Part shown: positions 1 to 64,000 of the stretch, in pieces | How the letters are laid out: every line of letters begins with the position of its first letter | Numbering within the stretch: position 1 is the stretch's first letter | Origin: Eledone cirrhosa | Lineage: Eukaryota | Direction of reading: 5' to 3' | Assembly: GCA_964016885.1 (NCBI GenBank) | Contig: OZ024743.1 | Span: 158,596,001-158,660,000, forward strand | DNA length: 64,000 nucleotides | Program-made: the position numbers and the translations under genes | Notes under the pieces: generated by a model | Seen by the model: the letters and a program-made list of their open reading frames with translations, nothing else | Databases searched by the model: none | Told to the model about the DNA's origin: nothing

Positions 1-336
1 GGCTGTTGCAGTGGCGCCCCACTTCGTCAAACAGCACATCGTCCTTCATCCTCTCGCGCGTGAGCAGCGGCTATTGCAGTGGCGTCTTTGCTTCGTAGAA
101 CGGCATGTCGTCCTTCATCTTCTTCAGTGCGAGTAGCAGCAGTCGCGGCAGCATCTTTGTTCCGTCAAAGTTCACGCCGACTGTCATCCTCCTCCACTCT
201 TGCAGCTGCCGTCTGCACACCATTCTGTGAGAGCCTGATCGCAGTCACATTTACATCTTCGGTGAGACGCCTTCGCTTAGACCTACTTGCATCATTAGAT
301 AATCAACCAATGAAAGTTCTTTACTTGGGGGGGCAT
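1..336 (-). mobile_element. Degenerate Helitron Rep/helicase N-terminus (runs off the window)
   Basis: Minus strand, allowing one frameshift in a C-run, reads MPPK*RTFIG*LSNDASRSKRRRLTEDVNVTAIRLSQNGVQTAAARVEEDDSRREL*RNKDAAATAATRTEEDEGRHAVLRSKDATAIAAAHAREDEGR. An MPPK start, a basic patch and ~23-aa charged repeats are typical of animal Helitron RepHel N-termini. Several stops are TGA at expected Arg (CGA) positions. Confidence 0.6.
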
Positions 337-980
337 TGTTTTTAGAGAATTAACCAGGGAGGACAATAAATAATGGACAAATAACGTTTAAGTAAGCAAA
401 TCTAAACACGGATATAAATTGTGAAAATATGTGATAAATCTATGTGGTCTGAGAAAGTGGGTATATTTTGCAAGATTTTGTGTACCAGTCAAATTTCATG
501 TTTTAAGTTATGGGCAACGCAGCGTACGAACTACCTGTGATAAAGGAAATTAAATAGTGTGGCTACAGTGGTAGGTATATAAGTGTCAGTATGTTTGTTC
601 AGTTCGAACATAGCAATAAGTAAGTACTAACCATTGAAAGGATACACTAAAAAATGGCCGAAAAATCACAGCATGATAAACTGGAACCTTATGACCATAA
701 ACACATTAACTAAACCTCCTTTAATGTAACAAATATTGAAGAAGCGTGCGTTTCAGAAACATGGGGTAGCTTATGAGAGTACGCATGTAAAAAAACCTAC
801 TACTTGGCAAAAGTAAAAAAAGAAGTGTAATCCTAGGTCAGACTTGACCAATATAAATAGGAATGATTTCGCTCAATGAACAACACTCGAGTTGTCTGAT
901 TGGTTAGATAATACAAATAAGTGTGATGAAATCTACTGAACACAACTCAATGATGTGTGGTTGGCCAGAGGTTGCCATTT

Positions 981-1248
981 CACACTTAATTGAGGGGCAA
1001 TTAAACGGGGGAGACAACCGGGTGCAAAAACTAATCAATCATTCGCACAGTTTAGGCATGAGTGTGAAATAGCACAATCCACATACAGTGGGTGTTAAAA
1101 TTTACACCTGGGTTAAATCGCACTTTCTTGGTTAGGAGTGTGAAATGACGCCAAAGTTCAAGGAAAAAAATTTAACTCCCCATTCCGCACTTAATTGTGG
1201 TGCAATTATACGGGGCAGACAACCGGGTGCAAAATTAAATTCAATCAT
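981..1248. repeat. Two imperfect ~62-bp direct repeats (981-1042, 1186-1248), probably Helitron 5' region
   Basis: CACACTTAATTGAGGGGCAATTAAACGGGGGAGACAACCGGGTGCAAAAACTAATCAATCAT vs CGCACTTAATTGTGGTGCAATTATACGGGGCAGACAACCGGGTGCAAAATTAAATTCAATCAT. Confidence 0.7.
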
Positions 1249-1874
1249 CCTAAAGTTAACTAAACAAACTAAAGTTAAGTCAGGACGATTTAAAAATTCG
1301 CTACTCCATTTGTAGAACATGAGTAACCGATGCGTCAACTTTCGTTTACATTGATTTTTATTTCCAGAAGTTGAAATGCTTTGCTGCAACCATAATATGA
1401 ACTTTAAAAGTGGTCCAAAGGGGCTCACTGCCCTCCCTAGGGGGTTCCCTTGCAAAATTCAAGTGATAACGAATGTGTGGTGCTTTATCTTATGGCAGGC
1501 AATAACCATTTCGTTTAGTTTTTTAAGAATCAAGTATAAACTCCCAAGGTTATGGTGCTTTTTTATTGTGGTAGTTTGAACTTTTATAGGTTAATGGATT
1601 GGGCTCATTGTCCCTGAGGGCTCCTCTTGCTGAATTGAAATGAAAGTAAATGTGCCTCACTGTATCTTCATCTGTAGTACATGAATAACAACTAATTTGA
1701 AATTCGTTTTATTGGCCAACCAATTATCGAAGCTATGACGCTTTGCTGCATTACAATAGCCAAATTCAATAAATGACTCGCCGGGGCTTACTGCTCCCTG
1801 GGGGTCCCCTTGCTTGTTCCGGGTATAGACAGTGTCTTCAACATCATCTTTAGGCAAGGTTCATTTTTACATCT

Positions 1875-3353
1875 ACATCATCATCATCATCATCATCATC
1901 ATCGTTTAACGTCCATTTTCCATGCTAGCATGGGTCTGGACGGGAATTGTCCCCTTGAGGCAAGATTGGTTGTCTTGCTCAGGACTGTCTGGCGGGTTTT
2001 CTACGGCTGGATGCCCTTCCTAACACCAACCACGTTTACAGTGTGGACTGGGAGATTTTTACCGTGTTACCTACACGGCCACATTACAGCGTGGACTGTG
2101 TGTTTTATTGTCGTGACACCTACATGTCTGGCGGGTTTTTTACGGCTGGGTGCCCTTCCTAACAACAACCACATTTACAGTATGTACTGGGAGGTTTTTA
2201 CCGTGTTACCTACACGGCCACATTACAGCGTGGACTGTGTGTTTTTTTGTCGTGACACCTACACGACCTCATTTGTTTCGGACTGGATGTTGTGGCACCA
2301 ACATAATTTCACATTTTAGGGGGTGGTGTGGATGGGGTGGGGGTAGTGGGACGAGGGTGTATTTTGTTAGAGGTGCCTACTGACTGTAGGCGGATCTTCT
2401 GTATAACTGTGTAGCGCCAAAGATCTCGGTCCAGTGACATTGTCTTGGAGAGGTGTAAGTGTGTGAGGTCGGAATTTATCAAGTCGTCCCAGGTTTTTCT
2501 GGGTCTGCCTACTCCGTGGCTACCGTCTATTTTTATCGCCCTGCACTTTTTTATACAGCTGTCTTTCATGTGCATCACGTGACCGTACCAACGTAGTCTT
2601 CTCTCGAGTAAACAACATCTGATCCCTCTTATTCCTAATTTCTTAGTTCATTTATGCTTTGCCATTCACGTATATTACTATTACACATCCAGCGGAGCAT
2701 GCAAGCTTCGTTTCTCTCCAGTCTGCGTATATCCTTTGCACACAATGCCCAGGTCTCACTGCCATGTAACATTGCTGTTCGTATGCAGGCATCTTACAGC
2801 CTGCCTTTCATTTTTAGAGAGAACCCTTTAGCGGCCAATAGTGGTATAAGCTCTCTGAACTTTTTCCATCCTGTTCTGACTCTAGCTACTGTACTTTCAG
2901 AGTACCCTCCTCCACTGCTGATTTTATCACCCAGGTAACGGAAGCTGTCCACTATTTCTATAGAACCATCTGTGCAATGGAATGAGCTAGTATTCTGTGG
3001 GCACTTGCTGCTACTTATTGCACCAGAGCACCGGCCACATATAAAATCTATATTCTTAGTTAGCTTACCTGTGATCCCACTACATCTTTTATGCACCCAT
3101 ACTTTGCATTTGGGACATAAAATGGAGTTTCTGCCTACTCCTTTCCTACACACTGAGCATGGCCATTTCCCAGATGGGACCGGTGCCCTATTTTCCTTCC
3201 TACAAACTAGAACTTTAGTCTTAGACAAGTTAACTAAGGCCTTTTGATTCTAGGCCATGCTTCCATGTTTGGATTTTCTTCTCTAGTTCCGCCATTGATT
3301 CAGCTATGAGTGTTAGATCATCTGCATATAGGAGTTCCCATGGGCAGCCGGTC
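1875..3353 (-). mobile_element. 5'-truncated RTE-clade LINE (RT C-terminus with PHD-like finger, 3' UTR, (GAT)n tail)
   Basis: Minus strand has ELLYADDL, then SKTKVLVC...CSVC...HKRC...CGRC...FRYLGDKISSGGG...ARVRTGWKKFREL, LRWYGHV and GRPRKTW. The tail is (CAT)n on + at ~1876-1902. A ~138-bp tandem duplication lies in the 3' UTR (~1987-2262). Confidence 0.9.
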
Positions 3354-3710
3354 TATGCTAGCTAAATTGAATGTTTGTCATGCTTAATAAAAGTTAGCTA
3401 TTTCTTACCAATCCATACATAAGTTTTATTCTGCATAACTTTTGCACAAAAGAAGGAAACACAAAACTGAAACAAAGAAAACTATACAAACTCAGTATAG
3501 TTGGTGTGCAGCTTTTGATTTTATTCTGTTGGGCTAGGAAATCACTAGTGGTAATGATGGTAAGAGTGTGGCGTATTGTTGTGAGGGAGCTATTGCTTTA
3601 CATTTTACAGTCTTAAAATTAGGAAGGAGACACATTGGATTATACAATCCTTGGAATACTGTTTTGAAGAGAAAAAACAGGCTATATGGTCATGGCTGGG
3701 GTGTCTTTAA

Positions 3711-3907
3711 CCCTTTAGCATTGACATTACTGTTTACTATTATATTTTCACAAATTATCTCGCATAATATTGAATCTATGAGATTTTGATATTATTTATT
3801 TTGAGAACAATACCTTGACATAAGTACGAATGGCTTGTTACAGCCGGTTTGAACAGAAAGAGGTGACAGAATTCTGGCTGGATACGGCCGGTTTACGTGC
3901 TAAAGAG
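3711..3907. mobile_element. piggyBac-type MITE
   Basis: TTAA|CCCTTTAGCA ... TGCTAAAGAG|TTAA: TIRs with 1 mismatch and a TTAA target duplication. It interrupts a copy of the abundant dispersed repeat. Confidence 0.8.
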
Positions 3908-4149
3908 TTAAGCATAGATCTACTAGATCAGGGGTGACCTAGAGATAAATAATAACTTATGATTCATGTTTTTTCTCTGAATTATTTCTTCAGTCTTGGA
4001 GGCAGTAGTACTCATGGTGACATTGTTGTGAGGGAGCCTCTACACAAATCTTTGTGGCACTTTGCTGAACCTGTTTAATTCAGCAGTTAGATCCAGCTTT
4101 AATTAAATTTCTACCCATCTTAGAATACTGGCAAAGTGTACTCATCACT

Positions 4150-4545
4150 CACTCTCATTCTTTGATTCCATTCTGTTCTTATTCTAGCCACTGTGCAATT
4201 AAAGCAACCTCCTCCACTGCTAATTGGGTCAGCTAAGTAACAAAAACTATAAACTACTTCTATAAACCTTCATGGGATTAGAAAATGTTTATTTCATTAA
4301 TGCTCTCACTACCAACTAGTCCAGTACATCTACCACTTACAAAGTTTACCTTTGGTTTTTAAGTTTACTCTAAGCCCTTTTGATCTTAATTTCTGTTTCC
4401 ACAACTGGAATTTCTTCTATGGCCCTTCTTCAGATTCAGCTATAAAAACCAGGTTTCAGCATATATTAAACAGCAGTGGTCTAAGGATGGATCCCTAATG
4501 AACACCTACCTGCACATTGAATTTCTCACTAAACTCATTACCTAT
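4150..4545 (-). mobile_element. Old RTE LINE fragments
   Basis: Minus strand carries degenerate ISSGGGC..TVARIR and NEFSEKFNVQVGVH*GSIL.PLLFNI motifs of the same RTE family. Confidence 0.6.
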
Positions 4546-4774
4546 GTAAAAAAAGTTTGTGATTTCCTTGGTTTTATGAAACTTTTGTTGTGACCCACCA
4601 ACATTTTGTATGAATCACATTGTGCATCACTGATTTAAGGCAGGAGTCCCCAACTTTTTATCACCACAGTCAAAATATATCTCCAGTTTTTTTTAAATAT
4701 TTAAATGAATATCATTTTCCCCAACCATTGGTAAAAATCACTTAGCTTTAATCATTTTTTATTTAGACATAGTG

Positions 4775-5330
4775 TATTTAGGACTACATTATCCAATGTG
4801 TCCTTTTTTAAGAGGTGTGATGTGAGGAAAATTTAGCTGCTGTTTCAAGTTAAGTTGATTGACCATGTAGAGGCTTCCACATGGGGTTGTTGTAGTTCTT
4901 TAATTCCAGGCCAGTCATGATTGAGCACACACACACCTATGATCAAAAGCATTCCAGTCATGACCATCCTATTTCCATTTTTTTCAGTCATTATGTATCT
5001 AGAATTACATTATCCAATATAATGTATTTTTAAAGACAGTATTATGTAACATGGGGAAGATATATCTGTTATTTCTAGTGGGTTGAAGCCTGCATGAAGT
5101 CTTCATTCTTTGTTTTTAATCTCAAGCCAGCCTTGATCAAACAAACCTATAATTAAAAGCATTCCAGCCATAACAATCCTGTCTTTTCCCAGTGTACAGA
5201 GAACCCTAGGCAACATGCTCCAATATGCCCCCCCCCCCTTTTTTTTTTAAAAAGGAAAACAGGATGTGATTTTGAGGGAGATTTGGCTGCTATTTCCAGT
5301 GGGTCTAAAGACTCCTTCATTGGGTCAGGG
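4775..5330 (+). repeat. Cluster of an abundant dispersed repeat (SINE-like), with many further copies across the window
   Basis: Recurring motifs CCTATGATCAAAGGCATTCCAGCCATGACCATCC, GACTACATTATCCAATGTGTCC and GATTTGAGGGAGATTTGGCTGCTATTTCTAG. Also seen near 5.9, 6.7, 8.5, 10.2, 22.2-24.4, 31.0-31.9, 51.9, 52.3, 55.0-56.6 and 57.3 kb. Confidence 0.7.
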
Positions 5331-6150
5331 GCTAGCTAATGTTCTAGTTTGCTGAATCAAAGTATTTCAAGCATGTGAGAATATTGAAGGGGTGGGTTCT
5401 TGGCTGTTAGTCAGGAGTGCAACACTTTAAAAGAATGTTAATTAAATCAAAATTTCGATGTGTTGGAAACAATGGTTCTTATTTGATATTCATTCCCCTT
5501 GTTTCCTTGCTCTGCTGCTGTTCCAGGAATTCCTTTTCTCCACTTTCAGTTCTGGGAGAACCCTTTTCTCCTTAACCCTCGCTCATTTGACTCACACTAC
5601 TTGAAAGGGAACATCTCCCTTCTCATCCCCTTTGACTTCTCTTCTCAGTACTCTCCCACACCTCCATATATTCTCCCTCCTCCTTTTCCTTGCATTTCCT
5701 CTTCTCTCTATACCTCTCTTTGTGTTAGTTTTCACTCTTTCTCTTATTCTCTGTTACCTCTTTTCCTCTACACAACACCTTCTTTCTCCCCCTCCTCTCC
5801 CTATCGCATATCTTTTCCTCCAGCAGCGGGAGCTTCAACGTGGTCACTCAACCTGCATGAAATAGCAGTGAAATCTCTTGAATCACATACTACCATATTA
5901 GAAAATAATGGAAGTTGTCTTGAGCTTCCTGCACATAGAAAAAGTACAGGGTTGGTCATGACTGGAATGCCGTTGATCATAGGTTAGTTTGATAAGGCAA
6001 ACCTAACAATATCTCTTTCTCTTTCAGCTACATCTTTCTCATTCTGACACTTCTCTTTCTTTTAACCACATCTCCCCCCCCCTCTCTTCTCTCTCTCTCT
6101 CTTTGCTCTCATTTTCCTTTTCTACTCCTATATATTTTTCTCTACTAAAA

Positions 6151-6189
<39 letters not shown>

Positions 6190-7253
6190 CTTACAATGTA
6201 CCCTCTTCCTTCCTTGTTTCCATCTTCTGGGTGCTCCCCCCTCTAATTATGTCACCTTTCATAGTTATAACCCACACAGTCCCCCTCCTTGATATTTTCC
6301 TCATTGCTGGGCTGCTATTGCTGCCTCCACCACCATCACCATTACCACCTCACTTCTTTCTTTAATGCTTTCATCTCTTTTCACTTTCACTCAACTTCCC
6401 ACTTCCTTTCCTTCATACTTTCCTCTTTCACTCTCACTCAAAATCCTTGTCTCTGGTCTCCATTCTCCACACTTTCAAGCCTCCTTTCTCTCAAGCCCTC
6501 CACTCCACCCTGTCATTCTCTCTGTCCCATTTCTCTAACACCTCGACCCCCCTCCCCAACATTAAATGACTCAATATTCAGTATTAAAGGCAGGTATGTG
6601 GGTGACTGCATCTGGGTTATGAGGATAGTGTGGAGTGTCCCAACAATTTATCATTACCAGTCATGTAAATGCAACTGCAAATATGATTGTCTGATGGTAG
6701 TAGTGATGCTGTTTTGGCCTAGATCATTTCTAGTTAAGTATATTGATGATCAAAGCCATTCCAGCCATGACTATCACATATTTTTGATTACCTAAGACTA
6801 CTTTCGTCAATGTACCTTAAAAAGAAATGATAGTTTGATTGGAGTAAATTAAGCTGCTATTCCTAGCAGGTTGAGCAACTATGTAGAGGTTTTTTACTTA
6901 GTTAATGTAGTAATGGTAATGTGGGGAAGAAGTGTACAGGAGATCCTTTTTTTTTTTTTTGTTTTTTTTTTTTACTTCATTGTCACTATCAGAATTGTTA
7001 AGAACTTCATTAGCATATGTTGTGTATGCATAAATAGTGTGCATTGTGTGTGTGTGTGTGTGTGTTCATTTGGTTACTGCTTCATATGCATTGGAGCAAG
7101 TGGTATCAACCTTAAAGCACTGAAACCGTGAGGATCTCCAGCAGTCGACTGATAAGGGACTGCTTTATGTTTCATCCATATTTATGTTGGCTTTGCCCAC
7201 CTTTTTTCATTTCTTTTGTATGATCTTAGCCATGCGGGGACACTTTTTCAAAT

Positions 7254-7307
<54 letters not shown>

Positions 7308-7394
7308 TGCATTGTGTGTGTGTGTGTAATAGAAGCTGTCAACTATTTCCAGAATGCTTTCTGGGTATTTGAGGGAAATTACTTTGTGTGTAAT

Positions 7395-7485
7395 CTTACA
7401 CATATGAAGTTTACCTATCAGCCTTTCTGTAATCCCACCACATCTCTTGTGTGTGCAGTTTGAATTCCTACTTACTAAGGGCATC
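7395..7485 (-). mobile_element. RTE fragment (PHD-finger region)
   Basis: Minus strand translates as VSRNSNCTHKRCGGITERLIGK, matching the RTE at 1875-3353. Confidence 0.55.
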
Positions 7486-10364
7486 TATCTGGTCATAGAA
7501 AAACTATCTTATCCAACCCATTCCAACATGGAAAAGCAGACATAAAGATGATTCAGAAGATGATGATGATAATGATGAGTATGACTCAAATGTGAGTCAT
7601 GTTTAAATTTTATAAAAGGTCAGCCAATAATACTACATCTAAGTTTTACTGGTGTATGCAAAAATCTTATGTGAAAATGGTTTTTCCATGTAACCAAATA
7701 TATATGCACACTAAATGTATATTAACTATATTAATTTCTTTTGTGTTCTCTGCACACATGCATTCATTAGAGGGAATAGTATTAGTCACTCGCCATGCTC
7801 GAAGTTTTTGTTGGGACAACAGAGGGTGGATTCAGTGTATTGGTGTGCCAGTCATTATATTATGTTGGTGAGTGAATGTTTCATAATCATTCGGACTGCC
7901 ATCTTGTATATAAAACTTAGAATATTTGGTGTAGAACAACAGTGGTGAGCCAGATATGTGAGCAGTACTCTAATATGAGTCACATTTGTATTTTGTAAAG
8001 GGCTAATCACTAATCAAGGCTGAAGTATTTTTGGGGATGAAGATTTGGAAGCAATGTTATACTTCAAAGGAGCAGCTATATACTGTTTTGCTATATATTT
8101 GGGGTCAGCCACTGATAAGAACTTATGCAGTTTATAGTCTCTCTCGCCCCCATCTGCACAAATACAAAAAGAATCCTGACTTTTGAATTGAAGAGACCAC
8201 TATATTTGATACATAGCTGTTTTATATGTGATGCAGTATGTTGTGCAACTGGGACTGAGTCAACTTCTCCACCATGTGGTGGTCCTTGCAGAAGCATTTG
8301 TTATAATTTTTGTCAATGATGCTCTATGTATGAAAGCATATGTTGATGAATGATAATGATATACATACATACGTCATAACTGTTTATCGTATATTTGCCG
8401 ACCATCAGACATGATAAGGCATTTAAAAATGTATAACTATAAATATGTATATTTAGTGTATAAAACAAGTATCACTATAGCTGTGTAATTCCAATGAAGT
8501 GTGGCCAATATTTTGGGGAGCTATGTTGTTTTATGTTGTTGTTTATCTCTAATCAGTCTTGATCAAACAAACCTATGACCAGAGACATTCCAACCATGTC
8601 CTCCCCCTCCTCCTTTAATTGCTGTCCTCCCTGCTTGCAAAGGTTGGATGGGTTTTCACAGACCGTCAGTACTCAAGCAGGGCTACTGACATCTCTGGTA
8701 TGCTAGGGGCCTGCATCTTGCTTACATACACTCTCATGCTCTACCGAATGCATTTTATTGTGATACCAGATACCAGCACTAAGGAGATTCTTATGTCTGA
8801 CACAGCTGAAGATCTGCCCAAACCTTTGTATGGCAGGTTTTCTATGGCTGGATACCCTATCACCAATTGATTTACAGAGTGTCCTTTATTTATACATAGT
8901 ATATCATGGACTCTTTTAAGAGTTGTAATTTGAGAGAGACATTTGGCTGCTCAATCTAGCCGAACAACCTGTAGAAGCAGGCTCATTGTCTCATGCTGAA
9001 ATATGTATTTCTGTGATACATGTTTAATGTATATCTTGGGCAAGATCAAGAAACATAGACATACTTTGTTGTAGACCTGTCCAACAACCCATACCAGTAA
9101 GTTTAGATCGAAGATGATGGTGATGATAATAATTGCAATGACAAAATTGTCTTTTTTTTCTATTGCTGTTATTATTCTTGTTAATAATGCATTTTGAATT
9201 TGAGACAGGATGGTGAGACAAATTTATACAAATTGTATTTATATACCTGGTAAAATAGGTATTTAGGTGAGGATTACATATTATCTTTCACACTTTTGTT
9301 TTGTTCTCAACCGTCACAAGTGTCAAACCTGTTTGAGCATAGCCCGCATAATTTACATACTAGACATTACAATTCACGACTAAAGACAAAAGCCAGCAGG
9401 TATAGCTGTCTAGTTAACAAGTTCCACTTTCAACCTCAGTACACAGCATCTTTCTCAAGTGCCTTTCACTTCACTATATCCTTGGGTTGACTAATATCTT
9501 GTGATTAGAATTTAGTGGACAGAAACTATGAAGGAGTCCATCATGTGTGTGGCTGTGTGTATGTATGTGCGTGTACATGTATGTGTGTGTTCACAAATAT
9601 TTTAACAATAGTTGAGGGAAAATATTTCAGGAGAATGTCTTGCATTCTAAGAACAAATATGTTAGGGTTCACATATGTAGTATAGAGTGAGTTTAGTTGA
9701 AAAACTTTGATAAACATGCATTATTCTTGCAATTAGTTGACAAAAACTCTCTAGAGGTGATAAGAGTCTTTAAAAAAAACAACAGCAAGGGAGATAATTC
9801 TAATTAATTAAAATTTTGGAAAATATAGTGAATACAGGTTGGGATTTGATCTGGTTTGTAAATGAACTGGTGAAAAACAAGACATATTTTGATTGCATTA
9901 AATCTCTTCAGCAAAGCATATTCTGTTCAGTTGGCATAACTAAGAGAAATATATATATAGAGAAATAGAGGGACTGTTGTGATACTGATTATAGATATCA
10001 ATACTCACATTTTTTATTCTTACTCCAGAATACATGGAAATGCTTGGGTCAAAAAACCAAACAAGATGAACCCCTTCAAACAACAAAGATGAATTTAAAA
10101 TTTAACTATATACTTTAGTATTCTAATTTACACTATCATCACCATTTAATGTCTATTTTTAGTCACAGGATTAGTCAGGATTTACTCTCTGATTGAGCAG
10201 ACCTATGATCAAAGGTTTTTCCAGAGTGTACCTTGAGCTGCATTATACAATATATCCTTCACTTTTTCTTTTTAAGAAAATAGCAAGATTTCAGAGAGAT
10301 TTTGTGTCTCTTTCTAGGATTGCATGTTTAAAAGTTGCCCCAATTTTTTCATTGTATTTTTAAT

Positions 10365-10850
10365 AATAATGGTGATGATGTTGGTAGTGGTGCTACCTCT
10401 GCTTCTGTTATTGATTATGATGCTGTTATTGATTATGATGCTGGTAGTAATAGTTATGAAGATGATGATGACAATAACGGTGACAACGACTATGTTGTTA
10501 TGATGGTGATTGTGATGATGGTTATATTGATAATCATGAAGATAGTGGGGATTATGAGGATAATGGCGATTATGATGATGTTATCTATAATGTTGATTGT
10601 GATGGTGATAATAATCCTGGTGATTGTGATGATGATAACAATAATGATTATTGTGATGATGGTAATTATAATTATGATGGTGGTGGTGGTAATAATGGTG
10701 TTGATTATGATGATGGTAATTATAATTATTATGATGATAATGATTATTATGATGATGATTTTGGTGATGGTGGTAATTGTGGTAATAATGGTGTTGATTA
10801 TGATGATAATGATAATTGACAATTATGATGATGATGGTGATGGTGGTATG
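10365..10850. repeat. Degenerate (GAT/ATT/GGT)n trinucleotide microsatellite
   Basis: Direct inspection; explains the spurious M/I/V-rich and I/T-rich ORFs. Confidence 0.95.
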
Positions 10851-11224
10851 AAGATGGAAGTTGTGTTTTTCTTTTGTTATTCAATATAATTTCTAAATAT
10901 TTGTCAGATTACAGATGTCGTTCAGTTGGGTGGCCGGGTGGTGAATTAAATATAAAAATATTTTCGAAATATTGATATATAGAATGAATGGCCTCTACTT
11001 GTGTTGGAGAGCCATGTATGGAAGTAGTAGAATTAGGTTAGATTGTTTTTGGTTTTGTTGTTTCTTGTCTGTATTTTATATTCATGTGTGCTTCTAAGTG
11101 TGTTTCATGTGTGTGTGTGTGTGTGTACATCGTACCTGCATGTGTCTGTGTATCTTGTTTGTATATGTGTGTATCTATATTTGTGTGTACATGTGTTGTT
11201 TGTGCATGCATGTTTTGTGTATAC

Positions 11225-11257
<33 letters not shown>

Positions 11258-11804
11258 GCTCTAAGTGCTTGGCAAAGATTATTGTGTAGATAATTGTGGC
11301 CTTAGGTGATGTTTATCTCTCCAGGCTTTTGACATACATGACAGATGCTGAGAGATTTATCATGTCTCTATAGAATTATGGCTTCTACAGTGGGTGAAAT
11401 AGGGATGGAAAGTGGGTTGTTGATTATCTTCTTCCTCTTACTGAGGAGCTGAACATTAATATTATGTCAAGGAGCAGGGTGAGGAGGTAGATGAGAGGGG
11501 GGGGGGGGAAAGGGCATGGAGAGAGAGACGGGGGGAGGGGGAGTCCAAGTTCAAGAGAGATGTAATAATACAAAGGAAAATAAGAATTAATAGAGGTGGG
11601 GATTTTTCTAAAGAGAAACCTGATATTTTAGCTTGCAAAATAAGTGTTTTTTATACATATAATACTAAACTTATACTTTCTGATGCACATGTATGTATGT
11701 ATGCATATATATATATGCAAAGGTAAACAGAAATAACAAAGCAAACAACACAGTAAAATGAAGAAATATTTTATTAGTTTTACACTTGATATAGTAGGAA
11801 AAGA

Positions 11805-11838
11805 GTCTTAACGTTTCAGACGCTAGTCCTTCATCAGA
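11805..11838 (-). ncRNA. Minimal Penelope-type hammerhead ribozyme motif (degenerate)
   Basis: Minus strand reads CTGATGA A GGAC TAGC GTCT GAAA CG TT AAGAC. The core is intact and stem II is GGAC/GTCT; stem I is weak and abuts the CR1 insertion. Confidence 0.5.
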
Positions 11839-11841
11839 ATG

Positions 11842-12831
11842 CCACAGTACTGAAATATGCAGATGACATCAAGCTGTACCTTGAAATCAAAAGGACAGAT
11901 CCTGAAATCTATAACTCTTTCCTACAATCAGACCTGGACACAATGCAGCAATGGATCACAGACTGGCAACTGAAGCTGGCTGTGGACAAATGTACCACCA
12001 TGCATTTTGTGAAGAAAAATCCAGCGTCCATTTACTCCCTCCACAACACTGATATCAAGAAGTCCTCTTGTGAATGTGACCTGGGCATTACTTTCAGCAG
12101 CGATTTGCGTTGGACAAAGCACGTCTCTAAAATTGTCAAGAAGGCCGAGGGTGTCTTGGCATCACTCAGCAAAACCTTTGTTAGCCGCTCTCCAGCCATC
12201 TATTTAAAGCTGTATACAGCTATGGTACGACCACACTTGGAATTCGCATCATCAGTTTGGAACTCCTATCTTGCTCAGAACATTGACTTCCTGGAAACTG
12301 TGTTCAGAGACGTGCAACCAAGCGCATACCCTCCATCAAACACCTACCATACTCTAAACGCCTTGCTTCCCTGGGCATGGATTCATTGAAGCTCCGACGT
12401 CTGGCAATGGACTTGGTAAACACCCACAAAGTTATTAACCATCTCGCCAACAACAACCCTGAGCACCTTTTTGATTTCCATGTGTCTAACACACGTAGAC
12501 ATGCCTACAAAATCAGAAAACAGCACAGCTCCCACGACTTTCGGAAACATTTTTTCATGCTTATAGTTGCTGAAGCATGGAACAAACTACCTGTGTCAGT
12601 TGTTAGCTGCTGAGACACTGCATCCTTTAAAACCTCCATGCTTCCCGAAATTCGCCAAAACTACACCTGATGTCCCCCTTCCATACACATGCACACATGT
12701 GTATATCATGACTCATGCACTGTTCATTTTCCTGACGTTTGTACATTACCCTATGTACTATACATACACTTTTGATGAGTTGTAGTGCACCTGAGCACTG
12801 TACACAATATTTTCATTATTATTATTAAGAT
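11842..12831 (+). mobile_element. 5'-truncated CR1-group LINE (RT C-terminus, 3' UTR, (ATT)n tail)
   Basis: LKYADDIKLY...LQSDLD...DLGITFSSDLRWTKHV...LYTAMVRPHLEFASSVW...AWNKLP. (ATT)n tail at ~12815-12826. Possible AGAATG TSD at 11836-11841 and 12832-12837. Confidence 0.9.
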
Positions 12832-12891
12832 AGAATGAGAAATAACGAAGAAATAGAAAGATTAAGGAAATGGGCAGGGAGGAAACAGAAA

Positions 12892-12922
<31 letters not shown>

Positions 12923-13263
12923 AATAAACGTATATTTTATCTTGTTAAATAAATATAACAAATGCAAAGAATGTCCTTCCATGCCTCTGGAACATATCTT
13001 AAACATTGGAAATTTAAGATGTTAACTAACTCCAGTGTATCTGAAATTTTATTGATTATCATTTTTTTTCATCACAATGCTTCTATGTACAATTTAAAAA
13101 AAATAAAACAACCCCCTAATAAGGAAAAATTTTGTCTTATTTTCAAAATGTTTTTCATTTTTGAAAATGTTAATTTTTTTTTAATTTAAATTTATATAGA
13201 AGAAATCTGTGTATTGTTTTATTTTCACAAAAAATCTAAGAATTATTTCCAATATTGTTTCAG

Positions 13264-13360
13264 AATAAAAGAGGAAAATAGACGACTGCTGAAAGAGAAG
13301 GTTGAAAATGAACAGTTAATTAAACTTCTGGAAACTGAGAAAGAGGTTTTAACCAAAAAT
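13264..13360 (+). CDS. Internal coding exon A of a long coiled-coil protein (IKEENRRLLKEKVENEQLIKLLETEKEVLTKN)
   Basis: TTGTTTCAG acceptor and GTAAGA donor; open E/K/L-rich heptad frame; ends in phase 0, compatible with the next exon. The upstream exon was not found in the window. Confidence 0.85.
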
Positions 13361-13440
13361 GTAAGAAGGAAATTTCCTATTTCTATATTCTAATGTGCTA
13401 ATAAATATTGCCTGTACAAGTAAACAAAGTGTATACATTA

Positions 13441-13452
13441 TTTTGGGACACC

Positions 13453-13457
<5 letters not shown>
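13441..13457. mobile_element. Single Tc1/mariner-type TIR end
   Basis: TTTTGGGACACCCTG|TA, the reverse complement of TA|CAGGGTGTCCCAAAA, followed by (TA)n; no partner end found. Confidence 0.5.
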
Positions 13458-13490
<33 letters not shown>

Positions 13491-13958
13491 TCACAAACAT
13501 TTTTTTGAACCACGCCACCTATATCCACAAAACGTAAAAACACCACACACACGTGCGTACCCCCACATAGATACATACTCACCCTCCGAAACCCTCCCCC
13601 ACCCCTCTGACCCCGCTCCATACACACGCACACAACACCGACCTACACCCCACCCCACACACACCTTTTCCTGAACATGGAACCTCGTTCTTCCCCCAAC
13701 TCTCACATACACACACCTACACACATACACCACCTTCAGCCCTCACCGCTCGGACACCCCGCCTCCCTCTCCCCACTCCACCTGCCACCGCCCCTACACC
13801 CCCACACCCTTCCACCACTTGTTTATCTTCATGTTTATTTTTATTTTTATTATTTTTATTTTTATTTTGTACCCCTTCCACCCCCCCCTTTTTTTTTTCT
13901 AAATGTCTCTCCTCCACTCCCCTACACCCTCGGAACTCTCTTCCCACCCACTTTTCGC

Positions 13959-13984
13959 CCGAAGAAGAGCTTATGCCCGAAACG
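13959..13984 (+). ncRNA. Degenerate Penelope-type hammerhead motif
   Basis: CCGAAGA A GAGC TTAT GCCC GAAA CG equals CTGAAGA A GAGC TTAT GCTC GAAACG with two T>C changes; probably inactive. Confidence 0.4.
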
Positions 13985-14071
13985 CCCCCCCCCCCACTCT
14001 CAAGAGCGTGAAACTAATAAACCTTTGTTCGTACTGCCTCTCTGTTTAGTTCCCGTTCCATTTTTCACTAT

Positions 14072-14703
14072 AATTTAAGTAAGAAAAAAAATTTTTAAAA
14101 ATTTTTTTAAAAAAATATTTTCTTATTTTACGTCCTTTATATTATTGTTCTGCATTCTCCTGCATTGAACCACCTAGGTACTATGACATAACCTGTGTAT
14201 TTGCTGGCATGGGCGTACATCTGTGCGCTTATGTTAGTTGATATATTAAATTATCTATATTTATCTCCAATTCACTGATTTGTCGAGCAAACTTGTCAAA
14301 ACCACTTCTAAAAAAATTTTTTTTTTTTTGGGGTGTTAGTAGGCGTCAGTCATCTTACCATCCCATTCCTTCTAACTAGCCTCTGTGTCACGTGATTGAT
14401 TCTTTAGAATCGGCCATTTGACTTGAAGCAGTGAGAATTTCGGTACATAGAATCCAGTCCTCGCAAGCTGTTCGATCTACCGAATTATTATTATTTTTAT
14501 ATGAGCCGCCAGTGTCCGCGCATTGCCTGGAGACTTAACTGAGAATAGACTTCCTGATGACGCAATGAATTCTCGACAGTTGGATTACGTAACTGTCTTT
14601 ATCCCATTGCAGAAACTAATTAGTTGGAGTGAAAATTTAAGTAAGAAAAAAATTTTTTTTAAATTTTTTTAAAAAAATATTTTCTTATTTTACGTCCTTT
14701 ATA
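14072..14703 (+). mobile_element. ~562-bp hammerhead-bearing unit with ~70-bp terminal direct repeat (PLE pseudo-LTR or retrozyme-like)
   Basis: AATTTAAGTAAGAAAAAAAATTTTT...TATTTTCTTATTTTACGTCCTTTATAT occurs at 14072-14142 and again at 14634-14703. The hammerhead ends just before the second copy, which is followed by (TA)n. Confidence 0.7.
14549..14630 (+). ncRNA. Type I hammerhead ribozyme with extended stem II (HHR-A)
   Basis: Stem I ACTTC/GGAGT; CTGATGA at 14554-14560; stem II GCAATG/CATTGC enclosing hairpin GACAGTT/AACTGTC; GAAA at 14612-14615; palindromic stem III CTAATTAG; GUU triplet. Confidence 0.75.
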
Positions 14704-14765
14704 TATATATATATGTAGATAAATCTACCAAGAGTTTACGGTAGTGTCCAATCCGTATGAAGAAC

Positions 14766-14948
14766 TCATAGAGTGTGCTCAAAAGAGCCACCCCTTATCA
14801 AAATAATAGAAATGAATGTAGATTATGTTCCCAAGAACTATTTGAAATAATGAAATCTAAGGATATCCTATTAAATAAACGACAGGAATTAATTATATCG
14901 TGTAATCATAAACTAAAAAAAACATTTAAATATTATAAACCTAATTAA
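14766..14948 (+). mobile_element. C-terminal GIY-YIG fragment of a Penelope-like element (Naiad-like)
   Basis: *SVLKRATPYQNNRNECRLCSQELFEIMKSKDILLNKRQELIISCNHKLKKTFKYYKPN* matches the W.IL..A.PY...C.LC..E...LLNKR.E....C.H C-terminus of this PLE group. Confidence 0.75.
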
Positions 14949-15448
14949 TAACATTATTTTAGAAATTAATATATAATTTAATTTAAATGTTAGTTAACCT
15001 ATAAATTTAATTTAATTAAAATTCTACTACAGATGAGAATATAAAATATTGTGTAATCATAAATTGTGAAAAACCTTTAAATATTACTAATATATACTTA
15101 GTAATTTAATTTATAGATTAATTTTAATTTATTTAACCCTTTATTAAAATTCCTTTACAGATAAAATATAACAAAATATCGTGTATCCAATGACAGAGAA
15201 ATAATTTTTAGTATTATAGACCTAATTAATATACATTTTAGAAATGTATTTATAATTTGGTTTTAAATTTAGTCAACCTAAAAATTTAATTTGATTGGCT
15301 TAAAATTAGTATCCTAATACAGACGGATTGCAGAGTGTCATGTAATCATAGAATGGGATGTGTTTTGGATGTATACCTAGTTAATATATTCTTTGCAATT
15401 TTTGAAAAAATATGTATATGTATGTATGTATATGTATGTATGTATGTA

Positions 15449-15479
<31 letters not shown>

Positions 15480-15865
15480 GTGTATGTATATGTATATGTA
15501 TTAATTTTGATTTCTATTTTGCATATAATTATATTCTGCTATTGATAAAATACAATATCTGTTTTATTTATTGTATACCTAATTAACATATACTATAGAA
15601 ATTAATATATAATTTTTAATTTAGTTAACCTATAATTTATATTCTACTACCGATGTAATACTTTATTTGTTTTTTCCCTATTACTAAATTCATTTCCTAA
15701 TATTGATACCATAACGTTAATAACTTTAATTTAGTTATACTATAATTAATACTCTACTACTATTTAACTTCAAAATTCTGCTTCAAATATTATAAACCTA
15801 ACTAATTTACACCTTAGAAAGCAATATGTTAACTATCTTTAGTTTAGTTAACATATAATTAATGG
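14880..15865 (+). repeat. Degenerate AT-rich tandem repeats (~130-150-bp unit) following the PLE ORF end
   Basis: Recurring ACAGA...GTGTAATCATA...TATTATAAACCTAATTAA...TTAGAAATTAATATA...TTAGTTAACCTATAA motifs, roughly 6 copies. Confidence 0.65.
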
Positions 15866-16049
15866 TATACTTATTTTGAAATGCATAATTTTGCCTTATT
15901 TCTTGCATTTCCTAACACTGAAACTATGTAAAAACATATATTGAGATCCAAATACAGATTAATATTCTATGTTTCTTGAAACATATATTTACTATAATCC
16001 CCTTCTCAACCCCCCCCCCCCTTTCCCCCATACTATTATCATCTGTGTT

Positions 16050-16211
16050 TGTAAGCGTGTATGTATGAATATATATGTAGGTAGGTGTATATATGTTTGG
16101 GTGTTTATATCTGAGTATAAAAATACATATATGCACATGCAAATAAGAATGTATGATTGTGTGTATATATATATGTGTATATATATATATGTGTATATAT
16201 GCATGTGTATA

Positions 16212-16242
<31 letters not shown>

Positions 16243-16273
16243 GTGTATATGTGTATATGTGTGTGGGCGTGTA

Positions 16274-16306
<33 letters not shown>

Positions 16307-18186
16307 GTGTGTATGTATGTGTATGTATATATGTGTATGTATATGTATGTCACTCTATATATATGTCTATCTTCGTATCTATGTGGGTATATGTGTGTAT
16401 GTACATGTATGCACATGTATATGTTTATGGGTATATGTGTGTATGTGTATATATGTACGTGTGCGCACATATATATGTGAGTGTGTGTGTGTGTGTGTAT
16501 ATATATATATGTATATCTATGTGTGTATATATATATATTCGTATGTGTATATATATATATTATTTATTATTGTAATATTTATTATTATAATATGACATGT
16601 GTATATGTATATATGTGAAGGTGTGTATGTGTATATATATGTATATATATATGTAAAAATATATATGTGTATGTGTGTTTTTGTGTGTGTGTATATATAT
16701 GTATATATGTGTGTATGTATGTGTTTGTATGTGTGTTTATGGTTGTATGTGTGTATGGGTATATATATAAATGTATGTGTATATATATATATATATGTGT
16801 ATATGTATCTCTATTAATGTGTGTATATATGTATATGTATATACCTTTTTCTTTGTATGTCTGAGTTGTGTGAGAGTGTAGTGGTGTTTGTATGTATATA
16901 CGCATATATGGATGCGTATGTATTTGTATATATGCGTATATGTAAGTGCGTATGTGTGTATGAATATATATCTATGTCTATGTATGAGTATGTATGTGTG
17001 TGTATGTATGTGTGTGTGTATGTATGTATGTGTGTATGTGTGTATATATATATATATATATGTGTGTATATGTATGTATGTATGTGTATGTATGTACATA
17101 TATGTGTATGTATATGTGTATATATATATATGTGTATATATGTATATATATATGTATATGTTTATTTTATATATATATGTGTGTGTGTGTATGTGTGTGT
17201 ATATATATCTTTATATATGTGTATGTGTATGTTTGTGTAGGTGTGTGTGTGTGTGTGACTATATATGTATGTGTGTATGTGTGTATGTATGTATGTGTAT
17301 GTGTGTGTAAGAGTCAATGGCCATCCAAAATCACCGGGAGAGATGACCCCTTAGCCTTTGTCAAGGCAGAATTCTAGGAGAAGGAAAACTCTGATATAAC
17401 ACCTGCAACCCTGATGGTATCCAATGATGTTGACTTGTTCTTCTTTTTGGTAAATATCATCTTGGTTAAGAGAGTGGGACTGGCTTTGTGCAGTGCCTTT
17501 GCTCACTATAAAAGCTTCACGGCACAGGCATTGCTTTATATCTGGAGATCTCTCTGCACTTGTCGTCACATGGTACCATGGGCCCAGCACTATGTGTCAG
17601 TAATTGTCACAAGTGTAGTGTTTGTACCAGAGTTTTCAAGTCGCTGGCTGGACTAAAAAGTCACACTCGTTCAGCGCATCGGTAGGGGTTCTCCTACATG
17701 GATATAAAGTAGTGGCCGTACTCGAAAACGAGTTGGCAGCCACCATATATATATATGTATATATATATATATATGTATATGTATCTCTATTTGTATGTGT
17801 TATGTGTATATGTATATACCTTTTTCTTTGTATGTCTGAGTTGTGTGAGAGTGTAGTGGTGTTTGTATGTATATACCGATATATGGATGCGTAAGTATTT
17901 GTATATATGCGTATATATAAGTACGTATGTGTGGGTGAATATATATCTATGTCTATGTATGAGTATGTATGTGTGTGTATGTATGTGTATATGTGTGTAT
18001 GTATGTATGTATGTCTGTATGTATATGTGTGTATATATATGTATGTATGTGTATGTCTGTATGTATATAAGTATGTATGTGTATGTATATGTGCATGTAT
18101 GTGTATATATATATGTGTGTCTATATATGTGTGTGTGTATATATGTGTATATATTGTATATATGTGTGTATATATATATATATGTA

Positions 18187-18217
<31 letters not shown>

Positions 18218-18260
18218 GTATATGTTTATATATGTGTGTGTGTGTGTGTTGTATGTGTAG

Positions 18261-18300
<40 letters not shown>
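16050..18300. repeat. Compound (TA)/(TG)/(TATG) microsatellite block with internal duplication
   Basis: Direct inspection; source of many spurious Y/I/C/V/M ORFs. Confidence 0.95.
17309..17745 (+). mobile_element. Short non-autonomous RTE-derived element (5' end plus 3' C2H2 end)
   Basis: The 5' part has GGAGAAGGAAAACTCTGA, similar to RTE 5' UTRs. The 3' part encodes CHKCSVCTRVFKSLAGLKSHTRSAHR*, a C-terminal C2H2 finger seen in RTE-type LINEs. Confidence 0.55.
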
Positions 18301-18304
<4 letters not shown>

Positions 18305-18914
18305 TTGATATATTTCTTTTTTCTTTTTCTTTTTCTTTTCTTTTCTTTTTATTTCTAAGTTTATAGATACATCTATAAATAAGCAGTCTGCCCAATCCGT
18401 TGAATACTGACCTCTCCCCCCCCCCTCCCACCTAATTTCTGTATCTTGATCTAAATGTGTGTGGCAGTGTTTATGTGAGTGAATTAATATCCATGTGCTT
18501 ATGATAATATTATATCCACATATATATGTGTGTGGGGGTGTGTGTGTGTATGTATGTTCGTAATTATGTGTATGTTTATGCATATACGCGCGCGTGTCTG
18601 TGGGTGTACGGATATGTGTGAGTATGAGAATATGTGTATACACTTATTTCATATTTATGTGTCTATACGCATTTTATCTGTGGATTTAAACTTACAGAGA
18701 CATTAGCCTTGAATTTTTGTATTTGCATACATCTTTTTGGCATGCGTATGCATGTTGAGCATATATCTTTGTATAAATATGTGTACGGGGTTAGTTACAT
18801 GTATATACACACACAAAACTGCATAAAACTTTTTGTATTTTCATTGGTCAATTTTGAACTCCGTTCCCAAACTGACCTGAAATTTTGAATTGTTGTTATT
18901 ATCAATAAATATAT

Positions 18915-19059
18915 TTCATTATTTCTGAAGACGGCATATATGTGTGTTTGGTATGTATATTTAATCTTGATAGTTTGTATAATTTTGTACATAGATCTGT
19001 TGAATATGCATGCCAATTCTAACACATATATATCCTAGAAACGATCGTTAAATAATGAA
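18915..19059 (+). ncRNA. Type I hammerhead ribozyme with ~106-nt stem-loop II (HHR-B)
   Basis: Perfect 10-bp stem I TTCATTATTT/AAATAATGAA; CTGAAGA at 18925-18931; stem II ATATATGTGTGTT/AACACATATATAT and TGGTATGTATATTTAA/TTGAATATGCATGCCA (G-U pairs); GAAA at 19038-19041; palindromic stem III CGATCG; GUU triplet. Confidence 0.85.
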
Positions 19060-19133
19060 CTTTTTTTGTTTAATATAAGGAACTGTTTCATTGTTTTATT
19101 CATTATTTGTTTTATATATATATATATATATAT

Positions 19134-19461
19134 ATACGATATTAACAAATGGAAACTATATTTATAAAACCATATTTATTTCATTATACATATTTCAAGG
19201 GCACCAAGTTAAATTATGGTGTGCTTTCATCAGACAAAATATAATATAGATCAGTTTTATAAATAAATATTGACATACCCTTAAAAAATGCAACCATTAC
19301 TGTTCCAACAGTAATGGTATGTCAATATTTATTTATAAAACTGATCTATATTATATTTTGTCTGATGAAAGCACACCATAATTTAACTTGGTGTTCTTGA
19401 AATATGTATAATGAAATAAATATGGTTTTATAAATATAGTTTCCATCTGTTAATATCGTAT
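19134..19461. repeat. 146-bp near-perfect inverted repeat (19134-19279 / 19316-19461) with nested central hairpin; inverted PLE pLTR
   Basis: The arms are reverse complements with about 3 mismatches. The spacer contains ACCATTACTGTT-CC-AACAGTAATGGT. The whole insertion (19134-19548) is flanked by (TA)n. Confidence 0.95.
19354..19418 (+). ncRNA. Type I hammerhead motif (HHR-C); mirror copy on - strand at 19177-19241
   Basis: Stem I TATTTTGT/ATGAAATA (G-U pairs); CTGATGA at 19362-19368; stem II AAGCACACCA/TGGTGTTCTT; GAAA at 19399-19402; stem III TATGTA; AUA triplet. Confidence 0.7.
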
Positions 19462-19545
19462 GTTTACTCCAAATACTTGTTGAGTGCTTTATATCAGTTA
19501 TAAAAATATTTGTTTGTTGTATCCCAACAATTTAAATAGAACTTT

Positions 19546-19576
<31 letters not shown>

Positions 19577-19589
19577 TTCGTATTTCTAA

Positions 19590-20240
19590 AGAAACACAGT
19601 TTTAGGAAGCCGTAGCTATGCAAACACTGGGGCTAACGTCCTCTGGTCGTGTCCAGCAGAAGCAAGGGGGACAACCGTCCACTACATGGATTGACTCTTT
19701 GCCTCTGGCTCATAGGGATGAACACAACATTCATCCTGAGTTAGGAAACATTCAAGGAAACCAGCCAGATCTGTCTCAACCAGTATCAGAATTTCCCCTG
19801 ATATGATCAGCCTGGTGAGCTTTTGATCACTGAGCAGAAACCTTTGTCATGCCAAGTTCATTGTGCAGAATATTTTCAACTTTTTCATGGGATATGGTAA
19901 TAGCACTGGTTATTTGATTTATAGTCAATTGCCTGTCATCCATCACACTGTGGTGAACATGATCAATGTTTTCCTCTGTATTGCAGGACTTCTAAAACTT
20001 TGGTAATCTTTAAGACTTTCCCTTCCCATCCTAAATTCAGCTACCCACTTTAGCACTGTTGACAAAACTGGAGTGTCATCCCCTAATGTAGCAACTATGT
20101 CAGCATGAATGTCTTTGGGGTCTAAACCCTTTCTCTCAAGTACTTGATAACACCACAACACCAAAATTTGTCCATTTTCAAGAGAAGGTCATCATGGGTT
20201 ACTTTTAAAGCCTTCTTTGAACAGTCAGATGTCAGTTTAT
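19590..20240 (-). mobile_element. Mariner transposase remnant
   Basis: KGLDPKDIHADIVATLGDDTPVLSTVLKWVAEFRMGRESLKD (mariner HTH), ENILHNELGMTKVSA and QDECCVHPYEPEAKSQSM (DETW..YEPE.K.QS motif), with frameshifts. Confidence 0.85.
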
Positions 20241-20279
20241 CTGGAAAGAAACAATGCAGTTATTAATAAGAATAGATGA

Positions 20280-20515
20280 AATTATATATATGGATGATGT
20301 TCGCTGGCTGAAGAAGTGCCAGGGCATCCCAGTAGAAGGAAGCCATAGTAGAGATAGATAAAGAAATACCTTAATAGATGTGGTGAGCATTGATCTCAAG
20401 TTTCGAGCCTCACAGGGGAGATGACAAACAAGACAAGTGGAGAGATGCTGTGTTGAAAAGGACACATCTAACCCATGCATGTGGAAAAATTGACCTAAAA
20501 ATGATAATGTTGATG
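20280..20515 (+). mobile_element. RTE 3'-end fragment (similar fragments at ~52020-52215 and ~62085-62440)
   Basis: Degenerate KKC...VEG...GRP.K.W coding end plus the AACCCATGC...TGGAAAA...GATGATGAT terminus. Confidence 0.65.
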
Positions 20516-21693
20516 ATACAGTCCTTGGTTGAAGAGTTTAATGCAAGATTTGGATGTGAGGCAGTGTAGGGGATGGGTGAAAGATAAAAACGCAGCTACA
20601 TCAAATTGACCTGGGGTTCAGTTGGTAGACGTACTTTGTTGCCTTGGCTGACTTTAGTAGAGTTTACCCTGTTGCAAACATTATAACCAGGACTTGTCTT
20701 TAGAATAAGCTTCTTTCCTTTCCACCATCATATAAGACTTGAAAAGCATCTTGGATACTACCCTTCTACCACTGACTAAGCCATGAAAATAGACACACAT
20801 ACATATCACCTGCCAAATAATAGAAAATATATATAAAGGAACCTATGTGGATGGCTTTTTGGGGAGATGTAATAGTTAAAAGAGCAAACACTATGCAATC
20901 TATTGTATTAATTTTAGTTGTCTACCTACATGCTCTGAGTTCAAATCCCACCAAGGTCAATAGTAGTTAAGGGCCCATAGGCTTGGAATAGTTATAGAAT
21001 ATCCATGTATGTTGCAGCAGCTCATCCTTGTATTTTAATCTATGTTAGGCATGTGCTATGTTGAAGTATTTTCTGATTTTGAATAGGAAACCTTACAAAT
21101 ATCATATTGAATAGAGATATTTATCTTTCATATGTTTAACACCCTGAGAAACCCTTGAAAATACTCCCTCTCTCTCATCCACACACAGTACTTATGTACT
21201 TACATACATATATGCACATATATACATACCTCCAATCAATTAGTGGTACAGTGTGGATTTGTAAAACATTCCAAAGATTCTCTCTTTGAGTTCCCATATC
21301 TGTAGAATCACTTATGTCCATACAAAGACACACACGTACGCATGCACACGCACACACACACAAACACACATACATGGAAAGTAATATCCATTATAAAGAG
21401 ACATGTGTATTCATTACATGAGTGCATGGACATTCACATGAACTCCTACATATACACATAACAGGAATTCATATCACATGTATTCACAAATCCCTGAAAC
21501 TGTCTTCATTGAAACAAAAATATCTTCTCACTTTGTTTAGCGACAAGGTTTGAATTCCATGAAGAAGAATTTAAATAAATCTTATCGAAAATGCACACAC
21601 ATACACACACATTCACGCACACACACACACATCATTTATACGCATATATTTATATGTATACACACATATCATATATACTCACATGGCTTAGAT

Positions 21694-21840
21694 GGAGGCA
21701 CATGGCTTAGTGGTTAGAGCATTGGCCTTGCAATCGAAAGGTTGTGAGTTCAATTCTCAGACCGGGTGGTGTGTTGTTTCCTTGAGCAAGACACTTTATT
21801 TCACATTGCTCCAGTTTACTCAGCTGTAAAAATGAGATGA
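21694..21840 (+). mobile_element. tRNA-derived SINE, family B (other copies ~29291-29570 +, ~57445-57782 -, ~59695-60025 +)
   Basis: A-box TGGCTTAGTGG, B-box GAGTTCAATTC, body GTGTCCTTGAGCAAGACACTTTATTTCAC...CTCAGCTGTAAAAATGAG. Confidence 0.8.
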
Positions 21841-22470
21841 TAGGGACTGAGTCCTTATCATTCCACTGCAAAGTGGTCGTGTAGGTGCCACGGCAAAAAA
21901 GCACCCAGCACTCACTGTAAATAAGGTTGGTGTTAGGAAGGGCATCCAGCTGTAGAAATCAAGCCAGAATCAGTTCCTGTCCCACCCTTGCAAGCAGGGA
22001 AAAGTGGACGTAAAATGATGATGATGATGATGATGATACACACACATGCATACATATGTACATACATATATACACACACATGTACTCACAAAAATATTGA
22101 ATTTCTAATTCTGCTTACGCTGGCAAGAAATTTGTTTACCCATTTTTGTTGCGGAAGTCTTGTTGTTTAGCCACAGGTTGGTTCTGATTGAGAAAACTTA
22201 CGATAAAAAAAAGTTCCATCTGTGACCATCCTACCTTTTTCTAGGCACGTTATTCATTGTTTTCCCATCTTTAAAAGAGTTGGGTATGATTTGAGTAAAT
22301 TTGGCTGCTGTTTCTAATGAGTCAAGTGACCAATGCAAATGTTTCCTCTTTCTGTTGAGTTGATTTATAGACATTTCTTGAGATTTCTGGAGATTGACAG
22401 AGATTTTCATCTTTGTCACCAGAAATCAAATCATATGTCATACATAAAATTTCTCTGTTTAATTATTCAG

Positions 22471-22605
22471 ACAAATCAGGAGATCAAGAGTAACCAGAAA
22501 GACATTGCCAAAATGGAGGTGGATTTGGATCAGGCTAACCAAATGAACAAAGAACTCAAAGTGGCAAATGAAGTCCTTACTGAGAAAATTAATGAATCTC
22601 AAAAT
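22471..22605 (+). CDS. Coding exon B (TNQEIKSNQKDIAKMEVDLDQANQMNKELKVANEVLTEKINESQN)
   Basis: TTATTCAG acceptor, phase 0; a frame-compatible end requires the GC donor GCAAGT at 22606. Confidence 0.85.
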
Positions 22606-24436
22606 GCAAGTAGTTTTGTCATTTTTTTTACATTGTTTTTAACACTTTAACTATCTCACTGGTTTCTTAATTAGAATGTATTATCAACTGATGCATTTGT
22701 ATGAGTTGTCACTGTTGTTGCATTTTGCCTTTTAGCCTCAGGTCTGCCTAAACTGAACAGATTTGTGGTCAAGAGGATTCCACTCATTACTATCCGATTT
22801 GTTTTTTAGGTTTAGTGATTGCAAGACAACATCCTTCTATTGAGAGAGATTTGATTCCTATTTTTAACAGTGCTTGATTCGTGTTTTTACATAGCTGGGT
22901 ACTTTTTTTATTCATTAGCTTCTATAACATATGCTTTTACCATGATTCATTGAAATATTTAAGAACTGACCTGTTGTTTAAACCCATTTCAGTCTTGATT
23001 GAGGAGAATTATGACCAAAGGAATTCCAGCCTTGGCAATTCTGTCATTTTAGCTGTATCCAGGATTATCCTATAGCATATGCCCTTTCCTTTTTAAGAGA
23101 GTAGTATATAATTTCAGGAAGCTTTTACTAGCAGGTTAGACAACCAGATAGAGGCTCCAGTTTGTGTGAGTTGCTGGCACACGTAATTTCAGCTATGTTA
23201 CCAGACTTCAGCCTTCATCAAGCAGACTTATAATGAAAGGCGTTCTAGCCTTGATAGCCATGTCTTTTTTGTGTATACAAGACTACATTGCCTAATGTGT
23301 CTTCCTTTGTTTTTCATCCTTTCCTTACCTTATCTCTAATGAAATACATTGTTTCAATTAATTTTGAAAATAATCAAAAATTTTGGAGGGTTTAGTAAAT
23401 TAACTAAGATCTTCATTATTATGTCTGTGTTTGGAATACATCATAACAAAAAGTTTTCACATAAAATTATGAAGGATGGTTATATATTACCCTTTTTCAT
23501 ACCAGTCAACCTACTCTGGTTCTATGATAAAAATCTCTTAGAAAAGTATATATTTTCCTAAATCCTTTTGTAATTATTTCCAAAATTAATAGAAACACAG
23601 AAATTATGTAACAAATTTTCTCACGGAAGTGAGACATTAAAATGAGTATTTTGGTATTATGTAGAACCAGAGATATTCTTAGATATGTTTTGATTGTAGG
23701 TTTTGAAAGAGATTTAGCTGCAATTCTTCGTAGGGTGAATGACTGCAGAAAGATATCCTTGTTAGATCACAAGACCAAACTTGATATAAATAAACACTTT
23801 CTCTATCTCTGTAAACAATTTTTATACCATAGAACTGTTAGAGTGTATTTCTCTTTATAATTCTTTTGATAACCCATCTAAGACCACAGCTGGATCTACA
23901 AGCTGACAAGGGAGCCTTTATTTAGTCACTCAACCTGCTTGAAAAATCAGACAAATCTCCTTCAAATCACCATCTGAGCATCTTTAAAAAAAGCACACAT
24001 TGAATGCTACGGTTCTGGCTTCTGTGTGTATACAAAAAAAAGCTGGATGGTCAAGGCTGGAATGCCTTTGATCATAAGCCTGCTTGACCAGGGCTGCTAT
24101 ATCTAGCAGGTGGGGTGAAGGCTCCTGTACTGGTTTGATTTCACTTTGGCTCATTTAGTTCTACTTTAAATCCAATAGATTGTGATCCAAGGAAAGAATC
24201 TCTACAGGGTCAATTTGACTTGTTAGAATTAGCACACAACTCTTGAATCAAACCATACCTTATTAAAAAAAGGAATGATATATTATACTGTGTAGTTCAG
24301 CACAAAAAAGCAGATGTTAAAGGATGATGATGGTCATAATTGGAATACCTTTTATCACAGGGCTGTTAATTCAGGGCTATCTTAACAAGAACAAAACTAA
24401 CAATAAAATCTGATTGTTTTATTTCTTTTTTTATAG

Positions 24437-24504
24437 GAGAACCAAGAATTAAAGGAAGCACTTACAGAATCAAGTAAAATGGTTTCTATAGAAGAGCATG
24501 AAAT
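24437..24504 (+). CDS. Coding exon C (ENQELKEALTESSKMVSIEEHE)
   Basis: TTTCTTTTTTTATAG acceptor, GTAAGT donor; phase 0 to 2. Confidence 0.9.
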
Positions 24505-25199
24505 GTAAGTTGAAAGTGGGTCATTTTGGCTCTTTAACAAATTTTGACATTTCCACATTGCTGCAATCCACACATGCAACACTGCATCTCAGTACAGTCT
24601 TTATGTTATTGTATAGGCTGTGATTTATCAGAGCTGTTAGAGACTCAGATAGAATACCTTGCAACATTTGTTTTGGCTTTCTATGTGTTGTTGAGGTCAA
24701 TTTTGCTTTTCCACGTTTCAGAGTTCAGAATAAATTACAAGTCCAGGGAAGTGAATTGGTGAAATTGTTAGAGAATCTAGTGGTTTGTTTCTGGCTTTTA
24801 GTATCCCAAAGGTAGCACAACAACTGGTTGCAAGTTATATTGGCCCTTGCATTTCCTTTGGAGAACAAAGGCTTGCATTCATAGGCAACTGCATATCTTT
24901 CACTAAAAAAAAAAAACCTGCCAAAGCCTGCAACTTGGAGAGGAATTTTACAGGTGTAGATCATACTTTTCTATATTAGCAGATAAGATATGTGCAGGGT
25001 CAGAACAGATGTTAATTATAAAAGTCTAAGCCAGTGTCTCATAACTTTTTTTCTATACCACAATTCTATACCACAATTTCATCATGCCAACCCTCCACAT
25101 ATGATAAGAAAAGGTAGTTTTGTATACAGTACATTTTATTATATAACATTAATAGCATTGTATTATTTTATCATTAACATGCTTAGAATTCAGCATTAA

Positions 25200-27387
25200 C
25201 CCTTAAACATTTAAACCGGCCATATCCAGCCAGAATTCTCTCACCTCTTTCCGTTCAATCTGGTTATAACTGGTCATTCACCACATTGAGTTCTGAAACT
25301 AAACAATAAGATCATCAAAGTTTTGTAGATTTGAGATTATGTGAGTTCAAGCCTCTACTGTGAATATACAATAGTAAATATAGTGAAACTTGTGATAACA
25401 TGTTATTTTAACATTAGAAGTTAGATTGATTTTTTTTTTGTGCTCATCAATATGGCTGCTGAAAGTATTTATACCGACTTTGAAGGTTTTACTCAGGAAT
25501 AGTAAGATCATCAAAGTTTTGTAGATTTGAGATTATGTGAGTTCAAGCCTCTACTGTGAATATACAATAGTAAATATAGTGAAACTTGTGATAACATGTT
25601 ATTTTAACATTAGAAGTTAGATTGATTTTTTTTTTGTGCTCATCAATATGGCTGCTGAAAGTATTTATACCGACTTTGAAGGTTTTACTCAGGAATACTT
25701 ACAAAATGAAGAAGAAGAAAAAAAGAGAGAAGAAAATAACCAATTTTTCTTCAAATAAATTGGATATATATATTTCTGAATTTTCATCCAATGATGATTA
25801 TTTTCATATTGAAAGTAAAGATTTCCAGGACATCATTGAGAATATGACAGCGACTTGGTCGAAGAACACAACACCAATATATATTCTTGATTTCATTGAA
25901 AAAAAACTGGTCCACAACACAGTCTACTTCCCAATGCTCAACCACTGGATTATTTTGTTTTGTTTTTGCCACAGACTTTCTTCAAAGCCATGGCAGAAGA
26001 GACAAATTGGTATGACCAATAAACTATTTCTTTTTGAGGAAGACCTGATCTATTATGGCAACCAACAGACACTGGAAATTTGAGCATTTTTTAATAATAA
26101 ATATTATGTTTGGTATGATTACTGGAGCCAGGATATAAGGTATGGTGCCCTGTATATATCAAGCATTATGCCTAAAACCAAGTTTTTGTTCCTGGCTGAC
26201 CCCCCTCCTCCTCCGTAGGAATGAAAAAAATCATGATCCTCAATATAAAGTTTGCCCAATGCTTGATTTATTGTCTGAGAAATTTAAAAATGTCTATGTA
26301 CCTGGAAAAAGTCTATGTTGATGAAGTGGTGACTGGCTATAAGGGTAGGGTACGTTTCCGACAATATATGCCAGTTAAGCCCACAAAATGGGGCATCAAA
26401 GGTGTGGGGTGTTTGTGAATCAGACACAGGCTACTGGGCAAAAACAACAACAAAAAAAAACTGCAGTGAGACAAAATGGATTGGTCTCTGACTGAACCCT
26501 TCCATTTTCAACACAGACATGTATTTTTCAACCGTTTTTTTTCTTCAGTGCTTCTGGCAGAGCATCTTGCCCTTGTAAACACATACACCTGCAATAGAAT
26601 AATGGGCATTTGCAAAGGGTTACTCCAAGAAATAAAGAGGGAATATTCTCCGGGAGCAAAAAGAAAACATGTTAGCCACAACATACAGGGGAAAACAACA
26701 AATTTTATTTTTGTCTTCAAATCAATAACCAGATGTCAGGGCTGAATGTAAACCCTTAGTAAATATTTCCTACAATAAATACATTGGTGGAATCGACAAA
26801 TCCTAGCAGTATTGTGCATACTACGCAGTTGGATGTCCTAGAAAGAAATGGTGGAGATATATTTTGTGGATTTTAGTGAATTAAACCATTGTGAATTCAT
26901 TAAAAGCCACAAGGATTGGCCACCACCAAAAGATTTCTGCCACATGAAATTTTGTGTAGATATTGCATCAAAGCTACATGGAGGGTACACTTCCTGCAAA
27001 CACAGAGCTGGGAGAAATTCAAAACTAACTCAAGTAGATGTCAACAGAGAAAATATTGATTTTCATAAGATAGAAAAAGTCAATGGGAGGATTAAAGTTT
27101 TCAGAATGAGTTCCTTGTAAAGGGGAAAAACTTGTAAAGTGTCATTATGCTTTGCTCAATTTCATGACAGAAATATTGCCTAACAATATTAATTATGCTG
27201 TTGAAAAGAAAATAATTATTTGAACACAAATTATATGCAAAAACCAGAAATATGTATTGATTTTCTGCATGTAAACACCATTATTCACCTGTGTCACACC
27301 TGTTAATTAACTTTTTTTATTGGGGCACACATTGTTATGTACACCTACTCAGTTCATTGTGTAAGAGTATATTGCCTAGTAAAAGGG
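25200..27387 (+). mobile_element. Degenerate piggyBac transposon (PGBD4-like transposase remnant)
   Basis: Starts TTAA|CCCTT. Motifs PLDYFVLFLPQTFFKAMAEETNWY, VDE...YKGRVRFRQYMPVKPTKWGIK, HVFFNRFFSS and YNKYIGGIDK...KKWWRY are present. The right end AAAAGGG|TTTTA is uncertain. Confidence 0.85.
25307..25697 (+). repeat. Near-identical 196-bp tandem duplication (25307-25502 / 25503-25697)
   Basis: TAAGATCATCAAAGTTTTGTAG...GGTTTTACTCAGGAATA is repeated head-to-tail. Confidence 0.95.
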
Positions 27388-30300
27388 TTTTATACTTTCT
27401 TTTCAATGAAAATATTTGCATGAAATGTAAAGAAAGTGTAAAATCTTCTACCGATTTTACCTGCATTTTAATTAATATACTGATAAAATTGTTGGAAATC
27501 AACATCTGAGTTGCATGGGTTAGATGGTTGAACTTGATGGCACCACTATGAAGAGGGACAGGCCAGTTGGCTGCGCCAAACCCTTCACACAGTAGACCCT
27601 CACTTCAGATATTGGATGCCAAGTGACTCCACTATGAGGAGGGACAGGCCAGGTGGTCACAACGAACCCATCTCACAGCGAAATTTCCATAAGTCAAATT
27701 TAGCAAAATAAAATAAAATCAGATAAAAATACATAATTGTAAATCAGATATATTTAAACACCAACTAACAAAATTTCATATCTGCACATAGAAAATTAAC
27801 ACAGTTGCAAACAAGTATAATTGGTAACCCACTTGAGTATGTTTAACTCAAAATAATATAATTAAATAAACATGACAATTGAGTAATGTAAATGCTATAG
27901 GGTTGAGCAAAATAAATCTAGCAAAAACTGTGTGTCATGGTAAAACAAAAGTGTTTGAATCTAAAAAAAATTTGAATAAAATTATATTTTGAGAAACTGT
28001 GTTCTTATTTCATTAAGCATATAAAAGACAAAATACTTATTTCTGCTTAGTTTCAGTTATTGAACGAAAGGCCATTGCCATCATTTATATACCTCACATT
28101 GTTCGGCTAATAACTGATCTTTTTTCAACTTGGCTATCTGTAGTTCTATTTAAACATTTCATTGCCATATTTGTAATGAATGGCACTGCCTATGATTTTT
28201 AAATAATTTTTAAAAAATCTAAAATTTGGAAGGATTATAACTAACTTTCTTATTATTAAGCTGGTGTTCGGATCATAACTTAACAAAGGTTAGAAATGTT
28301 TTAAAATAGATATATACTCTTTAAAATAAACAGTTATATATATCATAGAACAGTTCAGGCATTTTGGTAACAAAAAGGTTAAATTCATATTTCCAAAAGT
28401 CATCATTGTCATACTAGCATGAGTAATTGAATATAAAGAAGTTTAATCATGTACTTATATACATACATGTAATACAATTGCTGAATTAGAGACTTGTTTA
28501 CATACAAAAAGTGAACAGAAATATCTAATTCAAATTATTTTCCTGCTGATACTACTTAGATTTTATATAAATATACACATAATATAAACTTTAAATTATA
28601 TATTTACAAGCATGTTTACATTATATATATATGATGTGAAAGTTAATCTTATTTAGTTCTATTCTTAGTTATAACAGTATTTATCAAAGCATGCCATAGT
28701 AACCTTTACAACTCATAAAAAATAGAACAAACTAACAAACAGGTTTGAAATTAAAATTGAAAATTGAAGTTGTAATTCTAATTTTATACTTTTATTGACT
28801 TTTCAATTTTCTGTTCAAATTCTGTTTTGATTTATTACAATATTTTTGATTTGATGGGTTTGCATTATGGTACCCATTTGAATTTTTCAAAACATAATCA
28901 TCTTTATCAATTTGAGATTTCAACCATCCCTTCCTCTTAAAATGGAGAGAGGTAATAAAGAAAATAAATGAAAAAAAATCTTGTTGAATTACATCTCTGG
29001 AAAAATAACAAAAAGAAAAAAAAAAAGAATTATGAATTATTGGCACCAGCAGCCATGGGAATCTGGTTTCTGTATCTGTGTATCACATAGAACAAGTTTT
29101 TTCTATTATAGTCTTGAGGTAATCAATGCCTTGTGAGTTGAATTTGGTAGACAGAAACTGTTGAAGCCAATTGTGTGTGTTTGTGCCCTGCAGTCTAGTT
29201 GTTAGACAAAAAAGGATAAAATATGTACCAGATTTGAAAAAACAAGGGTTTTTCTGGAGTTGATATGGTAGAATGTGTCTGTGTGTGTGAAGGCATGTAG
29301 CTTAGTGGTTAGGGTGTTCAGTTCACAATCATAAGGTCATGAGTTTGATTCCTGGAACGAGTAGAGTATTGTGTCCTTAAGCAAAACACTTCCTCTCAGC
29401 TGGCAAAATTGGGTTGTACCTGTAATTCAAGGGGCTAGCCCTTTCACACATTGTGTCATGCTGAATTTTCCTGAGAACTACATTAAGGGTACATGTATTT
29501 GTGGGATGCCCAGCCACTGACACATTAATTTTATGAGCAGGCAGTTCCATTCACTGATTGAATCAACTGGTGCACACGTCCCTCTCCCCACACACACTAA
29601 CCCCATTACTCATTAAAACCTACAGATTTTTAGAATTCTTTCAAATGTCATGATATTCCCAGCATTATATGATCTTGTAGGGCAAGTCAGAAGAAATGTT
29701 GATTGAGAATTACATGTTTTCCTTCCTTCTTGTAGTTTTGTTGTTGTGTTGTTGCTGTTTCTCTTTTATTTTGTTTCTTTATTTTGTTTTCCTTCTTTCT
29801 TAGTTAATAGTGTTAGATTTGTGATATGAATGAAGAATTCTTCTAACATTTGTCAATATTTATTCAGATGGCCAATTCTGATTATCAGTAGTTGTCAAAG
29901 ACAACATGTGATGCCTGTCATGTGTGCTTAGCAAGATGTGTCCAATATGATGCAGCTGTTGTTGCTTTCTATATACACACGTGCTTTTAATCAATTATGA
30001 AAAGTATTTGTATATAAAGCCACATATTTATATACAAAGAGTAACACATATATATATATATATACACACACATGTTCATGCGTGTGTGTATTTCTCTCTC
30101 ACTATATATATATCCTCACAGAGGGTACCACACTGTAAATGTGGGTCTGCTGTATGAAAGGTTCGGCACAGCCAACTAGCCTGTTCTTCCACATAGCAGT
30201 GCCATCCAGTTCCAGACTCCTAATTTCGGAATGTGGCTCTGCTGTGAGAGTTGTTTCGGCGCAGCCAACTGGTCTGTCCCTTCCCATAGCAGTGCCATCC

Positions 30301-31094
30301 AGCTCCAGGTTCACAAACTGTGGCTACACATACCCCCCCCCCCATATATATGTATACATTGGTCTGTGTAGATATCTATGCAGGTTCCTGTATATGTATA
30401 TATGTGAATGTATGTTATGTCTATTTATGTATGTGTATATATGTGTATCATCATCACTGTTTAACTTCTATTTCCCATGCTTGCATGGGTTAGATGGGTC
30501 GTCCACATCATGAGACAAGTCTGGCCAGCTGGCCTGCCATACCTTGCTCAGACGGAACTAAACTTGTTCATGTACACAGTTTGACAAGGCTAGACATTTG
30601 AATTATAGGTGTGTTTGAGAGAGAGATTTGACCTTCGAATGGCTGAAAGGTAAAGGTGACCCTTTTGGAATTTGAACACAGGATGCAGAGAGCTGGAATG
30701 AATACTGCAAAGCATCCTATATAATACTTTAAAGATTCTACCTATTTGTTATGTGTGTGTGGGTGCATGTGTATATCAGTAGCAATGATAGAATCAGTTA
30801 TGTCCCTTTTACACGAGGTTGATAAAACATTGGCCAAAACATTGACTAAAAACTCTTGAAAGTGATACTTACCATAGCTGCACTCCAATGACTGAAACCA
30901 TATAAGGAATTCTAAATATATGAAAAGATTCTGATTTATTTCAAGTTAAACACATTCTGTTTTACTTTTACTACTGCTGCTGTTGCCACCACCATAACGA
31001 CGACAAATAGGGGATTATTTAAGCCTAGGGTCAACCCTGATCAAGCAGGCTTCTGATCAAAGAGATTGGAGCTATTACCATCTTTTTTTTTTTT

Positions 31095-31571
31095 TTTTCT
31101 GACATAGATATTGCACGAGGTTATCAGAAGAGAGGGAGGTGTGAATGCCAAACTTGTTATCTTCAACTCAGTTTATGTGCCTATGAATACAAGTGGCTGA
31201 AATGAGGTACCTCAAAAGGGTCATTGGAGTAATGTTATGTGATAGGGTGTGTAGCACAAAGATATCAGGGTGTTGCTGCATGTAGAGTCATTACTTCTGA
31301 ATCAAAAGATCACAGCTCCGGTACTGCAGGCATGTGGTTAGAATGTCTTAGTAAAGAATTGCTGAACAGATTTTATGAGCAAAGCCATCTGGCAGGAGAC
31401 CCAGAGGCAGACAATGAGAAAGATGGCTAGATAACATTCATGAGCTCAGTTAGTCTCACTTGGGGACCCAGCTGGATTAACTGGAGATGGATGCTTCTGA
31501 TGGGACCCTCTTGAAGGCATGTCTGAGGACTCTTCCTGCACACCCTCCCAGGAATAAGTAGCTGAAGAAGA
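31095..31571 (+). mobile_element. Old RTE-type LINE 3' fragment
   Basis: Degenerate AEMRYL, GMWLEC/YGHV and GRP..RW.DNI motifs; ends in GCTGAAGAAGA. Confidence 0.55.
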
Positions 31572-31941
31572 CATAGATATTTTGAGCTCTATAATTCAAT
31601 ATGTCAGTCTTTTTTAAAGACAATGGGGTGTGATTTGAGAGAGATGAGGCTGCTATTTCTAGCAGGTCGTATAATCATGTAACCTCTTAGAGGCTCCATC
31701 ATAGGCTTGTTCTCTTTTTTGTTGTTTTTTCATTGTTGTTTAGCCCCAGGTTAGCCCTAATTAACCAGATATGATGAAAGATTTTCCAGCCTTAACCATA
31801 CAATCTTTCTTTTATGTTAGTAGAGTGTGACTTGAGAGAAATTTGGCTGCTATTTCTTGCACTTAGTGACCACTTGATTAACTTGTTATGTGTTATTGTT
31901 ATTTAGCTCTAAGTTATATCTGATTGGGCAGTTATTATGGA

Positions 31942-32434
31942 CTAGCAGAAAAACCACCCTACGGGTGGTTTTCTAATAGCATGTGTAGTGTGCATATTGA
32001 TATTGTACGCAAGTAGATATACATGTAGATATGATGCATCAAATAAAATCGTAATTGACAATATACACAGAAATTGAACGAAGTCTGTTACACTGTCTTC
32101 TGTAATCAGTAATCCATGATACATTTAAAATAAGACGATATTATACATAAACTGCATTAGGAGAAAATTAGCGACGGAAATATATGCGATATTTTTATAA
32201 GTGTTATAATATAACGACCGCTAACCGGAAGTGTTGACATTTGATTTTAAAGAAGTGAATTTTAAAGGTCTTTAAATAAGCTATAAAATATATTTAATCA
32301 ACAGCCACGAAATTTAGCACATAAATTATGTGATATTCATTCATTATTTATTCAAAATAATCCAACTTATTTTACAAACGGGGTAAAAAAATATATTCTG
32401 GACGCAATCCCGCACTTTTTTCTTTATTATAGTT
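31942..32434 (-). mobile_element. Non-autonomous Helitron, copy 1
   Basis: The minus-strand 3' end has hairpin AGAAAACCACCC-GTA-GGGTGGTTTTTCT followed by CTAG|T. Homologous to 48638-49326. Confidence 0.75.
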
Positions 32435-33930
32435 GTTCCAGTTGTGATCATCCTATATTTTGAAAAACTATGGTGGGATATGATTTACAGTAAATTTGGT
32501 TGCTACATCTAGTAGGTCAAGTGACTAAGTCAAGGCTCTTTAATTTGCTCATCATGCATATACTTCTATGTATTTGTTGGTGTATATTTTCGATTTGTGT
32601 GTTAATGTGTTGTTTGTGTATTTCATTGTTCATTGTTGAAGTCATTTAAGTCAACTTGACTTAAAATGTAAGTGGCTGTACATATTTCCACTTTCTCTTT
32701 TCATAATTGTCTCATATTTTATAAGAAAGAAGTGTCCTTGGGAGTGCCTCAGACAGCATATATATGTATGTGTTTGAATCATCATCATCACTGTTTAATG
32801 CCTACACTTTTATGCTTGCATGGGTCAGATGGGTTGTCCACATTATGAGATATGGTTGGCCAGCTGGTTGTGCTGTACTTGCTCAAATGGAACTATATAT
32901 CAGTTGGGAATTTTACAGCTGGATGTCCTTCTTAACACCAACCATGTTTACAGTGTGAAACTTGGTGGTCCCATTTATGAAGGAGGTTTGACCAGTTGGT
33001 CGCGCCATACCTTGCTCATAGTGTCTGGAACTTGATGGCACTGTTGTGAGGCAAGCCTGGCCAATTGGCCACAAAGTACCTTGCTCAAGATGGAACCATA
33101 ATTTTTTGCGGGGACACATACACGATGCACGCATGCACACACACAGGCATGTATATCATCATCATCATCATATGTTGTTTGACCATGTTAAAATGGATTG
33201 GAATGGTCATAACATATGTCCTTACTTAATTGGAGCTACTAACATCTTAGACGGGCAGGCGCCTGCATCTCACTTACATTCTGGTACTTTACAGAGATAC
33301 ATTTTTTTTATAGTACCAGCACCAAAGAGGTTGTCATGCTCTTGACATGGCTAAAAATTTTGTTTTAGCTCTTTGTTTGGTAAATTTTCTAAAGTTAGAT
33401 ACCCTTCCTCATGCCAATCACTTTACTGGGTGTATTGGGTGCTTTTTGGTGGCATTATCACTAGACAAGGTTTCATATCTCTGACATAACTGAAAAGTCT
33501 TCTCAACTCTTTTGGCATGGTTTCTACAGCTGAATGTCATTCCTAACACCAACTCCTTTACAGAGTGTTCTAGGTGTATTTTATCCAGCACATGGGAGGT
33601 TGTTTTCATTGATTTGACTGAAGAACTCCTTTGCGTCATGAGGGAGTGAGGATGCTTTGTCCCAAGTCAGCTGTGTTTAGGATGGGAGAATAGGAGGTGA
33701 TGTATAAATGAGTTAGTGACAATAAGTAGAAGGATAAGGAAGGATGATGAGTATGTTGCCATGTGTGTATGACCAAGTGTGGTGGGTTTTAAGAGGGATG
33801 ATGTGAGGTGACAGAGAGAAGGAAGTGAGACAGTATGATATCAAGAGTGTATGACTGGTGGGATTTAACAGCCTGGTGTGAGGAAAGAAAAGGGTGGGAT
33901 TAATCTCTTATTAGAGAATAGTTAATATAA

Positions 33931-34109
33931 TATAATTGTTTCTACTTTAGGCACAAGGCCAGAAATTACCCAGTGCATTACTGGTACCTTATTTTATCGA
34001 CCCCGTAAGGATGAAAGGCAAAGTCAACCATAGCGGGATTTGAACTCAGATCGTAAAGGGACGTAACTCTATGCTTCAAAGCATGGCGTCCGACCCTCTA
34101 CCGATAATG
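33931..34109 (-). mobile_element. Young tRNA-derived SINE, family A
   Basis: 20-bp TSD TTAGAGAATAGTTAATATAA (33911-33930 / 34110-34129); B-box GAGTTCAAATCCC; body GCCTTTCATCCTTACGGGGTCGATAAAATAA. Confidence 0.9.
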
Positions 34110-35378
34110 TTAGAGAATAGTTAATATAAGCCAGGGATGTGGAGTGTAGAGTAAGAATAGACCTCATCCCATCTATGCAGAGGATGAATTAAATTGAGTG
34201 AGGGCAAGGATATAAAGGTGTAGTGGATATTGTAGCAAAAATAAGGAGGGTATACCAGGTATCTTGCTTTTATATCAGCACATACACAAACACACATGTA
34301 ATATAATTACATATATGTAGGCATGTTTGTGTGTGTGTACATGTGTGGATAGATAACATATAGATTGGTAAAAGGAAGGAGAAGGTGTGTGAGAGAGAGA
34401 GAGATTCCACTCTGGTAATCATAATGCATGTATGGCCATGTAACTCCTGATGGAGTCATAAGGGCGCCACTTTAACATTCAGCATTCCTTGGGCATTTTA
34501 GTCCTGGTGGAGCCCATCCCTCTCCAGGCCTGAATACAGCACATTTCTTCCAGAGAAGGAGAGAATGTGAGAAAGAGATATCGAGGAAGAATCGACCCCA
34601 GTACTAGACTGGTTCTTTTTTTATCGACCTTGACTTCAGCGAGATTTGAACTCAGAGAAGACAGGGCCGGAATGAGTACTGCAAAGCATTCTATTCAGCG
34701 TTCTAATGACTGCTAAATTGCCGCCTTAGTAATCATAATAATCTACGATAAAAATAAAAAATTGATCTCAGTTTTACAGAGTAGATTTATAGTTTACTAT
34801 TAATTTTCAACACGGCCAGATGTTTCAATTCTTGTTTCAATAGGGACAAGTTGTCTCTACTCTCATCGTAAAAGACTATTTTAATTTATGCATTTTATTA
34901 ATTCTTTTTTTTTTTTGTTTTTATTGATGCAGACAATTTTTGAAATATATTCAGTTATGTTGTTTATAGATGAATCAATTCAGCTGTTAGTTGATCCACT
35001 GCTGAATGTAAACTTTAGCATGGTCATTATAAGCCTATTACTTTGCACAGGCCAATTGTGGTTTGGATGGAGGGGTCTTGTGGTCAGGTGATTAGCCCTG
35101 ACTGTTAGTATTCAGGTAGAATTTGAAATCAGAATTTAAAAAAATCAAACCAGATATGAAAAGCAGAGCAGACATTGGTGGGTTTTGAACACAGTGTACA
35201 ACCAGAATGAATACTGCAAGGCATTCTATCTGACACATTTGACTCAATTCACTGTCTTTATAGATAAATACCATTTTAAAATACATCATTTCCAACTATA
35301 GTGTGTGTGTGCGTGTGTTACATATCCAAAAGATGCACTGATATTGTTCTAAATACCACTGACATTGCATATTTCCAG

Positions 35379-35479
35379 GTTAAATGCTACTCACAAAGAT
35401 TTACTAGTAGAGTATAAACAACTGAAGGAAGCATACCTCCGTTTTGTTGACAAGGAAGATTCTTCTGTGAATATAAATG
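35379..35479 (+). CDS. Coding exon D ((M)LNATHKDLLVEYKQLKEAYLRFVDKEDSSVNIN)
   Basis: ATTTCCAG acceptor, GTAAAT donor; phase 2 to 1, joining AT+G into ATG. Confidence 0.85.
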
Positions 35480-36398
35480 GTAAATAATACAAAATGTTTT
35501 CTATAGAAATATTCTGTTCTTCATTCATTCTGTTAATATTCTAGAACTTTTTCTCTTTCTATTTCTTAGTGTTTGTTGTTGATGATTGGCAGAATTCTTA
35601 GAGCATTGGATCAGATGACTTGCAGTATCTGTTCCAGCTCTTTGTATTCCAAGTTCAAGTCTCACTGCCTTATTATTGGCCTCCTAGCTCTTCGAGACCT
35701 ATCCAATGGTCATAGACCTCTAATTTCAGATAAAATAATGCATTGATGGAACATCATGATTATGTAAATCAAAAAGGAGCAGACCCTGCTCTGTAGCTGA
35801 ATAAACTCTAGGAAAGGAAAGTTTCTAATATCATTTATATTTTTGAAATGTTCTTAGCAGCTGTTAAAATTGGATCACCATCTATTTTTAGACATGTAAT
35901 CTATGGTATCATGTCTAAGAAGCATTATGTTGTTAATGGCCATGGAAATGTTTTATTTGTATGGCTTTGCACTGGCTTTTACTGTTTGAGTACTTAATCA
36001 GGTTTTTCTATTACTGAGACTCAAACAAATGGAGAAAATTCCTAAATATTTATTCATGCTTACAAATTTTGACAATGCATATTGTTTGAACAATTGATTT
36101 TATAATCACTTAACTATGAAATAGGATGTAAAAACTGTGGTCAGTTTGGTAGCCCGTAATGTGCAAAGATATGTGTCTCGTCCAAGTGTACAACACAATG
36201 TATTATGAAAAGGTTTGAAATTATAACTGTGTGGTCATATTATTTTCTGAAATAAAATATATCTTACCTACAATAGAAACATGGAGGTAAAACAGAAATT
36301 GCAGTATATTCCAGTTCAGTAGCAGCAGTCGCATATATTAACCATTGTTTTGACTTAATCCATATTATCAATTTAATTTATGCTATTAATTTTGACAG

Positions 36399-36474
36399 AT
36401 TCAGCAAGTCAATCTGAAGAAACTACTACAGAACTTCAAAGGTTAAAACTTGAGAATGAAAACCTATTATCACA
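36399..36474 (+). CDS. Coding exon E ((D)SASQSEETTTELQRLKLENENLLS)
   Basis: TTTTGACAG acceptor, GTAAGT donor; phase 1 to 2. Confidence 0.9.
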
Positions 36475-36934
36475 GTAAGTAAGACAGGATCCTTCACTTT
36501 TGAAATGTCTTATCATATTACTACTTTGCACACTCTTTCCTCTCCAGAGTATTGGTAATTGAATCTCTGGAATTTCTTTCTCACTCATGTTTCTTTCTGC
36601 AATTATTGAATTGTAGATGTTCAAAATGAACATTAACTGCATCAGTCTTGCCAGTCTTGGAAGACCTCTGAGTCTCATGACTAAGCCATTAAAAAATGTT
36701 TTTTTTCTGAATTCATTTAACCATATGGATATGATTTTGGCAGCTTGGATATTAACATTAGTATTTCTGTGATAGAAAAAGTCTGTCATGCTAGAAAGGA
36801 GATGGTAAGAAGTATGTGTGTGAGAGAGAGAGATATATAGTGGTGGCAGTGTTCCCACATCTTTATGGAAAGGGGATAGTAATAGAGTGTGTAAGAGAGA
36901 GAGGGTGTTGGAGAGACAGGGTGTTGGAGAGACA

Positions 36935-38070
36935 GAACAGAATTACTTTTACTGTAACAGAAATGGGACCTACCACCAAAGTTTTCTTAATAAACATAAC
37001 CTAATTGCTTTAAATACTAGTTTTCAAAGATGTTCAGATCGTCTATGGATTTGGAGATTGCCTAATCTTGGTCTTTATCAAATTGATTATATTGTCTGCA
37101 GAAAGAAATGGTGCAACAGCATCTATGATTGCCAAACTCGTCAGGCATTATTGGATCATATCATGAATAGTTAGTAAATACAAACTCAGCCTTCATGTAC
37201 CATGGAAAATTCCATCAAAAATTTTAAAGTGAAATGCTTTTTCTAACCCTAATGTAGCTGCAAAAGTTGAAAATCAAATAATAGAAAAATGGACACCAAT
37301 CTGTCAAATCATACAAAAATGTAATTGAAATCAGTATTGAGATAGGAAGACACAACCTCCCCTCAAATTCAAGAAATTGTGTTTTCAGAACCTCACTCAG
37401 TAACTGCTGCTCACTTCAATGCCATACAATCTAAGGTTATGGACATTTAAAAAAAACTCAACAAAGTCTAGAAAGTGTGTAGGAAGAAGATAAAAGAATC
37501 AATATTCTCCTCAACTCCTTCAATAATTCGGAGTCTGATGACAACCAAGAGAACGCATGAAAATTAACAAAGGTTATCAGACAAAAAGAAATTGGGTGAC
37601 ACAACAGCACCATAAATGATGAATTCACGATCAAACATTTATACAATATCAATACCAATACATCAGATGAAAAGCAACAAGGTGCCAGAATTCTAGAAAC
37701 TATTTCTGTGACACAATGGTCAGTAACAAACCTATCACCAAATCTTTAGATGGTTGCCATGCCCAGATGCTAAGAAGGATAAAAAAAAAAAAAAAAACGT
37801 CAATCCTCTCAACTATGTTCCAAATAAAATTCTCTATGGCAATCATCTGTGTCAGTCATCTCCAAATTGCAGGTCATGTCATGAAAGGCAACAAATCTGC
37901 TACAAAACGTTTACTATGGGAGCTCACTAATGTGAGACACAATTGCAGAAAACCTCTCAAGACATTAAACAGAGTAATTGAGGAAGATACAGAATTGTCA
38001 GGTGAAGAACAGAGTCAATTAATGCTGGATTGTATGTGATGGATAGGTTTTATCATGTCACCACAAAGAA
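36935..38070 (+). mobile_element. Old, internally deleted RTE-type LINE (APE endonuclease end plus C-terminus)
   Basis: NLIALNTSFQ...W.W...QIDYIVCRKKWCNSIYDC (APE) and SLDGCHAQMLR...LQIAGHV...LLWE...RKP.KT...IEEDT. Confidence 0.7.
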
Positions 38071-38939
38071 GTTGATGAATTTAGTAGTTAGTAGCAGTAT
38101 ATATAACTTATAAATAACATCAATGTTATATTGATGTTTAATATTTACTGACTGCTACTGATTAAACCATTGTGTCAGTTGTTATTGTTTCAATTACAAC
38201 CACAGTAAACCTTGGGGTCCAGTGATATGAATCTATGGATTATATAGATGAGATAAAATTACTCAGAATATGATTCTAGTCTTATATTACTGGTTAATTT
38301 TATTCAAAAATTGGAATTAATTTTATAGATATATAAATAAGCCTTCGTCATTCATTTTTCTCAAAGGACAAAGATTTCTATCCTTGAGATATTATAATAA
38401 ACTTTCAACTTTTTTCTTGGTGTGTAGTATGTACAGTTTTCATCTTTTAAAAAATTCCATAGGTCTGTAACTTATTGTTATCTTTTTATACATGGCATTA
38501 ACCCCTTTGATATCAAACTACCTGAAACTGCCTTAGATTTTACAATACATAGTTGCTTATGTTAAAATCGTTATCCTTATATTAAAACCGTTCATCATAA
38601 TTTTATTTTAGATATTTTTTTAAAGTAATGTTCTAAATTTCAGCTTACTAATGAGAAACAATTCTTTATTTTGTTATTTTCAAAATAATTTTAACACATG
38701 TAACATATTTCAAAGTGTTAAAAGATTTAGATTCATAAGCAAAGCAAGTTGATTTAGAATTAAAATACTAAACTTGGTAATGAATTATTGGACCTGGGTG
38801 AAGAAATATAAAATGATAACAAATGGTAGTTAGGTTACTATTAAGTTGTTTTGGTTTAATCCCAGGTGGGCTACAATTGAGCATACTCTTATGAAAGGCT
38901 TTCTTGTTGTAACTATCATGTTTATTTTTCATAAATTGC

Positions 38940-40155
38940 TATAAGGCAAAGGAGATGCACTAGAGAGCAGTAACTACAGATGTATCAATTTGATGGACCA
39001 GGTCACGACAGTTGCTGAAAGGGTTATAACACAAATTATGGAAAGGATCAAGTTAGATGAGATACAGCTTCGATTTATGCCAGGTAGACAACTACAGGAG
39101 AGGTACATAGCTAAGAGTAAGTCAATGTATTTAGCATATGTAGATATGGAGAAGGCTTTTGACAGGGTCTCATGCACTATAATTTGGTGAGCATTTAGGA
39201 AACTTGTGAGGGCTGTGTAAGCTGTATATATAACAGCAACCAGCATGGTGAGAATTGGCAATGAGTACAATGATGAATTTGAAATGCTGGAGGGATTAGT
39301 CCTTGGTTCACTCCTGTTTATCATTGTCCTTCAGGCCATCACTGAAGAGTTTAAAACTGACATTCCAAGGGAACTCCTATATGCTAATGACCTAATCCTC
39401 ATAGCTGAATCCTTAGGAGAGTTAAAGACAAAATTTACCATCAGGAAAGTGGCCTTGCTCAATTTGTCAGAAAGGGGTGGGCAGTAATTCCATTGGGTGC
39501 AAACTGTAATTCATAGGTGCACAAGAGATGTAATGGGATTACAGGCAGGCTAACTGAAAAGATTGACTTTATATGCAGCGGGTACATAGGAGAAGTGAGC
39601 ATAAAGAGCACACGTGAAATAGATTTTTTCATTTACCAGGGAGTAGTTGACAGTTTTGTTACCTAGGTGATCAAATTAGCAATGGGGGAAGGTGCGCTGA
39701 ATGTGTGAAAGCTAGGATAGAGAGCTATTACCGCTGCTTTTTTCTCAGAGTGAAGGGTAGACTGTATGATGCTTGTGTGCACACTGCAATGTTTCATGGT
39801 AGTGAATCATGGGCATTAACTAAAGAAGACCTGTGGAGGCTAGAAAGAAACGAGTTGTGTATACTCCGATGAATGTGTAATATTGGTGTGCATGAATGGC
39901 ATAGCATAAAGAAACTAAGGAAAAATCTTGGCATAAGAGTAATTGGATGCAGTGTGCAAGAGAGAAGACTGCATTGGTATGGATATATGATGTGTATGGA
40001 AGATAGCAGCTGCATAAAGAAATGCAGAGAAATATGGAAGAGGCAGACCCAGAAAAACTTGGGATGAAGTTGTGAAGGCTGACTTTAAAAATCTAATCTT
40101 TACAATAGAAATAACAAAGGACTGCAAGGGTTTGCACTATGCTGTGCTGTTGAAG
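38940..40155 (+). mobile_element. Degenerate RTE LINE (RT to C-terminus), same family as 1875-3353
   Basis: GDALESSNYRCINL, YVDMEKAFDRV, SLLFIIVL, ELLYANDL, VHKRC, RRLHWYGY and GRPRKTWDE. Confidence 0.85.
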
Positions 40156-41166
40156 GCCCAGCCACAAGCATACACTGTGGCCTGACTTATGCCTGTGTCC
40201 TCCCTTTCCCTCCCCTACTTCCTTCCACTAACAGTCCTTCATAGCCATTTTTCACCATCACTACAGCACAACCACCAGCACTCACTCCTTAGCTGCTGCC
40301 TTCTCCAACGCCTCTAGATTCCTTCACAATTCGTACTCTAGAAACCACTTTTCTTACTCTTATGAACCCCATCCATTCTACCTCCACTAGCATTCTGTAA
40401 CAGCTATCCCCATCATCACTACACTCCACCACTTCATCCATGCCCTCTCCTGTACTTGTTCGTTAGCTGCTACACCCCACCAAAAAAAGTAAACAAAAAA
40501 AAAAAAACAAGAACAAACCCATCAAACCTATCATACCCTAGCCCACCCATGCTTCCTCCACCATCACTCCTTAGCTATTTCCTCCATCACTATACCTCCC
40601 TGTTTTCAACACCGGTGAGAGCCACCCCAACCACTTCAATGTTCTCATCTCCATGAAAAAAAAAGAAAGGGTCGAGAGGGTCCTTATGTCATGCCATGGT
40701 ACAGCAACCTATTTAGTGTTGGTGATCTACATGATGATAAACACACCCAGTACATGCTGAAAAGTGATTAATGATAGGAAGAGCATTCAGCTGTGAAAGC
40801 TTGCCAATCAAATGGTTGGGAGAACCCTTCAGTCGTGTCAAGAACATGATGACCTCCCTAGTGTTGGTGATTTACACAATAAATGCACCCAGTACACGCT
40901 GTAAAGGGGTTGGTGATAGGAAGGGTATCTAGCTATAAAAAGCTTGCTGAACATAGGGTTGGGATGACCCTTCATTTGTGTCACAGAAGTGACAACCTCA
41001 ATAATGCTGATGCCATGATAAATGCACGGAGGAACTCTATGTAAGCTACAGGCGAACCTTCGGCTTGACTGGGTGGTTAGTAGCCCCACTTCAGTAAAGA
41101 CCTGTCCAACCCTTCCTTGCAGGGAAAGTGGACATTAAATGATGATGATGGTATTTATAGATAGAT

Positions 41167-43467
41167 TTGTTTCTTTTATTTGCCACCAGGGCATCAAAAG
41201 TGGGACAAGTACAATGGGGGGAGTTTACAAAACAAGGTGTCCTCAATAAGGAGGAGGCAATAACAATATATAAAAATAAAATAAAATATAACAAAAAATA
41301 AAATTTATAACAAAGTCCTCAATAGAGAGGAGGCGCCTTGGGAGGTCGCACACACCCCCGAAAAAAGTGTGCAACCCTTCTCCTCAGGAGCACAGAGAAG
41401 GGGTGCTCCCTTGGTCTTTCATCTTCCTCACCTATAGTCTGATGTAGAGTGAAGGCCCATTCACACGGGCCATTCTCGCCACTTTCACCCATCTTTCATA
41501 GAAACGGCTGGGGTGCAGCACCTCTCTCTCCATCCTGATCCTTCTTCCGAAATGATATCGGAAGAAACGGACCAGTCGTTGGCCAGAGAGAAAGGTGTCT
41601 GACCTCAGTCCTTTCAGATGCGTCCACCATACAACCTCTTTCGCCATGGCTATTACGCACAGAAACACCGCCTCTCCTTCGTTTTTGAAGAGGGGAGGCG
41701 GCTTGATCGTTACAATAGACTCGGTGGTCAACCGGATCGGTCCCACCCTTGACAGCAGTTGTTCGACATAGCCCCACAGATCGGCAATGCCCAAGCAGTG
41801 TACCAATGCGTGTGCAACGGTTTCCTCATCGCACACGCATCTGGGACAGATCTTTTTCGATGGGTCCCTACCCGGGCGCCCGTGTCTGTAGAGCCTTTCT
41901 CGAATGGTGAGACGAGTCTGGGAAAGGCTCGCCTCACAAACGGGGCCCACACCGGTTGACCGGAGAGGAATACCTGTAGGTGCCGTAGCCTTAATGTGTG
42001 TTTACTATCATCAGCCACGGCATCCCCAGCCCTCCTTTCGAAGGGTGTTGACAGCAGATGGATCTCCTCACTATAGGAGCCCGCTTCTTCCAAAGGAATT
42101 GGAAGAGTGCGCGCTCCATTTTGGCGAGCGTTTCCCTTGGGCAAGGCACAACGGTCTGGCGGTAGTAGATGACGGACGCTATATAAGTGTTCGCCACCTC
42201 CGCCCGACCTTTCAGGGACAGTTTGCACTCGGCCCACTTCTGGGTCAGTGAAAACACCCTGTTTGTCACCTCACCCCAGTTCTTCTCCACCTGGAGGTCT
42301 GGTCCGAACCAGACCCTGAGCAACTTCACCGGGCCCCCCGTCCAGCGCCCGACGACGCCATCGGAGGGCATCGATCTGCCCCTCCACGTGCCGAGTTGCA
42401 GACCGATCAACTTGTCCCGGTTCAGCTTAGCCCCTGTAAACCTTTCGTACTCCTCCAGTAAGGTGTCGATCGCCCCGATTTCCGAGGCCGTCGACACCAT
42501 TACTGTCACATCATCGGCGTAGGCTGACACCGCTTTCCGCAATCCCGGTTCCAACGGGATGCCCTGCAACAACTCCAACTTCCGCAGCAGTGGCTCTAGA
42601 GTCATTACATACAGAAGGGAGGAGAGAGAGCACCCCTGTCGGATGGACCGCGCGATTTCGAACGGCTCCGAGAGGTAGCCGTTCACCTTGACCCTAGAGC
42701 AGATGTGGCTGCTGTGCATGGCATTGATCCAGCCCCTGAAAACGGGTCCGAAGCCTGCCGCCGCTAGCACCGCATCCAGGTAACCATGGTCGACCCTATC
42801 GAATGCCTTAGATTGATCCAAGATGATCAGGGCCCCACCAAAGCCGGGTTCGTTCCCAACCCTCTCTATGATGTATCGCATGAGGTGGAGGTTATCGTGG
42901 ATGGACCTGGACGGGATAGCACATGTCTGCGCATCTCCCACCAGGTTGCCCACGACAAGCGCCAACCTCTTTGCTAGCACCTTGGCCAAAATCTGTAACT
43001 CTGTATTTAGCAGAGTTATGGGCCTGAAATTATTTATATCGTCCCCCTTGTTCTCGTCCTTCCTCACTAGCGTGACTACGCCCTTGGTCACAGCACAAGG
43101 AATTCTCCCGTTCTGTTGCCAGTTGCAGTAGACCGCCTCGAGGAGATCGGGGAACAAGTCCGGCATAGCTAGATATAGTTCGTATGGAAGACCATCGAGA
43201 CCCGGGGATTTGCGTTTGCCGCATTGGCTCAGCACGTCCTCTATCTCAGCGGCTGAAATCGGCTCCTCGCAGGACTTCGCTTCCCTGTCCGAGAGACGCG
43301 GCAGGCCGTCGAGGTATGGACCGAAGTCCACGTCCCCAACCGGCCCCCCGCCCCCTCCGAACAATCCGGCAAAGTGCTTTTGAAAAGCCTCACACATCTG
43401 CTTAGGTTCAAGGATCACCCGTCCATCCTGGTCTCGCAAAGACCGGATAGTGGATCTGCTCCCTCTT
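41167..43467 (-). mobile_element. 5'-truncated L1/Tx1-clade LINE with 482-aa RT ORF and C-terminal CCHC finger
   Basis: ORF 41991-43439 contains KSPGLDG, RPITLLN, LDQSKAFDRV, RQGCSLS and AYADD; downstream CPRCVCDEETVAHALVHC. A-rich 3' end. GC-rich relative to the host sequence. Confidence 0.92.
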
Positions 43468-44344
43468 GGTATATATATATAGATAGATAGATAAATATAT
43501 TAGTATCAACTCTAGTTTATACTTGGTCTTAAAATATTTAGTAAATGTAAAATTTAGAGTACAACTTTGAATAGACAAATTTGAGTATCTAAATATTAAT
43601 CTAATCTTTCCCAGTACGGTCTCAGAGGTCCTGTAAAATGGCCATCTATGCTGTGCAAAGCAATACAGAAACAGAATGAATATTTAGAAGAAAGAATATT
43701 TAGCCATCTCACAAATGCTATATTGCAGACATGTCTGACCTATGTTAGCTTGCAAACATGAATATTCAAATTTTAATTATGATGATAAAGATGATGCTGA
43801 TGATGCTTGAAGTGCAATGTAGTAATATCCTCATTATCAAAATAATGTTTATTTTGCATGATTAGAATGGATACATTATTCCTTCTGCAGATAGTGTTTC
43901 AGTGAAATACTTTATTCCACTAATCTTCAAAGTGGATTAATACTGAATTCTACTAAAGGTTAAATCTTAAAGGTCATGACTAATTGATCTTTGTGCATTG
44001 GTGTGAAATGTCAGCAGTTTTGGCAAAAACAAAAAAAAACTGTATATATATATATGCTGCTTCAGACTGTGAACGTCTTGTGTCAGTTTAATGCAAGGAA
44101 CTGCTCTGGCAATATATACTTGTATTTGCCTACATAATATGCATTTTAGTATATGTGTGTATCTGGATTCAGTGGGCCTGTTTTTATTTTCTGCCTCAAA
44201 TTCATGCTTATAATGTCTAATATCACTTTGCATGCACATGCACGTGCATGCGCATGCACACACACACACATAGATGATTGTGTATTTTTTTTTTTGGTAG
44301 TGCATGTGGTTCAGGGCAAGGTAAAAAGAGTAAGCTATTAGGGG

Positions 44345-45470
44345 TAATGTAATAAAATATAATACAATAAATGAGACAGAACTTGGTTAAAAAACAGTAT
44401 ACGTTTTGTCTTTTATGGTTCGTTTGAGTGAAGGTAGAGGTGTAGAAAGATGTAGAAATATGAGTGTATGAGGATTAATGTTAGAATTAGGATTGTGGCT
44501 AGTCTATGGACCTTGTTGCTGGGTTAGTATGGGTCAATTGATAGGGAGCGCTTTCGGATTATAATCCTTTATCAGTCTATATTATTCTATATTATTCCTG
44601 GCTTGGCAAATCCATTACCCATCAGAGTATGTGTATAGGTGTTTCCATGTGTCCCAATCACTCTGACGGGTTAGGGTAGGTACCCACTTCCTAATAAAAT
44701 GAGCCTCCATTATTCTTAGGTCGACCATATCTCTTAGCTCCGCAAGTATTTTTGTGGTTATGCTCATTCCACATATTTCTTTGTGTTGAAACACTACACT
44801 TGGAGGCATTGCTTTTTCAAAATGTTCAAGTATTTGGTTATGAAGTTGCCATTTCGTGGAACTGTGTACTTGGCTCTGAACGCACAGTTCGACTCATACA
44901 CCACATGGTTTCTGAGGCATATTGGTTTTGTATTGTTGTTGTTGTTAATTCCTGTGGTAGTGTATTCTCTGACAGGGCATCTCTGAGGCAGTAAACGACT
45001 TCTTCGATGCTCTGTGTCAGGTGTTGTCTGAATGTCCTTCCATGCGTTGTTACTTGCACTGGGAAGCTGATTTTCTGATATAGTTTCTAAGGCAGTTCTC
45101 TGGTTGTTCTCCTTGGTATGGCAGATCAATGTAGACCCAAGTTTTATCTTGTTTCTCACGTTTCTTTCTCTCCTTTTTTTCTTCTTGTTGGTGTTGTTGT
45201 GCCTTTCTTCGTTGTTGATAGTCTGTGAGTGGTTGTGATTGCTGTTAGGGTGGTGGTTGGTGTTGTCGTGTGGTGTCTGTCACTGTGTTTGTGTTTTGCT
45301 CTTATACTTTTGACAACATTTCTTACAAAGCATTTTTCATAGCCTCTCTTTAGTAGCAGTTTCCCAAAGTTGTTTAGCACAGATCTTGCTTCAGTGGCCC
45401 AATAAAAATGCACTTTTCTCTCACAATCAATCAGTGGACGTTTTACTTGAATATATTCTGCTGACAATAC
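44345..45470 (-). mobile_element. Penelope-like element remnant (RT thumb, GIY-YIG endonuclease, 3' pLTR)
   Basis: LLKRGYEKCFV, then CLRNHVVYESNCAFRAKY.GSTKRQLH..FEHF...SVVFQHKEICG...KILAELRDMVDLRIMEAHFIRKWVPTL (frameshifted GIY-YIG). The left boundary is approximate. Confidence 0.8.
44541..44580 (-). ncRNA. Minimal hammerhead motif in PLE pLTR (one core mutation)
   Basis: Minus strand reads ATAGA CTGATAA A GGAT TATA ATCC GAAA GCGC TC CCTAT, 35 nt downstream of the GIY-YIG stop. Confidence 0.65.
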
Positions 45471-45569
45471 ACAAGGACATCTAAATATAGACAGATTAAG
45501 ACAAATTCTTGGAAGACAACCATATCAGTCAATTTAAGCAGTTGTGTCACAGCGTGCAGTGTGCTTTGG

Positions 45570-47431
45570 TAGGGTCACCTTTCAATATCTGAACTGTTTT
45601 GCTTTTTTGAGAAACATTTAGAACCCATCATGAGTGGAAAAAAAAGTCAGTATAGAATACTATTTTGATAGTGATGAAGATAACACTCTTCAAGAAAAAA
45701 CTGATATCCACTTTCTGTGAAAGAAATGTTCTGTCAAAATTATTAAACAATGAGAAATTTTCATCATGCTTGGAATTGAGTAAAAAAAATGCAAGAATTG
45801 GGTAAAAAATTTGTGCAATTGTGAGATAGCAAGTAGTTTAAGTCAAATAGTAAAGCATGAAGAGACAGAAAAACAACAAAAGAATGCTAAGTAAACAAAC
45901 AGTTTTCATAAAACCTGCTCAATGTTCTGTTCACTTAATGAAAATAGCAGCAGCTGAGCTGAAACTGCAGATTTTACCTAGGCCTTATTGCCAGTGTATG
46001 CTCTAATTCAAAAATTGCCAAAGACATCAAGAACTAAAGGAACTTGCATTTTTTTCAAATGTGATCAGTCCCCTTACTTTCAAATATTGTCTTAGCTAAA
46101 TTCAGCAAAGTTCTCCCTTATTATAGATGAAAGAACGGACATTTTTACCAACAAGCAGCTTGTTCAAGTAACGAGATATTACAACTCTGGAAATTAAAGA
46201 CTGCAGTGTGCTTGGTTGGCAATCATTTTTCATTGAAAATAATATTTCTCTTGAAAACTTAATTGGATTTACCAGTGATAATGCCTGTGTTATGATGGGA
46301 AAAATCTTGATATATTCATACAGCTTTGTGTTTGCCATTCCTTACATCTATGTACTTTTAAAGTTCGCAATGAACTACCATATTATTTGGAAAAATTAGC
46401 AAGAAATATTTTTTTGTACCTGAGCAACAGTCCAAAGCGCCTAGCTAAATTAAGGAATTTCAAAAAAATTACAAATATCGGTCATCATAAAATTGTTCAA
46501 ATTAGCTGCACAAGATGGTTTTCTTGTACAAAGAATTTTGGAGCAGTGTCCAACACTTTGCCATATTACACAGTGGCAGCATTGGAAGATGGTATCCTCA
46601 TGATGACTTACAAAATATTAAGAGAATTACAAAGCTCCTTGAGAAAAATGTAATTTGCTTTCCTTTCTTATATTTTACTGGACATTGATAAGCTCAGATT
46701 GGAGTTCCAGGCAGAAACTAGAATTGATGAAAGTCTATTAAAACACTGGAATGAAAGCTAGTCTCTGTAACTTCATCATAAGGGAATTATTAAAACTGAA
46801 TGATATCATTAAAGTAAATGTGAATGATTCTTCTACATACCTTAAAAAAGAAGACATCTTTTATCGTGTCACAGTAGAAAATATTTTGATAGAAAAGTCT
46901 GCCACCATTTCTCAAAAGGAGTTCTACAAATTTTGAGTAAAACTATTGAGTTTCTGTGTGCCTTTCAAAACAAATGATGCAATGTTTCTTATCATGTGAT
47001 ATGTTTACAAATTTAGAGCTACTTGAAGCTTTAGACACAACCAATGTTATTGTAGGTAAACCAAAATTGATCATACTATAGGCACTGAAATTTTCCAATT
47101 TTTTTTTTCCATTCTCAACAACATAAAAACAAAAAATCACAATGCTTTAAAAACATCAACATTAAATGCCCTACTAAGATCAAAGTCTTTGCTGAAAAAT
47201 GTTGACTCCACTAAGTAGCATCCACAACAGCAACTTTGTCTCAAACTGCAAGAAAGAAACTGGTATAGCAAGAAAAGTGTGAAGAAGACATTTCTTTTTA
47301 ATTAAAATATCTAAAGTAAATGTAAAAGATTTTTGTTTGTTAACATTTATGGGGTTTCATATTGACGTAATTGGATTTGATACATTTTTGTATATCTTGG
47401 TAATATTGAGAAAACAGTTTTGGCAGTCCTG
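45570..47431 (+). mobile_element. Degenerate hAT transposase remnant
   Basis: FSLIIDERTDIFTNKQL, NISLENLIGFTSDNACVMMGK, FLYLSNSPKRLAKL, CTRWFS and LKTSTLNALL. Possible TIRs TAGGGTCACC / TGGCAGTCCTG are uncertain. Confidence 0.8.
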
Positions 47432-47580
47432 TCATATGAGACAACTAAACAGGTTGACATCAGGAAGAGCATCTGGCTGTAAAACATTGTCTCAAAACAT
47501 CCTGTCAACCTCTACCAGTATGGAAAAGTAGATGTAAAATTGATGACTGATGATGTAGAAAATTGTGATGGAAGGTTTAA

Positions 47581-47664
47581 CCCTTTTGATACAAACCTGT
47601 CTGAAACAAATGACTTTGTATCATAGAACTAGAGGTTGTTTCAGGTGGTTGGATATCAGAAAGC
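47581..47664. mobile_element. Small TTAA-flanked MITE (related copy ~38500-38720)
   Basis: TTAA|CCCTTTTGATACAAACCTGTCTGAAACAA ... TTGTTTCAGGTGGTTGGATATCAGAAAGC|TTAA. Confidence 0.55.
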
Positions 47665-48147
47665 TTAAATGAATGAATACAACAGTATTTATATTAGAAA
47701 TTGATGTTGTTTGACTGACTTCTTGATTTGACCAACTGGCAACACCAGCACTTTAAAGTTAATTGAAGTCAGAGCTTCAAAAGGTTGAAATCTTAAAATG
47801 TTCGGTTGATTTCTCAGACGTTTTTGTTTAACCCCATATCTTGCAGAAATTGGAATCTTGCTAAAGTAATTTGAAAAATAATAAATCTAAATATAATGTG
47901 TGTATATGTAGATTTTTCTTGCTTAATGCATCTTTTATAGTAGTTTGAAAAGTGCATTATACATGAAATTTCTGGCCCTTGAGACATTGGAACAGCTTTG
48001 TAGCTATAATAAATTATACATCATTATCCATGTTTTGAGATTTGTTTTTCCTGTTTGCTCATGTGTGTGTAACTATTGCATGATTTTTATATTTATTATA
48101 ATAATATTCATATGATTTTCATTCTATTTTTTCTTTTATCTCACCAG

Positions 48148-48262
48148 GAAACAGAAATGGGAAGCTACCCAAGGAACTGATGCTGAGTCATCTCGTCTAG
48201 AACTGGAGCAAACGAAAGAAGAACTCGAACAACAGCGAATTGCTAATGATTTGCTGAAGAAG
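48148..48262 (+). CDS. Coding exon F ((Q)KQKWEATQGTDAESSRLELEQTKEELEQQRIANDLLKK)
   Basis: TTTTTTCTTTTATCTCACCAG acceptor, AAG|GTAATA donor; phase 2 to 0. Confidence 0.9.
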
Positions 48263-48637
48263 GTAATAATACACTAAATGGATGTGAAATGGAAGCATAT
48301 ATGTTAAAAATCCCTCTGTTGTCTGAATAATGGTCTAATAAGATCTGGAATGTAGGAATTGACTAGAGATATATTTTTTCAGAAAATGGAAGAAGGCTTA
48401 AAAGAAGAGCATTTTGTGGTGTGATTCATGAATTCAGCCGTTTGAGAAAGAATGTGTTCTAAACAGACTGAATATTTCCTCTGAGTCTTGTTATAGTCTC
48501 TCTGTTTCTCTCTCTCTCACCCTCTTCTCACTCCCTCTTCTTTCAATAATATTTTATGAGATTTATGAGACTGGGGACCTTATTTACTTATTTAATTAAT
48601 CCTGTATATTTTTTCTCCTATTATTTCATTATATATA

Positions 48638-49326
48638 CTAGCAGAAAAAACCACCCATCGGGTGGTTTTCTGCTAGCATGTGTAGTGTGTCTATTGATAT
48701 TATACGCAAGTATATATACATGTAGATATGATACATCAAATAAAATCATAATTGACAATATATAATACATAGAAATTGAGTGAAGACTACGTTACACTGT
48801 CTTATGTAATCAGTAACTGAAACCTATTATACATTAAAAAAGATGATATTATATATAAACTGCATTAAGAGAAAATTAGTGACAGAAAATTAATGTTTAT
48901 TTAAGCGATTGCCAACCAGAAGTGTTGACACTTCATAAATTTTAAAGAAGTGAATCTTAAAATAAACAAAATATATTTAATCAATAGCCACGAAATTTAG
49001 TAGATAAATTATGTAATATTCATTCATTATTTATTCAAAGTAATGAGCGGTGAATTGGCAGTATCGGTAGAGGGTTGGACGCCATGCTTTCTAGCATAGT
49101 TACGTCCCTTTACAGTCTGAGTTCAAATCCCGCCGAGGTTAACTTTGCCTTTCATCCTTATGGGGTCGATAAAATAAAGTACCAGTAATGTACTGGGTAA
49201 TTGCTGGCCTTGTGCCTAAAGTAGAAACAATTATTTATTCAAAATAATCCAACTTATTTTACTAATGGGATAAAAAAATTATAAATCTTACGCAGTCCCG
49301 CGCTCCTCCCTTTATTATAGTTTAGA
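48638..49326 (-). mobile_element. Non-autonomous Helitron, copy 2 (interrupted by a SINE)
   Basis: Minus strand reads A|TCTAAACTATAATAAAG ... hairpin AAAACCACCCGATGGGTGGTTTT ... CTAG|T. It is inserted between A and T with no TSD. Confidence 0.85.
49045..49229 (+). mobile_element. Young SINE family A inside the Helitron
   Basis: 19-bp TSD ATTATTTATTCAAA(G/A)TAAT (49026-49044 / 49230-49248). Confidence 0.9.
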
Positions 49327-51464
49327 TGCGTTCGCGTGCACTCACTCACTCACACACATACACGTGTAAATTGCAGTGGTAGATGAGCCATACCTCCACT
49401 TTATGTACGTGTTTGATGTACCATATAGCCTACTAGATAAGTTGTAATCTGGTTTTTCATGTTTTTGTGGGAAAGGATGTTGCTTATACATTAATATATA
49501 CTGTATATAACACAGCATTGGCCTCAAATAGGCTGTATATTTATGATGTTTATTTTGTGGAATATAATCTGCAAGACATGAGTATAATTAATTCAAGTTA
49601 ATCTTGAATTCTTTATTTTGTCTATTAGATATAGCTTTTTAACTGGTCTGTTACTCGATATTTATTTATCAAATTATATAATTTACCTAAAACATCAAAC
49701 ATAATATAAATAACTTATTCAACACACTTAATTCCATTAATAGAAATCAAATGTGCTATGGTTGTCCATTAGAAGCCTTTATCAACTCTACTCATTCAAA
49801 TGGTTTAGGGTCAACTTACATTTCTGGTACCTAATATATGTAAATATAAATCTTCAACATTCTAGCCGTGCCATCCCAGTTGTATTGTAGTTCATGCTGT
49901 CGGAAAATCTAGAACTTTAGGCCCGTGCTCTTCATTTTAAACTCAGTAGAGAATTTGTTATCCATTACACAATGCAAGATATGACACAGTCTATTATGAG
50001 TATGTAAACCTACTTAGTTTTGTTTTTAAGGTTGTTTTGTTTTAAAGCTTAAGTTACTGAGAGATCATCTGGAAATAGACTCTTTAAAGACTTAAGTCCA
50101 CTGTATGTGACTGGGTTACATCCTTTCACATAGTTACTTAACTTACAAGCAATATATTTCATAACCCAATGTGGAAACTTCTAAATCAAATATCCATCAA
50201 AGAACACTTTATTATCTTGAAACAAGAAATGACATTGGTTAATGTAGTCATATATACACTATGTATGTAAAAAACAATAGAATGGTCATGGCTGGTATAC
50301 CTTTGATCATAGGCCTGTTACTTGGCACTAAACAACAACAACAACAACATATCGTATTCCATACAAAATGTAATTTTGTTTTTTCAAAGAGCATTTCAGG
50401 TTAATTATACATTACTGCACACAACATATTTCAACCTATCCCATTTATTTATTACATATCACAACTGGTGAACAATAGTGTTGTTGGTTTCACTTCATTT
50501 CTGACAGCAAAGATAAGGGAATGTCTGCAGAAGAAATATCATAAGGTACTTCATTTGAAAACCAGTGGTCTTTCTGTTTTCTTGACAGGTATGCACATAT
50601 CATCATCATATAATGTCTGTTCTTCCTGCTAGCAAGGGTTGGATGAATCATCACAGACCAAGTCAGTATTTAATTGGAGTTACTGACCTATCAGATGAGC
50701 TACATTTTACCTACATACATTTCTCCACCCTCTATCTCTCTCTGTATAAAGTGTTCTAAGTGCATTTCATGGCTCCAGCTCTAATTTGTTATGCCTTTGA
50801 CACAGGTGAAGCATCCTCTCAACCCTTTGTTTGGCAAGTTTTCTACATCTGGATGTCTTTCTCATCACCAATCACTTTACAGAGTGTACTTGGTGCATTT
50901 CGTTATGTCACTAACACTAAAGAGGTTATCTTATCCTTGATGCAATTGAAGAATCCTCTCTCTATACATATATACATGTGTGTGTATAGATTCACACATA
51001 CACACTCTCTCCTCATGCAGACATACACACGCACACATATACAAGCACCCAGTTCACTCAGCAAAGTGGTTGTACAATAAAAATACCCAGTCCACCTTGT
51101 AAGATGGTTGGCATTAGGAAGAGCATCCATCCATAAAAAAAAACAAGCAAAAAATGGAGTATATGAACAAGATGTAGTCACTTGATCTCTATAGCCTCAT
51201 AACATGACATTCCACCTAGCCTATATAAGTATGGAAAATAGATGTTAAATGACAATAATGATGATGACATACCCGCATTTACACCCATTGGGCTTTCATA
51301 GTTTTCCATCTCAAGGTGCTTTGGTCAACTTGAAGCTGTGGTAGAAAACACTTGCTTGAGGTGCCTCATAGTTGATTATACCTGGAACCATGTAGTTATG
51401 AAGCAGGCTTCTCAACCACTAGGCCATATATGGTCTAGAGTTGATTGTACAAGTTGTGTATATA

Positions 51465-51710
51465 TAGGATCCGTACAACACATGCTAGGACAGCCCATCA
51501 TCTCCATCGATGGAAAATGAAATACAGCCCAGCATGTGACTGCAGTGACTCTGACCAGACTGATGTATGTTGTTCAGGATGACCCCCTCAGACGTATACC
51601 CAACGGCCTGGAGGCAATCCATAATACTACAAATGACGCCTTTGTCTGGCTCACCAATCTGAATCTGTCTCTCTAACCATTGTGCATATGTCATAGGACA
51701 AGAAGTAGAA
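51465..51710 (+). mobile_element. Ingi/Vingi-like LINE 3' fragment
   Basis: RIRTTHARTAHHLHRWKMKYSPACDCSDSDQT...PLRRIPNGLEAIHNTTNDAFVWLTNLNLSL*, followed by CATAGGACAAGAAGTAGAA. Confidence 0.65.
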
Positions 51711-54700
51711 ACTCTGGAGTTTGCATCTTTATTGATCAGGCTAAGCTACTTCATAGAAGCTTCTTCACATTACTGGTTTTTGAGTGTACTTAGATTTGGC
51801 AATTGTAGGTACATTTTGTAGTGTTTGGTGGTTGCTGCTGTTTAACCGTAGACCATCCCTGATAGAGCAGATCTATCATTAAAAATCTTTCAGCCATGAC
51901 CACCTGGCCTTTCTCTAAGCGCATTGCATACCATAGCTTTATCCAATGTCACCTATTTTAATTGAACATGCTTAAAGGTGTTCTGGTCATGAACCTTCCA
52001 TTTTAAAAAATATAAATGACTTGGATATGCAATGAAAATGTGAAAGAAACGCAGAGCTTGGATGAATTGAGGGAGAAACTGGGTTTAAGAGGAATCTGAG
52101 TTGGTGTGCAGGAGATGACAAAGAAATGCAGTGAGTGGAGAGATGCTGTGCTAAGAAGGACCTGTCCAACCCATGCGAGTATGGAAAAATGGATGTAAAA
52201 ACGATGATGATGATGTCGACTGTATAGTTAGATATATATTTTTTTTTGAAAAGGGTAGGGCATGATTTAAGAGAGACTTGACTGCTATTTCTAGAAGATC
52301 GGGCAACTTTGTAGAGGCTCTCTTATTAATTGGTATTCTCTTATTATTTACAGTATTTGATATTATAAGATGTATATATAAACACATATGCTACATCTAC
52401 ACATATTAACTGCATATAGAACAGTATGTGAGCGTGTAGTATATTTATGCATGAGAGCATATATATATATATGTATATATATATATATTAGTGTGTTGTT
52501 AGTTAATAGTAATATGTGTAGTTGGCAGATATGTCTGCTGTTAGCAGGTGGAGGTGCACACCATGAGTATGCAGTAGTTTTCTGGAGCATGTGCAATTAG
52601 CAGAGGAGTGTGCAGCATTAGTAGCAGTGTGGATGTGGTTTTTGTGCATGTAATTTAATAATTATAGTATAGTTGTTGTTTTGTTGATCCTGTAAACTGA
52701 ATAGTCCTTTGATCATTTGTTTTTAAAGTCAGTAAGGTGTGATTTGTGGGAAATTTGACTGCTATTTCTAACAGCTTCAGCAACCACATAGAACTTCCCT
52801 CCATTGTGTTATTTAATGCAATTAATGACAAATGCAAATGTAAGTTCATCTGAGCAAAAGGAAATGTATTTCATGTCAATTCTGCACTACCATCATCATC
52901 AACTATTTCCACCACTGTTTATCATTACTTCTACTCCTTACCACGACCTTCATGGCATTTATCTCCATTACGATTGCACCATTTCATTGGTTACCTCCAC
53001 AACATCTCACCATCACCCCAACACCTCTCACATACAAATACTATTATCCCATCAACATTTAGGTATAATATAATATGAATTTAGTGATGGCACTAACACA
53101 GTATGATTCAAAATAAAAGTGTATATAAATCCATATACTAGCCAAAATGTGCACTATAAGCAAATGATCCTTCACCAAAGATTGTTAATTTACAAAATTT
53201 ATCGAACAATGTCGTCTTTTTATACCTCAGAATCTGGGTGTAAGTGAGTGCTGATGAACTGTAACAACATTCAAGTGCATCCATACACTTCTCTTACACC
53301 AATTCTGAGGTAGCTGTGATATGATCACAGCTAGACTAAATTTATTATTTTATATGTAAACATATTGTATATGGATCCACATGCCTTTTTTTGTTTAATT
53401 AATCATAGCACTATGTATTTTGGATTTTAGAATAGATACATCATATCACTGTGTATCATAAGAGGTAACTAAAAGTGTTAGTGTCAGGAAGGGTAACTGG
53501 CTGGAAAACATTGCCTCAAAAAGTCCCTTTCATCATGAAAAAGGGACATAAAAATGATAGCGATGAGGAAGATAAGGTGCCATATCCATGGTTACTCATA
53601 GCCCTCGATGTATTGCTATTCTAATACACTGATACCTTTTTTAGAAAGTGGTCCAGGAAATTGAGGAAAACTTCATGAATTTTTTTCTAATTGCATTTTC
53701 CAACACAATAGGACATAAAACGTTTCATGGCCAATCAAAACTGGTCCATGTTATGAATCACTGCTCTAGTAATTTAGTAATTATAACAATATCGTCTGAG
53801 TAACATCCTGCAATCATACTGCCTGCTTCAAGGCCTTGCTAAAATATCACATCTATTTAATTCCTTAAACAATCCATCACTCATGGTATAGTTGAAATAA
53901 TTACATAAATTTCATCTAGAAGACTAGTTATTTCATTAAACCTTTCATGAAGACTAGTTATTTCATTAAATGTTTCATAATCAAAGTAGTGTATATCTTT
54001 TTTTAATGATATTACTGAGATTACAACCTGTTGTTACTCTTGAGTTTTGCTGTTACTCTGATCTTGCAAATGAATTTTACATGGCAGTATATATATATCA
54101 AATATTGTAGGAGTAAGCTTTGCCTCCACCCTCTCTCTCTACATGAACAATAAGCATTGTTAGTTGTAGATTTCCATTGTAGATCACTAACACTAGAGAG
54201 GTTGTCATACCCTTAACAAAACTGAAAAGTCCTTTCAACCCAAATTTGGCATGGTTTCTATAGTAGGATGCCCAGCAATAGAGAAGTGTACAAGCTTAAT
54301 GTCACTTCCATCTCAATTTTGCCCACACTCTTGTTTCAACTAATTTGAAACTGAGTGAATGAAAGTGAGGTGAGAAGCCGAAATGTGTGATGTCTGATTG
54401 AGTATCCTCTGCCTCTGGGTCCTGGCCGACATGATGGAGAATACTGTGCCCTTTTGGTAATTCAAATATGAAGGCAGAATGTTCTTGTTAGAAAATATTT
54501 ACAAAATATTTACGGCTGTAGTTGGTATTTAATCAACCTCAGTCATTACAGAGAATTATTTGATCAACCTTCAACCTCTTCTGTTCTAAAAGGACGAAAG
54601 CAAAGTTGATCTCTGTAGGATTTGAGATCAAGGTTTAAACACAGGACATATTAGTTCTTGGCACTCTACCAATTCTGTCATTCACAAATCACAACAGTTT

Positions 54701-55365
54701 CTAATATAAGAGTAAGCCCATTATTGTCTAGTTCAGAAGGATGAAATCAAATTTGACCTTGGAGAGATTTGAACACAGGACATAAAAAATTGTAACTAGA
54801 TACTGCTCTAATGATTCTGGCAATCCACTACCCTCAATGATGATGATGGTGATGATAATTATGATGATATTGCTGACGATGGAGCACAAAGCTTAGGATT
54901 GTGAAGGAGTGAACAGTTGATTAATTCATCCCCAGTTGACTGAATGCCCATGAGTCAACAAGGGAATCCCTATGAACTTATTTCACTTGAAATAACTACC
55001 AATTCTCCCTTAAGTCACACCATACCATCCTAAAAATAGAGTACACATTGGATAGATTGATGATGGAATGATCATGGCTGGATTGCCTTTGATCATTGGT
55101 TTGCTCAAAGCTCATTCAACATCAGCTTCTACTGTTTTACTGAATGTGAGATAAAAGACAAATTCTACCTCAGCAGGATTTGAAATCAGAAAATAAAAGG
55201 CTGTAAATAAAACCATTAGCAAGACTAACTTTTTATTAATTTTGTCATCCACTGCCTCCTCCCTGTTTACTTAACATTATTCCTATTATTTAACGACACC
55301 CAATAATATTTTAATTACATAATACCAGATGTAATAGACATTGACTCTGATGTTATTGTTATAAC

Positions 55366-55546
55366 TGTTTCTACTTTAGGCACAAGGCCAGCAATTACCC
55401 AGTGCATTACTGGTACTTTATTCTATCGACCCCGTAAGGATGAAAGGCAAAGTCAACCTCGGCGGGATTTGAACTCAGATCGTAAAGGGACGTAACTATG
55501 CTGGAAAGCATGGCATCCGACCCTCTACCGATACTGCCAATCCACC
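55366..55546 (-). mobile_element. Young SINE family A
   Basis: 15-bp TSD TGTTATTGTTATAAC. Confidence 0.9.
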
Positions 55547-57017
55547 TGTTATTGTTATAACAGTTGCTGATATTTTAATTGTCAGATCAACCTTGATTGA
55601 ACAGAGTTAGGATTAAAGCATTTCTAGTGTTGAACATCCTGTTTAGGTCTACATTATCTAAAGTACTCACCCTTTATTTAAGAAGATAGGAGTGTCTTTT
55701 TTCAGATTATGTGGGACATTATCTACTTTCCTGACCCAAGATGGTAGATTATGATTTGAGGGAGAATTGGCAGTAATTTCAAGTGAAGTAAGTTTATAGA
55801 TTGCCTCAATGACTCATAGGCATTCAGTCAACTGGGGATGACTTAATCAACTGTTCACTCTTATCTCCTTAAATAAAAGAGATGCTACTGTTATTTCTAG
55901 CAGGTTGATTGACCATGAGGAGGCTCTTTACTGTTAGTTAGATGATGATAATGACTGAATAAAGTATTGCACTTCCAACTCATATCTCTTGAGTGCAAAT
56001 CAACATCTAGTATTTCATTGTATATCAAAATATTTTATTCTTTATATTTTCTCACTCATTACCTAGCTATAGGGGTATAAACAACTGATATAATGAGAAA
56101 AAAATCATTTATCTATTTCAAGGAGGGACCCATATTATCAGTGAATGGATTAGTGTCAGGACACCTCACTAGCCAACTTGCTTTACAGACAAACTGGTGC
56201 TTTATATATTTGTTTCTACTTTAGGCACAAGGCCAGCAAATACCCAGTTCATTACTGGTACTTTATTTTATCGACCCCAGACAGTCATCTATCTTTATAC
56301 ATACTGGTGCAAGTATGTATGTACAATGCACATACATGAGTTAAGTAATGTTGTTGACATTAAAAGACTGTTTGTCAGGACACATCATGGTTTTATCATA
56401 CATACACATACATCCACAAACAAATATATATACACACACACACCTCTTTAATACGGCAGACATATAGATCATTAACTGTTGTTCTTGTTTAACCATAGGT
56501 TAGCCATGATTGAACAGGTTTATGATCAAGCACATCCTGTCTTTCTCAGATTATGTAGGACATTATCTACTGACTCCTTTCCTTACCCAAGATGGTAGAT
56601 TATGATTTCAGAGAGACTTGGCTGCTATTTCTAGCAGGTTGTGCGACAACATAAAGGCTCCTTCACTGCTTGTGACTTCCTCATTGGCTTAGGTCATAGA
56701 CAGTATTAAAACACACAACAGTTATAGAAGAAACCAAAAATATAAAGCACACACACACACACACACATTTAATATTTTATGTTTTATTTTATTTTAAAAT
56801 CTTCATAATAGTTGATTGTGAATCGTTTTAGATTATTTTATGAACTTATGAAACAAATAATAACAGATGATTAAATCCTCTTCACTGTTTATCCTAATAG
56901 TGGCCAGATATTCTTCTGGTAGGTTAGGAGTTAAGTGAAGTGACTTGCTTTAGCTTGCAATCTTATGCAATTACATTCTGTTGTCACTTAAACAATCCAG
57001 TCATTATTTATGTTGTT

Positions 57018-57195
57018 GGATTGGCAGTATCGGTAGAGAGTTGGACGCCATGCTTTCCAGCATAGTTACGTCCCTTTACGGTCTGAGTTCAAATCCCGTC
57101 GAGGTTAACTTTGCCTTTCATCCTTACGGGGTCGATAAAATAAAGTACCAGTAATGTACTGGGTAATTGCTGGCCTTGTGCCTAAAGTAGAAACA
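57018..57195 (+). mobile_element. Young SINE family A
   Basis: 15-bp TSD ATTATTTATGTTGTT. Confidence 0.9.
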
Positions 57196-58129
57196 ATTAT
57201 TTATGTTGTTTTTCACAGCTTGTTATTACTGTTTACAGTGCTTGCTGGCATCATTGTTGTTGTTGCTTTTGTGACAGTAGTTGTTGTTGTTATAAGCCCA
57301 ACCCAGGACAGACTTTGTCAATGAGATCTATGATCAAAGATGTTCCAGCAGTGAAGTACATCATCAGACATAGAATGTCTAAGACTACATCATTTAATGT
57401 GTGCTAGCTTTTAATAAAATTAATAGTAGCAGTATTGCATTGTATCATAAGCCCCTTCGGTCACTAGTGACCATAGTTTTGCACCTAGAATGTTCCTCTC
57501 CAAGGCACAAGCCTTGGCAAGGTATGATTGTAGAAGACCAGCAGTCACCCATGCATATCAGTCTCCCCTCTCTACGCTACTGATATTGTCCAATGGAAAG
57601 GCAATGGCTTATGATACAACTTGGCATCAGTGACATCGCAACTCATTTCTGCAGCTGAGTAAACTGGAGCAACGTGAAATAAAGTGTCTTGCTCAAATAT
57701 ACAACACATCACTCAGTCTGAGAATTGAACTCTCAACCTCCTGATTGCAAACCCAACTCTCTAACCACAAAGCCATATGTGTTCACTATAGTAGCAGTAG
57801 TTAGTTTTTTAGTTAGTAAGTTGTTGTTGTTGCTAGTAGTAGTAGAAGTAGTAGTAGTAATGGCTGTTCTTGTTTAGCCTAGGTCAGCCTTGAATGATGA
57901 ATGAGTTGCAGCTTTGAGCATCCTTATCTTTTTGGGGGAATAGTGTTCCCACTACCATATACAATACACAGTGTCTCCTGCTTTAAAACAGTAGTGTGTG
58001 CTTTATTGAAGATTTAACTATTGTTTCTAGCTATTTCTCAGAAGTCAAGTAACAACTTAGATGCTCCTTAATTGTAGTATTGATAGTGGTTCTATATGTG
58101 CTTCTGAATCTGGTTTCAGATGTGAGTTG

Positions 58130-58915
58130 GTTATTGTTAGTGTTGGTGTTGCATGTGTGCTTGTGATATTGGTGTTACTTATGATGTTGTTGTTGCTTGT
58201 GTGGTTGGTGTTGGTTGGGCTGTTGGTGTTGGTTATGTTGTTTGTGTTGTTATTGTTGGTTGTGTTGTTGGTGTTGGATTTGGTTGTGTTGTTGATGTTA
58301 CTTGTGTGATTGTGATGTTGGTGTTGCTTGTGTTGTTTGTGTTGGTTATGTTGTTGATGTTGGTTGTGTTGTTGATGTTGGTTGTGTGGTTGGTGTTGCT
58401 TGTGTTGGTTATGTTGTTGATGTTGGTTGTGTTGTTGATGTTGGTTGTATTGTTGGTGTTGGTTGTGTTGTTGGTGTTGGTTGTGTTGTTGGTGTTGGTT
58501 GTGTTGTTGGTGTTGGTTGTGTTGTTGGTGTTGGTTGTGTTGTTGGTATTGGTGGTGGTGTTGGTTGTGTTGTTGGTGTTGGTTGTGTTGTCGTTGGTGT
58601 TGGTTGTGTTGTTGGTGTTGGTTGTGATGTTGGTGTTGGTTGTGATGTTGGTGTTGGTTGTGATTTTGGTGTTGGTTGTGATTTTGGTGTTGGTTGTGAT
58701 GTTGGTGTTGGTTGTGATGTTGGTGTAACTTGTGTTGGTGTTGGTTGTGCTGTTGGTGTTGGTTGTGTTGTTGATATTGGTTATTGTGCTGTTGTTGTTG
58801 GTTGTGTTGTCGATGTTGGTTGTGTTGTTCGTTGTGCTGGTGGTGTTGGTTGTGATGTTGTTGTTGGTTGTGTTATTGGTGTTACTCGTTGTGTTGTTGG
58901 TGTTGGTTATGATGT
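58130..58915. repeat. GT-rich minisatellite, 15-bp unit GTTGGTGTTGGTTGT
   Basis: Direct inspection; explains the spurious LVLVV, VGCVV and TNTNN ORFs. Confidence 0.95.
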
Positions 58916-59217
58916 TGAAACTATATAAGCAGAACAAAAAAAAAAATATATATATCAATGAACATTATTAAACAGTTGAAATATTTTACTTATCACACTC
59001 AATTTTCAAAGGAAAATAATTGTATATAAAAAAGGAAACAAACAAAAGATGGCCACCATGCAGCAGATCCACTTTTTGCAAGTTCTACACCACCTCTTAC
59101 CTCAGTGTCTCATCCCTACCCCTCAGGTTTCACCCATTCTACTTATCACACATTGCCCCTTTCCCCACAATCTCAATGTGGTTTTCATCATTTTTCTTCT
59201 AACCATTACCTTGGCAG

Positions 59218-59259
59218 GCGCTGAAAGACAGGGAACAGAATCACTCACCATATATTGAG
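59218..59259 (+). CDS. 42-nt coding exon G (ALKDREQNHSPYIE)
   Basis: Branch-like CTAAC plus TTACCTTGGCAG acceptor and GAG|GTAAGG donor; phase 0 to 0, continuing LLKK-ALKDRE. Confidence 0.7.
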
Positions 59260-60062
59260 GTAAGGTAGTCAGAAGAATTAAAACAAAACAAAAGAAAACA
59301 AGCAGAACAGGAAAATTAGAAAATATTCTGTTAATACTACCACTAATAATGATAATTGTTCTAACATAATCACAAATGCAGAAATCTTGGGAGAGGAGCT
59401 AGTTGATTAAATGGAGCCAAGAACTTGTTTCTAATTTAGGGACAGGAACAGCAGTTTTTCTTTTTTTTGAGGGGGAATGTTGATTAGATCAACCTCGGTA
59501 CATGACTGGTACTTTAATTTATCGACTCTAGAAGGATGAAAGGCGAAGTTGACATAGGAGAAATTTGAACTCAGACTGTAAAGAGCAAGAATATTGCAAG
59601 ACATTTTGTTGAAAACTCTTATAAAGAATAATAATAATAATGATAATAATAATAGTAGCAGTAGTAGTAGTAATGGTGTAACTAATGGTTTACAGGCTTA
59701 TGGCTTTGTGGTTTGAGCATTGGGCTTGCAATTGGGAGTTGTGAGTTTGATTCTTGGACTGTGTGATGTGTTGTGTCCTTGAGCAAGATACTTTATTTTA
59801 CGTTTCTCCAGTTCACTCAGCTGTAGAAATGAGTTGCGATGTCATTGGTGCTAATCTGTATTGGCCATTGTGTTTTCCTAGGGCAACATCGGTGGCATAA
59901 ATAGGAGAGACTGGCATACATGGGCGACTGTTGGTCTTCCACACACACACACACACACACCTTGCCTAGGCTTGTGTCTTGGAGGGGAATTTTCCAGGTA
60001 CAAAACCATGGTCATTCGTGACCGATGCGGAGCTATGATATGATAGTAGTAATGGTAGTAAT

Positions 60063-60248
60063 AATTGTTTCTACTTTTGGCACAAGGCCAGCAATTACCC
60101 AGTGCATTACTGGTACTTTATTTTATCGACCCCTTAAGGAAGAAAGGCAAAGTTAACCTTGGCGGGATTTCAACTCAGAATGGCAAGGGCCGTAATTCTA
60201 TGCTAGAAAGTATAGCGTCCTACCCTCTACCGATACTGCCAATCCACC
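60063..60248 (-). mobile_element. SINE family A
   Basis: Reverse-complement match to 57018-57195. Confidence 0.85.
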
Positions 60249-63200
60249 TCTGGCATAGTCATAAGGCCTCAGGTTTAGAGTTTGGCATTTCCTTTCTGTG
60301 CTATCAAGTTGACAAACAACTCCTGCTGACTTCCTTGACAATTGCTATGTGTTTGACATTGAATTAGTATGGAAGAATATAAAGGTGGTTTTCCCTTTTG
60401 CCTTCCTTTGCATAATGTTTTTACAAGACATCATCTTACTAGTTAGATACATATAAGTTTGTCACACACACATACCTGGGCTCTACATTTTGTCCACTGC
60501 TCTTACAACTCAGCCAATCTGCAGCCCTGGATGGGTACTTTATTTTATCGACGCTGGTAGAATGAAAGGCAAACTTGATTGTATTGGGATTTGAAATGAA
60601 AATGTAAAGAGTTGGAACAAATAACCCAAGACATTTTGTCCAATATTCTAACAATTCATTGTCTGACTGCAGTACTTAGCTAGTAGTATATTTTATCAGC
60701 TCTGTTGCTTTATTGTCCTGCTAATTCACTATCCTAATATTAAAACTAATAAAGGTATTCAACATTTTGGAGAGAAGGAATCTATTAAATGTATTGACTC
60801 CAGTACTTGACTGCTATTTTATTTGTTCACCACTTGCATGGATGAAAGACAAAGGTGACTTCGGCAGGATTTGAATTCAGATAAAAGAGGCATAATTAGA
60901 TAATGAAATATATAGCATAAAATATAACAGTCTACTAATAACATTCTATCATTTTTAATTATAAGAATTTATACAGGCACAGGGCTCAGTTTTTGGATGG
61001 TGCAATCAGTTGATTACTCCAGTAGTTTGTTTTAATCAATCTTAAAAGGATAAAAAGAACAACAATAATAATGTTTCTATTGTTGGCACAAGGCCAGCAG
61101 TTTGAAGAGAAGGGGAAAGTTATTAAATTGACTCCAGTAGATTACTGGTACTTTATTTTATTGATCCAGAATATAAAGGGCCATAATTAGATACTGCAAA
61201 GCATTTTGTCTGACATCCTAACGATTTTGTTAATCCAACAATAATAATAAAATTATACAGAGAAAATAAGTGAACAACAATAACAATAGAGGAGAATATA
61301 TAAAGAATTAAATACGAAACTAGTTAGGAAGGGCATAGCATGGGATTTCTTCTACTCTTGTCTGCAAGTCTTGCTGTTAATGCACACCTGGTACTGAGGG
61401 CAGGTGTATTGATTGCACATTTTGTTTTGTTTTTATTTTTTCACCCCTTCCTCTTTTTCTTCTTTATTATTGTTTCATTTTTTCCCCATGTTTATTACTC
61501 ACCTTAGAATGTTTGCATGAGCTAATATTGAAACTTGGACCTTTCCATTCAAACAACCAACCAACCATTCAAGCTACAAAAAAACTTTCATGGTTACTAT
61601 TAGTGGTCTTTCTATTGTCTGCATTGGTTTATCTTATCCCTCCTTCATTTTACTATATTGCTCTCTCTCTCACCCCTCCCGACCTCTCTCTCACCCCTCC
61701 CCATCTCTCTTTATCCCCTGCTTCTCTCTTCATCTCCCACCAATCTTGCTCCATCTTCCACCACTATCTCTCTCTTCTTCCCCCCATCTCTTTGCATCTC
61801 TTCTTTTGAGTCCTTCTTTCTGTCTAATGCACCTTTCAAATTATATCATGACTTGCCTCCCACCTTTCATCTCATCTTGAAATGTGTTTATATGTGTATG
61901 TGCACTTGAGGTGTACAGTATGATTGTGCATGCATAAACATACACATATATACATATGCATACACACACACACACACACATGCATGCACGTGTCTGTGTT
62001 TGTATGTTAATATAGGATAAATTATGTTATAACTAATGTTATTAAAATACAAAATAATTGACAATATTTGAGGAATTGTATTTCAATGGATCTGCAGACT
62101 TAATGTGTGAGAATGACAAAGGATGGATTAACTGGGGGAGAAATTGGGTATAAGAGGAATCATAAGTAGTGTGCAGGAGAGGAGACTGCATTGGTATGGA
62201 CATGTGATGTGCATGGATGTTGATTGCAGGGTGAAGAGGTGCTAAATAATTCCAATGGAAGGAAGCAGCATTAGAGGAAGACCAAGGAAGACATGGATAG
62301 AAGTAGTGAGAGCTGATCTCAGATCACTAAAGCTCACAAAGGAGAGGACAAAGGAATGTGAGAAGTGGAGAGATACTGTACTAAGAAGGTCTGTCCAACC
62401 CATGCAAGTGTGGAACAACATGTAAAATGATGATGATGTGTGTGTATATAGGTATACATGCATACACACACACGCACACATCATTTTACATTTGCTTTAT
62501 GTGATAACATGGGTAGGACACATTTATGATTCTGAAGAACAAAAAGGAAAAACTATAGTTAGTGTTATATTTACCACTCCTGAATAATTATATCTATATT
62601 GCTCTTCAAATTGTATTGAGTTCTGTGTTTGTTGTTTGAACTGAAACACACACATATGCATGTGCGCTCACACACACATAATCATCACCGTTATCATGTA
62701 TTGTCCATTTTTTCTTGCTGACCTACATATGTTTCAGTTTTGGTATGATCTCTATCATTGCAAGACATATACTGTTTTACAGATTACAAACATTATCTGA
62801 CAGTAGCTCAACAAATTCAATGTAACATTTAAAAAGGGTACAGGCACACACATGCAGGCAGACAGACTGACACACACACACATGAGCAAACACTGTGTGT
62901 TTTTTTTTTATGTACTTTCATCTCATAAGCAAGATGTAGGAGTATCTGGTGTATATTACATGAGGTAACTAAAATTACGACCTTATAAAGGTTACTTGCA
63001 TCCTTCCTCCTACTGAGAATATTGTATGCACTAAATAACTTCTGCAACACATACTCTAATCTCTGATAATGACCTGGCTACTCTCATTGATCTCTACAAC
63101 CTCATTTATATATCCTATTCTCTCCCTGCTTAGATTGACAACTTAGTATCTCCCATATTCCACATTTTCCCTCTACAAGCAATAACTGTTAAACTAAAAT

Positions 63201-64000
63201 AGAAAATTTAGAATTAGTTTGTGGATATATTAGTATATCTTAGAATAGCTTTGAATACCTTCATATGTTTAACTGATAAACAGCTTATTGTGTAATGTTG
63301 CTTTGTGTCTTAAATATGCTGGAATTTTCACATGCACTAGTTCCATAGAAGATGTATATAGAATATGTAGACCATGTTCCCCTAAAGTAATATATATATA
63401 TTTAAAAAAAAACTGAAATTGTCTATTTTTATATACTTGTATGTTTTACAATTCATCTTTCATGGAGATCAAATCATGTTTGTAAACTGAGTGAAATTAA
63501 AAAACTTCTCATTTGAAAAAGGAATAACATTATGTTGATTAATAGTTGTGTATATAAGATTGTGGATGATTGAAGCAATAAGATTTGAGACAGCTAACTG
63601 AGGGGTTGGTGGTTTATGTCATGAATACCAGCTCATGGTTGTTATCTGTGATTAAATCACTTAACATTCAGTAAAGCACAGTTCATCAAGTTCTGAATAG
63701 GTACCACAAAGTGACAGACTTCTGTGTTTCACTGTAAAATTGACATGATTTTTAGCTTGCAGTGTTGGGATCAATTCCTCTCGTAAAAAAATACTTATAA
63801 CAGTCTAGCACCCTATTCAAGAAGATATTTGTCTTTAAATTGCTTAGCATCACATAAACTGGAGATAAGTACTCTCCAGTGGATTACAGAATCTGTGGAT
63901 GAATAGATAAACATTAATTATATGGTCTAGGAGCTTTATGATTTGGTGTGTACTAGTGAAAAAGAGAAGGGAATAATATTTGGTTCATAGATATTTAGTT

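Follow-up and report, generated by a model that had tools for sequence, protein, structure and literature searches.

TA-repeat-ended hammerhead insertions in an intron of Eledone cirrhosa, and a non-coding retrozyme likely copied by a Penelope-like element enzyme

A 6.1-kb part of an intron in Eledone cirrhosa carries several hammerhead ribozymes set between (TA)n tracts, which raises the question of what elements brought them there, what enzyme placed them and whether they could act on the host transcript. The window analysed is a stretch of 64,000 nucleotides (contig OZ024743.1, positions 158,596,001 to 158,660,000), and coordinates are numbered from its first base. The supposition that the nest lies in a host intron was borne out by tblastn, in which + strand exons at 13264-13360, 24437, 35380 and 48140 aligned in order to the octopod proteins P0002-P0004. 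The first of these exons (13264..13360, AG/GT ends, 76-78% identity) belongs to a coiled-coil protein in which a Pfam search found no family. The next exon (22471..22605, +), which has a GC donor behind it, was identified by eye: compared with P0003, its translation falls between the flanking exons. By exon order against P0003 the host intron runs from 13361 to 22470 (+, 9.1 kb), and the nest begins 95 nt past the donor. LINE remnants are plentiful in the 64-kb window.

The (TA)n tracts thought to separate the modules were located at 13456-13485 ((TA)15, left edge of the nest), about 14700-14715, 19114-19136 and 19549-19576 ((TA)14, right edge). Four hammerhead-bearing insertions, A, B, D and E, lie among them, together with a fifth insert, X, without a hammerhead core; pairwise comparison of A, B, D and E revealed no common sequence except one 37-nt simple repeat. 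The module count was revised at two points: a GIY-YIG piece and the ribozyme with its core at 18925, taken earlier for two elements, form the single element D, and the insert at 17308-17745 had not been listed.

A type I descriptor gave exactly three matches in the whole 64-kb window, all on the + strand, with cores at 14554, 18925 and 19362, whereas 200 block-wise dinucleotide shuffles of the region gave a mean of 0.015. These are full type I motifs, corresponding to the predicted hammerheads at 14549, 18915 and 19354, the coordinates at which stem I begins; cleavage at the places proposed for them (14625, 19049 and 19410) agrees with the sequence. The predicted minus-strand hammerhead is also present, but its core lies at 19233, the position first given, 19177, being its other end; additional mismatches in its stem II put it outside the type I descriptor. 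The Infernal check suggested at the outset left the hammerheads below the gathering score: Rfam returned none at that score in the 64-kb window or in four family loci, none at E<=10 in 13000-20000, and no other credible family. The Rfam miRNA matches were TA/TG repeats and were discarded.

Module A (13486..14068, +; 40 scored matches of 2139 candidates) is a 5′-truncated 3′ end that terminates in (TA)n. Its longer copies extend into an RT frame (AMGTRMGPNYAN, YIDD) and a GIY-YIG domain with a CxxxxCxxC linker, and this continuation into a PLE ORF excludes a stand-alone retrozyme. The RT, linker and C-terminal GIY-YIG motifs were read in a frameshifted copy, L193, and by resemblance to the alignment in the supplement of Craig et al. 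(PMC8557442) A looks like a Neptune-like PLE. The motif at 13959..13985 (+), rightly described as degenerate, is a decayed minimal hammerhead with U4C, one broken stem II pair and no U16.1; among the 29 copies compared with it, CTGAAGA is intact in most and GAAACGT in 15. The family resembles minimal PLE hammerheads (PMC4209133) in its 4-bp stem II, the unpaired base after position 9 and a minimal palindromic stem III, and Neptune-type PLEs in the appearance of its RT and linker. It differs from the minimal hammerheads in a non-canonical stem I and, in the window copy, in the three broken positions. Two distinct 3′ ends were never seen among the copies of A.

Module D (14771..19113, +) is a PLE 5′-truncated within its GIY-YIG domain and colinear with the full RT+EN copies L091-L100. 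The predicted GIY-YIG C-terminus was found in frame at about 14766-14944 (+; CRLC..E, LNKR..CNH), and an inverted D stub with a long ('tail') 3′ end (14715..14768, −) matches the terminal tail of D at 97-100% in 8 loci. The element is about 6.4 kb long with a microsatellite-rich 3′ UTR of ~3.7 kb, and the window copy terminates at the short 3′ end. Module X (17308..17745), inserted in this UTR, is a 5′-clipped piece of a separate non-coding repeat of ~690 bp. The type I hammerhead of D (18915..19059, +; z −5.98), predicted to cut after 19049, has a 10-bp stem I, a stem II arm of 106 nt (116 in most close copies), a palindromic stem III and U17; its pattern matched 11,113 times, against 0 for the control. 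A single frame carries the RT followed by a C-terminal GIY-YIG (L092, L098 and L100; YIG motif), with the N-terminal motifs RRVRWRAY (K to R in RWK) and HSDKTGN in L092. In all eight other two-armed D insertions, as in the window copy, a short end is paired with a long one. The RT ORF and the variable truncation rule out a DNA transposon bounded by long inverted repeats.

Module E comprises an inverted arm with a short 3′ end (19137..19303, −; core 19233) and a direct arm with a long 3′ end (19304..19548, +; core 19362, predicted cut after 19410). The inverted repeat reported here earlier was confirmed (19129-19283/19312-19466, 155 nt, 96%). E derives from a second Hydra family, of which it forms the 3′ end; the UTR measures about 1.7 kb, and the element is continuous with a 588-aa Hydra-type frame in L197, its longest copy, which is truncated before the N-terminal RWK and DKT motifs; because E continues into a PLE ORF, it is not a stand-alone retrozyme. 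Seven of eight other two-armed E loci join a long and a short end, the eighth having no end assignment (the query favoured long ends). The RTs of D and E are 47% identical over 243 aa. Their linker/EN cysteine motifs are CNCRNKANC and CNCRNKSNC, and CRLC..E/CNH and CDLC..E/CRH, with no CCHH in either; L098 has lost one Cys of these motifs. A Pfam search found no match in the PLE frames, and D and E are assigned to the Hydra clade on their ORF motifs, (TA)n insertion and 3′ hammerhead.

Module B (14073..14700, +) consists of 1.1 units of a ~560-bp non-coding tandem retrozyme; it is one-armed and terminates at the short 3′ end of its family. The terminal direct repeat noticed previously is the terminal redundancy of this element. 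Monomers measure 542-571 bp, outside the 150-450 bp published for non-LTR retrozymes, with a GC content of 36%, a longest ATG frame of 79 aa and no LTR structure, and 189 matches at 97-100% were found in 40 scored candidates. Each tandem unit has one type I hammerhead, in the window at 14549..14630 (+, predicted cut after 14625), with a C10.1-A11.1 mismatch, a 51-nt stem II arm, a palindromic stem III and U17; this pattern matched 10,175 times genome-wide and 0 times in the control. The mismatch and U17 are family-wide, which rules out CpG decay of the window copy (U17 in 30/30 B loci and in 20/30 D loci). The idea of a new ribozyme core was dropped, as file S2 of PMC8557442 has U-U and C-A mismatches and a U cut site in known PLEs. 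Stem covariation among genomic copies, which the original prediction looked for, was present in 22 B-type ribozymes: 94.5% of cells were paired (36-48% in slid controls), with 60 compensatory cells against 21 in shuffles. Diverged subfamilies align across the whole monomer, no B copy examined runs into an ORF, and no sequence common to B and the D, E or A elements was detectable.

The 3′ ends of all four families enter (TA)n genome-wide (A, 28/28 anchored copies; B, 58/61; D, 30/30 loci; E, 30/31 long ends) without mutual sequence similarity, and the claim that unrelated PLE and retrozyme families target (TA)n was upheld. Of 17 control ribozymes, 15 had (TA)6 within 300 nt downstream, compared with 21% of random positions. 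The island itself proved ordinary in the E. cirrhosa genome and not special as first suggested, as 3 of 20 arbitrary 10-kb stretches hold 3-5 hammerheads. The density of foreign ribozymes around A, B and D, 0.8-0.9 per 10 kb, equals that of the controls, which rules out fixed co-mobilisation of the modules; E alone exceeds the controls (2.45 per 10 kb). We infer a single original (TA)n tract as the starting point of the nest.

B, D and E share one architecture: inverted arms with their 3′ ends outward, and two fixed 3′ ends of which each two-armed insertion has one each. Among 37 B arrays, the best-scoring and youngest ones, 24 are two-armed and all 24 pair one short with one long 3′ end. A set of 24 insertions, taken in chromosome order and read by eye, included subfamilies as low as ~66% in identity; of its 15 two-armed members, 12 were short+long and the remaining three had no end assignment. 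L231 is possibly a long+long insertion. In vitro work on a single PLE places the 'tail' between two internal RT start sites (PMC11167929). B was likely copied by a PLE enzyme, because its two-armed arrays carry this short+long signature of PLE insertion, and the four hammerhead-bearing insertions, from three coding PLE families and the non-coding 560-bp retrozyme, all TA-repeat-ended, are quite likely to have been placed by a PLE RT-endonuclease. The GIY-YIG domain would cut both strands of a (TA)n tract, and each free 3′ end would prime reverse transcription at one of two fixed positions inside the template, which lie shortly after the ribozyme cut and have the sequence TA, TAT or TATAT. The two cDNAs would then join by their 5′ ends. 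As (TA)n would be left on both sides of each insertion, the site would stay a target and nests would grow. The template of B was probably circular or tandem RNA from ribozyme cleavage, and a borrowed, probably Hydra-type, enzyme may read round it several times, so that arrays would be made at integration; a Neptune or Naiad protein could also be the helper. The ribozymes would benefit the elements, in whose tandem transcripts they probably act as dimers.

That B arrays are instead satellites, grown locally by unequal crossover or slippage after insertion of a PLE end and without an RNA intermediate of their own, we consider unlikely. Such growth has been proposed for vertebrate retrozymes in bioRxiv 10.64898/2026.07.22.740005. 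Private variants of single arrays were found in every unit, in L132 (12 units) and L147 across both arms, and count in favour of copying by a PLE enzyme; local growth would likewise spread them within one arm. Substitutions confined to part of the units of some arrays (e.g. L148, 4/7) fit later mutation or a multimeric template, and some later local expansion may have occurred. Against local growth, fresh (TA)n junctions occur in every one of the 37 dispersed arrays, always at the same pair of template positions, with variable 5′ truncation and arms of unequal length; it also speaks against it that no B copy examined runs on into an ORF and that the subfamilies align over the whole monomer. 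Still less credible is movement by a LINE or another non-PLE enzyme, with (TA)n nesting as mere tolerance of simple-repeat insertions. LINEs are abundant as remnants in the window and are named as candidates in PMC7229834, but B has no poly(A) tail, its two fixed internal 3′ ends and 3′-outward inverted arms are exactly like those of D and E, and the (TA)6 excess at control ribozymes given above also speaks against this reading. Copying by a PLE enzyme remains our preferred reading.

As to the host transcript, the three + strand cores are indeed sense to the pre-mRNA, 1.2-6 kb from the donor, but the folding models do not support effective self-cleavage of the intron. Cleavage during transcription that alters splicing or gene output is improbable in our estimate, because E would be buried in the 155-bp hairpin, and because B and D are each present as one copy and differ in the palindromes through which they would dimerise. 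In nearest-neighbour folding, which ignores tertiary contacts, E is predicted to be locked in a hairpin of −233.7 kcal/mol, with a probability of 0.0 for its helices when the upstream inverted arm is included. A monomer stem III is possible by sequence (3 bp in B, 2 bp in D), but its probability is 0.10-0.25 and stem I drops to 0.0 in context; the stem III palindromes are stable only as self-pairs (−9.0 and −10.0 kcal/mol; cross pairs 0.0). B and D are moreover both U17, and A is broken. A regulatory mammalian intronic ribozyme is reported (PMC10919898), and transcription across long B arrays elsewhere would provide dimers; on the other side, a minimal PLE ribozyme monomer did not cleave (PMC4209133), an anole PLE ribozyme required the PLE protein (PMC11167929), and in bioRxiv 10.64898/2026.07.22.740005 eight of nine Xenopus retrozyme dimers failed to cleave. 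The inserts are 97-100% identical to dispersed copies and therefore give no sign of locus-specific conservation. The ribozymes in the intron are probably passengers.

D and E agree with the Hydra clade of C-terminal EN+ PLEs (Craig et al. 2021, PMC8557442; including Hydra-1_Obim of Octopus bimaculoides) in the RT + GIY-YIG ORF, the CxCX5C linker, the CxxC and CxH motifs that flank E and N, (TA)n insertion, and inverted 5′-truncated copies with a one-sided tail; DKT was read in D. The position of the type I hammerhead close to the 3′ end and its palindromic stem III are likewise shared, as are the mismatch at the base of stem II and the U at the cut site that are frequent in the clade. They differ in length (D about 6.4 kb with its ~3.7-kb 3′ UTR, E with ~1.7 kb, published elements generally under 3 kb, a typical and not a defining trait), in a D stem II arm of 106-116 nt (published motifs 80-100 nt in all), in tails of about 90-140 nt (published 30-40 nt) and in RWR of D for RWK. 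Cutting and extension of both strands at an AT-rich target, with two internal RT start sites bounding the tail, are also known in vitro for the Poseidon PLE of Anolis (Frangieh et al. 2024, PMC11167929). In that system either strand may start from either site, whereas two-armed insertions here use one site each, and RT start needs no target homology, whereas the template sequence at the junctions here is TA to TATAT. The TA microhomologies at these junctions are short, against the homology-free start in vitro.

Like the animal non-LTR retrozymes described by Cervera and de la Pena 2020 (PMC7229834) and in the 2026 preprint of Li, Clavereau and Pollet, B is a non-coding tandem repeat in which every unit has one type I hammerhead; its GC content is below 45%, its arrays range from dimers up to long multimers, and it co-occurs with PLEs. 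It differs in its monomer of 540-570 bp (150-450 bp in PMC7229834), the C10.1-A11.1 mismatch, U17 and the 51-nt stem II arm, and neither strict (TA)n targeting nor inverted two-armed arrays nor two fixed ends were found in the parts of those sources available. Circular RNA belongs to that class, and for B it is a proposed template. We found no description of inverted, two-ended retrozyme arrays in the literature, a point on which subscription journals and preprint supplements may bear.

The new point is B; the nest and its intronic position matter little. The identity of the enzyme that moves animal non-LTR retrozymes is called open in PMC7229834 and the 2026 preprint, as is the question whether their arrays form on insertion or afterwards. 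Family B offers direct genomic evidence on this mobilisation at the level of the junctions, with two exact template positions named, about 75 and 200 nt past the ribozyme cut. The one-short-one-long rule constrains how PLEs build inverted insertions. A fuller proposal, to which we would give somewhat less than an even chance, is that the genome holds about a quarter million hammerheads and that B, a circular-RNA parasite of Hydra PLEs, is actively spreading. Under this proposal a single PLE dimer would prime both strands of a cut (TA)n tract from one shared RNA circle, at two different fixed sites, and roll round it, which would complete each inverted array in one step. If true, the short+long rule would reveal an asymmetric architecture of PLE integration, and the enzyme that moves animal retrozymes would be settled.

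The nest (window 13456–19576) is enclosed by a 9.1-kb intron of a host gene. A downstream exon matched octopod proteins in a protein search, and mapping of these proteins onto the window placed colinear + strand exons at 13264, 24437, 35380, 48140 and beyond, with an exon at 22471–22605, read by eye, closing the gap between them; the + strand ribozymes of the nest are therefore sense to the pre-mRNA. The 22471–22605 exon joins the 24437 exon in the same frame as in the octopod protein P0003, and apparently ends in a GC donor (GC-AG intron; 22605–22611). The window also contains LINE reverse transcriptase remnants at 41432–43499 (−), 2309–3249 (−) and 11790–12613 (+), the longest frame being 502 aa, along with a 196-bp stretch duplicated exactly in tandem and a long array of the (TGTTG)n type (25307–25697 and 58161–58917).

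Searching the genome with each module of the nest defined four families. A (13486–14068) is the 3′ end of a Penelope-like element (PLE), longer copies of which extend to Neptune-type frames for RT and GIY-YIG; one locus matched by A (L190, 2481–5000) also has frames whose motifs identify them as Helitron-like helicase. B (14073–14700) belongs to a non-coding tandem repeat with a 560-bp monomer, of which it comprises 1.1 units. D (14715–19113) is a single element with a GIY-YIG piece, a UTR of about 3.7 kb, a ribozyme at 18925 and an inverted tail (14715–14768), as deduced from eight two-armed relatives (inverted pairs with 3′ ends outward); the GIY-YIG piece and ribozyme are thus not separate modules as originally predicted. 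The ORF of D carries the Hydra motifs listed in section 11 of PMC8557442. E (19137–19548) derives from a second Hydra family, two 3′ ends of which form an inverted pair.

The 3′ UTR of D (14950–19049) begins, past the stop codon, with three degenerate repeats of about 150 bp and has kilobases of TATG/TG repeats that are 91–97% conserved between copies, so that D itself would spread microsatellites as well as new (TA)n targets. Very short inverted D insertions (L243/L244, L248/L249 and L259/L260) place two ribozymes only 150–170 bp apart. A fifth repeat, X, is inserted in this UTR (17308–17745), and neither a hammerhead core nor an Rfam match was found in it. Its non-coding unit of about 690 bp has copies 92–99% identical, one fixed end at TA/TATG repeats, and a tandem dimer in L191 (4608–5965, reverse numbering); X is possibly another microsatellite-targeting passenger.

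A type I hammerhead descriptor matched three times in the window, always inside the nest; shuffled sequence gave 0.015 matches for the region (0.4 for the window). Two further cores, at 19233 on the minus strand and a decayed one at 13959, are present but fail the descriptor, and together these five bear out the predicted cluster. The Rfam check proposed with it did not detect them, the scan of the window giving no hammerhead match. Another minimal PLE-type hammerhead, absent from the original prediction, lies upstream of the nest at 11770–11850 (−; core at 11837). It is antisense to the host gene, and several loci carry similar copies.

The nest stands out locally, with no descriptor match in the rest of the window and three in 70 kb of neighbouring sequence. 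Twenty hand-picked 10-kb stretches (round-number coordinates, six large contigs) gave 17 matches, versus 2 when these 200 kb were shuffled ten times, and 15 of the 17 had (TA)6 within 300 nt downstream, versus 21% of random positions. Three stretches hold 3, 4 and 5 hammerheads, which argues against a special ribozyme-rich island. Rough extrapolation to the 3.0-Gb assembly gives about 250,000 motifs, an uncertain figure because matches were clumped and stretches hand-picked.

B-type and D-type patterns matched 10,175 and 11,113 times genome-wide (reversed controls, 0 each); the cores are prescribed by the patterns, which makes their conservation in these sets a matter of construction, and the stems were left free. 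In 22 distinct B-type sequences (of 31), 94.5% of stem cells were paired, versus 36–48% in slid controls, and compensatory cells numbered 60 versus 21 in shuffles, a test inflated by relatedness; the covariation anticipated among genomic copies is thus seen for B. The C-A mismatch at the stem II base and U17 are common to the whole family, not copy-specific. U17 hammerheads have weaker activity. Published PLE motifs span a range that includes both features (file S2 of PMC8557442). Dozens of distinct hammerhead families occur in L168–L187 and L001–L130, among them several that have C-A or U-U at the stem II base and differing stem III palindromes; they offer ample material for covariation analysis.

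Downstream of the ribozyme, copies of B, D and E end at one of two fixed 3′ positions, short or long. We analysed 37 B arrays whole, in clusters drawn from among the matches listed; 24 were two-armed with outward 3′ ends, all 24 short+long, and 13 were scored one-armed, including the complex L166. Among 24 B insertions taken in chromosome order and read by eye, 12 of 15 two-armed ones were short+long and three ambiguous, one possibly long+long. The same pairing was found in 8/8 two-armed D insertions and 7/8 of E (whose query was biased to long ends), plus the window copy of each. The (TA)n targeting part of the original interpretation stands, unlike its special island: (TA)n terminates 28/28 anchored A copies at one position (29 when read by eye), and 58/61 3′ ends of B arrays, among the matches listed, enter it.

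An inverted 5′-truncated copy plus a tail at one end is a PLE hallmark (PMC8557442), the tail being delimited by a pair of internal RT start sites (PMC11167929). The long end of D in L092 reads on through the 5′ UTR to the start codon, so that the template is tandem or circular. Array-private B variants are present in every full unit of seven arrays, spanning both arms in L132 and L147. We infer from these sequences that a PLE protein would reverse transcribe B from a tandem or circular template, the arrays forming at integration; B has no detectable sequence similarity to A, D or E, so the junction signature is what suggests a PLE helper.

That the nest ribozymes cleave the host pre-mRNA with a biologically relevant effect appears improbable. 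Slow monomer cleavage by B or D is possible, but each is present as a single copy, has a weak stem III and carries a palindrome that allows self-pairing only, and E sits after its own complement, with a 155-bp hairpin as predicted fold. Minimal PLE ribozymes are moreover described as inactive as monomers (PMC4209133) or protein-dependent (PMC11167929). Both the nest, as a set of PLE and retrozyme insertions, and its host are of kinds already known; novelty lies in two variants, the retrozyme with its strict PLE junction signature and the Hydra elements with long UTRs.

Follow-up and report, generated by a model that had tools for sequence, protein, structure and literature searches.

Penelope-like elements (PLEs) carry type I hammerhead ribozymes, for which Cervera and de la Pena (2014) gave the consensus CUGANGAH-G...C-GAAAN-palindrome-NUH with a larger helix II (PMC4209133). 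Its hallmarks there also include a palindromic helix III, conservation of G10.1-C11.1 and one more base inserted between positions 9 and 10.1. The descriptor makes room for "a possible extra N10" and "a possible extra N11", and non-minimal variants found by hand are also reported (PMC4209133). A dimer form driven by the palindrome has been described (PMC6765202). PLE hammerheads cleave poorly in vitro (PMC4209133), and in an in vitro study of an anole PLE catalytic mutations had no effect on insertion, cleavage thus being dispensable there (PMC11167929). The same study has the tail of a PLE insertion set by internal start sites of reverse transcription downstream of the ribozyme (PMC11167929). 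PLE insertions show inverted 5' parts, and the Naiad/Chlamys clades prefer microsatellites (10.1101/2021.04.23.441226). Animal retrozymes, 51–972 bp in the 2026 survey of Li, Clavereau and Pollet, are argued there to be non-autonomous PLE derivatives, with solo monomers described as derivatives of retrozymes in turn; of nine Xenopus retrozyme dimers, eight did not cleave in vitro (10.64898/2026.07.22.740005).

The locus considered here, HHR-B, lies in a 64-kb window (the whole stretch of DNA analysed, 64,000 nt) of AT-rich, microsatellite-rich DNA of animal type, probably from an octopus-like genome to judge by a SINE-like family in it. With the published PLE hammerheads it shares the type I form, the extra base between 9 and 10.1, G10.1-C11.1, the larger helix II and the palindromic helix III, as well as U-rich upstream and AU-rich downstream flanks (PMC4209133). 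It departs from them in a stem II of 49 nt (about 100 nt in a second motif, HHR-A) with internal loops and a possible kissing contact, and, unlike the pseudo-LTR PLE hammerheads, its unit has no ORF (PMC4209133). The reading preferred here, with moderate confidence, is that HHR-B is a PLE-type hammerhead in a likely young, non-autonomous repeat, likely PLE-copied, predicted to cut only as a dimer, and that its extra C and extra A flank G10.1-C11.1, which is intact. The A, quite probably a family trait, is predicted to hold the extra C away from the general base G12.

The HHR-B motif and its host repeat

A preliminary description of this DNA had placed an extended hammerhead at 14549–14630, and the position holds: all core parts are present on the plus strand (Table 1), with CUGANGA, GAAA and NUH round a three-way junction and stem I open, as in a type I hammerhead. 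Judged by its sequence, the motif is real and sits in a short, likely mobile repeat. Its six helices comprise 34 Watson-Crick and two G-U pairs over 36 positions, with zero mismatches. Stem II consists of 6 bp, a 7x7 internal loop, 8 bp and a 7-nt loop, and the self-complementary stretch 14614–14625 covers 12 nt including A14 and U17, or 10 nt from A15.1 to U16.1. The fold energy is unexceptional (z -1.62; 12 of 200 shuffles). A structure-aware scan of the window for the core, stem I of at least 5 bp, stem II of at least 6 bp and a self-complementary stem III, with thresholds chosen after the motifs had been seen, returned three loci (14554, 18925 and 19362) and no match in 300 dinucleotide shuffles. 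None of the 60 Rfam matches in the window is to a hammerhead family, nor is any of the four at 14480–14635 (HHR-B) or the 15 at 18880–19090 (HHR-A); the matches in the window and in both regions were set aside as microsatellite-driven miRNA noise.

Table 1. Coordinates of the hammerhead motifs, the host insertion and the repeat copies used for comparison.
Feature	Position	Strand	Details
HHR-B, type I hammerhead, PLE type	14549–14630	+	predicted cut after 14625 (GUU)
HHR-B stem I	14549–14553/14626–14630	+	5 bp
HHR-B core	14554–14560	+	CUGAUGA (C3–A9)
HHR-B extra nucleotide after A9	14561	+	C; "extra N10" of the 2014 descriptor
HHR-B stem II	14562–14610	+	49 nt, opened by G10.1-C11.1
HHR-B extra nucleotide before G12	14611	+	A; "extra N11"
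HHR-B GAAA, stem III and cut site	14612–14625	+	GAAA 14612–14615; palindromic stem III; GUU 14623–14625
HHR-B distal stem I extension (predicted)	14533–14642	+	14533–14538 pairs with 14637–14642 past an internal loop
HHR-B possible kissing contact	14541–14574	+	6 bp; stem I internal loop 14541–14546 with stem II internal loop 14569–14574
HHR-B host insertion	14072–14704	+	562-nt ORF-less unit plus 71 nt
Inverted copy at left insertion junction	14062–14069	-	8 nt; matches +3 to +10 counted past the predicted cut
HHR-A, hammerhead	18915–19059	+	10-bp stem I; core CUGAAGA 18925–18931; extra C18932
HHR-A stem II, GAAA, stem III and cut site		+	stem II about 100 nt; U19036-A19037, then GAAA 19038–19041; palindromic stem III; GUU 19047–19049
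SINE-like family copies	33932–34109, 49051–49238, 55361–55538, 57017–57204, 60061–60238		5% off majority sequence; control for CpG decay

The host insertion is 1.1 units long, with one ribozyme and no tandem. Its ends form a terminal direct repeat (14072–14142 and 14634–14704, 68 of 71 positions identical), and it stops at a (TA)n tract 74 nt past the cut site. The left end corresponds to position +9, 8 nt past the predicted cut, and is preceded by the short inverted copy listed in Table 1, a match equalled in 12 of 9140 windows by a post hoc statistic. No long ORF was found in any of the six frames of the unit. Folded as a 562-nt circle, the unit is predicted to be highly paired (-135.8 kcal/mol, computed without a shuffle control); a strong hairpin at 14182–14232 is one of several in that fold. 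Within the 64-kb window, blastn detected neither family a second time. Published PLE hammerheads lie in the pseudo-LTR of an element whose ORF carries RT and GIY-YIG; among the 23 ORFs of at least 150 aa in the window, four of which were scanned against Pfam, none of this Penelope kind turned up within the unit or next to it, so that the PLE partner of the element is putative.

The unit resembles non-LTR animal retrozymes in having no ORF, less than 50% GC, one type I hammerhead and a more-than-unit insertion (PMC7229834; 10.64898/2026.07.22.740005), and the high pairing of its predicted circle is a further likeness. Its size is within the range of the 2026 survey and above the 170–400 nt of the retrozymes in the 2020 paper (PMC7229834). 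It differs from retrozyme tandems, which have at least two ribozymes, and its ribozyme is of PLE type, not the canonical 6-bp/4-bp retrozyme type.

This copy looks young, since its helices are free of mismatches, its CpGs are kept and its 31-mers are widely shared. CpG observed/expected is 0.85 in the unit (16 against 18.7 expected) and 0.97 in 14320–14633, against 0.33 in the window. When 50 31-mers sampled from 14140–14640 were compared with public sequencing runs, 11 of the 24 runs listed shared 0.22–0.72 of them; these 11 represent eight organism codes and seven studies, the best may be the source sample itself, and seven of the 18 matching runs were left out as sharing less than 0.2. Two of the sharing runs are tiny (4 and 88 million letters), and among those listed there is no RNA run. 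Such sharing points to a repeat present in many copies, which, if divergence is random, differs from its relatives by about 1%. Pattern scans for relatives gave 120 loci in viral contigs (none with stems I and II of at least 4 bp), three matches in metagenome contigs (none with a core upstream) and none for either family in prokaryote genomes; as animal DNA is scarce or absent in these collections, the blanks are uninformative about the family.

Other features of the window were recorded along the way. Two minimal PLE-type hammerhead motifs lie at 11810–11837 (minus) and 13958–13985 (plus, decayed). In both, an extra A follows the core, GAAA is preceded by no extra base and similar motifs stand downstream; the minus-strand one also has GUU, and the HHR-B insertion directly follows the other. 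A reverse transcriptase reading frame of 502 aa at 41991–43499 (minus; RVT_1, E 6e-24) is CpG-rich and therefore probably young. This frame and a further fragment at 11790–12389 match RVT_1 only in Pfam, and we take both to be of LINE rather than Penelope type. A 151-aa frame at 2797–3249 (minus) has a PHD finger (E 1.5e-07) and is probably a retroelement fragment.

Comparison with published PLE hammerheads and with HHR-A

The preliminary description gave five features for HHR-B and HHR-A (C after CUGANGA, A before GAAA, palindromic stem III, GUU and an enlarged stem II) and proposed from them a distinct subtype without the usual R10.1-Y11.1 pair. All five are literally present in both motifs, but in HHR-B the pair is not missing: G14562-C14610 is intact (P 0.98), with a single base between it and A9 and another between it and G12. 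The C and the A are best read as single extra bases flanking it. "Distinct subtype" was also too strong a term, as four of the five features belong to the published PLE consensus and the fifth, within the descriptor, occurs in one of 56 published rows (PMC4209133).

These counts come from the 56-row alignment of the 2014 paper, made by hand from a text in which columns are not kept. An extra base follows CUGANGA in 54 rows and is C in 11; GUU occurs in 15 and U17 in 24, while C after the core together with GUU is found in two, Lottia 1 and Patiria (PMC4209133). AGAAA stands in one core entry, by order that of the Cotesia congregata bracovirus PLE, an uncertain assignment; the other 55 have no extra base before GAAA, and an extra G there is found in none (PMC4209133). 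Neither C10.1-G11.1 nor, as far as the rows are readable, extra C joined with extra A occurs in any of the 56 (PMC4209133). The nearest forms are those with a small palindromic helix III in Drosophila, Aedes, rotifer and shrimp, along with the AGAAA row. U17, common in PLE rows generally, is present in all three mollusc rows, of which Lottia 1 reads CUGAUGAC and GUU (PMC4209133).

On the PLE side, both motifs have the extra base after A9 (C14561, C18932), the G10.1-C11.1 pair (G14562-C14610, G18933-C19035) and a dimer-competent palindromic stem III, computed to form self-duplexes of 10 bp (-9.0 kcal/mol) and 8 bp (-10.0 kcal/mol) and no stable hairpin alone. Both fall outside the min-HHR descriptor (helix II of 3–7 bp, loop of 3–10 nt, no loop 3), the limits being exceeded by stem II and loop 3. 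Taken from sequence comparison, the C after CUGANGA, the palindrome, GUU and the large stem II are already known; what remains new is the extra A joined with the extra C, the length of stem II and the invisibility to Rfam. In the literature covered, no hammerheads of this form and no octopus ones were found; repeat libraries and work on small PLE variants could hold such. Small PLE hammerhead variants are reportedly treated by Lunse et al. (2017), and forms of this kind may already be included.

HHR-A had been described without coordinates, and 18915–19059 is the only other motif that fits. CUGANGA-C occurs at just three sites on both strands of the window (37535+, 18925+ and 14554+), of which 37535 has no stems and was rejected as a hammerhead. 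HHR-A folds much better than its shuffles (z -6.85; 0 of 200), and the favoured register is not the one claimed to be shared with HHR-B: G18933-C19035 and G18934-C19034 are paired (P 0.96) with C18935 bulged, which leaves two extra bases before GAAA (Table 1), and P is about 0.02 for the register in which C faces A. The base of its stem II is TA-repeat-like, and slippage may have occurred there. What is common to the two motifs is a C-G after the core, an A preceding GAAAC, and GUU; on this evidence the ribozymes would fit common descent, and they do not establish a separate subtype. Both end 63–74 nt ahead of a (TA)n tract, with three further PLE-type motifs nearby; in HHR-A the distance from cut site to tract is 63 nt, and the tail has no duplicate upstream.

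By eye, stem I of HHR-A has its 5' strand repeated some 40 nt past the ribozyme (within 19050–19108), so that the 3' strand has a rival partner, which could switch the ribozyme off or release product. Farther on, an inverted repeat at 19129–19466 (arms 19129–19283 and 19312–19466, 96%) has a hammerhead-like motif in either arm, on the minus strand at 19233 and on the plus strand at 19362; both motifs have an AUA site, and their stem III is nearly palindromic. The repeat is likely an inverted arrangement of a third Penelope-type family, inside the TA tract that ends HHR-A.

Predicted dimer, cutting and insertion

As a monomer HHR-B would be off, with CUGAU of the core paired to the stem III loop: this mispairing is predicted with P about 0.7 at 37 C, rising to 0.9 at 20 C, and the P of stem III is at most 0.2. 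When two copies meet, their palindromes would join and release the core, at a computed -49.4 kcal/mol for the dimer against -39.8 for two monomers, a gain of about 10 kcal/mol. The dimer fold also pairs A14 with U17; this pair would have to open, which should slow HHR-B. A cut after GUU would give the template RNA its 5' end; reverse transcription starting about 75 nt past the next ribozyme would yield an insertion of 1.1 units. The left junction may be read as reverse transcription that reached the 5' end of such a ribozyme-cut template.

The two internal loops of HHR-B listed in Table 1 may kiss and act as a tertiary contact, according to their complementarity in the predicted fold (p 0.006 by composition, 0.04 by strand shuffling, both post hoc). 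The pseudoknot-stabilised hammerheads of Perreault (2011) likewise have a tertiary contact made by base pairs that link parts of stems I and II, a role in which pseudoknots are common among hammerheads; the candidate pairing of HHR-B differs in joining two internal loops (PMC3088659). For HHR-A, a 5-nt match seen by eye about 23 nt upstream of stem I was dropped as chance-level.

Alternative readings and what the locus would mean

In a bolder version of the preferred reading, HHR-A and HHR-B would form an undescribed, high-copy, Penelope-associated lineage in which the A compensates for the extra C by leaving the general base free, the kissing contact replaces that between loops I and II, and the long stem II hides the ribozymes from Rfam and the published descriptors; as a whole this is tentative and rather doubtful. 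The closest natural precedent for the extra base is the CChMVd (+) hammerhead, where a base between A9 and G10.1 is natural and active; that is a type III viroid ribozyme in which the base is A and none precedes G12 (PMC1636495, PMC3705267). Replacing this A10 with C is strongly harmful, according to a review (PMC3705267). In HHR-B, with the palindrome tied up, removal of A14611 raises the pairing of C14561 with G14612, the general base G12, from P 0.08 to 0.98, a result that is near-trivial for nearest-neighbour folding, which knows no tertiary structure. This and the harm done by C in CChMVd are the grounds, within the preferred reading, for the idea that the extra A would keep the extra C from pairing with G12. 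Eleven published rows have the extra C and no extra A, among them that of the active D. virilis element (PMC4209133), and the A is thus not needed for spread.

The hammerhead could instead be a passenger, the family being spread by PLE enzymes without cleavage and the oddities of the core having been fixed by drift in a master copy. U17 is expected to slow a hammerhead ribozyme. The extra C is expected to do so as well (PMC3705267), and the poor cleavage of PLE hammerheads in vitro (PMC4209133) and the indifference of anole PLE insertion to catalytic mutations (PMC11167929) favour this account. Yet the core bases and helices are all intact in both HHR-A and HHR-B, and the 5' end of the insertion is at most 8 nt from the predicted cut, so the passenger account is improbable.

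Decay of a CpG is slightly less probable still. By this account the family has C10.1-G11.1 (CUGAUGA-C...G-GAAA), lost in HHR-B by CG to CA, and in HHR-A likewise in two steps. As the base 5' of A14611 is C, the A could be a decayed CpG; C14610-A14611 is the exact product of one step. The process is active in a window depleted in CpG: in the five copies of a SINE-like family, which we take to be an octopus SINE, 8 of 45 CpG cells read CA, TG or TA, and 45 of 852 other sites (5.3%) are changed. Against this stand the CpG content of the unit and its apparent divergence of about 1%, which make a decay hit at A14611 an event of about 5–10%, as well as the lack of the supposed ancestral pair in the published PLE rows (PMC4209133). 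CpG decay had been offered earlier as an explanation of HHR-A, where it takes two steps; it fits the single step in HHR-B better. On the sequence evidence, the part of the earlier claim that HHR-B does not reflect decay is likely right.

No better placed is the register first proposed, in which C10.1 and A11.1 form a true C-A pair, protonated or sheared, of a separate subtype. The C of HHR-B does face the A directly, a 1x1 loop and two bulges being inseparable by secondary structure, and stem II opens with a natural U-U mismatch in one known case (PMC3088659) and with a mismatch in axolotl HHR_Amex2 (PMC7229834). HHR-A, however, does not favour such a register, PLE hammerheads as a rule have an extra base after A9, which may be A, U, C or G, and the published AGAAA entry, an uncertain row, likely has an A after A9 that could not pair in this way (PMC4209133). 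Least likely is that HHR-B is an ordinary PLE hammerhead in which the A before GAAA is a one-base private insertion or an assembly error, as 55 of 56 rows without an extra base might suggest (PMC4209133), given that A14611 has no run on its 5' side, that the helices are error-free and that HHR-A too has an A before GAAA.

With the C and A read as bases flanking G10.1-C11.1, the extra A is quite probably a trait of the family. If the family consensus were canonical or C-G, HHR-B would reduce to one more copy of a PLE hammerhead. The 5' junction at the predicted cut bears on the question of in vivo cleavage by PLE hammerheads. Should the A prove to be a family trait, the family would be a natural, amplified test of what the junction of core and stem II can tolerate, with a prediction of epistasis: the extra C alone should be harmful, and the extra A should rescue it. 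PLE-type hammerheads with a stem II of 50–100 nt would then be escaping standard searches, and counts for invertebrate genomes would be too low.

Follow-up and report, generated by a model that had tools for sequence, protein, structure and literature searches.

A hammerhead motif with a long stem II

A type I hammerhead motif occupies positions 18915 to 19059 on the + strand of the window, i.e., the whole 64-kb stretch of DNA that was analysed, and forms the end of a high-copy repeat. Judged by its sequence, this is a genuine and conserved hammerhead variant, present in high copy and of the kind known from Penelope-like elements (PLEs), whose predicted stem II is exceptionally long. The motif, its repeat status, a (TA)n flank, a strand-biased fold, and pair-keeping variants were observed, and a link to PLEs is likely from the sequence resemblance. 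The reading I prefer, to which I assign a probability of roughly 0.7, is that this type I motif ends a high-copy repeat that is likely a truncated or non-coding PLE, that its arm has 41 predicted pairs, and that by the folding model it would be cleaved after U19049, likely only as a dimer.

The 5′ strand of stem I (18915-18924) makes 10 Watson-Crick pairs with the 3′ strand (19050-19059) and is followed by the core box CUGAAGA (C3-A9, 18925-18931). Next comes C18932, which stands opposite A19037 where stem II begins, either as an extra nucleotide or as a mismatch; the same opposition recurs in a second hammerhead of the window (14561/14611) and in the published PLE-X1_cBra. The long stem-loop II (18933-19036) is predicted by folding to consist of helices of 2, 13, 17, 3, and 6 pairs with one 5-nt bulge. 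A19037 then leads into the core box GAAA (G12-A15.1; together 19037-19041), and the spacing between the two boxes is 106 nt (18932-19037). The segment from 19042 to 19049 holds the palindromic stem III, CGAUCG (19042-19047), which becomes an 8-nt palindrome once A19041 and U19048 are counted, and the GUU triplet (19047-19049), an NUH triplet with a predicted cut site after U19049. The hallmarks of a type I hammerhead are present, namely the CUGANGA and GAAA boxes in this order, the A15.1-U16.1 pair with the NUH triplet, and the closing stem I. In place of the canonical G10.1-C11.1 pair stands the C18932·A19037 opposition, and the next position is a G-U or an A-U pair. The sequence-only reading had described a hammerhead with a perfect 10-bp stem I, a ~106-nt stem-loop II, CUGAAGA, GAAA, the palindromic CGAUCG, and GUU, and all of these parts were borne out at their coordinates by sequence, fold, and shuffles; it had overlooked that stem II starts with a C·A opposition. 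On the same strand, a 3′ tail (19060-19112) follows, in which two near-copies (19088-19109) of the 5′ strand of stem I are found. A (TA)12 tract (19113-19136, of unassigned strand) lies at the 3′ end of the element and is its likely target site.

Could such a motif arise by chance? Folding of the region, as the sequence-only reading had proposed, gave −45.5 kcal/mol (z = −6.6), and none of 200 shuffled sequences was equally stable. The active (catalytic) fold is 3.4 kcal/mol less stable than the minimum-energy fold. Stem II by itself has a z of −7.9, with none of 300 shuffles as stable. A motif scan gave 0.01 matches per locally shuffled 64-kb window, and the strict form (a stem I of at least 8 pairs and a palindrome of at least 4) appeared in 0 of 200 shuffles. 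As a control, 68 core-box matches from metagenomes were given a stem test; none had a stem I of at least 5 pairs, the best having 4, and these matches to the architecture pattern were set aside as chance. The exact family motif had no match in metagenome contigs or in viral contigs. The motif is a genuine type I hammerhead motif, beyond chance. It had been anticipated that standard searches would miss it, and indeed the hammerhead family is absent from the 60 Rfam matches at E ≤ 1 in the 64-kb window, as expected given the 100-nt insert.

The repeat family in public reads

The repeat family was surveyed by comparing 4 of the 23 listed public read runs, X1, X4, and X21 included, with 18600-19112. 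RNA runs are absent from the list, which has no bearing on expression. In X1, 1330 contigs matched this interval. The summed word depth of X1, which is not a copy number, was 4,000-36,000 at 18600-18869, 155,000-362,000 at 18888-18941 (the 5′ core), and 0.68-1.0 million at 19014-19085, so that the hammerhead end exceeds the upstream body some 30-fold or more. A high-copy repeat ends in the hammerhead, and this 3′ end is its most abundant part. The far lower coverage of the upstream repeat body (18600-18914, + strand) is likely due to 5′ truncation. Copies beginning at the cut site were not in excess in X1 (depth of 1.0 million at 19032-19049 vs 0.81 million at 19050-19067).

Short high-depth contigs of X4 differ from the window at one position over 18884-18948 and at none over 18974-19048. 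Thus, the C·A opposition is the family state. Two alleles of the cut site were found in X1: GUU makes up ~64% of the depth, and GUA, with A at 19049, makes up ~36% (58 contigs). Among the 40 variants listed of 110, which are unphased and mostly G/A transitions, nine fall within 18915-19059. Four of the nine keep a pair: G18942A, G18999A, A19054G, which leaves a U-G pair in stem I, and G18933A, which does so in the catalytic register only, its pair being lost in the minimum-energy register folded without constraints. Two lie at unpaired positions (T18984A and T19017C), one turns GUU into GUA (T19049A), and two break a pair (T18915A and T19001A). The changes in these nine are all one-sided, and no two-sided compensatory change was found among the 40 listed of 110. 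In 732 X21 reads, a loose end represents a sister form in which, by eye, the positions corresponding to G19008 and G19012 are both A, so that two G-U pairs become A-U pairs.

The peaks of read beginnings and ends in X21 were rejected as cleavage sites or element ends. They fall on two restriction sites, so the peaks are library cuts. The same library artefact may explain the loose ends at 19059 and 19082.

Is the motif a catalytically dead relic? It might derive from an ordinary PLE hammerhead with a loop II that was enlarged when microsatellite-like DNA was duplicated in inverted orientation, and the family would have spread with no need of cleavage. The partial (AU)n/(GU)n make-up of the arm would fit such a history, as would the C·A junction, the GUU site, and the competing tail, and anole PLE hammerhead mutants kept insertion in vitro at an unreduced level (PMC11167929). 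However, neither the core boxes nor the palindrome has a variant among the 40 listed of 110, and the core boxes are unchanged in this set while the subfamily flanks differ. The GUA allele, in about a third of the X1 depth, also speaks against a dead relic, as does the recurrence of the C·A/GUU design in the unrelated hammerhead at 14549, C·A being present in a published PLE as well (File S2 of PMC8557442). I consider this alternative unlikely, and two properties of the arm, its strand asymmetry and its read depth, weigh against it further.

The arm of stem II

Stem II has 41 predicted pairs (2 + 13 + 17 + 3 + 6). All six non-Watson-Crick pairs within the arm helices are G-U pairs, five of them in the 30-bp long arm. 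A ~30-bp, G-U-rich stem II had been described earlier; the 30-bp long arm stands, while "G-U-rich" is an overstatement because only 6 of the 41 predicted pairs are G-U. In its proximal part, the arm consists of (AU)n/(GU)n-(AC)n sequence. The folding energy of the arm is −41.2 kcal/mol for the + strand vs −18.9 kcal/mol for the − strand, a difference which the G/T-rich + strand may inflate through G-U pairing. This advantage of the + strand points to pairing at the RNA level, not to a decaying DNA palindrome, and argues against the dead relic. The arm of the 14549 hammerhead has no such strand bias (−14.7 vs −15.2 kcal/mol). The X1 depth within the arm is 185,000-244,000, not above that of the core, which rules out the arm as an independent high-copy insert or MITE and likewise counts against the relic. 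Joints that skip 74-82 nt of the arm were not accepted as short-arm variants, since the intervening letters are unknown.

It may be that the arm is retained as a + strand RNA structure in master elements. Its simplest role would be that of a stable scaffold closing the core across the C·A junction, and the docking of a protein on the arm is possible; the RT-binding or regulatory role proposed in the sequence-only reading may likewise exist.

Alternatively, the arm may undergo A-to-I editing as double-stranded RNA within the template for retrotransposition, its G-U pairs being edits that reverse transcription has fixed. The arm would then be a handle for host editing or silencing and not a scaffold. 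RNA editing is heavy in cephalopods, and ADAR prefers a 5′-U neighbour. All six G-U pairs could come from A-to-G changes of the sense strand, the family or the sister allele has A at four of the G-U sites (18942, 18999, 19008, and 19012), and each G of the G-U pairs comes after a U. However, selection on pairing yields the same pattern, most purines here follow T regardless, and the direction of change is unpolarised. Editing of the arm seems very unlikely to me, and it would be compatible with the preferred reading of a dimeric PLE-type hammerhead.

Dimer formation and the tail

For the palindrome, an 8-bp dimer duplex is predicted at −10.0 kcal/mol vs +2.4 kcal/mol for the monomer hairpin. 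The short stem III is, according to this model, unstable in a monomer, which is characteristic of the dimeric hammerheads of PLEs. PLE hammerheads are described as requiring a dimer via a palindromic stem III and as cutting slowly in vitro (PMC4209133), and their dimer mode has also been reviewed (PMC6765202). The earlier suggestion that the palindromic stem III implies dimeric cleavage agrees with the modelled energies and with the PLE norm as given in PMC4209133. Within the 64-kb window, no second copy of the 18915-19059 motif was found as a dimer partner; the solo copy at 18915-19059 is probably mostly silent. A heterodimer with the 14549 hammerhead was rejected (+1.0 kcal/mol).

The palindromes of two tandem copies on one transcript, or of two different RNAs of the family, would join to form one 8-bp stem III between them. 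The shared stem III would then permit slow, probably protein-assisted cleavage after U19049, by analogy with other PLE hammerheads. In an anole PLE, hammerhead cleavage needed protein, the uncut RNA was the main template, and reverse transcription started at either end of a 30-40-nt tail (PMC11167929).

The tail may act on stem I. The pair probability of stem I is ~0.85 when the RNA is folded to 19085 and ~0 when it is folded to 19113 with the full tail, and the near-copies at 19088-19109 are predicted to sequester 19050-19059. Since the tail can, by this prediction, unzip stem I, the full-length RNA would remain uncut for the most part and act as a template for reverse transcription. The loss of stem I with the full tail would suit a template that must remain uncut, as in the anole element.

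The element and its neighbours

Several traits of PLEs are present: a hammerhead near the 3′ end, a short tail, a high copy number, and 5′-truncated, direct-repeat, and inverted layouts. A remnant of an RT or GIY-YIG domain was found neither by Pfam in 12900-16051, 17300-17751, 18300-18931, and 19100-21201 nor in the ORF lists. The copy at 18915-19059 is likely a truncated or non-autonomous PLE derivative. An array of tandem units each with a hammerhead, which is a trait of non-LTR retrozymes, does not occur in the 64 kb.

Three further hammerheads lie within 5 kb, and the elements end at (TA)n tracts. The second hammerhead (14549-14630, + strand) consists of CUGAUGA followed by C, a 49-nt stem-loop II, A followed by GAAA, an 8-nt palindrome, GUU, and a 5-bp stem I. 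It is unrelated in sequence to the motif at 18915-19059 and has the same architecture, including the C·A junction. A 71-bp tail and (TA)7 follow it, the locus extending to 14704, and the tail is duplicated at 14072-14142 with 96% identity. This arrangement (14072-14142 and 14549-14704) resembles a partial tandem of a PLE. The other two hammerheads (19354-19418 on the + strand and 19177-19241 on the − strand) have a 30-nt stem II and an AUA triplet. They belong to a head-to-head inverted repeat of 92% identity, which extends from 19134 to 19461-19549 and is flanked by (TA)n tracts. Direct-repeat and inverted layouts are described for PLEs in PMC8557442; thus, these neighbours between (TA)n tracts match published PLE layouts. 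A decayed, minimal hammerhead-like motif with a 4-bp stem II and two core changes can be recognised by eye at 13959-13986.

Comparison with known elements

The PLE type I hammerheads described in PMC4209133 share with 18915-19059 the type I topology, a short palindromic stem III that needs a dimer, an extra nucleotide after A9, and many solo genomic copies. Their helix II has 6-8 bp and a conserved G10.1-C11.1 pair, whereas 41 predicted pairs and the C·A opposition are found here. File S2 of PMC8557442 holds 31 families of the Hydra and Chlamys groups. The base of stem II is unpaired in 16 of these 31 (14 with U·U, one with U·C, and one with C·A), a GUU site is present in 10, and one family has a stem I of ~10-11 nt. 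The 10-bp stem I and the GUU site had been called atypical, a view that these precedents contradict. A U-U start of stem II is also known in a natural hammerhead, according to PMC3088659. The longest stem-loop II in File S2, that of PLE-X1_sMoe, has ~53 nt, and the arm at 18915-19059 is about twice as long. Since GUU, (TA)n flanks, a long stem I, a mismatch where stem II begins, and a palindromic stem III have all been published for PLE hammerheads, the comparison indicates that arm length alone sets this motif apart; among the PLE hammerheads of File S2, the other features have precedent.

PLE-X1_cBra, a member of the Chlamys branch from Chara, is similar in having C after CUGAUGA, A before GAAA, and an even palindromic stem III. 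It differs in its 6-bp stem II, 4-bp stem I, UUC site, and plant lineage (File S2 of PMC8557442). The Hydra-clade PLEs also have a 3′ hammerhead, a mismatch at the base of stem II, a GUU or GUA site, and (TA)n targets, and they occur in Octopus (PMC8557442). On the other hand, their stem II has 3-7 bp, the mismatch is mostly U·U, and stem III is mostly odd-centred; the Hydra-1_Obim motif differs in sequence from 18915-19059 (PMC8557442). The copy at 18915-19059 lacks an ORF for the short RT with a C-terminal endonuclease of this clade. With respect to junction, site, and target, the sequence comparison suggests that the Hydra clade fits at least as well as Naiad. The non-LTR retrozymes described in bioRxiv 10.64898/2026.07.22.740005 resemble this repeat as non-coding repeats with a PLE-derived type I hammerhead. 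They consist of tandem units each with a hammerhead, in contrast to the solo copy at 18915-19059.

Is this the overlooked ribozyme of Naiad elements? Naiads, which are reported in PMC8557442 to lack canonical hammerheads, prefer (TA)n targets and occur as remnants in cephalopods. The Naiad search described there used core spacers of 7-17 nt, and two cephalopod Naiads are marked 'HHR_half_core' in the same source. The window itself is probably from an octopod, as the best named match of its RT at 42060-43499 comes from Argonauta. The (TA)n target at 19113-19136 would also suit Naiads, though it is common to Hydra elements, and the Hydra-clade PLEs share in addition the occurrence in Octopus, the mismatch at the base of stem II, and GUU. 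The Naiad ORF described in PMC8557442 has an N-terminal GIY-YIG, CxC, and an RT with a fingers insertion, and no remnant of it was found in the stretches scanned. Eight of the nine window motifs are absent from the Naiad, Chlamys, and Hydra parts of the supplement that were looked up, where line breaks may hide matches, and the ninth matches PLE-X1_cBra of a charophyte alga and not a Naiad. Three Octopus Naiad 3′ ends in these parts are unlike 18915-19059 by eye, unaligned, and where core-like words occur in Octopus Naiad 3′ ends, in two cases, GAAA precedes CUGAUGA, also by eye. I therefore hold a Naiad origin of the ribozyme to be highly improbable. The sequence-only reading had placed the motif at the 3′ end of a Naiad-like element; the 3′ end of a repeat is supported by the X1 depth, while the Naiad assignment found neither an ORF remnant nor a match in the supplement parts looked up. 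The proposed start of that element at 14766 was not confirmed by ORFs, Pfam, or the same supplement parts.

In the literature searched, no precedent for a long stem II in a retrotransposon was found; the survey of Lunse et al. and the supplements of PMC4209133 and of the bioRxiv preprint may have long-arm cases. In the texts matched, "long helix II" denoted 6-8 bp, and another match concerned helix III.

Surveys of PLE hammerheads limit the length of stem II or of the spacer, as with the 7-17-nt core spacer in PMC8557442. Within the same 5 kb, one high-copy family has a 106-nt arm and a second one has 51 nt, which suggests that length-limited surveys undercount, and claims of PLE clades without hammerheads therefore need rechecking. 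With so many copies at hand, covariation could be analysed and the roles of PLE ribozymes tested. A broader proposal, which I put forward only as a long shot, is that long-armed hammerheads missed by current search models end abundant (TA)n-targeting PLEs of cephalopods. The 41-pair arm would be a selected domain for RT docking or an edited double-stranded RNA, an optional, built-in tail would turn the ribozyme off by unzipping stem I, and the design may be the ribozyme of reputedly hammerhead-free elements such as Naiads.

Other features of the window and the supplement

Three sequences in the Naiad section of the PMC8557442 supplement have, by eye, GAAAC ~25-30 nt upstream of CUGAUGA. Such a permuted order would escape type I descriptors.

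The region 14715-18900 consists of AT-rich and (TA/TG)n stretches together with a short insert that matches a C2H2 finger. At 14715-14830, right after (TA)7, two adjoining hairpins are predicted, with no match in the Naiad parts of the supplement looked up. Diverged internal repeats of ~150 bp with 68-77% identity were seen in the AT-rich stretch 14895-15860. The ~440-bp insert (17310-17745, within 16767-18284) has a C2H2 zinc-finger match (E of 1e-4) and is probably a LINE 3′ fragment; duplicated microsatellite-rich segments of ~550 bp with 83% identity flank it.

Exon-like coiled-coil frames lie at 13265-13346, 22471-22608, and 48148-48262 on the + strand. If these three frames belong to one gene, the hammerheads are intronic and in the sense orientation. 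A homologue search with the frame at 22471-22608 found none.

No tRNA gene was found in a search of the window, and a tRNA-like head at 21703-21760 (28.1 bits, just below the Rfam cut-off) is probably a SINE. The microRNA matches of Rfam were rejected as low-complexity and below gathering scores. A remnant of the HTH of a mariner-type transposase (PF17906, E of 0.0016) lies at ~20020-20140 on the − strand. LINE-like fragments are present at 2794-3249 and 11790-12389. A 502-aa open frame at 41991-43499 on the − strand encodes a non-LTR reverse transcriptase, and the best named match of the RT (42060-43499), 64% identical, is from Argonauta.
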